A DNA stretch of 29,411 nt. Origin: an uncultured Victivallales bacterium. Its GTDB lineage: Bacteria > Verrucomicrobiota > Kiritimatiellia > UBA8416 > CAYOBW01. The notes beneath the pieces were generated by a model. That model searched no databases. It saw only the letters and a list, made by a program, of their open reading frames with translations, and had not been told where the DNA came from. Numbering within the stretch: position 1 is the stretch's first letter; each line of letters begins with the position of its first letter. Where the stretch lies: contig CAZKRK010000046.1 of assembly GCA_964555035.1 (NCBI GenBank), forward strand, positions 1 to 29,411, written 5' to 3'. The translations under genes were made by a program, and so were the position numbers. This document shows positions 1 to 29,411 of the stretch, piece by piece.

Positions 1-3
1 TCA

Positions 4-24
4 CCTCTCCCCTCGGGGGAGAGG
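4..24. repeat. GC-rich stem-loop at window edge (CCTCTCCCC-TCG-GGGGAGAGG)
   Basis: A perfect 9-bp inverted repeat with a 3-nt loop, read directly. It touches the window edge, so its context is unknown. Confidence 0.5.
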
Positions 25-132
25 TCGGTCCGACGCAGGAGGACCGGGTGAGGGGGGAGGGCGGGAGACGCCCGCTCCGGCGGCCACAAAATCGCTGGGA
101 TCACCGCTCTGCCCATGTTACTCTGAGCGTCC

Positions 133-1581
133 ATGTCAAGCAGGAGACCGCCCATGAACCGTCCCCACTCTCGCCGCGCCTTTATGAAGCTTTCCGGGAT
201 CGGGGCGGCCGCACTGGCGCTGCCGGCCGCGGGCCGCGCACAGTCCGGCAAACGCCCACCGAACTTCGTGATCGTATTCCTAGACGATTCCGGCTGGGGG
301 GACTTCCGCCCGTTCGGCAAGCCGCAATACCCGACGCCCAACGTGGAGGAGCTTGCGCGGGGCGGGTGCCGTTTCAACCACTTCTGCGTACCGCAGGCCG
401 TCTGCTCCGCGTCACGTTCAGCGCTGATGACCGGCTGCTATCCCGGGCGCACCAAGGTGTTCGGCGCACACCCGCCGCGGGCCCGCGGCCTGGATCCGAA
501 ATTCGCCACCCTGGCGGAAGTGCTGAAGCCGAAGGGCTACAAGACCGCGGTCTTCGGCAAGTGGCATCTCGGCGATCAGCCCGACACGCGCCCGCCGGCG
601 CGAGGGTTCGACGAGTCCTGCGGCCTGATGTACTCCAACGACATGTGGAAGTACCATCCCGGCACGCGCCACTTCGACAAGTGGCCGCTCCAGTTCTGGG
701 ACAACGGCAAGATCACGATCGAAGACGTCACTCCCGAGGACCAGAAGAGCCTGACGAAGTGGTCCGCAGAGCACGCGGTGAGTTTCATCGAGCGGCACAA
801 GGACGAGCCGTTTCTCCTCTACGTCCCGCACTCCATGCCGCACGTTCCGCTCTTCTGCAGTGACGAGTTCGACGGCAAGTCGGGCCGGGGGCTGTACGCA
901 GACGTGATGATGGAGATCGACTGGTCCATGGGCGAAATCATGAAGGCGCTGAAGAAGGCCGGCATCGAAGACAATACGGTTGTCATGTTCACGTCCGACA
1001 ACGGCCCGTGGGTGTCTTACGGCAACCACGCCGGCGTTACGCCCTACCGCGAAGCCAAGGCCACCGGATTCGACGGCGGCATCCGTAGCGCCTGCATTGT
1101 CAAGTACCCGCCGCAAATCAAGGCGGGAACCACGTCCGAGCGTATGTTCAGTTCGCTCGACGTGCTGCCCACGTGCGCGGCCCTCGCCGGCGCGGAGCTG
1201 CCGAAAAACGAAGTCGACGGCAAGAACGTCTGGGATCTGATTACGGGCAAACCGGGCGCGTCGAATCCGCACGACTACTATCCCTTCTCAACCGGCGGTA
1301 CGTTTGAAGGCGTCATCGGCGGCGATGGGAAGTGGAAGCTGCACGTGCCCCATCGGTACCGGACGCTGGTGAAACCCGGCAACGACGGCAAGCCGGGCCA
1401 GTATAAGCAGGCGCGTATCGAACTCTCGCTGTTCGACATGGAAAACGACCCATACGAAACGACGAACGTGATCGACAAGCATCCGGAGGTCGCCAAAAAG
1501 CTGCAGGCCTACGCCGATGCACACAAGGCGAGATTCTACCGAAAATCGAAGCCCAAACCGAAAAGGAAAACCACCGGGTAG
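133..1581 (+). CDS. Sulfatase (arylsulfatase A-like, formylglycine-dependent), Tat/Sec-exported
   Basis: The N-terminus has a twin-arginine-like signal (SRRAFMKLSGIGAAALALPAAG). The block NFVIVFLDDSGWGD is followed by the C-x-A-x-R formylglycine motif (CSASRSALMTG). GKWHLG, the TSDNGP block and a complete sulfatase C-terminal segment (ELSLFDMENDPYETTN) are all present. An alternative start is the Met at 154. Confidence 0.9.
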   Translation: MSSRRPPMNRPHSRRAFMKLSGIGAAALALPAAGRAQSGKRPPNFVIVFLDDSGWGDFRPFGKPQYPTPNVEELARGGCRFNHFCVPQAVCSASRSALMTGCYPGRTKVFGAHPPRARGLDPKFATLAEVLKPKGYKTAVFGKWHLGDQPDTRPPARGFDESCGLMYSNDMWKYHPGTRHFDKWPLQFWDNGKITIEDVTPEDQKSLTKWSAEHAVSFIERHKDEPFLLYVPHSMPHVPLFCSDEFDGKSGRGLYADVMMEIDWSMGEIMKALKKAGIEDNTVVMFTSDNGPWVSYGNHAGVTPYREAKATGFDGGIRSACIVKYPPQIKAGTTSERMFSSLDVLPTCAALAGAELPKNEVDGKNVWDLITGKPGASNPHDYYPFSTGGTFEGVIGGDGKWKLHVPHRYRTLVKPGNDGKPGQYKQARIELSLFDMENDPYETTNVIDKHPEVAKKLQAYADAHKARFYRKSKPKPKRKTTG

Positions 1582-1857
1582 CCCCCGTTCTGGCACTTCC
1601 CCAACACCTACGATCAACCGCCCTACAGCTCGGTGCGCAAAGGCGACTGGAAACTGATCTACCAGCACGTCACCCGGAAACTGGAGCTGTACAACCTTCG
1701 CGAGGATATCGGCGAGAAGAACAACCGTGCGCAGAGCAACCCGGCGAAGTTGAAGGAGTTGGCGGGCGCGCTGAGCGAACACCTGCGGGCATGCGGCGCC
1801 CCCATGTCGATCGACAAGGCTACAGGGAAGCGCATCGAGTACCCGTCGGAACTCTCA
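1582..1857 (+). pseudogene. 3' remnant (about 90 codons) of a second sulfatase gene
   Basis: The translation directly after the upstream TAG reads PPFWHFPNTYDQPPYSSVRKGDWKLIYQ...LELYNLREDIGEKNN...LKELAGALSEHL. This is the typical last ~90 residues of a sulfatase, with no N-terminal catalytic domain and no plausible start. Confidence 0.75.
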
Positions 1858-1985
1858 GTGGGCCGGATTTGTAATCCGGCCGAGAGATAGTCGAGGATGT
1901 TATCGAGAATGAACGGACCAAGGTCAGGCCATTCTCCCGGCATGCTCCACATTCTCTCGGCCGGATTACAAATCCGGCCCACTGA
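1856..1985. repeat. Double-hairpin palindromic element (33-nt perfect inverted arms, 64-nt spacer)
   Basis: The left arm 1856-1888 (tcagtgggccggatttgtaatccggccgagaga) is the exact reverse complement of 1953-1985. Each arm contains its own hairpin, GGCCGGATT-TGT-AATCCGGCC. The element sits between convergent genes. Confidence 0.85.
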
Positions 1986-2032
1986 AGACGCACATGATTT
2001 GGGCGGTATCCGTCATTCCGCCGCGCTCCCGG

Positions 2033-2669
2033 TCACCGCTTCTTCTTGCGCGGCTTGCGTTGGCGCAACGGCGTGTTGTCCTCCGGCACCTTGAGCTCTT
2101 TGCGCAACCGGTGCAGCTCCGCCAGCAGCTCCTTCCGGACGGAGGCGTATTCGGGTTTGCCGTAGACGCTGTTGAGCTCGTTCGGGTCTTTCTCAAGGTC
2201 GAACAGCTCCCACTCCTTCAGTTGGTAGTAGTGGATCAGTTTGTGGTTGCCGGTGGTGACGCCGTAGTGCCGCGCCACGCTGTGGGCGCCCGGGAACTCG
2301 TAGTAGTGGTAATAGAACGACTTTCGCCAGTCCTCCGGCGTCCGTCCCTTGAAGAGCGGCACGAGGCTGCGTCCCTGCATGTCGGCCGGGACAGGCACAC
2401 CCGCCAGGTCGAGAAACGTCTCGGCTTGGCCCGCAGATGGAGTTGGTGACGTGACAGCGCGTGAACTTCATGCCGCCCTTGGCGATGCGGTCCATGTTGG
2501 GCGTCGTCATGCGCGTGGGGTCGTACGCGCTCAACGCCTGCTCGCAGTGGTCATCGGTGAAGATGAAGATGATGTTGGGTCGCTTGTCCTTGCCGACGGC
2601 GCGCGCCACGCCGCTAGCCAGTCCTGCCGTTCCCACCATCGCTGTCTTCATGAAATCACGTCGGTTCAT
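2033..2669 (-). pseudogene. Sulfatase gene with a large internal out-of-frame deletion
   Basis: ORF 2193-2669 encodes the Tat signal ([13 protein letters not shown]), [10 protein letters not shown] and the CGPSR active-site motif, then loses homology. The frame of ORF 2033-2398 continues from about nt 2420 as [26 protein letters not shown]...[16 protein letters not shown], which is a sulfatase C-terminus. Roughly 270 central residues are missing and the two halves are in different frames. Confidence 0.8.
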
Positions 2670-2685
2670 GATATGTTCCCTTTCC

Positions 2686-2774
2686 GTAGAACCGTTCTCC
2701 AGGACGGTTCCAATCCGCGCGCGTTTGCAGTACCCCCTCAGGCTCTGCCGAACCGTCCTGGAGAACGGTTCTAC
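2686..2774. repeat. 25-nt perfect inverted repeat pair with nested hairpins
   Basis: 2686-2710 (gtagaaccgttctccaggacggttc) is the exact reverse complement of 2750-2774. Each arm is itself a hairpin (GAACCGT-N8-ACGGTTC). It lies between the tolC-like stop and the sulfatase pseudogene start. Confidence 0.85.
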
Positions 2775-2782
2775 AAGACAGC

Positions 2783-4111
2783 CTACCGCCCAACCGCGAA
2801 TTCGTACTCGCTCAACAGTTCCATGTACGTGGTCTGCAGGTTGATGAGCCTGATGCGGCTGTTTTCGAGGTCGTTCTGACTGCGGACGTATTCGAGGATG
2901 TCGATTTCGCCGTTGTCCCAGCGGTCGGCGTAGAGCTCGGCGCGCAGCTCGGAGACCTCGATTTTATCCTGCTGGATCCGGACAAGCTGCAGGGTCTCCT
3001 TGATGCGGCGGGCAAGTTCGCGGATGGACTTGATCCTGGATTGCTTAAGATCGTCGATAGCGATTTCGTCCGAGGCAATTTCGGTTGCGACTTTTCTGCT
3101 CTTGAGCCGCTCGGTCATGCTGCCCGGCTCCCACGAGAACGCCAACCCGACGGCGGTTTCGGTGTCGCCGTCCAGACCGAAGCCGTCCTCGCTGTCGCGG
3201 CCGGTCGTGGCCGAGAGCGTCACCTTCGGCCAACGGCGGGCGCGCTGCACGGGCAGTTCGTTTTCGCGTTGCTTCTTCTCGAGCTGCGCGTTGAGGATGT
3301 CCTCGTGGTTGGTTACTGCGAAAGCGGTATCCGCCCCGACATCGAGCTTGTGTTCGGCGAATTCGAAAGAGGCGTCGATTTCGATGTCCCGCGCGACATC
3401 CATGCCGATCAGTAGCTTCAGCTCGTCGAGCGCCGACTGTATCTGGCGCCTGGCCCGCAGGACCCCGGCTTCGGACTCGGGCACCTCGATCTTGGCCGTG
3501 GCGATGTCGAGGGGCCGTTCTCTCTCCAGGGCGTGCTCGAGGTTCTTACGTGAGCGCGCCAGCTTGAGCTCGTTGATGCGCAGGGTCTGGTGGTTGCGAA
3601 TCAGGCCGTAGTAGTCCTGCTTTACGCGGTAGACCAGCTCGCGTTCGTACTTGCGGACCTTGTTGCGTTCGATAAGCTCGCCGAGAATGCTGTTGTCGAT
3701 CTCCAGCATGGATTCCCGCCACGAGCCGCCGCCGACGATGACCTTCGAGAGCTTGAGGGAGAGGTTGGCGCTTTCCGTCTCGTCATCGCCGCTGTCTTCG
3801 CGCGTGGCCTTGCCCGTAGCCGAGGCCGTGATGCCGGCGGGAAGCTCCTGCTTGACCGTGGCGGATGCGCCGAGCTCGTCTTCATCGATGCCGCGGTCGG
3901 CGGATCCGCTGAGCGTCGGCCGGAACTTGCCGCGACGGATGTGCGTTGTCAGTTCCTGTCCGTCGAGAGCCAGCCGCCGCTTGGCCAACTCGCGCGAATG
4001 GCTCACCGCGTAGTCGGTGCAATCCTCGAGGGTCATGGCGTCCCGCGCCGAAACCGGCGCAAGCGAAACCAGCAGGGTCAGGATTGCGGCTGTGACCGGT
4101 CGCTTACTCAT
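2783..4111 (-). CDS. TolC-family outer membrane efflux protein
   Basis: It has a signal peptide ([22 protein letters not shown]) and then the LTLEDC...A..HS.EL start typical of the OEP family. The rest is two long coiled-coil-like repeat halves. Its start overlaps the macB-like stop in ATGAGTAA (4104-4111). Confidence 0.85.
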
Positions 4112-6113
4112 ATCTCAACGCCTCAACGGGGTTCTCGGCGGCGGCCTGGGCCGCGGGGTAGATGCCAAACAGCAGGCCGGTCGCCGTCGATGCCAGAACC
4201 GAAAGCAGAACCATTGTCGGTGAGATCACGATCGGCAAGTCGAAAAACGTGCAGGTCGCGGCCACCACGGCGAAGGCGAGCAGGATTCCCGCAAACCCGC
4301 CGGTCACGGCGATGACCACGGACTCGGACAAAAACTGGTAGAGTATGTCCTGTCGCGTGCCGCCCACGGCGCGGCGGATGCCGATCTCCCGTGTGCGTTC
4401 CGTTACGGACGCCAACATGATGTTCATGATGCCGATGCCGCCGACCACGAGTGCGATGGAGGAAATGCATATCGTCAGAATGTCGAGCAACCGCTGCGAC
4501 TGCTGCTTCTGCTTCAAGAGATCGAGGGGCACCACAAGCTGAAAATCCTCCTGCCCGGCGTGAGTGGCATGCAGCAGCCGCCGGATGGCGACGCCGGCTT
4601 CGCGCAGGATGTCCTCGTCCTCCAGTTGGAGGTGGATTTCATCGATCTCGCTGCGCATATCGAGATGTCGCGTACGCGTGAGAATCGTGCGCAGGGGTAT
4701 GAGCAGATCGTAGTTCGCGTCGCTCACCCCCGTGGCTTCCAGTCCGGCGGTGTCGACCTGCCGGTTGGCCAGAACGCCGACAACGAGATACGGGTTGCCC
4801 CCGAGCAGAATCTGCCTGCCGATGATGCCGTCACGTCCCAGGCGTTCGGCAATGGCATGGCCCAACACGGCCACGCGCGCGCTGCGGGCCTGGTCGTCAG
4901 CGTCCGCGAAGCGGCCCTCTGCCAGCGACAGGTTGTTGACCGTCAGGTAGTCGCCGAAGACCCCGACGATTCGCGGTGACACCGGGCGCGCACTTTCGGT
5001 CACGAGGTTCAGCTTCACCTCCCGTGACGCCGCGGCCTTCTCTACCCCGGGGACACGCTCGACGATCTGCTCCATGTCCAGGAGGGAGAGCCCCTTCGAT
5101 CCGGCGATGCGGGTCTGCGACAGCTTCTCGCCTTCGAGGCGGCTGTCGGTTACGCGCACCAGGTTGGCCCCCAGAGCGCGGATCTGGTCGGCCTGCTTTT
5201 GCTTGCTGCCGAGCGAGAAGGATGACATGGCGATGACGCCCGCCACGGCGATGACGATGCCCAGCATCGTCAACGCCGTGCGCATCTTGTGGGCGAGAAG
5301 ACCTTCGCGAATACCGATGCGCAGCAGGTCCGCGAAGTGGATACCCCGGCGGCGCACCCGTTCTCCGGTCGCACGCGTCGCCTTGTGGCTGACCTTGCGC
5401 TTGCCGGGCACGTCTTCCACGACCAGCCCGTCGCGCATCACGATCTTCCGTGTTCCCGCATCGGCGAACTTGGCGTCGTGCGTCACCATGACGATCGTGT
5501 AGCCCTTGGCGTGGAGGTCGTAGAGCACGTCCAGGATCTCCTTGCCTGTGCGCGAGTCGAGGTTTCCGGTCGGTTCGTCGGCGAGGATGATGTCCGGCTC
5601 GTTCACGAGTGCACGGGCAATGGCCACGCGTTGGGCCTGTCCGCCGGAGAGCTCGCCCGGGCGGTGTTCGAGACGGTGTCCCAGTCCGAGCCGGTCAGCG
5701 TACTCGCAAGCGCGTTCGAGACGCGTGCGGCGGTTGATCCCGCTGTACACTTCAGCCAGGGCGACGTTCTCTTCTACCGTCAGGCCGCCGAGCAGGTTGA
5801 ATTGCTGAAAAACGAATCCCACGCGCTGGTTGCGTACCTGCGACAAACGTCCGTCCTCCAGCGCGGACACATCCTCACCGTCGAGAAGATACTCGCCCGA
5901 GCTGGGCACATCGAGACAACCCAGGATATGCATCAGCGTTGACTTGCCCGACCCGGAGCTGCCCATGATGACGACGAACTCGCCGCGGCGTATGTCGAGG
6001 TCGACCCCGTCGAGAGCCCGCACGACGTGCTCGCCCATGGTGTAGTGCCGCCGAATGCCGCGCAGCCGCATCAGCGGCGCGGCGGCGGAATCGGATGATG
6101 GAGGCGTGGGCAT
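4104..6113 (-). CDS. macB: MacB-type ABC transporter (fused N-terminal ATPase and C-terminal FtsX-like permease)
   Basis: Walker A is [10 protein letters not shown], the ABC signature is [15 protein letters not shown] and Walker B is [11 protein letters not shown]. These are followed by TM1, a large periplasmic domain and a C-terminal three-TM FtsX-type bundle. An alternative start is the Met at 6071. Confidence 0.85.
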
Positions 6114-6191
6114 GGGGCCTGCAGGAGGTGGGTGGGGCCAAAACCGATCTGACAGATCGGTCGGATCCGTCGGATCGGCCGGGCCAAATGG

Positions 6192-6228
6192 GCGCAGGTG
6201 CGGGACGCGACGCGTCCCGCATCTGCGC
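6192..6228 (-). terminator. 37-bp near-perfect GC-rich palindrome between the oxidoreductase stop and the macB start (terminator or protein-binding site candidate)
   Basis: gcgcaggtgcgggacgcg-a-cgcgtcccgcatctgcgc has 18-nt arms with one G/T position. No U-tract follows it on the minus strand. Confidence 0.4.
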
Positions 6229-6239
6229 AGATGGTCGGT

Positions 6240-7589
6240 CTAGCCGTTGAGCGGCCAGCCCTCGCGGTACTTGCGCTTGAAGCAAAGATCCTTCTCCGCT
6301 TCGGGCAAGTTCGTGATACGACCGGTCTTGGGATTGTACTCGATCTTCTTGCCCATGCGGTAGGCCACGAGGCCGAGCATGATGGACTCGAGCATCTTGC
6401 CGGAGTAGTCGAAGTCGCAGGATGTCTTGAGGTCGCCCTTGCAGGCTTTGACCCACTCGCCCTGGAAGTGACCCAGGTTCGGGATCATCTTCTCCTTCTC
6501 ACGCCGGTTGTAGTAGCTCATGTCCGCACTGTCGCCGAACGGAATAAGGAGACGGGACCTGAAATCGCAGATCAGGAAGCCCTTGTCGCCCTTGTACATC
6601 GCGCCGTGGCCGATCTTGTTGACGTCGACCCAGGATCTCGGCGACTTCGGCATCGCGCCACCCTGGTACCAGCTCATACCGATCTCCGGCCGCCAGTCGT
6701 TGGCGGGAAGCTTGCAGTGGACCTCGAGCTTGACCGGTGAAACTTCCGGATTGAACTTCTCGCCCTTGGCGGTGGCCTCGGTTGCGACGTCGGCATCCAG
6801 CGGGTTGAAGCAAAGATCCAGCGTGTGGCTGCCCATATCGCCGATCTGCCCTGTGCCGAAGTCCCAGTACATGTTCCACTTCAGGCAGTTTGCGCCGGGG
6901 CCGCCCGAGAAGTACTCCGGGTGGTAGGGATGGTACGGCGCCGGTCCGAGCCACAGGTCGTAATGCAGGTGGGGAGGCGGCTCGCCCTTGGCCGGATGAT
7001 AGCCGGGCTTCGGAATCTTGCGGTTGCCCCAGGCGTAGGCATGCTTCAGCTCGCCGATGGCTCCGTCCACGATCAGCTCACGGACGCGGTTGAAGTTGGG
7101 GCCGGCGTGGCGCTGCGTGCCGATCTGCGTCGCGAGCTTGTCCTTTTTCTCGTTATAGAGCTCGCGGACCGCGCGACACTCTTCAACGCTGATACCGATC
7201 GGCTTCTCCATGTAGACGTGGAGGTCGCGATTCAGCGCCCATGCGGAAATGTGCGCATGCGTGTGGTCGGGCGTGCAGCAGAGGATCGCATCGAGATTGA
7301 GACTCTTGTCGTCAAGCAGCTTGCGCCAGTCGATATACGTCTTTGCCTTGGGGAACTTCTTGTGCGCCGAGGCGAGGTGGTTCTCGTTAATGTCGCACAG
7401 CGCCACGACATTCTCGCTCTTGATCGAGCCTTGGTGTGCCAGGCCGCGACCCCAGACGCCGATCAGCCCGACGTTGAGCTTGTTGCTGGGAGCGTTCTGC
7501 CCGAACACCGAGATGCTCGGCAGAATGAGAGCCCCGGCTCCCGTGACAGTTGACCGCTGCAGGAATTGACGTCGGTTCATGGTGTGCAC
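6240..7589 (-). CDS. Gfo/Idh/MocA-family oxidoreductase with twin-arginine signal
   Basis: A Tat motif (MNRRQFLQRS) is followed by a Rossmann N-terminus (LNVGLIGVWGRGLAH...ALCDIN) and the MEKP motif (VYMEKPIG). The codon at 7589 is GTG, and the ATG at 7580 (MNRRQF) is the likelier start. Confidence 0.9.
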   Translation of the reverse strand: MHTMNRRQFLQRSTVTGAGALILPSISVFGQNAPSNKLNVGLIGVWGRGLAHQGSIKSENVVALCDINENHLASAHKKFPKAKTYIDWRKLLDDKSLNLDAILCCTPDHTHAHISAWALNRDLHVYMEKPIGISVEECRAVRELYNEKKDKLATQIGTQRHAGPNFNRVRELIVDGAIGELKHAYAWGNRKIPKPGYHPAKGEPPPHLHYDLWLGPAPYHPYHPEYFSGGPGANCLKWNMYWDFGTGQIGDMGSHTLDLCFNPLDADVATEATAKGEKFNPEVSPVKLEVHCKLPANDWRPEIGMSWYQGGAMPKSPRSWVDVNKIGHGAMYKGDKGFLICDFRSRLLIPFGDSADMSYYNRREKEKMIPNLGHFQGEWVKACKGDLKTSCDFDYSGKMLESIMLGLVAYRMGKKIEYNPKTGRITNLPEAEKDLCFKRKYREGWPLNG

Positions 7590-7856
7590 TCCTTGTAGGT
7601 TACTGGGGTTCCTGGTCCCTCCCGGACAAGAAATCGGATACTAACGAAAAGGAGCCGAACAAATCAAGCACCGGTTCGCTGAGTCCGCGGCCGCGGGCGC
7701 ATCTCGATCTGCTGCACTTGCCGAGTGGCCCCCACCGGGATAAGCCCGGCGGGGGGGCCTCGGCAAATGCAACAAATCGGCGCCATTGTCAATCCGCCCC
7801 GTTTGTGCCATTTTTCGAGCATTGTGAAGACCTCCACCGAGAACATTGCGGCCGGG

Positions 7857-10800
7857 ATGAGGCAGAACCGGCTCTTTCTCGACCTCGAAACAACCCGGAG
7901 CGGACGCATTCGCAAAGTCGGCGCCGTATTCGGCGATCGTGTTGTGTCGTCGGCACACGACGGGGGCGTGCAACGGGCGCTGTCCATTCTGGACCGAATA
8001 GCCGGCCAGGCCGAGTGCCTCGCGGGACACAACATCGTCGATCACGACCTGCCTGCTCTTCGCCATTGCCGTGCGGACTTGAAACTCCTGCAGGTTCCCG
8101 TGATCGATACGCTCTACCTCTCGCCGATCTGCTTTCCCGAAAATCCCTATCATTGCCTGGTCAAGGACTACAAGTTGGTCTCGGAAACCGTCAGCGATCC
8201 TGTCGAAGACGCCCGCCTGGCCGCAACGCTGTTCGAGGACGAAATCGCGTCTCTGATCGGTATCCGAGAAAGCAGTCCCGAGCTTTTCAAAGCGTTGCAC
8301 CTGCTGACCACAAAGACATCGCCGTCGGATCCCGGATCTCATGCGACCGGAATGAGGCATCTGTTCCGGAGCCTCGGGGCCGACGCGGTCACCGATGACG
8401 CGCTCGAGTGTGTCCGCGGGATGGCGGCGCAGTACGGCTGTCGAACGGCAGCCGTACGCTTGGACCACACGAACCTCACGTCCGCGCAGAAGTGCTGGGC
8501 GCTGGCCTTCGTGCTGACCTGGTTGCGCGTGTCCGGCTCGGATTCCGTCATTCCGCCCTGGGTGCGGCACCGCCACCCGTCCGTCAGCGTATTCCTTCAT
8601 GCGCTCCGGGATGTTCCTTGTGACGACGCGGATTGCCGGTATTGTGCCGAAACCCACAGTCCCGAGAAGCAGCTCAAGCGGTTCTTCGGGTTCGACTGCT
8701 TCCGACCCACGCCGCATGATGGGAACGGCGGCAGCCTGCAACGCCGCATCGTGTTGGCGGGGATGCAGGGAGAATCGCTCCTGGCGATCCTGCCGACAGG
8801 CGGCGGCAAGTCACTCTGCTACCAACTGCCCGCACTTGTCCGCAGCGTCCGGCGAGGGCAGTTGACGGTCGTGATCTCCCCCCTGCAGGCGTTGATGAAA
8901 GACCAGGTGGACGGGCTGCAACGCCGCACCGGCCTTGAAAACGCCGCCGCGCTCTACGGCCTTCTGACGCCGCCCGAGCGTGGTGACGTACTCCGACGTC
9001 TCAGGACAGGTGACATAGCGGTTCTGTACGTATCTCCGGAGCAACTCCGCAACGCTTCCTTCACCAGGGCAATCTCGCAGCGGGAGGTCGGTTGCTGGGT
9101 CGTCGACGAGGCGCATTGCCTGTCGAAATGGGGACACGATTTCCGCCCCGACTACCTCTACATCGGCCGCTTCATGCGCGAGCTCGCCAAGCGTCAGGGA
9201 TGCCCCTTGCCTCCCGTTGCCTGTTTCACCGCCACGGCCAAGCGCGATGTCGCCGAAGAGATCATGGCCTACTTTCAACGTGAGACGGCCATGCCCGTTG
9301 CCCTCTACCAGGGCGGCGTCGAACGCGAGAACCTGTGTTTCGAAGTGCAGACAGTCAGCGCGCCGGCCAAGCTGGGGCGAATCGACGAGTTGCTGCACGA
9401 CCGATTGGATGCGAACGGGAACGAAGGAAGCGCGATCGTCTTTCGTACTACGCGCCGGCTCGCCGAAGAAACGGCCGAGTACTTGTGCAACCAGGGGTGG
9501 CAGGCGGCGTTCTTTCACGCCGGCATGACGCCGCCGGAAAAGAAGCGCACGCAGGACGCGTTTCTCGACGGCGAGCTGCGCGTGATCTGCGCGACGAACG
9601 CGTTCGGCATGGGGATCGACAAGGACGACGTCAGGCTTGTCGTGCACGGCGATTCGCCGGCTTCGATCGAAAACTACCTGCAGGAAGCCGGCCGGGCGGG
9701 CCGTGATCGCGGCCGTGCCGACTGCGTGTTGCTCTATGACGAGGAGGACTGCGAGCAGCAGTTCCGTCTCGGCGCCTTTTCAGAACTGAGCCGGCGCGAT
9801 ATCGCCCAGATTCTGCGCGGGCTCCGTAAAGCCACCCGCACGCACGGCTCGGACAGCGTCGTGATCACGACCGGCGAGCTCATGCGCGACGAGGATGTCG
9901 ACACCACATTCGGGCCCGAAGACCTGTCGGCCGACACCAAAGTACGCGCCGCGATGTCCTGGCTCGAACGTGCCGGCTTCGTCGAACGCAACCAGAATCG
10001 CACCAACGTCTTTCAGGCGCGCCTCCTGGTACGCTCCACCGGGGAGGCGGAGGAGAAGCTCGCGCAGCTCGGCCTGTCCGACGCGGAGTCCCGGCTCTGG
10101 CTCGCCATCGTGCGTGAAATGATCAATGCCGGGGAAACCGACAGCCTGACCGTAGACGGGTTGGCTCTGCTGCCTGAATTCCAAGGCTATCTGAAGACCG
10201 GGGCGGAGTTCATACCGCACCATGTCGTGCGCGAGGGACGCAGCCAGGAGTATCTGAGTTCAAAGGTCCTCAAGGTCCTTAACTCCATGACGAACGTCGG
10301 GATCATGAAGAAGGATACGCTGCTCACCGCGTTCATTGCCTACAAGGTGGCCAACCACTCGCGCGTGCGTTTCGATCGGGTCTGCGCGAGCGATCGCGAA
10401 ATGCTGAAGGTGTTGATGGAAGAAGAGCCCGATCCGGAAGGCTGGCTGCCGCTCAATCTCCGTCTGCTGAACCAGACATTGCTGGATCGCGATGTTTCCG
10501 CGTCACCCCCTTTCCTGCGCAGGTTGTTGCGCAGCTTGAGCGAGGACGGCAAAGGGTTCTCGGGACAAAGGGGCAGCATCGAGTTGCGCCACGTCGGCCG
10601 CGATGCCTATCGGGTTCGGCTGCGGCGCGAGTGGGCACAGATCGCGGAGCTTGCCGAACGCAGGCGTCGCGTGGCCGGTGTGCTGCTCGACGCGATTGTC
10701 TCCAAAGTGCCGTCCGCCACTCCGCCTCGAGCGGACCTCCTCGTGGAGTTCTCTTTCGAAGAACTGACCGCCGCGCTCAACCGGGATCTCGCTCTGCGCT

Positions 10801-13073
10801 CGGACGTCCGCGACATGCAGGCCGCCATCGAACGGGGACTCATGTTCCTGCACGAGCAGAATGTCATTGTCTTGCAGCAAGGACTGGCGGTGTTCCGCTC
10901 GGCCATGACCGTTCGTGTGCTGCCTGAATCGAAAGGGCTGCGCTACACGCAGGACCAGTACCAGGCGCTCGAGCACCACTACCGCGAACGTGTGTTCCAG
11001 GTGCACGTCATGAACGAATACGCCCGGTACGGGATCGAGAAGATCCAGGAGGCGTTGGCTCTGGTTGTGGCATACTTCACAATGGAGAGGGAAGCCTTCA
11101 TTGCCCGCTTCTTCGGATCACGCCGCGAGCTCTTGGAACGTGCAACGACGGCACGCTCATACCGTCGGATTGTCGATGCCCTGGGCAACCGCGAACAGAT
11201 CCGCATCGTGACGGCGCCGCTCAACAAGAACATGCTCATCCTGGCGGGACCCGGATCGGGAAAGACGCGCACCGTCGTCCACCGGTGCGCCTACCTGTTG
11301 CGCGTGAAACGCGTGCGCCCCTCTTCCGTTCTCGTCTGTTGCTTCAACCACAAGGCAGCGCTCGAATTGCGCAGACGCCTCGCGGAGCTTGTCGGCCGCG
11401 ACGCCTGCGGCGTCACGGTTCAGACATACCACGGATTGGCCCTGCGACTGCTGGGGTTCTCGTGCAGCGCGATGAAACCGGACGCTCGCGATTCGCTCGA
11501 CTTCGACAGGTTGATCGTGGACGCCGTGGACCTTCTTGAAGGCGGAAAGGCCGCGGCTGGCCTCGAATCCGACGAAACGCGTGACCGGCTCTTGGCGGGA
11601 TACGAACACATCCTCGTCGACGAGTATCAGGACATCGACGAGGCGCAGTACCATATGATCGGCGCAATCGCCGGGCGGACCCTTGAAGATGGCGATCGCA
11701 AGCTCACCATCCTTGCCGTCGGAGACGATGACCAGTCCATCTACGGTTTCCGCGGCGCGAACGTCACGTTCATTCGCCGTTTCTGCGAAGACTTCGAGGC
11801 CGCCACACACCACCTCGTCGAGAACTACCGGTCTACCCGCTACATCATCGAAGCGGCGAACAGCGTCATTGCCCGCAACCGTGATCGAATGAAGTGCGAC
11901 TTGCCTATTCGCGTTGACGAAGGCCGCCAGCTTTCCCACCCCGGGGGGGCGATTGCCTCACTGCATCCGGAGACAAACGGACGCGTTGCCGTCGTCTCCG
12001 TGCGGGATGACGCCGCACAGGCTGTCGCCGCCGGGACCGAGATTGAGCGGCTTCGGACCCTTGGCGCGAAAGACTGGTCTCGAACGGCAATCCTCTCGCG
12101 AACGCGCCGCGATTTGTCGCTCGTACGCGTCGCGTTGGAGGCGAAATCGATTCCGGTCCAATGGCCTCTGCAGCGCAACAAGCTGCCCTCGATCTACCGA
12201 ATGCGCGAGGTCCATCGTGCTCTCGGCACACTCCGCGAGATGCGAAGCAGCAACAGAACGGCATCGGAGCTCTTCGAGCGCGTCGTCATGCCACCCGGTT
12301 CTTGCGGCAACGCGTGGGCGGGCATGATCGAATCCCTCTTGAGCGCATGGCAGGACGAAACCGGCAACGCCAGCCTTCCCGTTGGTGCTTGCGTCGATTT
12401 CCTCTACGAGTCGCTCGCACAGCGCCGGAGAGACGAACAGTTTGGCGTCGGCGTCGTCCTGAACACGGTCCACGCGGCCAAGGGAACGGAGTACGACCAC
12501 GTTATTCTTTGCGGCGATTGGTCCAATGGGAGCAATGCCGCGGACATCGAAGAAGAACGCCGCGTCTTCTACGTCGGCATGACACGTGCGCGGCATTCGC
12601 TGTGCATTCTCGATCGCGCCGATACGCGCAACCCGTTCCGTGGAGAGCTGGTTGGCCCTTGTTTCGCCCCGCGACATGAGATGGGCCCCGCGAACGGCAA
12701 TCTCGCCTATCGCGACTACACGCTGCTTGGTCTCGATGACATGTTCCTGGACTTTGCGGGCCGGCAGCCGGCCCGCCACCGCGTTCACGAGGCTCTGTCC
12801 GAGCTGAAGCCCGGAGCATCTCTGCAGGCACAAGCGCAGGATGGCCGCGTCTGGCTGGTCCATGGGGCAGGGACAACGATCGGCGCTTTGTCCGCACAGG
12901 CGACAGAACTCTGGCGCGATCGCCTCGACGACATCGACTCGATCCGCGTGGTCGGAATGTACACGCGCCTGCGCGAGGACATCGGCGACAGGAACTTCCT
13001 TGCCCGCATCCGCTGCGACTCGTGGGAAGTCCCGGTCTGCGAGGTCCGCTCCATGCCGGCCGGGCAGGACTGA
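7857..13073 (+). CDS. Giant triple-fusion protein: DEDD 3'-5' exonuclease, RecQ-type SF2 helicase core and UvrD/PcrA-type SF1 helicase
   Basis: Residue numbers follow the 7725 ORF. Exonuclease motifs are LFLDLETT (aa 50-57) and GHNIVDHDL (aa 101-109). RecQ motifs are LPTGGGKSLCYQLPA, VVDEAHCLSKWGHDFRPDY, ATNAFGMGIDKDDVRLVVH and YLQEAGRAGRD (aa ~320-675). UvrD motifs are LILAGPGSGKTRT, ILVDEYQDID, VGDDDQSIYGFRGA, VENYRST, TVHAAKGTEYDHV and FYVGMTRAR (aa ~1160-1630). I chose the Met at 7857 as the start because the DxE motif then lies 6 residues in. The ORF is open from 7725. Confidence 0.85.
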   Translation: MRQNRLFLDLETTRSGRIRKVGAVFGDRVVSSAHDGGVQRALSILDRIAGQAECLAGHNIVDHDLPALRHCRADLKLLQVPVIDTLYLSPICFPENPYHCLVKDYKLVSETVSDPVEDARLAATLFEDEIASLIGIRESSPELFKALHLLTTKTSPSDPGSHATGMRHLFRSLGADAVTDDALECVRGMAAQYGCRTAAVRLDHTNLTSAQKCWALAFVLTWLRVSGSDSVIPPWVRHRHPSVSVFLHALRDVPCDDADCRYCAETHSPEKQLKRFFGFDCFRPTPHDGNGGSLQRRIVLAGMQGESLLAILPTGGGKSLCYQLPALVRSVRRGQLTVVISPLQALMKDQVDGLQRRTGLENAAALYGLLTPPERGDVLRRLRTGDIAVLYVSPEQLRNASFTRAISQREVGCWVVDEAHCLSKWGHDFRPDYLYIGRFMRELAKRQGCPLPPVACFTATAKRDVAEEIMAYFQRETAMPVALYQGGVERENLCFEVQTVSAPAKLGRIDELLHDRLDANGNEGSAIVFRTTRRLAEETAEYLCNQGWQAAFFHAGMTPPEKKRTQDAFLDGELRVICATNAFGMGIDKDDVRLVVHGDSPASIENYLQEAGRAGRDRGRADCVLLYDEEDCEQQFRLGAFSELSRRDIAQILRGLRKATRTHGSDSVVITTGELMRDEDVDTTFGPEDLSADTKVRAAMSWLERAGFVERNQNRTNVFQARLLVRSTGEAEEKLAQLGLSDAESRLWLAIVREMINAGETDSLTVDGLALLPEFQGYLKTGAEFIPHHVVREGRSQEYLSSKVLKVLNSMTNVGIMKKDTLLTAFIAYKVANHSRVRFDRVCASDREMLKVLMEEEPDPEGWLPLNLRLLNQTLLDRDVSASPPFLRRLLRSLSEDGKGFSGQRGSIELRHVGRDAYRVRLRREWAQIAELAERRRRVAGVLLDAIVSKVPSATPPRADLLVEFSFEELTAALNRDLALRSDVRDMQAAIERGLMFLHEQNVIVLQQGLAVFRSAMTVRVLPESKGLRYTQDQYQALEHHYRERVFQVHVMNEYARYGIEKIQEALALVVAYFTMEREAFIARFFGSRRELLERATTARSYRRIVDALGNREQIRIVTAPLNKNMLILAGPGSGKTRTVVHRCAYLLRVKRVRPSSVLVCCFNHKAALELRRRLAELVGRDACGVTVQTYHGLALRLLGFSCSAMKPDARDSLDFDRLIVDAVDLLEGGKAAAGLESDETRDRLLAGYEHILVDEYQDIDEAQYHMIGAIAGRTLEDGDRKLTILAVGDDDQSIYGFRGANVTFIRRFCEDFEAATHHLVENYRSTRYIIEAANSVIARNRDRMKCDLPIRVDEGRQLSHPGGAIASLHPETNGRVAVVSVRDDAAQAVAAGTEIERLRTLGAKDWSRTAILSRTRRDLSLVRVALEAKSIPVQWPLQRNKLPSIYRMREVHRALGTLREMRSSNRTASELFERVVMPPGSCGNAWAGMIESLLSAWQDETGNASLPVGACVDFLYESLAQRRRDEQFGVGVVLNTVHAAKGTEYDHVILCGDWSNGSNAADIEEERRVFYVGMTRARHSLCILDRADTRNPFRGELVGPCFAPRHEMGPANGNLAYRDYTLLGLDDMFLDFAGRQPARHRVHEALSELKPGASLQAQAQDGRVWLVHGAGTTIGALSAQATELWRDRLDDIDSIRVVGMYTRLREDIGDRNFLARIRCDSWEVPVCEVRSMPAGQD

Positions 13074-13139
13074 GTTCGTCGATCGCTCCGCCTATGCCGC
13101 CCCTCCGGGGCTTGTTTCCATGCTCGACGCATGTGCGGC

Positions 13140-13251
13140 AAACGTAGGTCCGATTTGCAATCGGACCCAACTCCGGTCGGGTCTGGTCAGCCGTGGCGTT
13201 ATCTGAGGCAACCAGCGGGGTTGGGTCCGATTGCAAATCGGACCTACGTTT
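13140..13251. repeat. Double-hairpin palindromic element (32-nt perfect inverted arms, 48-nt spacer), same family as 1856-1985
   Basis: 13140-13171 (aaacgtaggtccgatttgcaatcggacccaac) is the exact reverse complement of 13220-13251. The internal hairpin GGTCCGATT-TGC-AATCGGACC resembles GGCCGGATT-TGT-AATCCGGCC. It sits between convergent helicase genes. Confidence 0.85.
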
Positions 13252-13350
13252 ACCGCTCACGCACGTTCCGGCCCTCGGGGAGTCACGAAGCATCCGCTTC
13301 TTCCGCACGAAGGTGTCACAGTTGTTTCCGAGAGGTAAGGTAGTCTGGGC

Positions 13351-16122
13351 CTACGGTCGCGCCAACTCCGCCTCGACGCGCGCGACGAGGTCCAGTCCCT
13401 CTTGGAGAGCACCATCGCCGTCGCTTCCGCCGCCGTCGAAGGCGGCCAGGGCAGAGACGAGGGCTGCGGGTTCTGTCGGGAGCTCGGAACCGTCGCCGTC
13501 GGGCTTTGTTCCGGGACCGTGGTGCAGGACGACGACCGCTTCGCGCCCCGCTCCCAGAACCGTCGCAAGGTGCGGGAGTGCCTGCTCCGCAAGACCCACA
13601 CCCGCCAACGCCTCGACGGCCTTGCGCTCGGCTGCGGTCGTTGCCCAGACCTTGCGTGCCGCGGCACGGTGGAGCTTCGGCTTGGGCCGTTCCCGCGGGG
13701 GCAATGGCGTGTAGCCGTCGGCGGCATGTACCGTATCGATGTCGGCGGACAGCGTGAGGATGCCCATTTCCTGAAGCCGCAGCAGCATCGCGTGCATCTC
13801 CGGCGTAATGACCTCGGCCGTGGCGCCTGCCGCCTCGGCCGTATCGCGAAGCGCATCGAGGTCCGTTCCGGGGCGCGACACGACTACCGTCCCGCCGGTT
13901 TTGGCGTTGCGTTCGATGCCGAGGATGATGTCCGCGTGGCGCGCCGTGAGTTCTTCCTTCAGTGTCCTGGGTTTCTCTTCGCGAGCCGGTGGGGCAGGCG
14001 CCACGGGCTCCCCGCCCAGCAATTCGCCGACGCGCGCCGCAAAGGCCTGGCGACCGGTTTTGCCGCTCGGCCGTTCCTCGAACGCGGCCCCGTCCAGCAC
14101 GGAGTCGGCCAGCGCGGTCTTGTACGCCAACTTGTCGAGCATGGCGCTTTCGATCGAGCGTTCCGCGACCAGGTTGACGACGCGCACGCTTCGCTTCTGG
14201 TGCTTGCGCCAGGCCCGCGCGATGCGCTGCTCCAGCTTCGCCGGATTCCAGGGCAGGTCGAGGTTGATCACGATGTTCGCGGCCTGCAGGTTCAGACCCG
14301 CGCCGCCTGACTCGGACGAGAGAAACACGCGGCAGTCGGCATTCTGCTTGAACATGCGGATCTGCTCGCGCCGTTTCTGCTGGGGGATTCTGCCGGTGTG
14401 TTCCGCGAACCCGATTCCTTTTGCGGTCAGCAGTTCCTTTACGAGGTCGAGCATGCGCACCCACTCCGAGAATATGATGACCTTCGCCTCCGGGTCGTCA
14501 CCCAGCAGGTCGTCGAGGATGTTCTCCAGCTCCTCCAGCTTCGGACAGTCACGGCACTCGGGGTCAAGGATGTAGGGCGTGTCGCAGATCATGCGCATGC
14601 AACCCAGCAAGAGCAGAAGGCGTTCCTGCTCCTTCTTCGTCAACGGGCGCCGTTTCATGATCGAAACGAGCATGGCCACGTCGTATTCGATCTCGGCATA
14701 GCGCGCCCGCTGCTCTTTTGTCATGGAAACGAAGAAGTTCTTGTCGGTACGTTCCGGCAAGGCGTCTTCGACGTCGCTCTTGCGGCGGCGCAACATCACC
14801 GACGAGACCGTGCGGTGCAGCTTGTCCAGGTTCCTGGGGCGGACCTCGTTGTCGGAAGTGAGTTCCATAAACGCGCGCTGAAAACGGAAGAGCGACCCGA
14901 ACACGTGTGGGTCGACGAACTCGACCAACGAGTACAACTCCTCGATGCGGTTTTCCAAGGGCGTTCCGGTCAGCACGAATGCGTATGGACTGCGCACCCG
15001 CTTGATCGTTTTGGCGGTCTTCGTGGGCCAGTTCTTGATGCGTTGCGCCTCATCGAGGATGACGAGGTCCGGAACGAGCAGGCGGTTGATATCGTCCACG
15101 TCATTGCGTACCTGCTCGTAGTTGCAGAGGCTGTACGGATGCTCCTCGGCATAGAGGCGCAGGCGGGCGGGCCGCGATCCGAAGACCGGCTTGGCCTGGC
15201 GGCCGGTGAACTGCATGATCTGGTCCTCCCACTCCGCCTTGAGCGAAGCGGGGCTGACCACCAGCACGCGGCGCACGCGGCCGGACTGGCGCAGCAGCTC
15301 GGCGGCGGCAATCGCCTGCACCGTCTTGCCGAGCCCCATCTCGTCGGCCAGCAGGGCGCGACCGGTGAAAGCCAGATGTGCCATGCCCGCTTTCTGATAG
15401 GGGTACAAGGGAAGGACAACGGGGTTGTCGGTGCGTTTGGCGGCTGCCACGTCGCGATCGAAATGCCGCCGCAGCTCGTCAAGGTCCGTCCTGAACCTCT
15501 CTCGCTCGAGCCAGTAGTCGACGTGTTCGGACAGACGCACGCCCTTCCGCGCCGATGCGGTGAGCATGGCCGTGGCGCGTTCCGCGGCCGTGCACGCGTC
15601 CGTATTGCCGGCCAGGGCGAAGCCTTCATCGCCGAACAGCGACCCCACGCGCCTCTCGACCGCGGCGATGCCCGCTGCCGGCCGCAACAGGCGCAACCGC
15701 GGATTGGGTCCGCGAACGTCCATGAAAATCTCGTAGGCAGGCGATCCCGCCTTTGCCGCGCGGGCAAAGGCGCGCTTCTTGCGGTGCTGGATGAACTGCC
15801 GCACACGCTCGATGTGCTTGCAGCACCCGAGGCGGTTCATGCGGTAGTCCTGACACGAACAACTGTTCAGGTTCTCCGACAGACTCCGAATCTCGACGCG
15901 GTAGGGTTGCTCCCACTGCGTGGACGAGACCTCGAAGAGACCGTGGAAATCGTCACGCATCGCCACGCGGGTGACCTGCGCCTTTTCCTTCTCGGCACTC
16001 TCGCGCCGCAGCACGATGCTCTGCTCATCCGTCGGAAAGCCAACCCGTTTCGGTGGCCGTTTCTGGACCTGTTTGGCCTTCTTGCTTCTGCGTTTCTTCC
16101 GCGTCTTCCGTTCCAAGCTCAT
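13351..16122 (-). CDS. SNF2-family helicase/translocase with N-terminal SWIM zinc finger and an uncharacterised C-terminal extension of about 230 aa
   Basis: The SWIM motif CSCQDYRMNRLGCCKH is at aa 88-103. SNF2 motifs are LLADEMGLGKTVQAIA, the DEAQ box (VILDEAQRIKN) and LTGTPLENR. The helicase-C region includes SSESGGAGLNLQAANIVINLDLPWNPAKLEQRIARAWR. The N-terminus is highly basic (KTRKKRRSKKAKQVQKRPPKR). Confidence 0.9.
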   Translation of the reverse strand: MSLERKTRKKRRSKKAKQVQKRPPKRVGFPTDEQSIVLRRESAEKEKAQVTRVAMRDDFHGLFEVSSTQWEQPYRVEIRSLSENLNSCSCQDYRMNRLGCCKHIERVRQFIQHRKKRAFARAAKAGSPAYEIFMDVRGPNPRLRLLRPAAGIAAVERRVGSLFGDEGFALAGNTDACTAAERATAMLTASARKGVRLSEHVDYWLERERFRTDLDELRRHFDRDVAAAKRTDNPVVLPLYPYQKAGMAHLAFTGRALLADEMGLGKTVQAIAAAELLRQSGRVRRVLVVSPASLKAEWEDQIMQFTGRQAKPVFGSRPARLRLYAEEHPYSLCNYEQVRNDVDDINRLLVPDLVILDEAQRIKNWPTKTAKTIKRVRSPYAFVLTGTPLENRIEELYSLVEFVDPHVFGSLFRFQRAFMELTSDNEVRPRNLDKLHRTVSSVMLRRRKSDVEDALPERTDKNFFVSMTKEQRARYAEIEYDVAMLVSIMKRRPLTKKEQERLLLLLGCMRMICDTPYILDPECRDCPKLEELENILDDLLGDDPEAKVIIFSEWVRMLDLVKELLTAKGIGFAEHTGRIPQQKRREQIRMFKQNADCRVFLSSESGGAGLNLQAANIVINLDLPWNPAKLEQRIARAWRKHQKRSVRVVNLVAERSIESAMLDKLAYKTALADSVLDGAAFEERPSGKTGRQAFAARVGELLGGEPVAPAPPAREEKPRTLKEELTARHADIILGIERNAKTGGTVVVSRPGTDLDALRDTAEAAGATAEVITPEMHAMLLRLQEMGILTLSADIDTVHAADGYTPLPPRERPKPKLHRAAARKVWATTAAERKAVEALAGVGLAEQALPHLATVLGAGREAVVVLHHGPGTKPDGDGSELPTEPAALVSALAAFDGGGSDGDGALQEGLDLVARVEAELARP

Positions 16123-16269
16123 GTGCGCCTCAATACGTTGTCCGTGAATAAGCGATGTCCGGCAAGACTAGCCATGGAGAGGGGCGGGGTGCAAGAACTC
16201 TCGCAACCCTAACGACAGAAACGTGACCGATGACGTGGGGTAGCCATAGAAGCAAGCTCGCCGGCGCTC

Positions 16270-16297
16270 AGGCTCACACCTTGTAAAGTGTGAGCCT
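16270..16297. promoter_or_regulatory. Palindrome AGGCTCACAC-N8-GTGTGAGCCT overlapping the regulator stop codon, upstream of the SNF2 gene (operator or terminator candidate)
   Basis: It has a perfect 10-bp stem and the loop CTTGTAAA. The same stem sequence recurs at 16897-16930. Confidence 0.45.
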
Positions 16298-16907
16298 ACC
16301 CCTCCATGCAAGCGATTCGTACCAACTCATGCGCAAGAGGCGATAACTTCCGCGCCAGGGCGTATGTCCCGCGTTGGTTCCGGACGACAATGTCACGGCG
16401 CACCAGTTTGCTCACATGACGCTTCATCGCCGGCAGAGAAATGCCGCATCGAACAACCAGTGCCACAATCGACAACCCCGGCGAGCGATTCAGTTCCCGC
16501 ACGATCCGGATGCGTCTAGGATGTGTGAAAGCTGTAAGGTTCCGAAACGCCCCCTCGATGGCGCCTAGGCGCCTGGAAAGCTGTCGTTTCATCGCGGTGA
16601 CAAGGGCCTCGGAAAACGAGATCGTGCTGTTTGGAGACACAGTGTACACGACCCAACGACTCGTCCGCCGCGCATCCAGGATGCCTCTGGCGTTGAGAGC
16701 CCGAAGACATTGGCTCGCACTGGATTCCGATATGCCTACCTGCGCGGCGACATCGGAGACGCACTGCCGTTGATGTCGAAGCAGAAACCGCAACACAGCG
16801 AGCCGTCTCCGGTTCGCCAATGCCCGGCATGTGCGCCAAAGCGTAGGACTGAGTGAACGCGCGTTCTCCATACCATCTCCAAGTAGACACCTCAACGCCA
16901 GGCTCAC
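16296..16907 (-). CDS. Transcriptional regulator with two tandem ArsR/SmtB-type winged-helix domains
   Basis: Domain 1 reads RTCRALANRRRLAVLRFLL...QCVSDVAAQVGISESSASQCLRALNARGIL. Domain 2 reads FTHPRRIRIVRELNRSPGLSIVALVVRCGISLPAMKRHVSKLVRRDIVV. The first 12 codons overlap the upstream palindrome, so the Met at 16871 (MENARSL) may be the real start. Confidence 0.75.
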   Translation of the reverse strand: MSLALRCLLGDGMENARSLSPTLWRTCRALANRRRLAVLRFLLRHQRQCVSDVAAQVGISESSASQCLRALNARGILDARRTSRWVVYTVSPNSTISFSEALVTAMKRQLSRRLGAIEGAFRNLTAFTHPRRIRIVRELNRSPGLSIVALVVRCGISLPAMKRHVSKLVRRDIVVRNQRGTYALARKLSPLAHELVRIACMEG

Positions 16908-16930
16908 ACGTTATAAGGTGTGAGCCTGGC
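16897..16930. promoter_or_regulatory. 34-bp palindrome GCCAGGCTCACAC-GTTATAAG-GTGTGAGCCTGGC at the 5' end of the regulator gene (operator candidate)
   Basis: It has a perfect 13-bp stem and a TTATAA-centred core. It shares the GGCTCACAC/GTGTGAGCC arms with 16270-16297. Confidence 0.45.
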
Positions 16931-17062
16931 GTCAATCAGAAACTCGTGGCATCGGCATCCAAGCCAGGTTCCTTGACTGCGGCGACTACTACGACGTTGG
17001 TCTTGACAAGTACTGCCCACTGAGCGCTGGGATGGCAGAAGTCCTTACCTCGTGGAACTATC

Positions 17063-17170
17063 GGTGACACCATTGATTGATGATTCCCGATTGATGATTT
17101 GTGATTTTCGAAGTACTTCACAAATCATCAATCATAAATCGCTAGTCATCAATCAGACGAAGGTGTCACC
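17063..17170. repeat. 108-bp AT-rich imperfect palindrome (MITE/REP-like) built from ATTGATGATT-type units
   Basis: The termini GGTGACACC (17063-17071) and GGTGTCACC (17162-17170) are complementary. The inner 14-bp perfect stem is TTGATGATTTGTGA (17091-17104) paired with TCACAAATCATCAA (17118-17131), with the 13-nt loop ttttcgaagtact. The region between is degenerate but alignable. Confidence 0.8.
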
Positions 17171-17334
17171 TTCATTTTCCGCGGTGCAGTCATCCCGGTC
17201 AGAGCGTAGATTCAACGTAGCCGCCCAGAGGACAAGTGTTTGCGACGAAGCCACGGTTCTGTGTGCGGCCGGGCGGGGTAAGGTTCTCTGGATGGAGTAG
17301 AAGGAAGTCCTCGTCTGTTTCCCAAAGTGCACTC

Positions 17335-17462
17335 ACGTTTGCTCTCAACGCCGGTGTCGCCCACAACCCAAGTGTGGCATAGGTAGAAAAACGGGAAGGT
17401 AAGAAGATGGGAGAATTGACGGCATCATCTTTCTACCATCCCATCTTTCTGCCTATCATCTC
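17335..17462. repeat. Copy A of a ~125-bp dispersed element (CAACCCAAGTGTGGCA head and GGCAGAAARATGGG-type inverted units)
   Basis: It aligns by eye along its length with 28337-28463, in the same orientation, with many identical positions. The internal arms ggtagaaaaacgggaaggtaaga and tctttctaccatcccatctttctgcc are imperfectly complementary. Confidence 0.75.
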
Positions 17463-17575
17463 CTACACAGGGCTTGGCCAGATTTCTAGTTCTTCTTGCG
17501 CCCCTCGCCCGGCTAAGCCACTACGCCTCGGCCGGGACTTCTCCCGGCAGAGGGGGGCCGCATTCGTGGGCAGTC

Positions 17576-17636
17576 CATTGATGATTGTCGATCGCCGATT
17601 GCCGATTTCTGAAGTTCGAAAACCAGCAATCAGACC
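17576..17636. repeat. Degenerate partial copy of the AT-rich ATTGATGATT element
   Basis: cattgatgattgtcgatcgccgattgccgatttctgaagttcgaaaaccagcaatcagacc shares the cattgat..gatt..cgatt..gattt..tcgaa..aatcagac order with 17071-17158. Confidence 0.45.
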
Positions 17637-17705
17637 GGACTGCGCGTCGTCGTCACTGCAGACTGAACAGTCTTTTGCCTATTCGCCCGCTGTAGGCGGC
17701 CTAGC

Positions 17706-17732
17706 GGCGGAGGACCGCCGTCTCCAGTGGCG
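17706..17732 (+). repeat. 27-nt motif GGCGGAGGACCGCCGTCTCCAGTGGCG, copy 1
   Basis: A reverse-complement copy lies at 20827-20849 and a direct copy with one mismatch at 20940-20966. It contains the GGCGG-AGGA-CCGCC mini-hairpin. Confidence 0.7.
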
Positions 17733-17892
17733 TCTCCGCAGGGCGCGTAGTCGCTTTCTGTGTGTAATAGGCAGGACAAGCCCGGCGGGGCTACTCTGAA
17801 AGTGCAGCAAATTGCAGATGCGCCCAGCGGCAGCGTACGCTCATAACACTCTTGCCCCCGCCGCGCCTCTCGTGCATGCTTACCGGGAGCGC

Positions 17893-20811
17893 ATGAAAAG
17901 CAGCCCTTTCACACCTATCCGCCTTCTCCACCTCGCCGTCGCAGGCACAATCGCCGCCTGCGCCGGGGGATGTCGTGAGGAACAGGAACAGTCGCCGCGC
18001 CGGGCGTTCGAGCTCGACCTGCGCGATCGCGGAGTCGTGCTGCAGCGGATTACCTACGGGCTGCCCGAAGAGTCGACCGCACGCGTCATACGCTTCGACC
18101 GGCGCGGGTTGCTGCGCTGTGCCCTCTACCTGCGCGACAGCAGCGACGAGAACTCGTTCATATACGTGGACCACGTTGGTGTGGTCACCCGGAACGGCAG
18201 GATTGCGACGACCTTGAAGGAGTACGGGGAATTGCTGGTGACGGGCGACCAACAGGCCCTCTACATCGACGGTACGCCTTTGCCCGTCAACACAAAGGGA
18301 TGGGACACGTTCTGGGTGTCCGCTGACGAAGCCGAACCGGACGTGACCCAGAGAACGTATGCCCCCGTGGACCTGTTCGACAGCTTCATGCGCACCGAGC
18401 TGACGAACGGCTTCTGCCGCGTGACCGACGGTTCCTGGGAGCTCAAACAACGCGGCGGCGGAATGCCGACGGAGGAAGAGGACTACCACAACGCCAGTTT
18501 TCAGCGGGCCGTCAACCCCTTCTCCATCCGGGGCGAAGAGCAGGGCCGGTTGACGTACGGTGACGACGATTGGATGAACTATCACGCTGAGGCGAGCTTC
18601 TACTTCGGCATACCGCGAACGATAAGCTGGAGCGATGCAGAGAACCTGCCCGTCGAAACGGACATGCTCATCGCGCAGGGCACGACCAACGGAAACCAGG
18701 TAGCGTTCGGCTGGTCCGGGCGCCATCGCGGATTCGTCCTCATGTCCCGTAGCGGTTCGTCCCTCTGGAAGGTGCTCGAACGCTGGGGCGGCAAGCGTCC
18801 CCCGCTGACGAACTGGTGCCGTATCGGTCTGCGCATCCACGCCGGCTATATCGCCGAAGGCATGCTCGACCGCAAAGCCGTACTGCGCACAAACCTGGCC
18901 ACGTGCATTGTCGGTCCATTCCACGTCATTGCGGGAGAGGCCCCCATCGAGGCCGACACGATTCGCGCCTACTCCCTGCCGCCAAAGCCGAACCTGGGCG
19001 ATACGGCGCACGTCAAGAGCCGCTTCTTCTCGGCCAAGAAGGAGCTCGGCAAATCCCGCGACCCGACGCAGTTCGGGGAGTGGTCCAAGTCTACCAGCGT
19101 TTTCGTGGAGTCACGCGAGACCGATACCAACGGCAATCACAAGGCCGTCATCACGATGCGGGTGCCGCTCATGGGCGACTTCACGGTCGACTCGGTGCCG
19201 TTCGACGACGAGGCCGGCGCCATACCGCCGGGCCCGTACGAGTTCGCCTTCCGGATAGCCGATACAAACGAGTTCGAGGCCATCATGGAGCATCCGCCGG
19301 TCCTCTCGCTGAAGGCCAGGCTCTCAGGCACGGGCTGGGCGCTTGAAGACCTGCCGGAAGATGTCTGGCCCGCGGGCCACCGCGAATTCGCTCTCCGCTT
19401 CGCCCGGCGAAGGGCCGAGGACAACAGGATCGTCGTTCTCTGCGGCGGGTCTGCGACGCCGCTTTCGCCCCCGCTGACGGAGCCGTTGCTCGTATCGGTT
19501 GCGCGCGTGGAAAAGGGCGGCAAACCGGATTACCCGTTCCCGCAGCATCACCTCATCCGTTGCGCAAACCTCGCAAACGAGTTGTTCGAGGAAGCGCCGG
19601 CGGATTGGAGCTGGATCGAAGGCGCCTTCCGCATGGATTGCCGCTGGGCCTGCATGAACCAGTGGAATTTCATGGCGTGCGGCTCGCCCGGCATCCCCTA
19701 CATGACCAGCAAGCGGACTTTCACGGGCGACCAGGTGCACGAGTGCTTCATGTCGTTGCGGCCGGCCCAGCCCTGCGACGCGTACGACAAGGACTTCTTC
19801 TATGACCGCAAAAAGGACGGCGGTCTCAGGCTGTTCCGCGCCAACGGCGGCTGGTACAACCGACGCGATCTCAACGTCTGTTTCTGCACCAACGGCCGCG
19901 ACCCCCTTTCCGGCTACAGCATCGTGTTTGCCGGGAGAGACAACAAGGAGACGTTTCTCCTGCGCAAAGGACGCGTCGTGGCTGCCTCCCAGAACAAGAA
20001 GTTCCTCTTCCACGGCACAAGCCATTCGAGCGTTCACTGGAAATGGTGGAAGTTCACGGTCGACAAGCGTGGCGGCCGTATCCGGTGTTCGCTCAACGAC
20101 ACCGTTATGTTTGACTATCACGATCCCGAGCCGATTCCCGGGGGACACCTTGGTTTCTGGTCCGTGCGCAACGGCTTCACGCTGGCACGCGTCATTTCCG
20201 TCGCCGAATCGGTCGGTTTGGAGCCGCACGCCCTGTTCGTAGGTGACGATGAGGACAGCCCGTGGGTGCCCCTCAAGCGCGACAGCGTTGTTGTCACGCG
20301 CTCATCCGGGGCCGGACTCACCCGCGCCACCGCCACCGTAGGCGGCGGGTTCTTCGCCATGCGCTACACGCTCCCCGTTCCGGTCGATTTGAACAAAACG
20401 CCCGTCATGAAACTGCCGCTTGACATCGGCTACGAAGCGGCCGTGAATCTTCACGCCGATATCGGCGGCACCGCATACGTGATTCCCCTGACGGCGCCCA
20501 TCTCCGAGATGAAAGCGTTGCTGGCCCCGGAATTCGAAAAGGGAGAGTGTTTCAAAATCCCGACCATCGACGAAGCCGTCATTCTACAGACGCGCTACCT
20601 TCGCAACGCCCGCCTGACTCACAATCTGTTGACCGTGGACTTCGCCGCGGCCCTGGAGGAGACCGGCGAGAAGCCCGAGACGCTGGAGCTCAGGAGCATC
20701 ACCATCGGCAACAGCAGCAACCAGGGCTACCTGTTGGCCGGAGCGAACGGCAGAAACGCGGCCGGCGCATGGTACGAAGTAGGTGTGCCCACATTCCGGA
20801 CACGTCAGTAA
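17893..20811 (+). CDS. Large predicted lipoprotein of unknown function with probable concanavalin-A/LamG-like beta-sandwich modules
   Basis: MKSSPFTPIRLLHLAVAGTIAAC has a lipobox-like IAAC. Segments such as GGWYNRRDLNVCFCTNG...GYSIVFAGRDNKETFLLRKG...GGHLGFWSVRNGFTLARV resemble the DUF1080/LamG-type fold; that fold assignment is inference. The ORF is open from 17812. Confidence 0.65.
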   Translation: MKSSPFTPIRLLHLAVAGTIAACAGGCREEQEQSPRRAFELDLRDRGVVLQRITYGLPEESTARVIRFDRRGLLRCALYLRDSSDENSFIYVDHVGVVTRNGRIATTLKEYGELLVTGDQQALYIDGTPLPVNTKGWDTFWVSADEAEPDVTQRTYAPVDLFDSFMRTELTNGFCRVTDGSWELKQRGGGMPTEEEDYHNASFQRAVNPFSIRGEEQGRLTYGDDDWMNYHAEASFYFGIPRTISWSDAENLPVETDMLIAQGTTNGNQVAFGWSGRHRGFVLMSRSGSSLWKVLERWGGKRPPLTNWCRIGLRIHAGYIAEGMLDRKAVLRTNLATCIVGPFHVIAGEAPIEADTIRAYSLPPKPNLGDTAHVKSRFFSAKKELGKSRDPTQFGEWSKSTSVFVESRETDTNGNHKAVITMRVPLMGDFTVDSVPFDDEAGAIPPGPYEFAFRIADTNEFEAIMEHPPVLSLKARLSGTGWALEDLPEDVWPAGHREFALRFARRRAEDNRIVVLCGGSATPLSPPLTEPLLVSVARVEKGGKPDYPFPQHHLIRCANLANELFEEAPADWSWIEGAFRMDCRWACMNQWNFMACGSPGIPYMTSKRTFTGDQVHECFMSLRPAQPCDAYDKDFFYDRKKDGGLRLFRANGGWYNRRDLNVCFCTNGRDPLSGYSIVFAGRDNKETFLLRKGRVVAASQNKKFLFHGTSHSSVHWKWWKFTVDKRGGRIRCSLNDTVMFDYHDPEPIPGGHLGFWSVRNGFTLARVISVAESVGLEPHALFVGDDEDSPWVPLKRDSVVVTRSSGAGLTRATATVGGGFFAMRYTLPVPVDLNKTPVMKLPLDIGYEAAVNLHADIGGTAYVIPLTAPISEMKALLAPEFEKGECFKIPTIDEAVILQTRYLRNARLTHNLLTVDFAAALEETGEKPETLELRSITIGNSSNQGYLLAGANGRNAAGAWYEVGVPTFRTRQ

Positions 20812-20826
20812 CGCTCGGAGACTGGT

Positions 20827-20849
20827 ACTGGAGACGGCGGTCCTCCGCC
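20827..20849 (-). repeat. 27-nt motif family, copy 2 (inverted), 15 nt after the lipoprotein stop codon
   Basis: actggagacggcggtcctccgcc is the exact reverse complement of the first 23 nt of copy 1. Confidence 0.7.
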
Positions 20850-20939
20850 GTTACGGAGCAAGGTGTTGAGCACAAACGGAAACAGAAGTGAACGAAGTTC
20901 CCGCATGTTCCACCAAGTGCGCACTCACTTGCGCGCAAC

Positions 20940-20966
20940 GGCGGAGAACCGCCGTCTCCAGTGGCG
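20940..20966 (+). repeat. 27-nt motif family, copy 3, 20 nt upstream of the next ATG
   Basis: ggcggagaaccgccgtctccagtggcg differs from copy 1 at one position. Confidence 0.7.
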
Positions 20967-20986
20967 GCGATACTGTCGGAAGTCCC

Positions 20987-22792
20987 ATGAAACGTATGCG
21001 TAAACTGAGCAGATTCTACACCGTAGCTGCCGCGGCCGTGTTGGGCGCGGCCGTCTGCCAGGTCGGCATTGGCGCTCAGTTCACGGCAACGGGAGAGCAG
21101 ACCGGCATCGCCGTTCCCGTTTCTTCGGTCGTAGTGGCAGTCTTCTTCCTTCTATGCGCCGTGGTGGATTGGCCGCCGCGTCTGCCGACCCTCGGCCGCA
21201 TGCAGTCGCTGTTCATCGTCCTGTTTGCAGTGGGCATCGTGGGATTGCCCCGCGTCCATATGGCCACGGGCGCCAAAGAGACGATCCAGCTCGCGGAGAT
21301 GACCGTTCTGGCCTCCTTCGTGTTCGAAGGCCTTTGCCGACGCGAGCACACGCGCCGAACAGCGCGCGTCTTCGCGGTACTGTGCGGCTTACTGCTCCTT
21401 CTGGCCTGTGCCAACCAGCTCGAGCATCCCTGGTTCGGCTTGAGCCATACCAAGTACGCCGCTTTCGTCATTCTTGCCTGGCCCTTCATGATGCTGGCGT
21501 TGAAGGATGCAAAGACATCGTTCAAACGGACCGCCGTTCTGCTCGCCGCCCTTGCCGTCGGTCTTACGTTCCGCCACGGGTGGTTGATCATCGTCTGGTA
21601 CATCGTCTTTCTAACCAGCTGCGCACGCTTCCGTACGGTTGCCGTGAAATGGATGCTGCTGTTCGCGCTCCTGGCGGGACTGGTCACGCCCCTGGCGATA
21701 TACGGGCGTGGGAACCCATGGAAGATGCTGACCCATCGTTACGATTCCGAGCACCTCTCCCGGTTTGCGGTCGAAGCCGTTGCCGCGGTCAAGGGGCCGC
21801 GCTACTTCCCCCTCGGCGGCGGACCGGGCCGCTACAAGCAAACGATCGACGAACTGAAGCAGTACCAGCCGCACGTGCCGCATCCCGAAGACCGCACGGT
21901 GCCCAGGGACGGCAACAACCAGTATCTGGTGACGCTGGTTGAGGCCGGGCTGCCCGCCGCGGTCGCTCTGCTTCTGCTGCTGACGGTAAACCTGTTCGGC
22001 ATAGGGATGCGGGACGACACCGACCGCGAATTCCAGTTTGCACGACGGGTTGCGATGCTTGGCGCCCTGCTCGCCGCGGCAACCTGCGTACTCGTCTCGC
22101 GCGGCGCCTGCATCTGGCTCGGCGCGCTGATCGGGCTCGGCAACGGTTCGCGCCCGACGCCCAGGTGGCTGGCGCGATTCGTACGGCTCGTGCTTCCCGC
22201 GGCAGCGGTGGCCGCCGCGGCGGTCGCGATGCAGTGGTACAACCGCCAGCTCAATCCCCTGGGCGGAGTCAGCACCGCAAACCGCGAAGTGCGCCAATAC
22301 ATGTACGGGGAAAAGGGACTCGAAAGCCTGGGGCTCAGAATCGTCCAGCTCCAGGACAAGGTCGAAACGGAGAAGCAGGGGGACGTCGTCGAGATCGAGG
22401 CAGAGACCTTTGACGAAGCCACTGTTCCTTTCACGGTCATTCGCGATAACGGCGCCTCGGGCGGCCACGCCGCGGCCATCCCGCAGGACAAGGGCAAAGG
22501 CACGGGCAAGGCGCTCTACACGATCGACATTCCCGTCGACGGCTTCTACCTGCTCTATGCCCGCGTCTTCTGGCTCGACGGCTGTTCCAACAGCTTCCTG
22601 TTCGAGGTCGCCGACAAGCGTATGCTGCTGGCCAGCGACATCTTCGGCCGCTGGCACACCCTCGAAACCAAGGAGCCCATGCGACTCGGCCGGGGCCCCG
22701 CCAAGATCACCGTCCACAACGTCGAAGACGGCGTGCGCCTCGACACCATCGGCCTACGCAGAGTCCCGCCGCCGAGCATGCGGGTGCAGTGA
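20987..22792 (+). CDS. Polytopic membrane protein (O-antigen ligase/polymerase-like) with a C-terminal carbohydrate-binding-like beta-sandwich domain
   Basis: About 10 or more hydrophobic segments run through roughly aa 440. The soluble tail is VEIEAETFDEATVPFTVIRDNGASGGHAAAIP...GKALYTIDIPVDGFYLLYARVFWLDGCSNSFLFEV, the EAE...ASGG...G.Y.L..RV...NSF pattern common in CBM-like modules. The Wzy_C-type assignment is inferred from topology only. The ORF is open from the GTG at 20888. Confidence 0.6.
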   Translation: MKRMRKLSRFYTVAAAAVLGAAVCQVGIGAQFTATGEQTGIAVPVSSVVVAVFFLLCAVVDWPPRLPTLGRMQSLFIVLFAVGIVGLPRVHMATGAKETIQLAEMTVLASFVFEGLCRREHTRRTARVFAVLCGLLLLLACANQLEHPWFGLSHTKYAAFVILAWPFMMLALKDAKTSFKRTAVLLAALAVGLTFRHGWLIIVWYIVFLTSCARFRTVAVKWMLLFALLAGLVTPLAIYGRGNPWKMLTHRYDSEHLSRFAVEAVAAVKGPRYFPLGGGPGRYKQTIDELKQYQPHVPHPEDRTVPRDGNNQYLVTLVEAGLPAAVALLLLLTVNLFGIGMRDDTDREFQFARRVAMLGALLAAATCVLVSRGACIWLGALIGLGNGSRPTPRWLARFVRLVLPAAAVAAAAVAMQWYNRQLNPLGGVSTANREVRQYMYGEKGLESLGLRIVQLQDKVETEKQGDVVEIEAETFDEATVPFTVIRDNGASGGHAAAIPQDKGKGTGKALYTIDIPVDGFYLLYARVFWLDGCSNSFLFEVADKRMLLASDIFGRWHTLETKEPMRLGRGPAKITVHNVEDGVRLDTIGLRRVPPPSMRVQ

Positions 22793-22901
22793 GGGCGAGA
22801 AGAGGATCCGCGACGCGTCTCAACCAGGTGACGGTCGGGCGTGAACGATGTGCGAAGCCCCGAAGAAGGACGGCACTCCCGCGTCGGCACATTTGGTTCA
22901 G

Positions 22902-22995
22902 TCAGCCAAAAACAGTCCGTTGCTGCATTTTTGGCTGATAATAGTTGCTTTATAATCAGCCACAATGCATGTTAATGCATGTATTTTGGCTGATT
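22902..22995 (+). promoter_or_regulatory. AT-rich promoter/operator-like region with four TCAGCCA(A/C)AA half-sites, a TATAAT hexamer and an ATGCATGT direct repeat
   Basis: IR1 pairs tcagccaaaaa (22902-22912) with tttttggctga (22928-22938). IR2 pairs aatcagccacaa (22954-22965) with ttttggctgatt (22984-22995). TATAAT is at 22951-22956, ATGCATGT occurs twice (22965-22982), and the SD-like AAGGTG lies 5-6 nt before the ATG at 23009. Confidence 0.5.
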
Positions 22996-23008
22996 AAAAA
23001 GGTGTGAC

Positions 23009-24448
23009 ATGGACACGATAATCGGGCGAGAAGCGGAAAAACGAGTGCTGAGGGCGGCACTCGAATCGGGTGAGGCCGAGTTCATCGCCGTATACGGACG
23101 CCGGCGAGTGGGCAAGACTTACCTTGTCAGTCGGTTCTTCGACCGGGCCGCTTTCTACTTCGAGTTAACCGGCACGCGTGACGGGCCGCTGCACGAGCAA
23201 CTGGCGAACTTTGCGGACGTTCTTGGACGCAAGGCCGGTCTGGATTTGGCTGTGCCGAAAAGCTGGGCCGAGGCGTTTCGGCAGCTCGTTCGCGTGTTGG
23301 AGGCCCGGCCGGCCGCGGGGAAACGCGACCGAACCGTTCTCTTTTTCGATGAAACTCCCTGGCTGGCCTCACGACGCTCGCGCTTCTTGTCGGCGCTGAG
23401 CTATTTCTGGAACTCCTGGGCCGGTCGGCGCCCCGACATCGTCTTGATCGTCTGCGGTTCGTCGGCGTCCTGGATGCTGGAAAAGGTAGTGGCCGACAGA
23501 GGAGGCCTGCACAACCGTCTTACGCGACGAATTCGTCTGATGCCTTTCACATTGCAAGAGACGGAGGCCTTCTTGCGATCGCGTGGCGTGCGGCTCGACC
23601 GACGACAGATTATCGACGTCTTCATGGTGGCCGGCGGCATTCCTCAATACCTGAAGCAAGTCGAGCCGGGACGGTCGTCGGCGCAGAGCATCGATGCGAT
23701 GTGCTTCCAGCCGGATGGCTTCCTGTACGACGAGTTCGATCGCCTGTACGCTTCCCTGTTCCATGATTCGGCCAAGCACATTGCCGTTGTCCGTGCGTTG
23801 GCGAAAACGCGTTCAGGGTTGTCGCGAACGGCACTGTTGAAACGGGCCGGTCTCGCATCGGGCGGAACGTCGACACGGGTTCTGACCGCGCTCGAAGAGT
23901 CGGGCTTCATTGCCCGGCACGTACCCTTCGGCCAGAGAGTCAACAACGCGCGATACCGGCTGATCGACGAGTACAGTCTCTTCTACCTTACCTGGATGGA
24001 GGGGAAGCGGCACGACTTGCTGAGCGAGTCGTGGTCGACGCAGTCGCAGTCCCGGCGGTGGTCAGCCTGGGCGGGGTTCAGTTTCGAGGGAGTGTGTTGG
24101 AAGCATGTCGACCGGATTACAGCCGAGTTGGGCATAGCCGGAGTACAGACCAGAGCGTCGACGTGGCAGCACAGAGGCGGTCCGGGAGAACAAGGTGCGC
24201 AGATCGATTTGCTCATAGACCGTGCGGACCGATGTATCTCGATCTGCGAAATCAAACACGGTGAAGGTGTTTTTGCCATTGACCGGAAGTACGCGGCCGA
24301 ACTGAGACGCAAGCTGGACGTGTTTCGCCTGCAATCGGGCACCCGCAAGACCCTGTTTCTGGTGATGGTCACGCCGAGCGGTTGCAAGCACAACGACTAT
24401 TTCACGCAGTTGGTGACTGACGAAGTGCGTCTGGAGTGCTTGTTCTGA
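23009..24448 (+). CDS. AAA-type ATPase (Arch_ATPase/ATPase_2-like) with a C-terminal DUF234/PD-(D/E)xK-like module
   Basis: GREAEKRVL...FIAVYGRRRVGKTYLV is the Walker A region and VLFFDETPW is the Walker B. The C-terminal QIDLLIDRADRCISICEIKHGE fits a D...E-x-K nuclease-fold motif. Confidence 0.85.
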   Translation: MDTIIGREAEKRVLRAALESGEAEFIAVYGRRRVGKTYLVSRFFDRAAFYFELTGTRDGPLHEQLANFADVLGRKAGLDLAVPKSWAEAFRQLVRVLEARPAAGKRDRTVLFFDETPWLASRRSRFLSALSYFWNSWAGRRPDIVLIVCGSSASWMLEKVVADRGGLHNRLTRRIRLMPFTLQETEAFLRSRGVRLDRRQIIDVFMVAGGIPQYLKQVEPGRSSAQSIDAMCFQPDGFLYDEFDRLYASLFHDSAKHIAVVRALAKTRSGLSRTALLKRAGLASGGTSTRVLTALEESGFIARHVPFGQRVNNARYRLIDEYSLFYLTWMEGKRHDLLSESWSTQSQSRRWSAWAGFSFEGVCWKHVDRITAELGIAGVQTRASTWQHRGGPGEQGAQIDLLIDRADRCISICEIKHGEGVFAIDRKYAAELRRKLDVFRLQSGTRKTLFLVMVTPSGCKHNDYFTQLVTDEVRLECLF

Positions 24449-24477
24449 GTAGGTTGCCGGTAGCCAAATCCCCCTCC

Positions 24478-25860
24478 TCAATCCCCCCGCGACATCTTCA
24501 CCAGCTTCGGATCGAAACGGGCCAGGATTTCGACCAGATCCTTCTGGGCCGCCATTACTTTTTCGATATCCTTGTACCCCATCGGCACTTCGTCCAGGCC
24601 GGCGGAGATCAGAACCACATCGCGCTCCGCCAGGAACTTGCGGGCCTCGTTCCAGGTGAAGGATTTCTTCGTCATGGTGCGGCTCATGGCGCGGCCGGCG
24701 CCGTGCGAAGCGGAGTTGAGCGAATCGGGCTCGCCCCTGCCGCGCACAACGTACCCCGGCGTCGCCATCGATCCCGGAATAATGCCAATCGCGCCGGCGT
24801 CGGCCGGCGTCGCGCCCTTGCGGTGCACGATCACCTCCTCGCCGAAATGGGTCTCCTTCCACGCGAAGTTGTGGTGATTCTCGACGTCGAGCAACACCTT
24901 GGCCTTGAGAAAGCGCGCAATGCCGCGGTGGATCAACTCATGGTTGGCCGCCGCATAGCGCCCCATCAACTCCATCGCCGCCCAATACTCTCCGCCGGCT
25001 TCGCTCTCCAGATCAAACCACGCCAGGTGCTGCAGCTCCCGCGGCAGCTCGGGATGTTGCTTCATGGCCAGCTTGCTGTAGTGCTGCGCTACGCTGCCGC
25101 CCGTGCCGCGGCTGCCGCTGTGGCTCAACAGGGCAAAATAGACGCCCGGCTCAAGCCCCAGCTCGGCCCGTTCGAGCGTCAACGTCCCGAACTCCACAAA
25201 ATGGTTCCCGCTTCCACTTGAACCAAGCTGCTTCCACGCCTTGTCCCTGTTCCGCCCCGTCACCGGACTCACCGACCAATCCTCGTCCATCACCGCGTGC
25301 TCGCGACGATGCTCGAAACCGGAACCGACGCCGAAACGGGTTTCCGCGTCGATCGCCTTGCGCAACTGGCCTTCCGCGCCGCGGAGCATGGAAACGGGCA
25401 TGTCCAGCACCGTCATCTTCATGCGGCAGGCGATATCCATGCCGACCGCGTAGGGAATCACCGCGCCGCGCGTGGCCAGCACGCCGCCGATCGGCAGACC
25501 GTAGCCAGTGTGTGCGTCCGGCATCAGCGCCCCAACCGCCGAGACCGGCAAACGACACGCGTTCTCCATCTGCTGCACGGAAGTCCGGTCGAAGTCCGAT
25601 CCCCACGCCCGGTAGGACGCTGGTTTAGAGCGTGGCACGAAGCGTGCCCGCGCCGTGGAGGTCTTGATCATCGAGCGCGCCAACGCGCCGACCAGGTCGT
25701 GTTCCGCATGGTCTTTCGGCGCCTCGGCCACGGCCGCGATCAACGCCCGCACGTCGCGCTTCTTCATCCCGAGCCCCGCCGCCTTGCGCGCCGCTTCGAT
25801 CGCCAGATGAATGGGCTCCCCTCCCGGGATCCCCAGGTTGTACAGTTCACGCTTCTTCAT
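24478..25860 (-). CDS. rtcB: RNA ligase RtcB (3'-phosphate/5'-hydroxyl RNA-splicing ligase)
   Basis: Conserved blocks are LMPDAHTGYGLPIGGV, DIACRM, SGSGNHFVEFG, HSGSRGTG, NHHNFAW, HRKGATPA and SASHGAGR. The ATG at 25860 (MKKRELY) overlaps the rtcA stop in ATGA. The ORF is open from 25878. Confidence 0.92.
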   Translation of the reverse strand: MKKRELYNLGIPGGEPIHLAIEAARKAAGLGMKKRDVRALIAAVAEAPKDHAEHDLVGALARSMIKTSTARARFVPRSKPASYRAWGSDFDRTSVQQMENACRLPVSAVGALMPDAHTGYGLPIGGVLATRGAVIPYAVGMDIACRMKMTVLDMPVSMLRGAEGQLRKAIDAETRFGVGSGFEHRREHAVMDEDWSVSPVTGRNRDKAWKQLGSSGSGNHFVEFGTLTLERAELGLEPGVYFALLSHSGSRGTGGSVAQHYSKLAMKQHPELPRELQHLAWFDLESEAGGEYWAAMELMGRYAAANHELIHRGIARFLKAKVLLDVENHHNFAWKETHFGEEVIVHRKGATPADAGAIGIIPGSMATPGYVVRGRGEPDSLNSASHGAGRAMSRTMTKKSFTWNEARKFLAERDVVLISAGLDEVPMGYKDIEKVMAAQKDLVEILARFDPKLVKMSRGD

Positions 25861-26897
25861 GATACCCTCACATGCCATTTGAGCCGGTCAGGCTTGGTGA
25901 CCGTCACACCTACATCCAGAAACTGCTTCAACACTTCGACATTCGTGGCCGAATGCCTCGTCAGGGGCAGCGTCGTGAACTCGCCCTCTCCGGCCACCGC
26001 CATGGGCACCAGGAGCTGGTCCGCAAGGTAACGCCCAACTGGTACGTCTGACGTCAGGTACTCGCGTACCGGCTTCACAACCGAACGCGCGACCCGCTCG
26101 GACGGGACTCCCCTTTCGCCAAAACCGGTGAAGACTCCGCTAACGTGTTCGCTTTCGAGGATGACCATGACGACGTTGCCCGGTCCGCGCGGCGCCGTGA
26201 CCTGCTCAATGCGCGTGGCACCGTCCACGATCGGCAGCAGCCTCCCCAGGGTCGCAAGCTCCTTCTCCGCGATAGACCGTGGGAGCTGCGAGACTATCGC
26301 CACGGCCTCGTGCCGTACAAGCTCGCCGCGTTCGAGAAGCTCGATGGGCGCAAGCCCGCCGGCCGGAGCAATATCCACCGTGAAACACCCGCCGCCCGCC
26401 GGGTAAAAGCCGGGACGGTCGAGAGTGGCTGTCACCGTCGGCCCCATCCGGTTGACGATGGGCAGAAACGAGCGCGTCAGGAAGTCAAAAGGCGGCGCGT
26501 ACGGATTGTGAGTGCCGCCCTCCAGCGTCAGGCGCGACGGGCCGTCGGCCAACAGCAATGCCGGCAGCACCGTCTGCAGAACCAGCGTGGCGCTGCCCGC
26601 CGTGCCGACGGCAAAACGGTATTCGCCTGCCTTCGCGCGCTTCGGCCTGAACGTCAGTCCGCGCGACTTCATCTCGTTGCCGTCTACGGACGCGGAACTC
26701 ACCGCGGCCGCGGCATTCACGGCCGTGAGATGCTGCCGCAGCAACCCCGGCTTGCGCCGTCCCGCACGGATATTCGTGATCCGAAACGGCTGCCCCGTAA
26801 CGAGGGAAAGTGCCAGGGAAGTCCGCAGCACCTGTCCTCCGCCCTCACCAAATGAACCATCAATCGTAATCATTGTGATTCTCTCTCCCATGCTCAT
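25857..26897 (-). CDS. rtcA: RNA 3'-terminal phosphate cyclase RtcA
   Basis: ITIDGSFGEGGGQVLRTSLALSLVTGQPFRITNIRAGRRKPGLLRQHLTAV matches the RtcA N-terminal signature, including the catalytic-His region. The candidate starts are 26897, 26891 and 26873. The upstream ORF extension to 27158 is Arg/Gly-rich and not RtcA-like. Confidence 0.88.
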   Translation of the reverse strand: MSMGERITMITIDGSFGEGGGQVLRTSLALSLVTGQPFRITNIRAGRRKPGLLRQHLTAVNAAAAVSSASVDGNEMKSRGLTFRPKRAKAGEYRFAVGTAGSATLVLQTVLPALLLADGPSRLTLEGGTHNPYAPPFDFLTRSFLPIVNRMGPTVTATLDRPGFYPAGGGCFTVDIAPAGGLAPIELLERGELVRHEAVAIVSQLPRSIAEKELATLGRLLPIVDGATRIEQVTAPRGPGNVVMVILESEHVSGVFTGFGERGVPSERVARSVVKPVREYLTSDVPVGRYLADQLLVPMAVAGEGEFTTLPLTRHSATNVEVLKQFLDVGVTVTKPDRLKWHVRVS

Positions 26898-27204
26898 GCA
26901 CGGATCCGCCTTCGCCGAGCTACGGCGGGACACGACGGGTTTCCGCGCTACCGTCCGTCGCCCACGACCTCCCTCCCCCGTCGACAAGCCGAAACAGGTT
27001 CGGGACAAGACCCGCAAGCCCCGCGCTTCGTAGAGCGTCCGCAGGTGCGTCTTGGAAAGACGCACCGGAGGGCGCAGGCCGGGCAAACCCCACCTCTCGT
27101 CTCCGGCCCGCGCGACGCGCGGGCCTCCGGCGAGTCTACGAAGACACGCCCCCGCCACCGGGGGCCGGGGTACGCCCCTGCGTACCTCCGGCTCCCCGGG
27201 CCGA

Positions 27205-28311
27205 TTAGAGCAGGTTTACCACCCGCTCGGCCAGTCCCTTTTCACCCAACACAACGTTGAGCTTCGAGTTCTCGGCCACCTTTTCCAGAACCTCCAGTTC
27301 CTTCAGCCTCATGAGGGCGGGATTCCCGTCCATCAGTTTGGCCGTATTCACCTGGCTGCGCATCGCAGCCGTCTCTTCACGACGCGCAATCACGTTGGCC
27401 TCGGACGCTTTGCGCGCCTCGATGACCTTGTTGAGCAGCGCCTTCATGTCGCCGGGCAGGATGATGTCCTTGACGCCCAGGGCGACAACGTTCACGCCGA
27501 AGGCTGCGGCCCTCTTCCGCATTGCGGATCCGAGCTCGTCGGTCACGGCGGACTTGTCCGCCAGCAACAGGTCAAGCTCGCGCGTGCCGATGATGCCCCT
27601 GAGGGCAAGCTGCGCCTCACGGTAGAGCGCCTGGTCGACGTCAGCGACAGCCTCGACCGACTTGCGCGCGTCCGTCACGCGGTAGGTCACCACCGCGTTC
27701 AGTCGCAACGAGACCTTGTCGGCCGTCATGATCTCCTGGCCCGACACATCCAGCACCTTCTCGCGCATGTCTACGTGATAGAGCTTGACCTTGCCGACAC
27801 GCTTCCACGACGCGTACTGGCCGGGCGCGAGAGTCTTGACGTATTTCCCGTCACGGAAGTACACGCCCAGGTGACCCTCTTCGACCGTGAACGCGTTCAA
27901 CACGTCCGTAGTCACTGCCGACTTCAGGATCACGTTCAGGTCGGGGTGGTCGATCAGCACGTCACGCGCGTCGACGATGTCCGCCTTCACCTCCTTGAAC
28001 TGCGTCCAGAGCACGTAGCGACCCGAATCGAGGACGCCGTTGAACCTGCCGTCAATCCATACGAGCGCGCGCTCGTAGTCCTTCAGGTCCAACACCAGGG
28101 CGTCGTCGCCCAGGGCAGCGGACTTGACGATCACGTCGAGGTCCGCGTGTGCCAACCAGGGATCACGCTGCGACACGACGTCGACGCGCACCTTGTTGAA
28201 GGGGTCGAAGAACCAGTGACGCCCCGCGTCGAGGATCCCCTTGAACTCCCGATCCTTGAAGACCAGTCCCTTCTCGTACGTTCTAATTTTCACTTTTCCG
28301 ATGACAACCAT
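27205..28311 (-). CDS. SPFH/band-7 (slipin/stomatin-like) protein with a triplicated N-terminal segment
   Basis: The C-terminal two thirds reads VSGQEIMTADKVSLRLNAVVTYRV...QLALRGIIGTRELDLLLADK...FGVNVVALGVKDIILPGDM...EANVIARREE, a typical SPFH core with a coiled coil. A purine-rich SD-like tract (aaggaaggaggggg) lies just upstream of the ATG. Confidence 0.85.
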   Translation of the reverse strand: MVVIGKVKIRTYEKGLVFKDREFKGILDAGRHWFFDPFNKVRVDVVSQRDPWLAHADLDVIVKSAALGDDALVLDLKDYERALVWIDGRFNGVLDSGRYVLWTQFKEVKADIVDARDVLIDHPDLNVILKSAVTTDVLNAFTVEEGHLGVYFRDGKYVKTLAPGQYASWKRVGKVKLYHVDMREKVLDVSGQEIMTADKVSLRLNAVVTYRVTDARKSVEAVADVDQALYREAQLALRGIIGTRELDLLLADKSAVTDELGSAMRKRAAAFGVNVVALGVKDIILPGDMKALLNKVIEARKASEANVIARREETAAMRSQVNTAKLMDGNPALMRLKELEVLEKVAENSKLNVVLGEKGLAERVVNLL

Positions 28312-28336
28312 CTTCCCCCTCCTTCCTTTCTCCTAT

Positions 28337-28463
28337 TCGTTTCCCTAACGTGGGCACGGCCAACAACCCAAGTGTGGCACAGGCAGAAAAATGGGTTGGC
28401 AGAAAGATGGGGATATTGAGGGTGTCGTTCCTCTGCCAGCCCATTTTTCTGCCTTTCATTTCT
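28337..28463. repeat. Copy B of the ~125-bp dispersed element (see 17335-17462)
   Basis: It contains a 22-bp hairpin with one mismatch, GGCAGAAAAATGGGTTGGCAGA (28382-28403) paired with TCTGCCAGCCCATTTTTCTGCC (28432-28453). The head caacaacccaagtgtggcacagg is shared with copy A. Confidence 0.75.
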
Positions 28464-28885
28464 ATCCCGGCAACGCGCTCTCTCGTTCCTACTCTCGTTC
28501 CCCCAGTTCTCAAGAAGACCCTCCAGAGATGAACTCCATGACAATCACACTCAGGCCGCGGAGCGTCGCTTGAGCGCCGCTTGTTCCACCGTCACCGGCG
28601 GGCGGGGGATTGTCCGCCGCGGTTCCGAGGAACCGGGGACAGACCTCCATTCCGCCCGCCGGGCGGTCAAACTTCGCGGCGCGGTATCTGCGCGCTGCAA
28701 GGCGTCCGTCTTGTGCTGCCGGCGAAAGCGTCGCCCGAGCTCCCTGGCGCGTCTCGCGGGGGGACAGCCCCCCGCGCCGTGCTCGCTTGCTCGGTCAACC
28801 TCGATCGCCGGCCGATCCATCATGCGTCCATCTCCTTCGGGCATCGTTGAGGCCCTTGCAGGGCCAACCGGGTTTTCAGCCCAGG

Positions 28886-28959
28886 TGTTCGGTACGGGAA
28901 TCGAACCCGCAACACATGCATCCCAAGTGCATTGCTCTACCCAATTGAGCTAACCGATC
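28886..28959 (-). tRNA. tRNA-Pro (anticodon UGG), CCA not encoded
   Basis: A manual cloverleaf on the minus strand gives acceptor GATCGGT/ACCGAAC, D arm GCTC-AATTGGGTA-GAGC, anticodon arm ATGCA-CTTGGGA-TGCAT (U33, UGG, G37), variable loop GTGTT, T arm GCGGG-TTCGATT-CCCGT and discriminator A. It is 74 nt long. Confidence 0.8.
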
Positions 28960-29205
28960 CAACCTGCCTTCACGATCGTCGCCAGAACCCCTGCCGGTAC
29001 ACACGGGCCGGAACCTGCAGCACCAACAGCCGTACCGGGCCGGGTGCCGCGGTGGCCAACCCTGCGCCGCGGGCCGGATCGTGCCGGCGGTCGGGGTGTA
29101 CCGCAGCGGGTGTGCCAGGTTGAAAGCAAAAGTGATGACGCATACATAAGCTCTTCATGATTACGGATTAACGGTGATGGATCTTTGCGCCGCGTCGAAT
29201 CGGCA

Positions 29206-29234
29206 TTGACTTGGGGTACGAATGGACGTATACA
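29206..29234 (+). promoter_or_regulatory. Sigma70-like promoter candidate (TTGACT-17 nt-TATACA)
   Basis: The hexamers and the 17-nt spacing were read directly. This is a sequence match only, and the downstream 170+ nt has no usable ORF. Confidence 0.3.
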
Positions 29235-29411
29235 GACGGCGAGTAATTTCGCTGTGGGGCTATAGATGTTGGGCTAGTTAGGCGGAGGGAGTATCACTTG
29301 CCATCCCGAGGGCAGGGGTGGGAGCGCGCGATTCACGGGGCTGTATCAAAAGGTCGTGGGCCGCTTGCGAGTGTCGGCGCGTAGCGTGCTCCAACCGGTC
29401 CACGCCACTCC

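Follow-up and report, generated by a model that had tools for sequence, protein, structure and literature searches.

An exonuclease-like domain, a RecQ-type helicase and a UvrD-type helicase in one polypeptide of a widespread bacterial family

The window analysed here is a stretch of 29,411 nucleotides from a contig of an uncultured Victivallales bacterium. Its forward strand carries one long gene whose product combines a DEDD-type exonuclease domain, a RecQ-family helicase core and a UvrD/PcrA-type helicase core, separated by a cysteine-containing module and a long linker (Table 1). The original prediction had proposed that a single frame of about 1,740 aa joins the three enzymes in this order, and each of the modules was confirmed. 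The longest open frame runs from GTG 7725 to 13073, and the public gene call begins at ATG 7767 and gives a product of 1,768 aa; these are the two alternative starts upstream of the one used here. Because the N-termini of homologues fall 5-20 residues ahead of the LLLDLE motif in the alignment, a start near 7857 is favoured. Residues are numbered from ATG 7857 throughout, 44 lower than in the original prediction, which counted from GTG 7725; on this count DLETT lies at residues 9-13, HNIVDHD at 58-64, SDPVED at 113-118 and CDDADCRYC at 255-263. Four terminator-like consensus matches occur in the region, about the number expected by chance, and one of them follows the gene.

Table 1. Features of the exonuclease-RecQ-UvrD gene and its product
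Feature	Residues	Positions	Strand	Basis or remark
Whole gene	1-1738	7857..13073	+	1,738 aa plus stop; start ATG 7857
DnaQ-like DEDD 3'-5' exonuclease domain	1-140	7857..8276	+	Predicted fold and residue conservation
Helical module with four invariant cysteines	141-270	8277..8666	+	Putative Zn site directly before RecQ motif 0
RecQ-family SF2 helicase core	271-637	8667..9767	+	Pfam, TIGR00614 and PDB matches
Family-specific linker	638-1110	9768..11186	+	Predicted: about four winged-helix modules, then a long helix into the UvrD motor
UvrD/PcrA-type SF1A helicase core	1111-1587	11187..12617	+	Pfam and PDB matches
C-terminal tail	about 150 aa	12618..13070	+	Less conserved; W1723 is the sole invariant residue in the distant set
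Terminator-like GC hairpin and T-rich tail		13099..13111	+	26 nt past the stop; consensus match only

The open reading frame is real and intact. The identical 1,768-aa protein is encoded by 9 contigs of separate JGI and Logan samples, an uninterrupted frame of about 1,700-1,790 aa is present in 55 of the 56 loci examined, finished genomes and plasmids among them, and the regions around the domain junctions are highly conserved among homologues. An assembly chimera, broken between the RecQ and UvrD parts, had been raised at the outset as a possible source of the fusion; the nine contigs, which come from independent samples, and the full-length relatives in finished isolate genomes rule it out. 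Nothing was found in favour of an artefact of any kind, read-through of two neighbouring genes included, the sole related point being a few genomes with a frameshift-split gene, and we give such an origin practically no credence.

The RecQ-type core carries motif 0 (FGFDxFR..SLQ), Walker A (PTGGGK318S), D417EAH, T458AT and QEAGRAGR616D, and its ATPase motifs are invariant or nearly so in close and distant relatives. Pfam places DEAD at residues 294-466 and Helicase_C at 510-617, both above their cut-offs; the NCBIfam model recQ_fam (TIGR00614) scores 277.1 bits against a cut-off of 219.8, which assigns the protein to the RecQ family, and PDB searches returned the RecQ enzymes of D. radiodurans (4q47, 6.6e-63) and E. 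coli (1.4e-59). The full SF2 core that had been predicted is thus present. Its lack of the usual accessory modules was equally borne out, as RecQ_Zn_bind (PF16124), RQC (PF09382) and HRDC (PF00570) gave no Pfam match even at E<=1. The canonical RecQ equivalog (TIGR01389 / PRK11057) reached only 327.5 bits against 640, with positions 4-338 of the 591 in the model matched. In PADLOC the RecQ part was best matched by DpdF (356 bits) and PsyrT models, the DpdF models matching only residues 267-757; the NCBIfam DpdF model (NF041063) gave 184.7 bits against a cut-off of 550, well short of membership.

The second motor is likewise complete, as the original prediction held. It shows Walker A (GPGSGK1136T), D1255EYQD, GDDDQ1293, NYRS1326, HAAKGxE1545 and YVGMT1576RA, and these ATPase motifs too are invariant or nearly so in close and distant relatives. 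The Pfam matches UvrD-helicase/AAA_19 (residues 1117-1313) and UvrD_C (1531-1584) are above cut-offs, at 156.2 bits for PF00580 and 82.4 bits for PF13361 against thresholds of 23 and 25.6, which places the motor in SF1A, and the best PDB matches are E. coli UvrD (1.5e-42) and PcrA (4e-35). The NCBIfam equivalogs were missed by a wide margin for PcrA (206 against 911 bits), UvrD (195 against 1,144), Rep (158 against 951) and RecB (84 against 696), and the cut-offs for helicase IV and AddA were not reached either, the RecB and AddA models giving partial matches within the UvrD-like motor. Since the scores lie so far below the equivalog cut-offs, the protein is not an orthologue that replaces recQ, uvrD or pcrA. 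PADLOC matched this part best with GajB models, over the helicase core only.

Between the two motors lies a linker of about 475 aa for which the original prediction gave no fold. A PDB sequence search returned no match, and structure prediction replaces the earlier description with about four predicted tandem winged-helix domains, in a model whose pTM is only 0.53; the winged helix predicted directly after the RecQ core is not recognisable as RQC. The tail behind the UvrD motor was rightly left without an assignment, as it has no match in Pfam, PADLOC, PHROG or PDB. A RecB-type C-terminal nuclease was considered for it and rejected, because the tail, inspected by eye, has no PD-(D/E)xK pattern.

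At the N-terminus, the exonuclease domain carries an ExoI motif (D9-x-E11), an ExoII motif (GH58N59xxxH63D64), D84-T85, an NPYH99 loop and the ExoIII residue D118. Its predicted RNase H-like exonuclease fold and four conserved acidic residues place it in the DEDD class. These residues, D9, E11, D64 and D118, are kept in 21 of 21 close relatives and in 30 of the 31 relatives of a distant alignment, whose members are 34-50% identical overall (51 of 52 alignment rows); H58, D84, Y98 and H99 vary little or not at all among relatives, and the NPYH99 loop is nearly invariant across the family. Profile searches, which upheld the RecQ and UvrD parts of the fusion, did not do so for the exonuclease by the Pfam models RNase_T (PF00929) and DNA_pol_A_exo1 (PF01612), neither of which matched at E<=10 in the window or in 11 relatives. 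A PDB profile search with the N-terminus gave no meaningful match, the region had weak matches to PADLOC DEDDh (E 6e-4) and to a PHROG exonuclease subunit (E 1e-3), and when the family profile was compared with E. coli DnaQ (epsilon) by hhalign, only the ExoI motif aligned, at 2.7% probability. Because sequence profiles found nothing meaningful, the exonuclease call is based on the predicted fold and on residue conservation. Two structure models were built, from shallow alignments of 12 and 20 sequences, and the H99 loop was modelled at low confidence (block pLDDT 46-73).

In DEDDh and DEDDy enzymes the general base is a His five, or a Tyr four, residues ahead of the ExoIII Asp. The original prediction had noticed a Ser five residues before that Asp, correctly so: position 113 is Ser in the window, and in the 31 distant relatives it is Asn in 21, Ser in 4, Pro in 3, Lys in 1, Gln in 1 and a gap in 1, never His or Tyr. 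Position 114 is D, N, Q, H, R or S in the same relatives, and the domain therefore fits neither DEDDh nor DEDDy, with no His at 113 and no Tyr at 113 or 114 among the 31. A candidate for a substitute general base is H99 of the NPYH loop. Of the two possibilities offered earlier, that the nuclease is atypical or that it is inactive, the absent general base supports the former, and the acidic residues kept in 30 of 31 distant relatives argue against the latter; we regard the nuclease as atypical but probably active. A catalytically dead fold that serves as a 3'-end or single-stranded-DNA-binding module, which would leave the protein only a double helicase, draws on the lack of a His or Tyr base in every member examined, on the failure of the Pfam models, and on one member (P0256) that has lost the acidic DEDD residues and kept the rest of the protein. 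However, acidic residues preserved in all but one row down to 34% identity are hard to explain non-catalytically, and the near-invariant H58, D84, Y98 and H99 are alternative proton-shuttle residues, so that a dead domain appears quite improbable.

Directly before the RecQ core, the distant alignment shows C195, C255, C260 and C263 each in 31 of 31 sequences and H267 in 22 of 31. The original prediction had suspected a Cys/His knuckle here; the cysteines stand, and a Cys4 arrangement is more likely, since the His is less constant than they are. The four invariant cysteines suggest a putative Zn site. The module has no Pfam match, and it is modelled as helical, with block pLDDT mostly 84-95 and about 72 at residues 151-160 and 221-230.

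The exonuclease-RecQ-UvrD order is the fixed layout of a large, widespread and apparently unstudied bacterial family. The family-specific linker is carried by 821 clusters at 50% identity, and of its best 150 matches 68 are proteins between 1,600 and 1,911 aa long that carry it at the same place. At least 120 full-length homologues are 54-65% identical at a query coverage of 96-100%; coverage is 82-89% in two that are shorter. Among 185,579 species genomes scanned, 529 have some relative of the query and at least 80 have a full-length copy (match at residues about 6-1730), finished isolate chromosomes included; these copies are 43-64% identical over the full length and are scattered patchily over at least 8 phyla. 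Mean column identity is 62% along all 1,738 residues in an alignment that spans several phyla. Family members also occur on 22 large plasmids, with no copy in 50,697 phage genome records. The public label of these proteins is only 'RecQ family ATP-dependent DNA helicase', and a full-text literature search found no paper that describes an exonuclease-RecQ-UvrD fusion. The fusion had been called unusual, with the proviso that it might turn out to be a common and already characterised family: it is no one-off and it is widespread, but characterised, as far as the literature search could tell, it is not. Variants lacking the exonuclease or the UvrD part were also looked for; the shorter matches checked (P0170, P0178 and P0124) proved to be N-terminally truncated fragments, and short matches to the N-terminal profile were mostly partial genes or frameshift-split copies.

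No conserved neighbour emerged from all-against-all clustering of open reading frames in 55 loci, and among 143 close neighbours no Pfam family is represented more than 4 times. An SNF2 helicase adjoins the gene in the window and was rejected as a family partner, being present in only 2 of the 143. The window also contains, 10 kb downstream of the gene, a full-length PDC-S27 candidate defence gene. Elsewhere the copy WP_223295316.1 on A. vinosum pALVIN01 adjoins a type I restriction-modification (R-M) system and an integrase, another (locus L007) adjoins McrBC and an integrase, a third (L005) sits in a region with an integrase and an excisionase-type HTH, and one lies near IS66 and a toxin-antitoxin pair; in loci L095 and L096 a split or decayed copy lies between Zorya I and GAPS4, beside an integrase. 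At most of the 55 loci the gene is flanked by ordinary metabolic or housekeeping genes, with defence or mobile markers rare within 2.5 kb (raw counts), and no defence family recurs among the 143 neighbours in the Pfam and PADLOC censuses. BLAST searches with integrase, transposase, McrBC, HsdM/S and GAPS4 queries added only isolated further cases. There are no dpd-type neighbours in the window or in the 55 other loci, no PsyrA-type partner nearby in either, and no recurrent GajA-type partner among the 55, and the protein does not qualify as a Gabija GajB. A few copies are in defence islands, and most are outside them.

Several characterised systems resemble parts of this protein. WRN shares the exonuclease-RecQ arrangement, but its nuclease is of the RNase D/DEDDy type, which gave a lower structural score against this domain than DEDDh enzymes did. 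Behind its core WRN has Zn-binding, RQC and HRDC modules, all three missing from the fusion family, whereas the second motor, the N-terminal Cys4 module and the winged-helix array of the fusion are missing from WRN; the protein does not combine a DEDDy exonuclease, RecQ core, RQC and HRDC as a WRN orthologue would. In Gram-positive DinG (S. aureus / B. subtilis) a DEDD exonuclease is fused to an XPD/Rad3-like motor, not to RecQ, and unlike the fusion family DinG has neither a UvrD module nor a winged-helix array. The motor of DinG has 5'-3' polarity. RecBCD, AddAB and AdnAB are alike in combining several helicase motors with a nuclease for processive unwinding and degradation, but they are multi-subunit enzymes with PD-(D/E)xK nucleases, as against one chain with a DEDD nuclease; the motors of RecBCD have opposite polarity, whereas the SF2 and SF1A motors here are expected to share theirs, and the fusion, whose UvrD-like motor is related to that of RecB/AddA, scores far under the cut-offs for RecB (see above) and AddA. 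Bacterial RecQ, M. smegmatis RqlH, DpdF and PsyrT have the RecQ-family core in common with the fusion, but in the fusion the cysteine cluster precedes the core instead of following it. A complete SF1A core is common to UvrD, PcrA, Rep and GajB, but in the fusion this motor makes up the C-terminal half of a far longer chain.

We propose, with a probability of roughly 55%, that this is a stand-alone accessory multi-domain helicase-nuclease that processes aberrant or foreign DNA and belongs to a coherent, patchily distributed family with a fixed domain order. The protein is most likely a stand-alone 3'-5' helicase-exonuclease. Both motors would be driven by ATP hydrolysis and travel 3'->5' along single-stranded DNA, while the winged-helix array may grip duplex or branched DNA and space the motors. 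The exonuclease would trim the 3'-ended strand that they expose, probably by two-metal chemistry through D9, E11, D64 and D118 with a non-canonical general base, for which H99 is again the candidate. The whole could then act as a processive machine that unwinds and degrades DNA from a 3' end, at ends, nicks, gaps or forks, and the UvrD module might serve as a protein-stripping translocase or work on the opposite strand. It is not obvious how two motors of the same polarity would share the work within one chain at a simple DNA end.

What such an enzyme is for can be read in two ways. It may be a single-gene anti-phage or anti-plasmid defence protein that recognises invading DNA, unwinds it and destroys it by its 3'-5' exonuclease, with linear ends, replication intermediates or single-stranded DNA entering by conjugation as conceivable targets; we hold this tentatively, at somewhat less than even odds. 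The patchy spread across phyla at 43-64% full-length identity, the 22 plasmid records, the copies beside type I R-M, McrBC, Zorya I and GAPS4 with integrase or near IS66 and a toxin-antitoxin pair, and the PDC-S27 gene in the window all point that way, as do the best PADLOC matches, DpdF for the RecQ part and GajB for the UvrD part. Fast turnover is typical of defence genes, and the split or decayed copies and the member without DEDD residues fit it. Yet the neighbours in the 55 loci are mostly housekeeping genes with no recurrent defence family, to which the marker BLAST added few cases, the NCBIfam DpdF score is far under its cut-off, and the PADLOC matches cover generic helicase cores only and leave the N-terminus, save for the weak DEDDh match, the linker and the tail unmatched. 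A more specific version, in which the protein founds a single-chain SF2 plus SF1A class whose motors, kept apart by the winged-helix array and placed on two strands or arms, feed a DEDD exonuclease with an NPYH base in stand-alone defence against mobile elements, strikes us as unlikely.

Alternatively, the protein may maintain the host genome as a bacterial functional analogue of WRN, acting where forks have stalled or regressed and at gaps or unusual structures, with the UvrD module clearing RecA or RNA polymerase. The closest characterised relatives of its modules are repair enzymes (RecQ, UvrD/PcrA and exonucleases of the DnaQ/TREX/DinG type), at most loci the gene sits by itself in an ordinary chromosomal setting, as is usual for recQ, uvrD and dinG, and 62% mean identity is kept along the entire chain in several phyla. 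However, a gene whose carriers number no more than a few hundred among 185,579 species genomes is much too rare for core repair, the RecQ, UvrD and PcrA equivalog cut-offs are missed by far (327 against 640 and 195 against 1,144 bits for the first two), and the plasmid and defence-island copies are left unexplained; a role in host genome maintenance seems rather doubtful. An accessory enzyme for aberrant or foreign DNA remains our preferred reading.

Both genome stability and bacterial immunity depend centrally on helicase-nuclease fusions, WRN, DinG, RecBCD and AddAB among them. To our knowledge, every characterised helicase-nuclease has one motor type, or two SF1 motors on separate subunits. 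In the present family one chain unites a predicted 3'-5' exonuclease with an SF2 motor and an SF1A motor whose polarity is expected to be the same, an arrangement kept in at least 8 phyla. Through this family, the cooperation of two unrelated motors on a single DNA can be studied in a natural protein; it also supplies a bacterial parallel to the exonuclease-RecQ arrangement of WRN and a DEDD nuclease in which the textbook general base is missing. Its current annotation hides two of the three enzymatic modules. The cultured carriers Methylotuvimicrobium buryatense 5G, Allochromatium vinosum DSM 180, Desulfofustis glycolicus DSM 9705 and Thiohalocapsa halophila DSM 6210 make these questions directly testable.

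The gene encoding the predicted exonuclease-RecQ-UvrD protein is real and single, and the original prediction of three DNA-processing enzymes fused in one reading frame was essentially right. The longest plus-strand frame of the window runs from GTG 7725 to the stop codon at 13073. When aligned with 20 full-length homologues, the protein is conserved from LFLDLE onwards, residues 6-11 when counted from ATG 7857, and most homologues have 5-20 residues and no more N-terminal to this motif, so 7857 is the most plausible start codon and is used for numbering here. All motifs reported originally were present, with residue numbers that were 44 too high, having been counted from 7725. An assembly chimera, which had been named as a possible refutation, was rejected: nine contigs from independent JGI and Logan samples carry the identical protein with the same neighbours, at least 120 homologues in the protein database (1,441-1,903 aa, with almost every one at about 1,720-1,790 aa) are 54-65% identical, with 96-100% query coverage in nearly all cases, an independent ORF call gave a single unbroken ORF in 55 of 56 loci (median 1,743 aa), and conservation at the module junctions is among the highest in the protein. 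One genome per species was scanned, which yielded at least 80 loci, nearly all matching residues ~6-1730 at 43-64% identity, and GC is even over the gene and its flanks.

Both proposed motors, a RecQ-type SF2 core and a complete UvrD/PcrA motor, were borne out by Pfam, PDB matches and invariant motifs. The RecQ part contains DEAD (294-466) and Helicase_C (510-617), scores 277 bits with NCBIfam recQ_fam (cut-off 219.8) and matches D. radiodurans RecQ (6.6e-63) and E. coli RecQ (1.4e-59) in the PDB, and also RECQ5, BLM, RECQ1 and the WRN helicase. With the RecQ equivalog it reached 327 against a cut-off of 640, the match ending at position 338 of the 591 in the model, and Pfam returned nothing at E<=1 for RecQ_Zn_bind, RQC or HRDC, confirming the absence noted originally. 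The UvrD part contains UvrD-helicase/AAA_19 (1117-1313) and UvrD_C (1531-1584), matches E. coli UvrD (1.5e-42) and PcrA (4e-35), and lies far under the cut-off of every NCBIfam equivalog. The protein classifies at the domain level as a member of the RecQ family and of the UvrD-like SF1A helicases, and not as an orthologue of RecQ, UvrD, PcrA, Rep or DpdF. The residues defining the ATPases are invariant in the alignments (PTGGGK318S, D417EAH, T458AT and QEAGRAGR616D in RecQ; GPGSGK1136T, D1255EYQD, GDDDQ1293, NYRS and T1576RA in UvrD), so both motors are expected to be active.

For the N-terminal domain, Pfam gave no exonuclease match in the window protein or 11 relatives, a family profile of the N-terminus gave no match in the PDB, and hhalign against E. 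coli epsilon aligned only LDLETT with LDTETT. Weak matches to PADLOC 'DEDDh' (E 6e-4, spanning ExoII-ExoIII) and to two PHROG 'DNA polymerase exonuclease subunit' families (E 1e-3 and 0.02) are concordant with an exonuclease. Sequence profiles thus hardly see this domain, and structure prediction shows it far more clearly, although the alignments beneath the two structure models were shallow (12 and 20 sequences). The AlphaFold2 model of residues 1-275 (mean pLDDT 86.9, pTM 0.86) has the order beta1(5-12), beta2, beta3, alphaA, beta4(54-57), alphaB(60-71), beta5(82-84), alphaC ... alpha(115-139), which as modelled is that of the DnaQ fold. Structural scores were 12.1 for the TREX1 homologue 9mrc (29% identity over 118 residues) and for S. 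aureus DinG, 11.5 for the PolC exonuclease, 11.1 for both Exonuclease X and Pol III epsilon, 10.5 for both Cas2-DEDDh and Cap18, and 8.3 for the WRN exonuclease.

The metal-ligand positions are D9 and E11 on beta1, D64 opening alphaB inside GHNxxxHD, and D118 opening the last helix; all four are retained in 21/21 close and 30/31 distant relatives. The distant relatives also conserve H58 and D84 (31/31 each), H99 (30/31) and Y98 (28/31). Five residues before D118, where a His or Tyr general base had been found replaced by Ser, the window protein does have Ser, Asn occurs in 21/31 relatives, and none of the 31 has His or Tyr. The suggestion that the domain might be atypical holds, while the suggestion that it might be inactive is opposed by the retained acidic residues; it is probably active as a two-metal nuclease whose general base is non-canonical. 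The obvious candidate for that base is H99 of the invariant FPxNPYH loop, which we can offer only as a hypothesis because the model is at its least confident in this loop (block pLDDT 46-73). In one otherwise full-length homologue (P0256, 1,711 aa) D9, E11 and D64 are replaced by R, S and G and the ExoIII region is gapped, with the four cysteines described below kept; the nuclease was apparently lost in this lineage, so that its decay is possible.

The nuclease is separated from RecQ motif 0 by a helical module about 130 aa long. Its C195, C255, C260 and C263 are invariant (31/31 sequences) and most likely form a Cys4 Zn site; of the Cys/His knuckle suggested originally the cysteines thus stood, whereas the His is kept in only 22/31. 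In canonical RecQ the Zn site follows the core, whereas the putative Cys4 site precedes it. The linker of ~475 residues is predicted to place a winged-helix array between the two motors. The last 150 residues had no match in Pfam, PADLOC, PHROG or the PDB and are less conserved than the other parts of the protein.

The linker is specific to the family and was thus chosen as the census probe. It returned 821, 519 and 199 clusters at 50% identity for E<=1e-3, 1e-10 and 1e-30, respectively, and among its best 150 matches 68 are proteins of 1,600-1,911 aa with the linker at the same position. Three shorter linker matches inspected were N-terminally truncated fragments, and short matches to the N-terminal profile were partial genes or frameshift-split copies, with no sign among those inspected of a natural variant without one module. 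By record titles, the carriers among the matches listed include Verrucomicrobiota, Planctomycetota, Omnitrophota, Bacteroidota (Puia) and Binatia, sulfate reducers of Desulfobacterales and Desulfobulbales lineages, many Methylococcales, Chromatiaceae and Endozoicomonas. Among 72,556 plasmids, 22 bear the linker (Rhizobium, Cereibacter, Paracoccus, Croceicoccus, Thiothrix, Allochromatium), annotated copies being named 'RecQ family ATP-dependent DNA helicase', and none of 50,697 phage records has it. The species-genome scan that listed the at least 80 loci used two exact peptide patterns and so undercounts the family; only 529 of 185,579 species genomes match the two search peptides and code for any relative of the query. 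The family is rare yet phylogenetically broad.

All-against-all ORF clustering of 55 loci gave no conserved partner gene and no neighbour cluster common to more than 5 loci. The commonest Pfam family near the gene occurs 4 times among 143 ORFs within 2.5 kb, and two SNF2 proteins and two RtcR-like regulators are the only recurring PADLOC neighbours. Since these censuses show no recurring partner, the SNF2 helicase of the window is no family partner. Its core resembles the SNF2 modules of ZorD and DpdE, with no Pfam assignment for the first ~230 and last ~240 residues; the SNF2 and winged-HTH pair accompanies the identical big gene on other contigs and is not family-wide.

To a role in defence against mobile elements we assign a probability of about 0.4, and some individual contexts hint at defence or mobility. 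The family gene adjoins a type I R-M system and an integrase on A. vinosum pALVIN01, McrBC and an integrase at locus L007, and lies a few kb upstream of an integrase and an excisionase-type HTH gene at L005 and close to IS66 and a toxin-antitoxin pair on a Sulfitobacter plasmid. Two assemblies of one 6.6-Mb genome (L095 8001-13126, L096 8001-13124) hold a textbook defence island with a split or decayed family copy (338+1350 aa or 338+593+684 aa), flanked by Zorya type I (ZorA-like, EH_Signature, SNF2) and GAPS4 and adjoined by a phage-type integrase. However, most loci have ordinary metabolic neighbours, and crude BLAST for integrases, transposases, McrBC and HsdM, in raw tallies of the family loci alone, added few cases. 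Accessory repair or fork processing is a role that we regard as somewhat less likely than defence.

In Aeromonas sp. s11 (L094 8001-13218) the gene is split into overlapping ORFs of 363 and 1,392 aa in different frames, exactly where the exonuclease/Cys4 module meets the RecQ core. The 90%-identity cluster of the 363-aa product has 14 member sequences, so the split may be tolerated or even functional. Directly upstream of the gene, MAGs of Methyloversatilis (L086 9002-11191) and Methylocaldum (L087 2924-5251) carry an ORF of 729 or 775 aa, seen in no other locus; that of L086 is a RecD2-like SF1B helicase (GPGVGKT, VGDxDQLPSV).

The protein combines a DEDD-fold nuclease with conserved metal ligands and two complete motors in a fixed single-chain order, with no obligatory partner. 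From the established behaviour of RecQ and UvrD/PcrA, both motors would translocate 3'-5'. A strand tracked by such a motor would exit with its 3' end trailing, the polarity that a DEDD exonuclease needs, so in the simplest coupling the 3'-ended strand would be degraded as the DNA is unwound, which RecB achieves using another nuclease. The UvrD motor might travel behind on the same strand and, as a translocase, strip RecA, SSB or polymerases, or might bind the complementary strand where there is a nick, gap or fork and run the opposite way, opening DNA in both directions; the ~475-residue winged-helix spacer would fit the latter.

Most similar in working are WRN (exonuclease plus RecQ), whose RQC and HRDC are absent here and from which the family also differs by a nuclease closer to DEDDh enzymes, and Gram-positive DinG (DEDD exonuclease plus SF2 helicase), whose XPD-like motor the family does not share. 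RecBCD, AddAB and AdnAB likewise have two motors and a nuclease, but the family has no PD-(D/E)xK nuclease and its scores fall far short of the cut-offs for RecB and AddA; it belongs to none of the five. The sequences are already public under a generic name. The architecture is widespread, yet a full-text literature search, in which subscription journals were thinly covered, found no description of it; a published one is possible. Interest is raised by the fixed architecture, family breadth, pre-core Cys4 module, predicted winged-helix array and missing general base, and the hundreds of genomes already carrying the gene make it less exotic; the family falls among helicase-nuclease fusions and is not a new kind of system.

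Features of the window
Feature	Position	Strand	Remarks
Intact sulfatase	133-1581		
Short ORF	2193-2669	-	TAT signal and first ~54 sulfatase-domain positions only
Exonuclease-RecQ-UvrD gene	ATG 7857-13073	+	1,738 aa; start as in the original prediction
Alternative start, ATG 7767	7767-13073	+	public gene call, P0001, 1,768 aa
Terminator-like hairpin	26 nt past the stop codon of the big gene		
SNF2-family helicase, 923 aa	13351-16122	-	downstream of and convergent with the big gene
Protein with two winged HTH domains	16296-16907	-	just upstream of the SNF2 gene, same strand
999-aa ORF	17812-20811	+	no Pfam or PADLOC match
634-aa protein			after the 999-aa ORF; weak O-antigen-ligase (Wzy_C) domain
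479-aa ATPase (Pfam ATPase_2/AAA_16)	23009-24448	+	PADLOC PDC-S27, full length, 601 bits, E 3.8e-181
RtcB RNA ligase	24478-25878	-	
RtcA RNA 3'-phosphate cyclase	25857-27158	-	22-nt overlap with the RtcB ORF
SPFH/Band_7 gene	27205-28311	-	
tRNA-Pro(TGG)	28884-28959	-	

PDC-S27 is a candidate single-gene defence family, and its match lies ~10 kb downstream of the big gene, adjoining the RtcB and RtcA genes. Counted from its first possible start codon, the RtcA ORF has about 100 residues ahead of the RTC domain. The lowest GC of the window (0.565-0.583) is found at 16-18 kb, just upstream of the 999-aa ORF. The short ORF near the intact sulfatase may be a truncated sulfatase remnant.

Follow-up and report, generated by a model that had tools for sequence, protein, structure and literature searches.

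The two palindromes that bracket a regulator gene in the window (the whole stretch of 29,411 nucleotides analysed here) are very probably binding sites of the two-domain ArsR-type repressor encoded between them. The same two-palindrome arrangement recurs, on the evidence of about 80 homologous metagenome loci (with individual counts over up to 85), throughout a so far uncharacterised protein family of the PVC group (Planctomycetes-Verrucomicrobia-Chlamydiae). We consider it likely that gene and palindromes make up a self-contained module, in which a double-ArsR repressor gene carries two copies of its own 28-bp operator, here called O1 (at the regulator start) and O2 (at the regulator stop). 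What was observed directly comprises the sites, their conservation across the family, the rule of two sites per gene, the covariation between protein residues and operator bases, and a conserved -35 motif.

The regulator gene, its two palindromes and their conservation

The regulator is a tandem wHTH protein, with two ArsR/SmtB-type domains in a single chain, of which domain 1 covers about residues 9-98 (recognition helix 49-61) and domain 2 about residues 104-189 (recognition helix 146-158), the two being 24% identical to each other. Pfam models HTH_20, HTH_5, HTH_24 and MarR_2 matched across both halves, NCBIfam NF033788 scored 85 bits over two stretches of the protein, and the PDB profiles matched were SmtB, HlyU and NolR for domain 1, and YgaV and BigR for domain 2. 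The Pfam search found wHTH domains only, and no catalytic domain. In the AF2 model (pLDDT 95.3) the unit a1-a2-a3-aR-b1-b2-a5 occurs twice, and the protein is accordingly modelled as two complete ArsR folds, rigidly packed against each other (pTM 0.89). Foldseek against the PDB gave target-normalised TM-scores of 0.6-0.77 to single ArsR chains, and yielded no full-length structural analogue, the matches being single-domain ArsR proteins together with low-TM multi-wHTH proteins (RPC62, SelB). The alignment holds one near-invariant cysteine (C15, in a1) and two conserved histidines (H117 and H152); a CXC in a3 and a His/Asp/Glu cluster in a5 are absent from its invariant columns, and no obvious metal or redox motif was seen there. 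An earlier, sequence-only reading of this DNA had suspected that translation begins at the Met at 16871, which was confirmed by the database gene model (P0001, 191 aa) and by the N-terminal alignment of the homologues, which align from M-x(5-10)-L-x-P-T-L-W-R-T-C-R.

The string GGCTCACAC-N8-GTGTGAGCC is present in exactly two copies in the 29-kb window, at 16271-16296 and 16901-16926, and no third copy appeared there with up to three mismatches allowed. The chance expectation for the palindrome is 0.01, and two matches were obtained in 0 of 100 shuffles; the pair is non-random, and the palindrome pair described in the sequence-only reading is borne out. O1 has perfect 15-nt arms (16895-16909 and 16918-16932) around the centre GTTATAAG, i.e. 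the site is the one originally described but its arms are longer than the 13 bp claimed, and its 28-bp family footprint spans 16900-16927 (dyad 16913/16914). With translation starting at the ATG at 16871, O1 lies outside the coding sequence, with a gap of about 25-26 nt to that ATG, and the overlap with the 5' end of the regulator ORF that had been described falls away. O2 has 10-nt arms around the centre CTTGTAAA and shares its last 2 nt with the regulator's TAG stop (16298-16296, minus strand); 148 nt separate it from the SNF2 ATG at 16122. The features are collected in Table 1.

Table 1. Observed and predicted features of the regulator locus (positions in the window)
Feature	Position	Strand	Basis or remark
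SNF2-family helicase gene, 923 aa	13351..16122	-	Pfam SNF2-rel_dom and Helicase_C; neighbour only
Putative auxiliary operator O2	16270..16297	.	28-bp palindrome, dyad 16283/16284, overlaps TAG stop
Regulator coding sequence, 191 aa and TAG stop	16296..16871	-	Profile matches, AF2 model, gene model P0001, N-terminal alignment
Shine-Dalgarno-like GGAG, 5 nt before ATG 16871	16877..16880	-	Read from sequence
Putative operator O1, promoter-proximal	16895..16932	.	15-nt arms; family conservation and residue-base code
Predicted -10 element TAACGT, 16-nt spacer	16908..16913	-	Predicted; inside right half of O1
Predicted -35 element TTGACG	16930..16935	-	Predicted; read from sequence and family profile

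The regulator family comprises ~390 clusters at 50% identity, all ~389 of this length, from MAGs of Kiritimatiellia, Lentisphaeria, Verrucomicrobiota and Planctomycetes; homologues are restricted to the PVC group, and the contigs that carry them are chromosomal, with lengths of up to 378 kb. Near-universal among the homologues is a 28-bp two-fold symmetric site with the invariant core CACAC-N8-GTGTG, one copy of which lies at the gene start and a second just past the stop, or 70-300 nt upstream in loci that lack a downstream one. A proximal site was found at ~70 of the 83 homologous loci. Exact CACAC-N8-GTGTG was found within 250 nt upstream in 58 of 82 loci and downstream in 40 of 77, and in more when one mismatch was allowed; beyond the gene flanks only a handful of copies occur in about 250-360 kb, and the ~250 kb of flanks of 73 loci hold almost no remote copies apart from local arrays. 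No position up to the fourteenth from the dyad has a symmetry below 0.54, and from position 15 onward the values are at the 0.25 background, which defines the 28-bp footprint, and the 14-bp half-site reads ATTCTCACACTTTG in the family consensus and AGGCTCACACCTTA in the window. In a different gene neighbourhood, a homologue of 81% identity likewise carries this palindrome twice, 27 nt ahead of the ATG and across the TAG stop, and a homologue of 60% identity is bracketed by the related palindrome GGCACAC-TTYGCRAA-GTGTGCC. The putative operator module travels with the regulator gene. Searches of the literature for the palindrome string and for tandem ArsR proteins returned nothing relevant.

A residue-base code and the probable reading of the half-site

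The variable bases of the palindromes co-vary with residues of the two recognition helices, and for this reason we read the palindromes as double-stranded DNA operators. At residue 150, an aromatic side chain (Y, F or W) goes with T at d12 without exception (31/31 loci), and K150 with G in 5 of 6. P147 is found with T at d10 (43/49) and R147 with G at d11 (5/5), E54 with C at d2 (10/10) and L54 with T (10/10), and residue 55 pairs Y with T at d4 (29/32), C with C (8/11) and H with A (4/5). Residues 147 and 150 in domain 2 track the outer arm of the site and residues 54 and 55 in domain 1 its centre; of the ten residues with the strongest covariation, six lie in the two recognition helices. These covariation statistics are only partly corrected for phylogeny. 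The association of an aromatic residue 150 with T at d12, the one pair tested in this way, recurs in each of the three residue-60 subfamilies (p = 0.0026, 0.0014 and 0.089, the third not significant). Among close sequence pairs, a change of base was accompanied by a change of residue in 37 of 41 cases for d12/150, 39 of 43 for d10/147 and 34 of 34 for d2/54, and in 27 of 40 for d11/147 and 7 of 12 for d4/55. The window's own protein (Q54, C55, P147, K150) and its sites (T at d2, C at d4, T at d10, G at d12) obey the code. Downstream sites follow the same code as upstream ones, and at the variable positions the upstream and downstream copies match at 0.82 within a locus versus 0.49 between loci. 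Together with the conservation across the family, this covariation supports the proposal in the sequence-only reading that the palindromes are the cognate operators of the regulator.

Probably, a chain uses both of its domains to read one 14-bp half-site, which would put two chains on each palindrome. In such an arrangement, the recognition helix of domain 1 would read the inner 4 bp and that of domain 2 the outer 3-4 bp, with the invariant CACAC between them, and because both domains of a chain would be spent on one half-site, a single operator would be filled by two chains, i.e. four wHTH domains. The single pseudo-dimer per palindrome that had been proposed earlier is disfavoured, since domain 1 appears to track the central bases and domain 2 those of the outer arm. 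Two points of geometry count against the half-site arrangement, namely that the covarying bases imply a spacing of ~8-9 bp between recognition helices, which is less than one helical turn, and that across the dyad the two domain 1 units would be separated by 5-7 bp.

Comparison with characterised repressors places this arrangement near familiar ones. SmtB, CzrA, CadC, NolR and HlyU are ArsR/SmtB autorepressors with 12-2-12 inverted-repeat operators; the functional unit of this family is a homodimer with chains of ~100-120 aa, and in the case of SmtB two dimers (four wHTH domains) can load on one 12-2-12 site, which parallels the two tandem chains proposed here. By sequence and fold, the regulator is a fused variant of the ArsR/SmtB family, its likely operator being palindromic, of similar size and placed over its own promoter, and each of its halves having the same wHTH fold. 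It differs in that two diverged wHTH units are fused in one 191-aa chain instead of forming a homodimer, that its two recognition helices are unlike each other and seem to read different parts of the half-site, that two operators per gene are the rule, and that the double-ArsR family is PVC-restricted and has no obvious alpha3N/alpha5-like sensing motif. As a scheme, autorepression through a palindromic operator is nothing unusual. An anonymous 'ArsR family' annotation is turned into a defined family with testable features: a single-chain form of a normally homodimeric repressor, with halves that would be specialised for different half-site parts, and an amino-acid-to-base code that is simple and can be tested via specificity swaps. 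The predicted two-operator design with a sigma-70-like promoter comes from phyla in which promoters and regulators have barely been studied, and the family would offer orthogonal repressor-operator pairs that are ready-made for synthetic biology.

The predicted promoter, the second site and the neighbouring SNF2 gene

The regulator promoter was predicted from the family profile and not from a generic scan. Generic sigma-70 promoter and intrinsic-terminator scans of 16000-17450 called nothing, and the -10 element was missed because just 3 of the 6 bases of the window's TAACGT match TATAAT. In the family profile, CTTGAC is conserved at -24 to -19 from the dyad. Read in the direction of the gene, 28 of 68 proximal sites have exact TTGAC at -23 to -19; read the other way, none of the 68 does. 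At that position the motif is found at a single one of the 45 downstream sites and at none of the 19 distal upstream sites. Dyad positions +1 to +6 read NAAAGT in the family (A at +2 and T at +6 for 53 of the 68 sites), and 42 of the 68 loci have the A of their ATG between +12 and +16, the expected position of the transcription start. In the window, transcription of the regulator is predicted to start near 16901 and would give a leader of ~30 nt, for which most homologues have no room; the promoters of the family are predicted to be sigma-70-like and mostly leaderless.

In the mechanism that we infer, and this concerns binding, repression, stoichiometry and looping alike, a repressor sitting on O1 would exclude RNA polymerase, because O1 lies between the -35 element and the start near 16901 and contains the -10-like TAACGT, and the outcome would be negative autoregulation. 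The autoregulation suggested in the sequence-only reading is upheld to this extent, as an upstream palindrome between a conserved -35 and the start fits autorepression. O2 would most likely raise the occupancy of O1 via cooperative binding or DNA looping over ~630 bp, and may in addition form a roadblock between the genes for the regulator and SNF2.

Exactly two sites were present in 38 of 54 assessable loci, and three in 4. The second palindrome lies upstream in 13 of the 54, and such a second upstream site was found in 10 of 21 loci without a downstream site versus 3 of 33 with one (Fisher p = 0.0024). Since the upstream site substitutes for the downstream one, the role of the second site would be tied to the regulator's own promoter, and O2, because it has neither promoter features nor a U-tract, is best read as an auxiliary operator. 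Auxiliary operators combined with DNA looping are established for the repressors of the lac (O1/O2/O3), gal (OE/OI), deo and ara systems, in which a promoter operator is likewise joined by a second cognate operator at a flexible distance, upstream or inside or beyond the gene, and it is the two-site rule and the upstream-for-downstream substitution that make this logic fit here. The family departs from those systems in that the second site is typically just past the regulator's own stop, and the pair brackets the whole gene; in the present case looping, in which a protein oligomer would bridge the two operators, is a functional analogy.

A rather unlikely alternative, compatible with the autoregulation model, is that O2 serves mainly as an operator of the SNF2 gene, where a bound repressor would block the SNF2 promoter or read-through. 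O2 does lie 148 nt upstream of the ATG of a co-directional SNF2 gene, with no obvious independent SNF2 promoter or terminator between them, and the downstream site precedes a co-directional gene in 15 loci. Downstream sites are, however, commoner ahead of convergent genes (19 of 25 loci) than ahead of co-directional ones (15 of 31), they carry the -35 motif in just 1 of 45 cases, and where one is missing its place is taken by a second upstream site. The neighbours also differ within the family, an ECF sigma factor and an alpha-2-macroglobulin gene lying downstream of the 81%-identical homologue and TPR genes downstream of the 60%-identical one. All-against-all ORF clustering over 85 loci gave no recurring family of neighbour genes, and a dedicated regulator-SNF2 unit was rejected on that ground; the largest non-self cluster reached 5 loci and contained the GFO/IDH/MocA gene that adjoins the regulator locus of the window. 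The control of SNF2 from two operators, as put forward in the sequence-only reading, is unsupported given that neighbours are not conserved and that downstream sites are common before convergent genes and devoid of a -35; a local roadblock effect of O2 on SNF2 may exist. With regard to a wider regulon, Pfam searches on 10 ORFs flanking extra GGCTCACAC sites in representative genomes gave one thioesterase match and nothing else, and no regulon emerged from them, ORF calling being unreliable in the GC-rich contigs around these sites.

Repeats, hairpins and other palindrome-protein pairs

Two further ideas would go beyond an auxiliary-operator module, and we regard both as improbable: regulator and palindrome could be a co-evolving and amplifiable repeat-protein pair, similar to REP/RAYT with a nuclease-less binder, or the gene-bracketing operators could close the regulator gene into a loop. 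If the first were true, amplification would be represented by the tandem arrays beside the gene in two loci (L080 and L022) and by the at least 15 dispersed copies in the MAG CALGXT01; if the second were true, the operator pair and the protein-held loop would form a self-insulating autoregulatory unit.

It is highly improbable that the regulator is merely flanked by REP-like or MITE-like repeats that spread through genomes, as RAYT is by REPs, or by terminal repeats that bound a small mobile cassette. The palindrome can indeed also behave as an amplifiable repeat, because CALGXT01 holds at least 15 identical 26-mers (extended consensus CATNGGCTCACACTTTGCAAAGTGTGAGCCNATG) that share sequence beyond the 28-bp footprint, and L080 and L022 carry tandem arrays of 7 to at least 9 palindrome copies. 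Three of the CALGXT01 copies are at contig ends and many adjoin another GC-rich repeat. In addition, the palindrome-gene-palindrome unit was found in two different neighbourhoods within one metagenome sample, and the window holds other REPIN-like doublets. Yet only two copies are present in the 29-kb window, and remote copies are almost absent from the flanks of the family's loci, local arrays aside. In the representative genomes, a set that does not include the window's source genome, same-arm palindromes number mostly 1-4 copies, CALGXT01 with at least 15 being the exception. Symmetry stops sharply 14 bp from the dyad, and the variable bases track recognition-helix residues, which would not happen in a structure-only repeat. 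At the four homologue loci with annotated neighbours, neither a transposase nor a RAYT gene was noted, no neighbour family recurs over the 85 loci, the regulator is without a catalytic domain, and the second copy is variable in position and often upstream instead of downstream. Protein searches found no regulator homologues on plasmids or phages, similar plasmid DNA was not found either, and there is no direct repeat immediately outside the window's two palindromes. The cassette with terminal inverted repeats that the sequence-only reading had offered as an alternative is disfavoured by the often-upstream second site, by the four annotated loci, where no mobility gene was noted, by the absence of a recurring neighbour family and by the lack of plasmid or phage homologues.

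RAYT is an IS200/IS605-like Y1 HUH transposase, and REP copies number tens to hundreds per genome, dispersed and extragenic. The likeness to the present case consists of a gene flanked by a palindrome pair, a lineage-specific sequence matched to the protein, and possible dispersal, whereas the regulator is a wHTH binder without a HUH nuclease domain, its palindrome copies are usually two, the symmetry has a fixed 28-bp limit, a conserved 5' GTAG is lacking, and dispersal was seen in one MAG only.

We give scarcely any credence to the palindromes being RNA hairpins, i.e. a 5' stabiliser or translation mask and a 3' terminator or exonuclease block with the protein irrelevant: the folds predicted for the two, if transcribed, are strong (-33.5 and -24.8 kcal/mol, z-scores -9.4 and -6.0) and the downstream copy is right at the coding 3' end and commoner before convergent genes, but the -35 and the -10-like element put the predicted start where the proximal palindrome ends on its 3' side, so that this palindrome would not be in the mRNA (in the 42 of 68 loci noted above the predicted start is the ATG itself), the symmetry at d1-d4 (0.66-0.97) makes the sites self-complementary to the dyad, which a loop does not need, a T-rich tail (5 T or more within the 8 nt beyond the stem) follows 1 of 45 downstream sites with no terminator called, and distal upstream copies cannot be 3' elements. 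Promoter geometry and the rarity of T-rich tails thereby also disfavour the 5' stabiliser and terminator of the sequence-only reading. Extended downstream stems were considered as a sign of termination and rejected, the two sets of copies showing no difference in stem extension (p = 0.31), and Rfam gave no match beyond sub-threshold miRNA noise.

A last parallel to the putative double-ArsR operator module is provided by the iteron-plasmid Rep proteins with two winged-helix domains, e.g. RepA of pPS10, RepE and pi. The regulator has no detected sequence relationship to the Rep families, the contigs that carry it are chromosomal and plasmid homologues were not found in the protein searches. Both would nonetheless place the two winged-helix domains of one chain on adjacent parts of a site and have an inverted-repeat operator at their own promoter, and at some loci of the double-ArsR family (L080 and L022) there are arrays of repeated sites, which are composed of full palindromes and not of direct half-site iterons.

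The palindrome pair and the regulator gene

A pattern scan of the 29.4-kb window located GGCTCACAC-N8-GTGTGAGCC at two places, and no further copies were found there with up to three mismatches allowed; 0.01 matches were expected by chance, and two matches occurred in 0/100 shuffles. The upstream and downstream palindromes (O1 and O2) bracket the regulator gene as the sequence-only reading had described, and are unique in the window; the gene is on the minus strand, and the final two bases of O2 are part of its TAG stop codon. That reading had also argued that the real start is the internal Met, which is supported because the database gene model comprises 191 aa and every homologue aligns from M-x(5-10)-LxPTLWRTCR.

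Coordinates of features in the window and in comparison loci (L-numbers)
Feature	Position	Remarks
Pattern matches	16271-16296; 16901-16926
O1	16895-16909 and 16918-16932	perfect 15-nt arms
O2	16270-16297	10-nt arms
Regulator start	16871	ATG; GGAG 5 nt upstream
Predicted -35	16935-16930	TTGACG, regulator strand
Predicted -10	16913-16908	TAACGT, regulator strand; spacer 16 nt
Predicted transcription start	near 16901	leader ~30 nt, with GGAG
SNF2 gene	13351-16122 (-)	923 aa; starts 148 nt beyond O2
DEAD-box/UvrD fusion gene	7725-13073 (+)	1782 aa
REPIN-like inverted doublets	1855-1985; 13129-13262	arms 45-47 nt, 91% complementary, ~40 nt apart
25-mer, inverted pair	2686-2710; 2750-2774	GTAGAACCGTTCTCCAGGACGGTTC
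Identical 25-mer	L055 4113-4137; L056 5837-5861
AT-rich palindrome	17074-17155	82 nt; region 17064-17170
Direct repeat	17359-17462; 28359-28462	104 nt, 77% identical
GC hairpin motif	17702-17728; 20827-20855; 20934-20962	CGGCGGAGGACCGCCGTCTCCAGT
ORF of unknown function	17812-20811	999 aa
L080 array	3429-4149	seven copies, 92/182-nt period, between regulator and uvrA
L022 array	5777-6660	at least nine copies, interrupted by assembly gap

The ORF encodes two wHTH domains of the ArsR/MarR type, 24% identical to each other. Single-domain ArsR/SmtB proteins match each half (2kko, SmtB, HlyU and NolR for domain 1; YgaV and BigR for domain 2), the generic HTH_metalloreg is the sole NCBIfam match, to two stretches, and no solved structure matching the full chain was found. 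A very confident AF2 model (33 homologues; pLDDT 95.3, pTM 0.89) contains the complete a1-a2-a3-aR-b1-b2-a5 unit twice in one rigid body. By fold and sequence the regulator belongs to the ArsR/SmtB superfamily, but it departs from the definition of that group as a fused double-domain chain, with two specialised recognition helices and without recognisable sensing motifs. The double-domain family is discrete, its members being uniformly ~190 aa, with 369 matches in a 90%-identity collection and ~389 clusters at 50% identity (E <= 1e-30, among 1.84 billion representatives); named members come from MAGs of Kiritimatiellia, Lentisphaeria, Verrucomicrobiota and Planctomycetes. No homologues were found in plasmid and phage collections, nor any description of the family in the searchable literature.

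Judged from the comparison of loci, the palindromes travel with the regulator gene and not with its neighbours. Beside an 81%-identical homologue (L054) SNF2 is replaced, the next genes being an ECF sigma factor and alpha-2-macroglobulin, and the window's palindrome is kept, 27 nt 5' of the ATG and across the TAG stop; a 60%-identical homologue (L055), among TPR genes, is bracketed by a related but distinct palindrome, GGCACAC-TTYGCRAA-GTGTGCC. At three representative-genome loci with the exact arms of the window, a homologue directly adjoins the palindrome. A metagenome scan added 80 homologous loci, and an exact CACAC-N8-GTGTG core lay within 250 nt upstream in 58/82 loci and within 250 nt downstream in 40/77, with additional cores when one mismatch was tolerated.

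Site anatomy and residue-base covariation

When 140 unique sites were aligned on the dyad (half-site consensus ATTCTCACACTTTG), CACAC at positions 5-9 was essentially invariant and the T-A at position 3 had a Watson-Crick symmetry of 0.97. Positions 1, 2 and 4 (symmetry 0.66-0.79), 10-12 (0.81-0.88) and 13-14 (0.54-0.60) varied between loci, and from position 15 onward the sequence was unconserved, at a background symmetry of 0.25. Since the symmetry ends at position 14, the unit is a 14+14-bp two-fold symmetric site and not a stem of arbitrary length.

Mutual information between alignment columns and half-site bases (73 non-redundant loci) peaked in both recognition helices, which hold 6/10 of the top-ranked residues.

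Residue-base pairings (dN, base N positions from the dyad) and paired changes between sequences at least 55% identical
Residue (domain)	Pairing	Base change with residue change
54 (1)	E, C at d2 10/10; L, T at d2 10/10	d2 34/34
55 (1)	Y, T at d4 29/32; C, C at d4 8/11; H, A at d4 4/5	d4 7/12
147 (2)	P, T at d10 43/49; R, G at d11 5/5; W, G at d10 and A at d11 3/3	d10 39/43; d11 27/40
150 (2)	Y/F/W, T at d12 31/31; K, G at d12 5/6	d12 37/41

The pairings are chemically sensible (Lys/Arg with guanine, Glu with cytosine, aromatics with thymine). Aromatic-150 with T at d12, the one pair tested within subfamilies (set by residue 60), was seen in 3/3, significantly in two (p = 0.0026, 0.0014 and 0.089). 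The code also holds for downstream copies, which match the upstream copy at variable positions by 0.82 within a locus vs 0.49 between loci, and the window fits it, the protein having Q54, C55, P147 and K150 and the sites T at d2, C at d4, T at d10 and G at d12. It is chiefly on account of this code that the palindromes are regarded as very probable double-stranded DNA operators of the regulator. Residues of domain 1 track the site centre and those of domain 2 the outer arm, so that the domains would read non-equivalent positions of the two arms; d7, midway between the two putative contact zones, is the least conserved core position. The simplest reading of this geometry would place one chain on each 14-bp half-site and two chains on each palindrome, which speaks against the earlier proposal that a single pseudo-dimeric chain fills one palindrome.

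A structural repeat is not expected to show such a code, and the reading of the palindromes as REP-like or mobile elements, raised earlier as a mobilised cassette, is very unlikely given also the two copies only in the 29-kb window, almost no remote copies in ~250 kb of homologous flanks and no transposase noted beside homologue loci with annotated neighbours. Dispersed copies do exist in the MAG CALGXT01, however, where GGCTCACACTTTGCAAAGTGTGAGCC occurs in at least 15 identical copies (L001, L002, L007, L012, L016-L019, L023, L025, L026, L030, L039-L041), symmetric out to position 17 (CATNGG...CCNATG), three of them at contig ends and many adjoining another GC-rich repeat (gagacctcgc...cggggcg); a TTGAC -35 is present only at the regulator-gene copy (L018). 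In L080 and L022 the locus-specific operator palindrome also forms tandem arrays beside the regulator gene, and together these cases show that the palindrome can be amplified.

Predicted promoter geometry and the second site

Proximal sites, oriented by the direction of the gene (68 sites), have a further conserved element, CTTGAC, between -24 and -19 relative to the dyad, with exact TTGAC in 28/68 in the gene direction vs 0/68 in the opposite direction, 1/45 downstream sites and 0/19 distal upstream sites. The profile at +1 to +6 is NAAAGT, 53/68 sites having A at +2 and T at +6, and the A of the ATG falls at +12 to +16 in 42/68 loci. The family promoter predicted from the site profile is of sigma-70 type; its 17-nt spacer, its -10 element and its start site would all be covered by the operator, and most family members would have leaderless mRNAs. 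Around O1 the predicted -35 and start geometry lend support to the autoregulation suggested in the sequence-only reading; a generic promoter scan did not call the window's regulator promoter because its -10 matches TATAAT at 3/6 positions only.

Another earlier alternative was RNA hairpins serving as 5' stabiliser and terminator. As RNA, both palindromes are predicted to fold very stably, yet the predicted promoter geometry puts the proximal palindrome outside the transcript, the centre is symmetric all the way to the dyad, a U-tract is absent (T-tail in 1/45 downstream sites) and there is no Rfam match, which makes RNA hairpins an extremely unlikely explanation.

To return to operators, the 54 assessable non-redundant loci had exactly two sites in 38 cases, three in 4, one in 7 and none in 5, at least two of the last (L113, L126) having variant cores, e.g. 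CGGAC or CAGAC. In 31 loci the second site lay just beyond the stop and in 13 it lay 70-300 nt upstream; a second upstream site was commoner where a downstream site was missing (10/21 vs 3/33, p = 0.0024). These arrangements have in common a second cognate site whose position is flexible, as in auxiliary operators that act via cooperative binding or looping, and O2 is probably such an operator. On the comparative evidence, the module would work like an ArsR/SmtB autorepressor (12-2-12-type operator) paired with an auxiliary operator, in the manner of the lac and gal systems. Control of SNF2, also proposed earlier, is not conserved: clustering of all neighbouring ORFs gave no recurring partner gene, and downstream sites lack -35 motifs and are present at 19/25 loci with a convergent next gene vs 15/31 with a co-directional one. 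A local roadblock by O2 on SNF2 is possible, although not as a conserved function.

Other repeats and helicase genes

The two large helicase genes of the window are convergent, and PADLOC defence models match both (DpdF/GajB and DpdE/ZorD), which may reflect generic helicase similarity only. Between them lies the second of two REPIN-like doublets, which carries GTAG, typical of REP elements; in every doublet arm TTTGYAA forms the centre of a 21-nt hairpin (GGCCGGATTTGTAATCCGGCC and GTAG-GTCCGATTTGCAATCGGACC). A 25-mer of GTAG plus hairpin forms an inverted pair in the window and recurs upstream of the 60%-identical homologue; being shared with other metagenome contigs, it represents a second conserved repeat family in related organisms. 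The AT-rich palindrome, which lies upstream of the regulator in a divergent region, has GATTGATGATTTGTGA motifs and is flanked by GGTGACACC and GGTGTCACC; its right end is precisely where two independent metagenome contigs (L051, L052) start, suggestive of a structural boundary or a break in assembly. The direct repeat, upstream of two different ORFs, contains AGGCAGAAAAATGGGTTGGCAGA and the complement of that sequence as an internal inverted repeat of 23 nt and had no Rfam match above noise. The three GC hairpin motifs flank the 999-aa ORF.

Follow-up and report, generated by a model that had tools for sequence, protein, structure and literature searches.

Among described systems, those closest to the locus considered here are the REP/BIME elements, i.e., the repetitive extragenic palindromes of enterobacteria and pseudomonads, and the MITEs such as Correia (Neisseria), ERIC, RUP and BOX, along with mobile insertion cassettes and further cassettes that lack a transposase and hold passenger genes between terminal inverted repeats. 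Parallels to all of these can be drawn for a 1021-nt gene-free spacer in the DNA of an uncultured bacterium from the sea that belongs to the PVC group and is probably Kiritimatiellia-like. The stretch analysed is 29,411 nt long (hereinafter the window), and the spacer extends in it from the ATG of a regulator gene (16871) to that of a lipoprotein gene (17893), with the two genes coding for 191 and 972 aa, respectively, in the gene calls of public contigs. The spacer can be seen as a neutral zone that gathers small palindromic repeats, lying between two promoters at the inner end of an inserted block of helicase genes, a reading to which a probability of about 0.6 may be attached.

The spacer is genuine non-coding DNA. 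It does hold an ORF of 130 aa, its longest, and another of 82 aa, but the GC3 of its ORFs is flat (0.53–0.65) against 0.72–0.85 in 12 of the 13 genes of the window, with the regulator, at 0.65, as the exception. Pfam returned no match at E≤1 for the spacer ORFs or the six-frame translation, and the gene callers behind the JGI/ENA public contigs placed no gene in it. The single match of the 130-aa ORF among 1.84 billion representatives, P0277, was rejected as a homolog: the ORF in question, a neighbour of RT and Cas1 genes, was called over a tandem DNA repeat of 180 nt, and its locus has no DNA similarity to the spacer. Thus, the claim of the initial annotation that no convincing ORF is present was borne out, and a conserved protein-coding gene, looked for by six-frame Pfam, homolog search and gene calls, was not found. 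One might still posit a hidden gene, either a small protein or a pseudogene of one of the genes found upstream of the lipoprotein gene in more distant relatives (a PAS sensor kinase, an 873-aa protein and a membrane-fusion protein). However, tblastn with the relatives' neighbouring proteins recovered no pseudogene remnants in the spacer, and its ORFs run across the repeats, which, with the composition and the empty domain searches, makes such a gene highly improbable. Likewise, the spacer might be regarded as an artefact of assembly, i.e., a chimeric join or a repeat collapsed or expanded at the AT-rich palindrome, and contigs of several assemblies do stop on either side of it (three contig sets end at 17037, 17155 or 17174). 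Against this, three independent assemblies, namely the window, ENA scaffold_3035 and JGI Ga0105000_1041683, cross the palindrome with 100% identical sequence; moreover, contigs break at other palindromes too (13176/13192 and 27054–27124), so that the breaks reflect hairpins in general and an artefact can be practically discounted. No strain variation was seen in the spacer, with all contigs being 100% identical. An apparent strain indel at 27047–27110 was rejected, being a scaffold gap of Ns in L108.

What sets the spacer apart is its length and not its density of repeats. It is the longest stretch of the window without a protein or RNA gene, the other intergenic gaps measuring 29–331 nt; two further gene-poor stretches enclose a sulfatase gene fragment (1582–2782) and a tRNA (28312 to the end of the window). 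Palindromes, on the other hand, occur in nearly every intergenic region of this genome, and the earlier description of an unusually long and repeat-dense spacer holds for the first adjective only. To the four repeats named then, three can be added: the regulator palindrome, a degraded copy of a 135-nt element and a 58-nt inverted repeat (Table 1). A blastn search with the whole spacer against plasmid and phage records gave no match. A sigma-54 promoter was considered for the repeat elements and rejected as no fit; the only decent sigma-54 candidate deviates from the consensus at three positions and lies at 29117–29102 (-), upstream of tRNA-Pro.

Table 1. Features of the spacer and of related sites, in positions of the window.
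Feature	Position	Strand	Evidence or remark
Lineage-specific block: fused RecQ/UvrD helicase, SNF2 helicase, double winged-helix regulator and spacer	7683..17838		Absent from L119
Left terminal inverted repeat of the block	7683..7739	-	L119 homology ends at 7669
Second copy of the regulator palindrome	16269..16297	-	90–93% identity to 16899–16928; overlaps the regulator stop codon
Gene-free divergent spacer	16872..17892		Regulator (-) on one side, 972-aa lipoprotein gene (+) on the other
Predicted regulator promoter/operator palindrome, CAGGCTCACAC-N7-GTGTGAGCCTG	16895..16932	-	95% self-complementary
108-nt AT-rich palindrome with ATTGATGATT repeats and outer arms GGTGACACC/GGTGTCACC	17063..17170		Folding, GC, decamer count
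Interior and right part of a 135-nt BIME-like inverted-repeat element, degraded	17295..17354	+	Local alignment
116-nt hairpin element, copy A: small conserved hairpin round the invariant box CAACCCAAGTGTGGCA, then a 74-nt hairpin	17347..17462	+	Second copy, folding
Decayed, shortened AT-rich copy with its own outer arms GCAGTCC/GGACTGC	17570..17643		Local alignment
Solo REP-like 27-nt motif, AGCGGCGGAGGACCGCCGTCTCCAGTGGCG: 6-bp GC stem, AGGA loop, conserved tail	17702..17732	+	8-copy alignment
Right terminal inverted repeat of the block	17781..17838	+	Matches the reverse complement of 7683–7739
Putative ancestral lipoprotein upstream region, outside the block	17851..17892	+	Aligns to L119:890–929, directly before the orthologous ATG
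135-nt BIME/MITE-like element: two inverted 27-nt motifs	20827..20966		Fills the lipoprotein-Wzy gap; reference copy for the spacer motif
Copy B of the 116-nt hairpin element, in the leader that separates tRNA-Pro from the Band_7-rtcA-rtcB operon (operon on -)	28347..28462	+	77% identity to copy A

The block to which the spacer belongs measures 10,156 bp. L119, the one relative that spans the site (a single 6-kb contig at ~75% protein identity) and the closest found, shares 75% protein identity in the lipoprotein, 85% in the oxidoreductase and 87% in RtcB; it lacks everything from ~7670 to ~17850, and 207 nt separate its oxidoreductase gene from its lipoprotein gene. This absence and the short gap place the spacer within the accessory block and make the inverted repeat the true boundary. 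The two terminal repeats (57/58 nt) agree at 48 of 59 positions (81%), with an alignment score of 57 against 18.8 ± 2.6 in shuffles; 7683–7739 is the best match to the right-end repeat anywhere in the window, and no other copy of the 58-nt repeat was found in roughly 100 kb of related DNA. The points at which homology to L119 breaks off (≤7669–7682 and ≥17851) are no more than ~13 nt away from where the repeats end on their outer sides. Beyond the right repeat, the alignment of 17851–17892 to L119 is weak (score 23 against 16.4 ± 2.4). A possible target duplication, CGCTGA (7677–7682) and CGCTCA (17838–17843), matches at 5 of 6 positions, which is weak and may be due to chance. The initial annotation was correct in starting an island at 7.6 kb, and the comparison with relatives that it proposed for the 7.6–17.9 kb segment, now carried out, found the whole segment missing from L119. 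Its suggestion that the spacer itself might be the island boundary stands to the extent that spacer and helicase block go together, both being absent from L119; the spacer, however, lies inside the block, whose edge is the inverted repeat at 17781–17838.

Recombination between inverted repeats inverts DNA and does not delete it, which favours an insertion; we therefore infer that the block entered this lineage rather than being lost in that of L119. A foreign origin is hinted at by composition, with GC3 at 0.77 in the helicase and 0.65 in the regulator, against 0.81–0.85 in the flanking genes. The block encodes helicase and winged-helix domains only, with no transposase, integrase or recombinase, and since it lacks a transposase its mobilisation would have been in trans. 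Flanking inverted repeats were looked for at a second indel, that of the ATPase gene at 23009–24448, and none were found; edge repeats are also absent beside the helicase homologs of other genomes.

At the left end of the spacer, a -35-like TTGACG (16930–16935) and a -10-like TATAAC (16910–16915), the latter in the loop of the palindrome, form the predicted promoter of the regulator. The same layout recurs at four loci (the window, L127, L128 and L136): TTGAC(A/G) is followed after 14–16 nt by TCACAC-N8-GTGTGA or a close variant, with outer arms that vary from locus to locus yet still pair; three of the four also have a -10-like TATAAN. A palindrome after the regulator stop codon is also kept in L127, L128 and L136. 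The TCACAC-N8-GTGTGA palindrome over the -10 is most likely the operator for auto-repression by the regulator. In a relative, a palindrome of this type also precedes a sulfatase gene.

The middle of the spacer is occupied by several distinct repeat families. The AT-rich palindrome was identified correctly in the initial annotation: its arms are 80% complementary, it folds at -50.2 kcal/mol (z = -7.8), and local GC falls to 0.32–0.42 there against 0.63 for the genome. The decamer ATTGATGATT, allowing at most one mismatch, occurs 8 times where 0.72 would be expected, with 6 of the occurrences here, and is repeated five times in both orientations in the palindrome. The decayed copy, earlier placed at 17576–17636, is also real and somewhat longer (local alignment score 38 against 15.6 ± 2.2 in shuffles), with folding that is no longer significant. 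The family consists of one full and one local decayed copy, with none beyond the spacer in the DNA examined, and a scan of viral contigs with the AT-rich core gave no match. The hairpin element had been given as ~125 bp (17335–17462); the element is real, with its best bounds giving 116 nt. Its two copies have in common an invariant 17-nt box and the small hairpin, both fold well (z = -3.8 for copy A and -5.0 for copy B), and 4 of the 30 stem pairs are altered on both sides with pairing kept. Copy B precedes the Band_7 start codon by 48 nt. A scan of a 596-Gb genome collection with the 16-mer CAACCCAAGTGTGGCA gave at least 98 stretches, which is the chance level, and in blastn none matched past 20–25 nt; a 22-base pattern scanned against metagenomes recovered a single contig, which was unrelated and low in GC, and the box had no match among viral contigs.

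The 27-nt motif, earlier assigned to 17706–17732, was confirmed with slightly wider limits and has copies elsewhere in both host and phage. Its stem-loop, CGGCGG-AGGA-CCGCCG, sits inside a conserved core of 25–26 nt. Five copies lie at three intergenic sites in ~38 kb of this genome, all between genes: besides that of the spacer there are 20827–20855 (-), 20934–20966 (+) and two in L104. Three more, in sense orientation, occur in the head-gene module of a tailed-phage contig, and across the eight host and phage copies 21 columns are invariant. The 135-nt paired form has terminal repeats of ~26–28 nt and a 79% identical copy between two genes at L104:5152–5282. The degraded copy in the spacer scores 38 to 20886–20944 and 40 to L104:5140–5295, against 15.8 ± 2.2 in shuffles, and abuts another element, bringing the tally to two full loci and one partial. 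The 27-nt motif appears to behave like a REP/BIME element, being present solo or in inverted pairs that take up the space between genes.

The idea that the spacer is a landing pad for small mobile elements, raised in the initial annotation, is plausible: three repeat families recur at other intergenic sites, and one degraded copy abuts another element. On the other side, no target duplications, empty sites or matching transposase were found; specifically, the flanks of 17063–17170, 17347–17462, 28347–28462 and 20827–20966 hold no direct repeats, and no empty sites were seen for the individual small repeats. Mobility of these repeats, like any regulatory role, is putative, and for the AT-rich element, which has no copy outside the spacer, and the 116-nt element, which has two copies, mobility is an assumption. 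Selection for function could instead explain why the 116-nt element has four stem changes on both sides and why the 27-nt motif is nearly invariant between host and phage.

Taken as a neutral zone of this kind, the spacer would have three parts. Its left end would be the regulator's own promoter with the predicted operator palindrome over the -10. The middle ~800 nt would comprise decaying and possibly nested families of small palindromic repeats: the REP/BIME-like 27-nt stem-loop and its 135-nt paired form, the 116-nt box-plus-hairpin element, and the AT-rich 108-nt palindrome with its decayed duplicate. The right end would be the 58-nt terminal inverted repeat of the accessory block, followed by the ancestral promoter region of the lipoprotein gene. 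The block, mobilised in trans, would have arrived between the oxidoreductase and lipoprotein genes through an event resembling transposition, and its non-essential inner end would later have collected small repeats. If transcribed, the hairpins may function like REP elements, serving as terminators, insulators or stem-loops that stabilise mRNA.

A different account would make part or all of the spacer a functional RNA region, in which the 116-nt element and possibly the 27-nt stem-loop act as cis-regulatory or small RNAs; in that case the lipoprotein-Wzy operon would have the spacer as its long, structured 5' leader, with copy B having the same role for the Band_7-rtcA-rtcB operon. The good folding of both copies with their shared box and small hairpin, the pairs changed on both sides, the location of copy B between tRNA-Pro and the operon close to the Band_7 start codon, and the presence of a sense-oriented, strongly conserved 27-nt motif at every site, including the phage module, all speak for it. 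However, orientation is inconsistent, with copy B antisense to its operon and copy A sense to the lipoprotein gene, and with two copies only the covariation is indistinguishable from upkeep of a palindrome at the DNA level. Furthermore, Rfam yields just generic hairpin matches below threshold in the spacer (gathering and E≤10; in the window tRNA-Pro alone passes), a sigma-70 scan finds no promoter-like site in it under the rule of the scan, and its one terminator-like site is weak, all of which leaves an RNA function doubtful. A reading centred on DNA would instead take the AT-rich palindrome as a cis-acting site of the helicase block, i.e., an origin of replication or transfer, a recombination or resolution site, or an array for a nucleoid protein or regulator, recognised as a cruciform or via the ATTGATGATT iterations. 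Its low GC, its decamers in both orientations, its very stable cruciform, and its position within the accessory block adjoining two large helicases and a DNA-binding regulator are consistent with such a role. Yet the block has no gene for a replication initiator, relaxase or recombinase; plasmid and phage records are dissimilar and viral contigs lack a match; the repeat spacings of 7 and 14 nt are out of helical phase; the helicase homologs elsewhere have no such neighbour; and the regulator's TCACAC-N8-GTGTGA type of palindrome is absent from the AT-rich one. A site of this kind is thus unlikely. A bolder combination, itself quite doubtful, is that the stem-loops are functional signals: the invariant 27/28-nt motif of host and phage might be a sequence-specific RNA signal exploited or mimicked by the phage (a processing or stability site, a GGA-loop regulator site, or a solitary CRISPR-repeat-like unit), and, with or apart from that, the 10.2-kb block might be a new trans-mobilised accessory or defence cassette of Kiritimatiellia-like bacteria with the AT-rich palindrome as its cis-site.

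A helicase block with a repeat-filled inner end, the reading preferred here, is a fairly ordinary kind of feature, and the main value of the analysis is in annotation. It explains a long gene-free gap, gives coordinates to five previously undescribed families of small repeats, and locates both ends of the 10-kb accessory helicase block to within ~13 nt. Of potential reuse are the conserved layout of promoter and palindrome for the double winged-helix regulators, a widespread family, the 27-nt motif common to host and phage contig, which could mark host assignment, and the palindromes as break points of this organism's metagenome assemblies. The locus would surprise a specialist only if the hairpins prove to be functional RNAs or the block proves mobile.

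Set against known systems, the regulator resembles the auto-regulated repressors of the ArsR/MarR type in its winged-helix domains and in a palindrome that overlaps a -10-like hexamer and is conserved at four loci, while it differs in carrying two winged-helix domains in one chain and a second palindrome directly after the stop codon at every locus. The block recalls defence or variable islands: its helicases score against the DpdF, GajB, ZorD and DpdE models, their homologs occur in variable and defence-gene contexts (in L131 among GmrSD, AbiEii and HipA genes), and the neighbouring ATPase, likewise missing from L119, matches the candidate defence family PDC-S27 at 4e-181. In contrast to such islands, the block holds no complete known system, and its helicase family, which is found very widely across Kiritimatiellia and Verrucomicrobiota, may have a different role. 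With transposase-less cassettes it has in common passenger genes between imperfect terminal inverted repeats, absence from a relative at the orthologous site, and what may be a short direct repeat on its flanks; it departs from them in a size far above the typical, in repeats that are long and diverged with no known cognate transposase, and in a mobility inferred from a single comparison.

Similarly, the small repeats invite comparison with MITEs, being 100–150 nt long, intergenic and in probably co-transcribed positions, with ~26-nt terminal inverted repeats in the 135-nt element, palindromy throughout the AT-rich and 116-nt elements, and one degraded copy abutting another element; unlike MITEs, they come with no target-site duplication, empty site or parent IS with matching ends, and two of the families are represented by just two copies apiece. 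The resemblance of the 27-nt motif to CRISPR repeats is confined to a 28-nt layout (short 5' part, 6-bp stem, 4-nt loop and 8-nt tail), and Rfam CRISPR repeat families gave no match to it at E≤10. Compared with REP/BIME, the motif is unrelated in sequence, is counted in ~38 kb only and is found in a phage genome too; no gene for a RAYT (IS200/IS605-like) transposase lies within the window, and a full-text literature search on the motif sequences and on REP elements in Kiritimatiellota found no papers. In its architecture, on the other hand, it parallels these elements at several levels: it is short, GC-rich and imperfectly palindromic, has a conserved tail and is strictly extragenic; the GTAAC/GCAAC 5' of its stem recalls the conserved REP tetranucleotide; and it occurs singly or as inverted pairs with a conserved linker, in near-identical copies that occupy gaps between co-directional genes.

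The 1021-nt gene-free spacer between the regulator and lipoprotein genes (16872-17892) is best read, from sequence comparison, as the inner right end of a 10,156-bp block that is bounded by inverted repeats and holds two helicases, the regulator and the spacer itself. Positions 17781-17838 repeat 7683-7739 in inverted orientation, agreeing at 48 of 59 positions and scoring 57 against 18.8 +/- 2.6 (maximum 32) for shuffles, and the left-edge region is their best match within the whole window. Relatives were drawn from the contigs of lipoprotein homologs. In the closest of these, L119 (identities: lipoprotein 75%, oxidoreductase 85%, RtcB 87%), the divergent oxidoreductase and lipoprotein genes are adjacent, with 207 nt between them, and both helicases, the regulator and the entire repeat-rich spacer are missing. 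Coming from the oxidoreductase gene, DNA homology with L119 stops at window 7669; it is picked up again at about 17851, immediately 5' of the lipoprotein start. The inverted repeats end outwardly at 7683 and 17838, no more than about 13 nt from these breakpoints, and are flanked there by CGCTGA and CGCTCA, which match at 5/6 positions. The initial annotation had suggested an island boundary here: the spacer does go with the helicase block, being missing from L119 together with it rather than retained there, but is not itself the edge.

Recombination between inverted repeats inverts DNA and does not delete it, so that insertion of the block, rather than its loss in L119, is the simpler reading of a comparison that rests on one 6-kb contig, the sole relative spanning the site. 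More distant relatives (60-62% identity) have instead a PAS sensor kinase about 100-130 nt 5' of the lipoprotein gene. In two relatives' contigs, L120 and L124, the MacB gene is followed by genes for a membrane-fusion protein, an 873-aa protein and the PAS sensor kinase, and then by the lipoprotein gene; at window 4104-7580 the oxidoreductase gene, likewise a neighbour of the lipoprotein gene in L119, stands in place of those three, thus leaving the MacB-OEP pair without an adjacent fusion-protein gene. The block encodes no transposase or integrase and any mobility would therefore need to be supplied in trans. Its fused helicase is one of a very large family that carries the annotation 'RecQ family' in Kiritimatiellia and Verrucomicrobiota; the homologs occur in differing gene contexts, one of them a clear defence-gene cluster in contig L131, do not consistently adjoin an SNF2 helicase or this regulator, and lack the edge repeat beside them.

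Genes, repeats and palindromes of the window and of compared contigs
Feature	Position	Strand	Remark
OEP, MacB		-	far side of oxidoreductase gene from helicase block
GFO/IDH/MocA oxidoreductase	6240-7580	-	
Helicase, DEAD/RecQ-like fused to UvrD-like	7767-13073	+	
SNF2 helicase	13351-16122	-	
Regulator, 191 aa	16296-16871	-	two winged-helix domains
AT-rich palindrome	17063-17170		108 nt
116-nt element	17347-17462; 28347-28462		copies A and B
Lipoprotein, 972 aa	17893-20811	+	no Pfam match in scan; DUF6250 in precomputed hits of homologs
135-nt element	20827-20966		
Wzy-like protein, ATPase_2			after lipoprotein gene
RtcB, RtcA, Band_7		-	after ATPase_2
tRNA-Pro(TGG)	28884-28959	-	after Band_7
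Long intergenic palindromes	1855-1985, 2686-2774, 6192-6228, 7718-7766, 13129-13262, 22948-23001, 27035-27125		one own per region
27-nt motif copies	L137:4931, 5503, 6655	sense	head-gene module
Palindromes bracketing regulator homologs	L127:3887-3914 and 4514-4540; L128:9972 and 10597; L136 5' of 3001 and at 3689		
Further TCACAC-N8-GTGTGA sites	L120:5626 and 5676		

The four repeats named in the initial annotation all lie at or close to the positions given there and are far above chance. Of the two copies of the 116-nt element, one is in the spacer and the other in the Band_7-rtcA-rtcB operon leader, and the only other copy of the AT-rich palindrome is its decayed neighbour; target duplications were found at neither. 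The 27-nt motif, whose core AACGGCGGAGGACCGCCGTCTCCAG has a 6-bp GC stem, an AGGA loop and a conserved tail, is solo in the spacer at 17702-17732 and elsewhere forms inverted pairs, i.e., 135-nt near-perfect hairpins, which almost fill two gaps between co-directional genes (lipoprotein/Wzy, and DAO/URO-D in contig L104). A degraded copy of this 135-nt element, comprising its interior and right part, adjoins the 116-nt element at 17295-17354 (score 38-40 against 15.8 +/- 2.2 for shuffles); speculatively, its end may have been displaced and be represented by the solo motif 345 nt beyond it. A scan of viral contigs recovered the motif three times, always in sense orientation, in tailed-phage contig L137 (IMGVR_UViG_3300031227_000566), which encodes a terminase, a portal, a head protease and a major head protein: the first copy comes after the protease gene, another before the major head gene, and the third downstream of the latter gene, past a small ORF. 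An alignment of the eight host and phage copies has 21 invariant columns, and the phage copies may mark the phage's host or represent a shared RNA signal.

A spacer so long and repeat-dense had been described as unusual. Its length is indeed exceptional, the other intergenic gaps in the window being 29-331 nt, with two further long gene-poor stretches holding a sulfatase gene fragment and a tRNA, respectively; its density is not, since all-against-all comparison of intergenic regions revealed a palindrome in nearly every gap, making repeat density a property of the genome. Another intergenic repeat (59 nt, 91.5% identical) occurs at window 26890-26948 (rtcA/Band_7) and L104:6646-6704 (URO-D/rtcR). 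Pattern scans of genomes and metagenomes gave chance matches only. At L072:4680-4800, in a Phycisphaerae MAG, the 25-nt unit CCAACCCAAGTGTGGCACRGGTCTG is repeated about five times in tandem after a gene, and 20 nt of it match the box of the 116-nt element exactly, which may be chance given that 16-mer scan matches are at chance level.

At the left edge of the spacer, a hairpin (16895-16932) corresponds to the regulator promoter region: on the minus strand TTGACG is followed after 14 nt by TATAAC, and this -10-like hexamer occupies the centre of the palindrome CAGGCTCACAC-N7-GTGTGAGCCTG, of which another copy, at 16269-16297, runs into the regulator stop codon. Regulator homologs that are 81%, 60% and 53% identical and sit among unrelated genes (L127, L128, L136) share this layout, each with TTGAC(A/G), 14-16 nt, and a TCACAC-N8-GTGTGA palindrome or close variant, plus a second copy past the stop. 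A -10-like TATAAN is seen in three of the four loci, and the outer palindrome arms differ among loci with complementarity kept. This is the classic arrangement for a predicted auto-repressed winged-helix regulator, which would bind the promoter palindrome as its operator. Such double winged-helix regulators of about 190 aa, with TCACAC-N8-GTGTGA palindromes over the promoter and past the stop, are widespread in PVC bacteria. The same palindrome type 5' of a sulfatase gene in a relative hints at a regulon.

Among the rival accounts, a hidden gene is highly improbable. One spacer ORF, of 130 aa, has a single match among 1.84 billion representative proteins, but this 'protein' is the translation of an ORF spanning a 180-nt tandem DNA repeat and is not similar to the spacer in DNA. 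Coding potential is absent: GC is flat over codon positions in the spacer ORFs (GC3 0.53-0.65, against 0.72-0.85 in 12 of 13 genes and 0.65 in the regulator), neither these ORFs nor the full six-frame translation match Pfam at E<=1, JGI and ENA call no gene within the spacer, and tblastn with relatives' proteins neighbouring the lipoprotein gene finds no remnant, so that the gene-free stretch described initially is real. The tandem repeat just mentioned (L135:4416-5214; 4.4 copies, 97% identical; ORF length 262 aa) bears no relation to the window and lies directly 5' of a reverse transcriptase/AEP fusion gene and Cas1. An assembly artefact is the least probable account. Some assemblies do end at 17037, 17155 or 17174, and contigs of this organism tend to end at palindromes elsewhere too (13176/13192, 27054-27124), but three independent assemblies cross the palindrome identically. 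The window sequence (62.6% GC) recurs identically in JGI contig Ga0171656_1001207 (49 kb), ENA SUTE22-1 scaffold_3035 (29.4 kb) and others; the source is an uncultured marine bacterium, assembled repeatedly, and named homologs of its proteins are from Kiritimatiellia, Lentisphaerae and Verrucomicrobiota, pointing to a probable Kiritimatiellia-like bacterium within the PVC group.

The hairpins and the operon-leader copy of the 116-nt element could be explained by a functional RNA leader or by small RNAs, yet this seems unlikely, and a cis-acting DNA site serving the block is rather less likely again. The spacer repeats have no match in Rfam, the plasmid or phage records, or the literature searched. 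Explanations beyond these carry about as little weight as the cis-acting site. We favour, with a probability of roughly 0.6, a neutral zone accumulating small palindromic repeats inside an inserted accessory block. An accessory-gene block with inverted-repeat ends would have entered between the oxidoreductase and lipoprotein genes, and its non-essential inner end, between the auto-regulated regulator promoter and the block terminus, would have become a place where small palindromic repeats of this genome were collected, duplicated and eroded; their hairpins, where transcribed, would terminate or insulate transcription or stabilise mRNA.

Other loci in the window also stand out. The ATPase_2 gene (23009-24448) matches candidate defence family PDC-S27 (4e-181) and is a further gene that L119 lacks, its Wzy and RtcB genes being separated by 28 nt; AT-rich TTTTGGCTGAT palindromes are found immediately 5' of the ATPase gene, and no inverted repeats were detected around it. 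The rtc locus (28311-29411 and past the right end) is unusual: the sigma-54 activator RtcR is encoded divergently outside the window on its right, a sigma-54-like TGGCACACCCGCTGCG with 3 mismatches to consensus lies at 29117-29102(-), and between this likely promoter and the RNA-repair operon are the tRNA gene and a long hairpin (copy B). The sulfatase fragment (2090-2669, minus strand), in the 1.2-kb gap from the sulfatase gene to the OEP gene, corresponds to the N-terminal and central portions of a sulfatase from a relative, at 27-37% identity, and is probably a pseudogene.

Features shared with known systems are palindromes, location outside genes, terminal repeats and, in one relative, an empty site; no target duplications were seen beside the small repeats and no transposase in the block. 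The 28-nt layout of the 27-nt motif is like that of a class 1 CRISPR repeat; we consider the way the motif is placed and paired, and its invariance, closest to REP/BIME behaviour. Each feature belongs to a familiar kind, whether REP/BIME-like or MITE-like repeats, a predicted auto-regulated winged-helix repressor or a block of accessory genes at a variable site.
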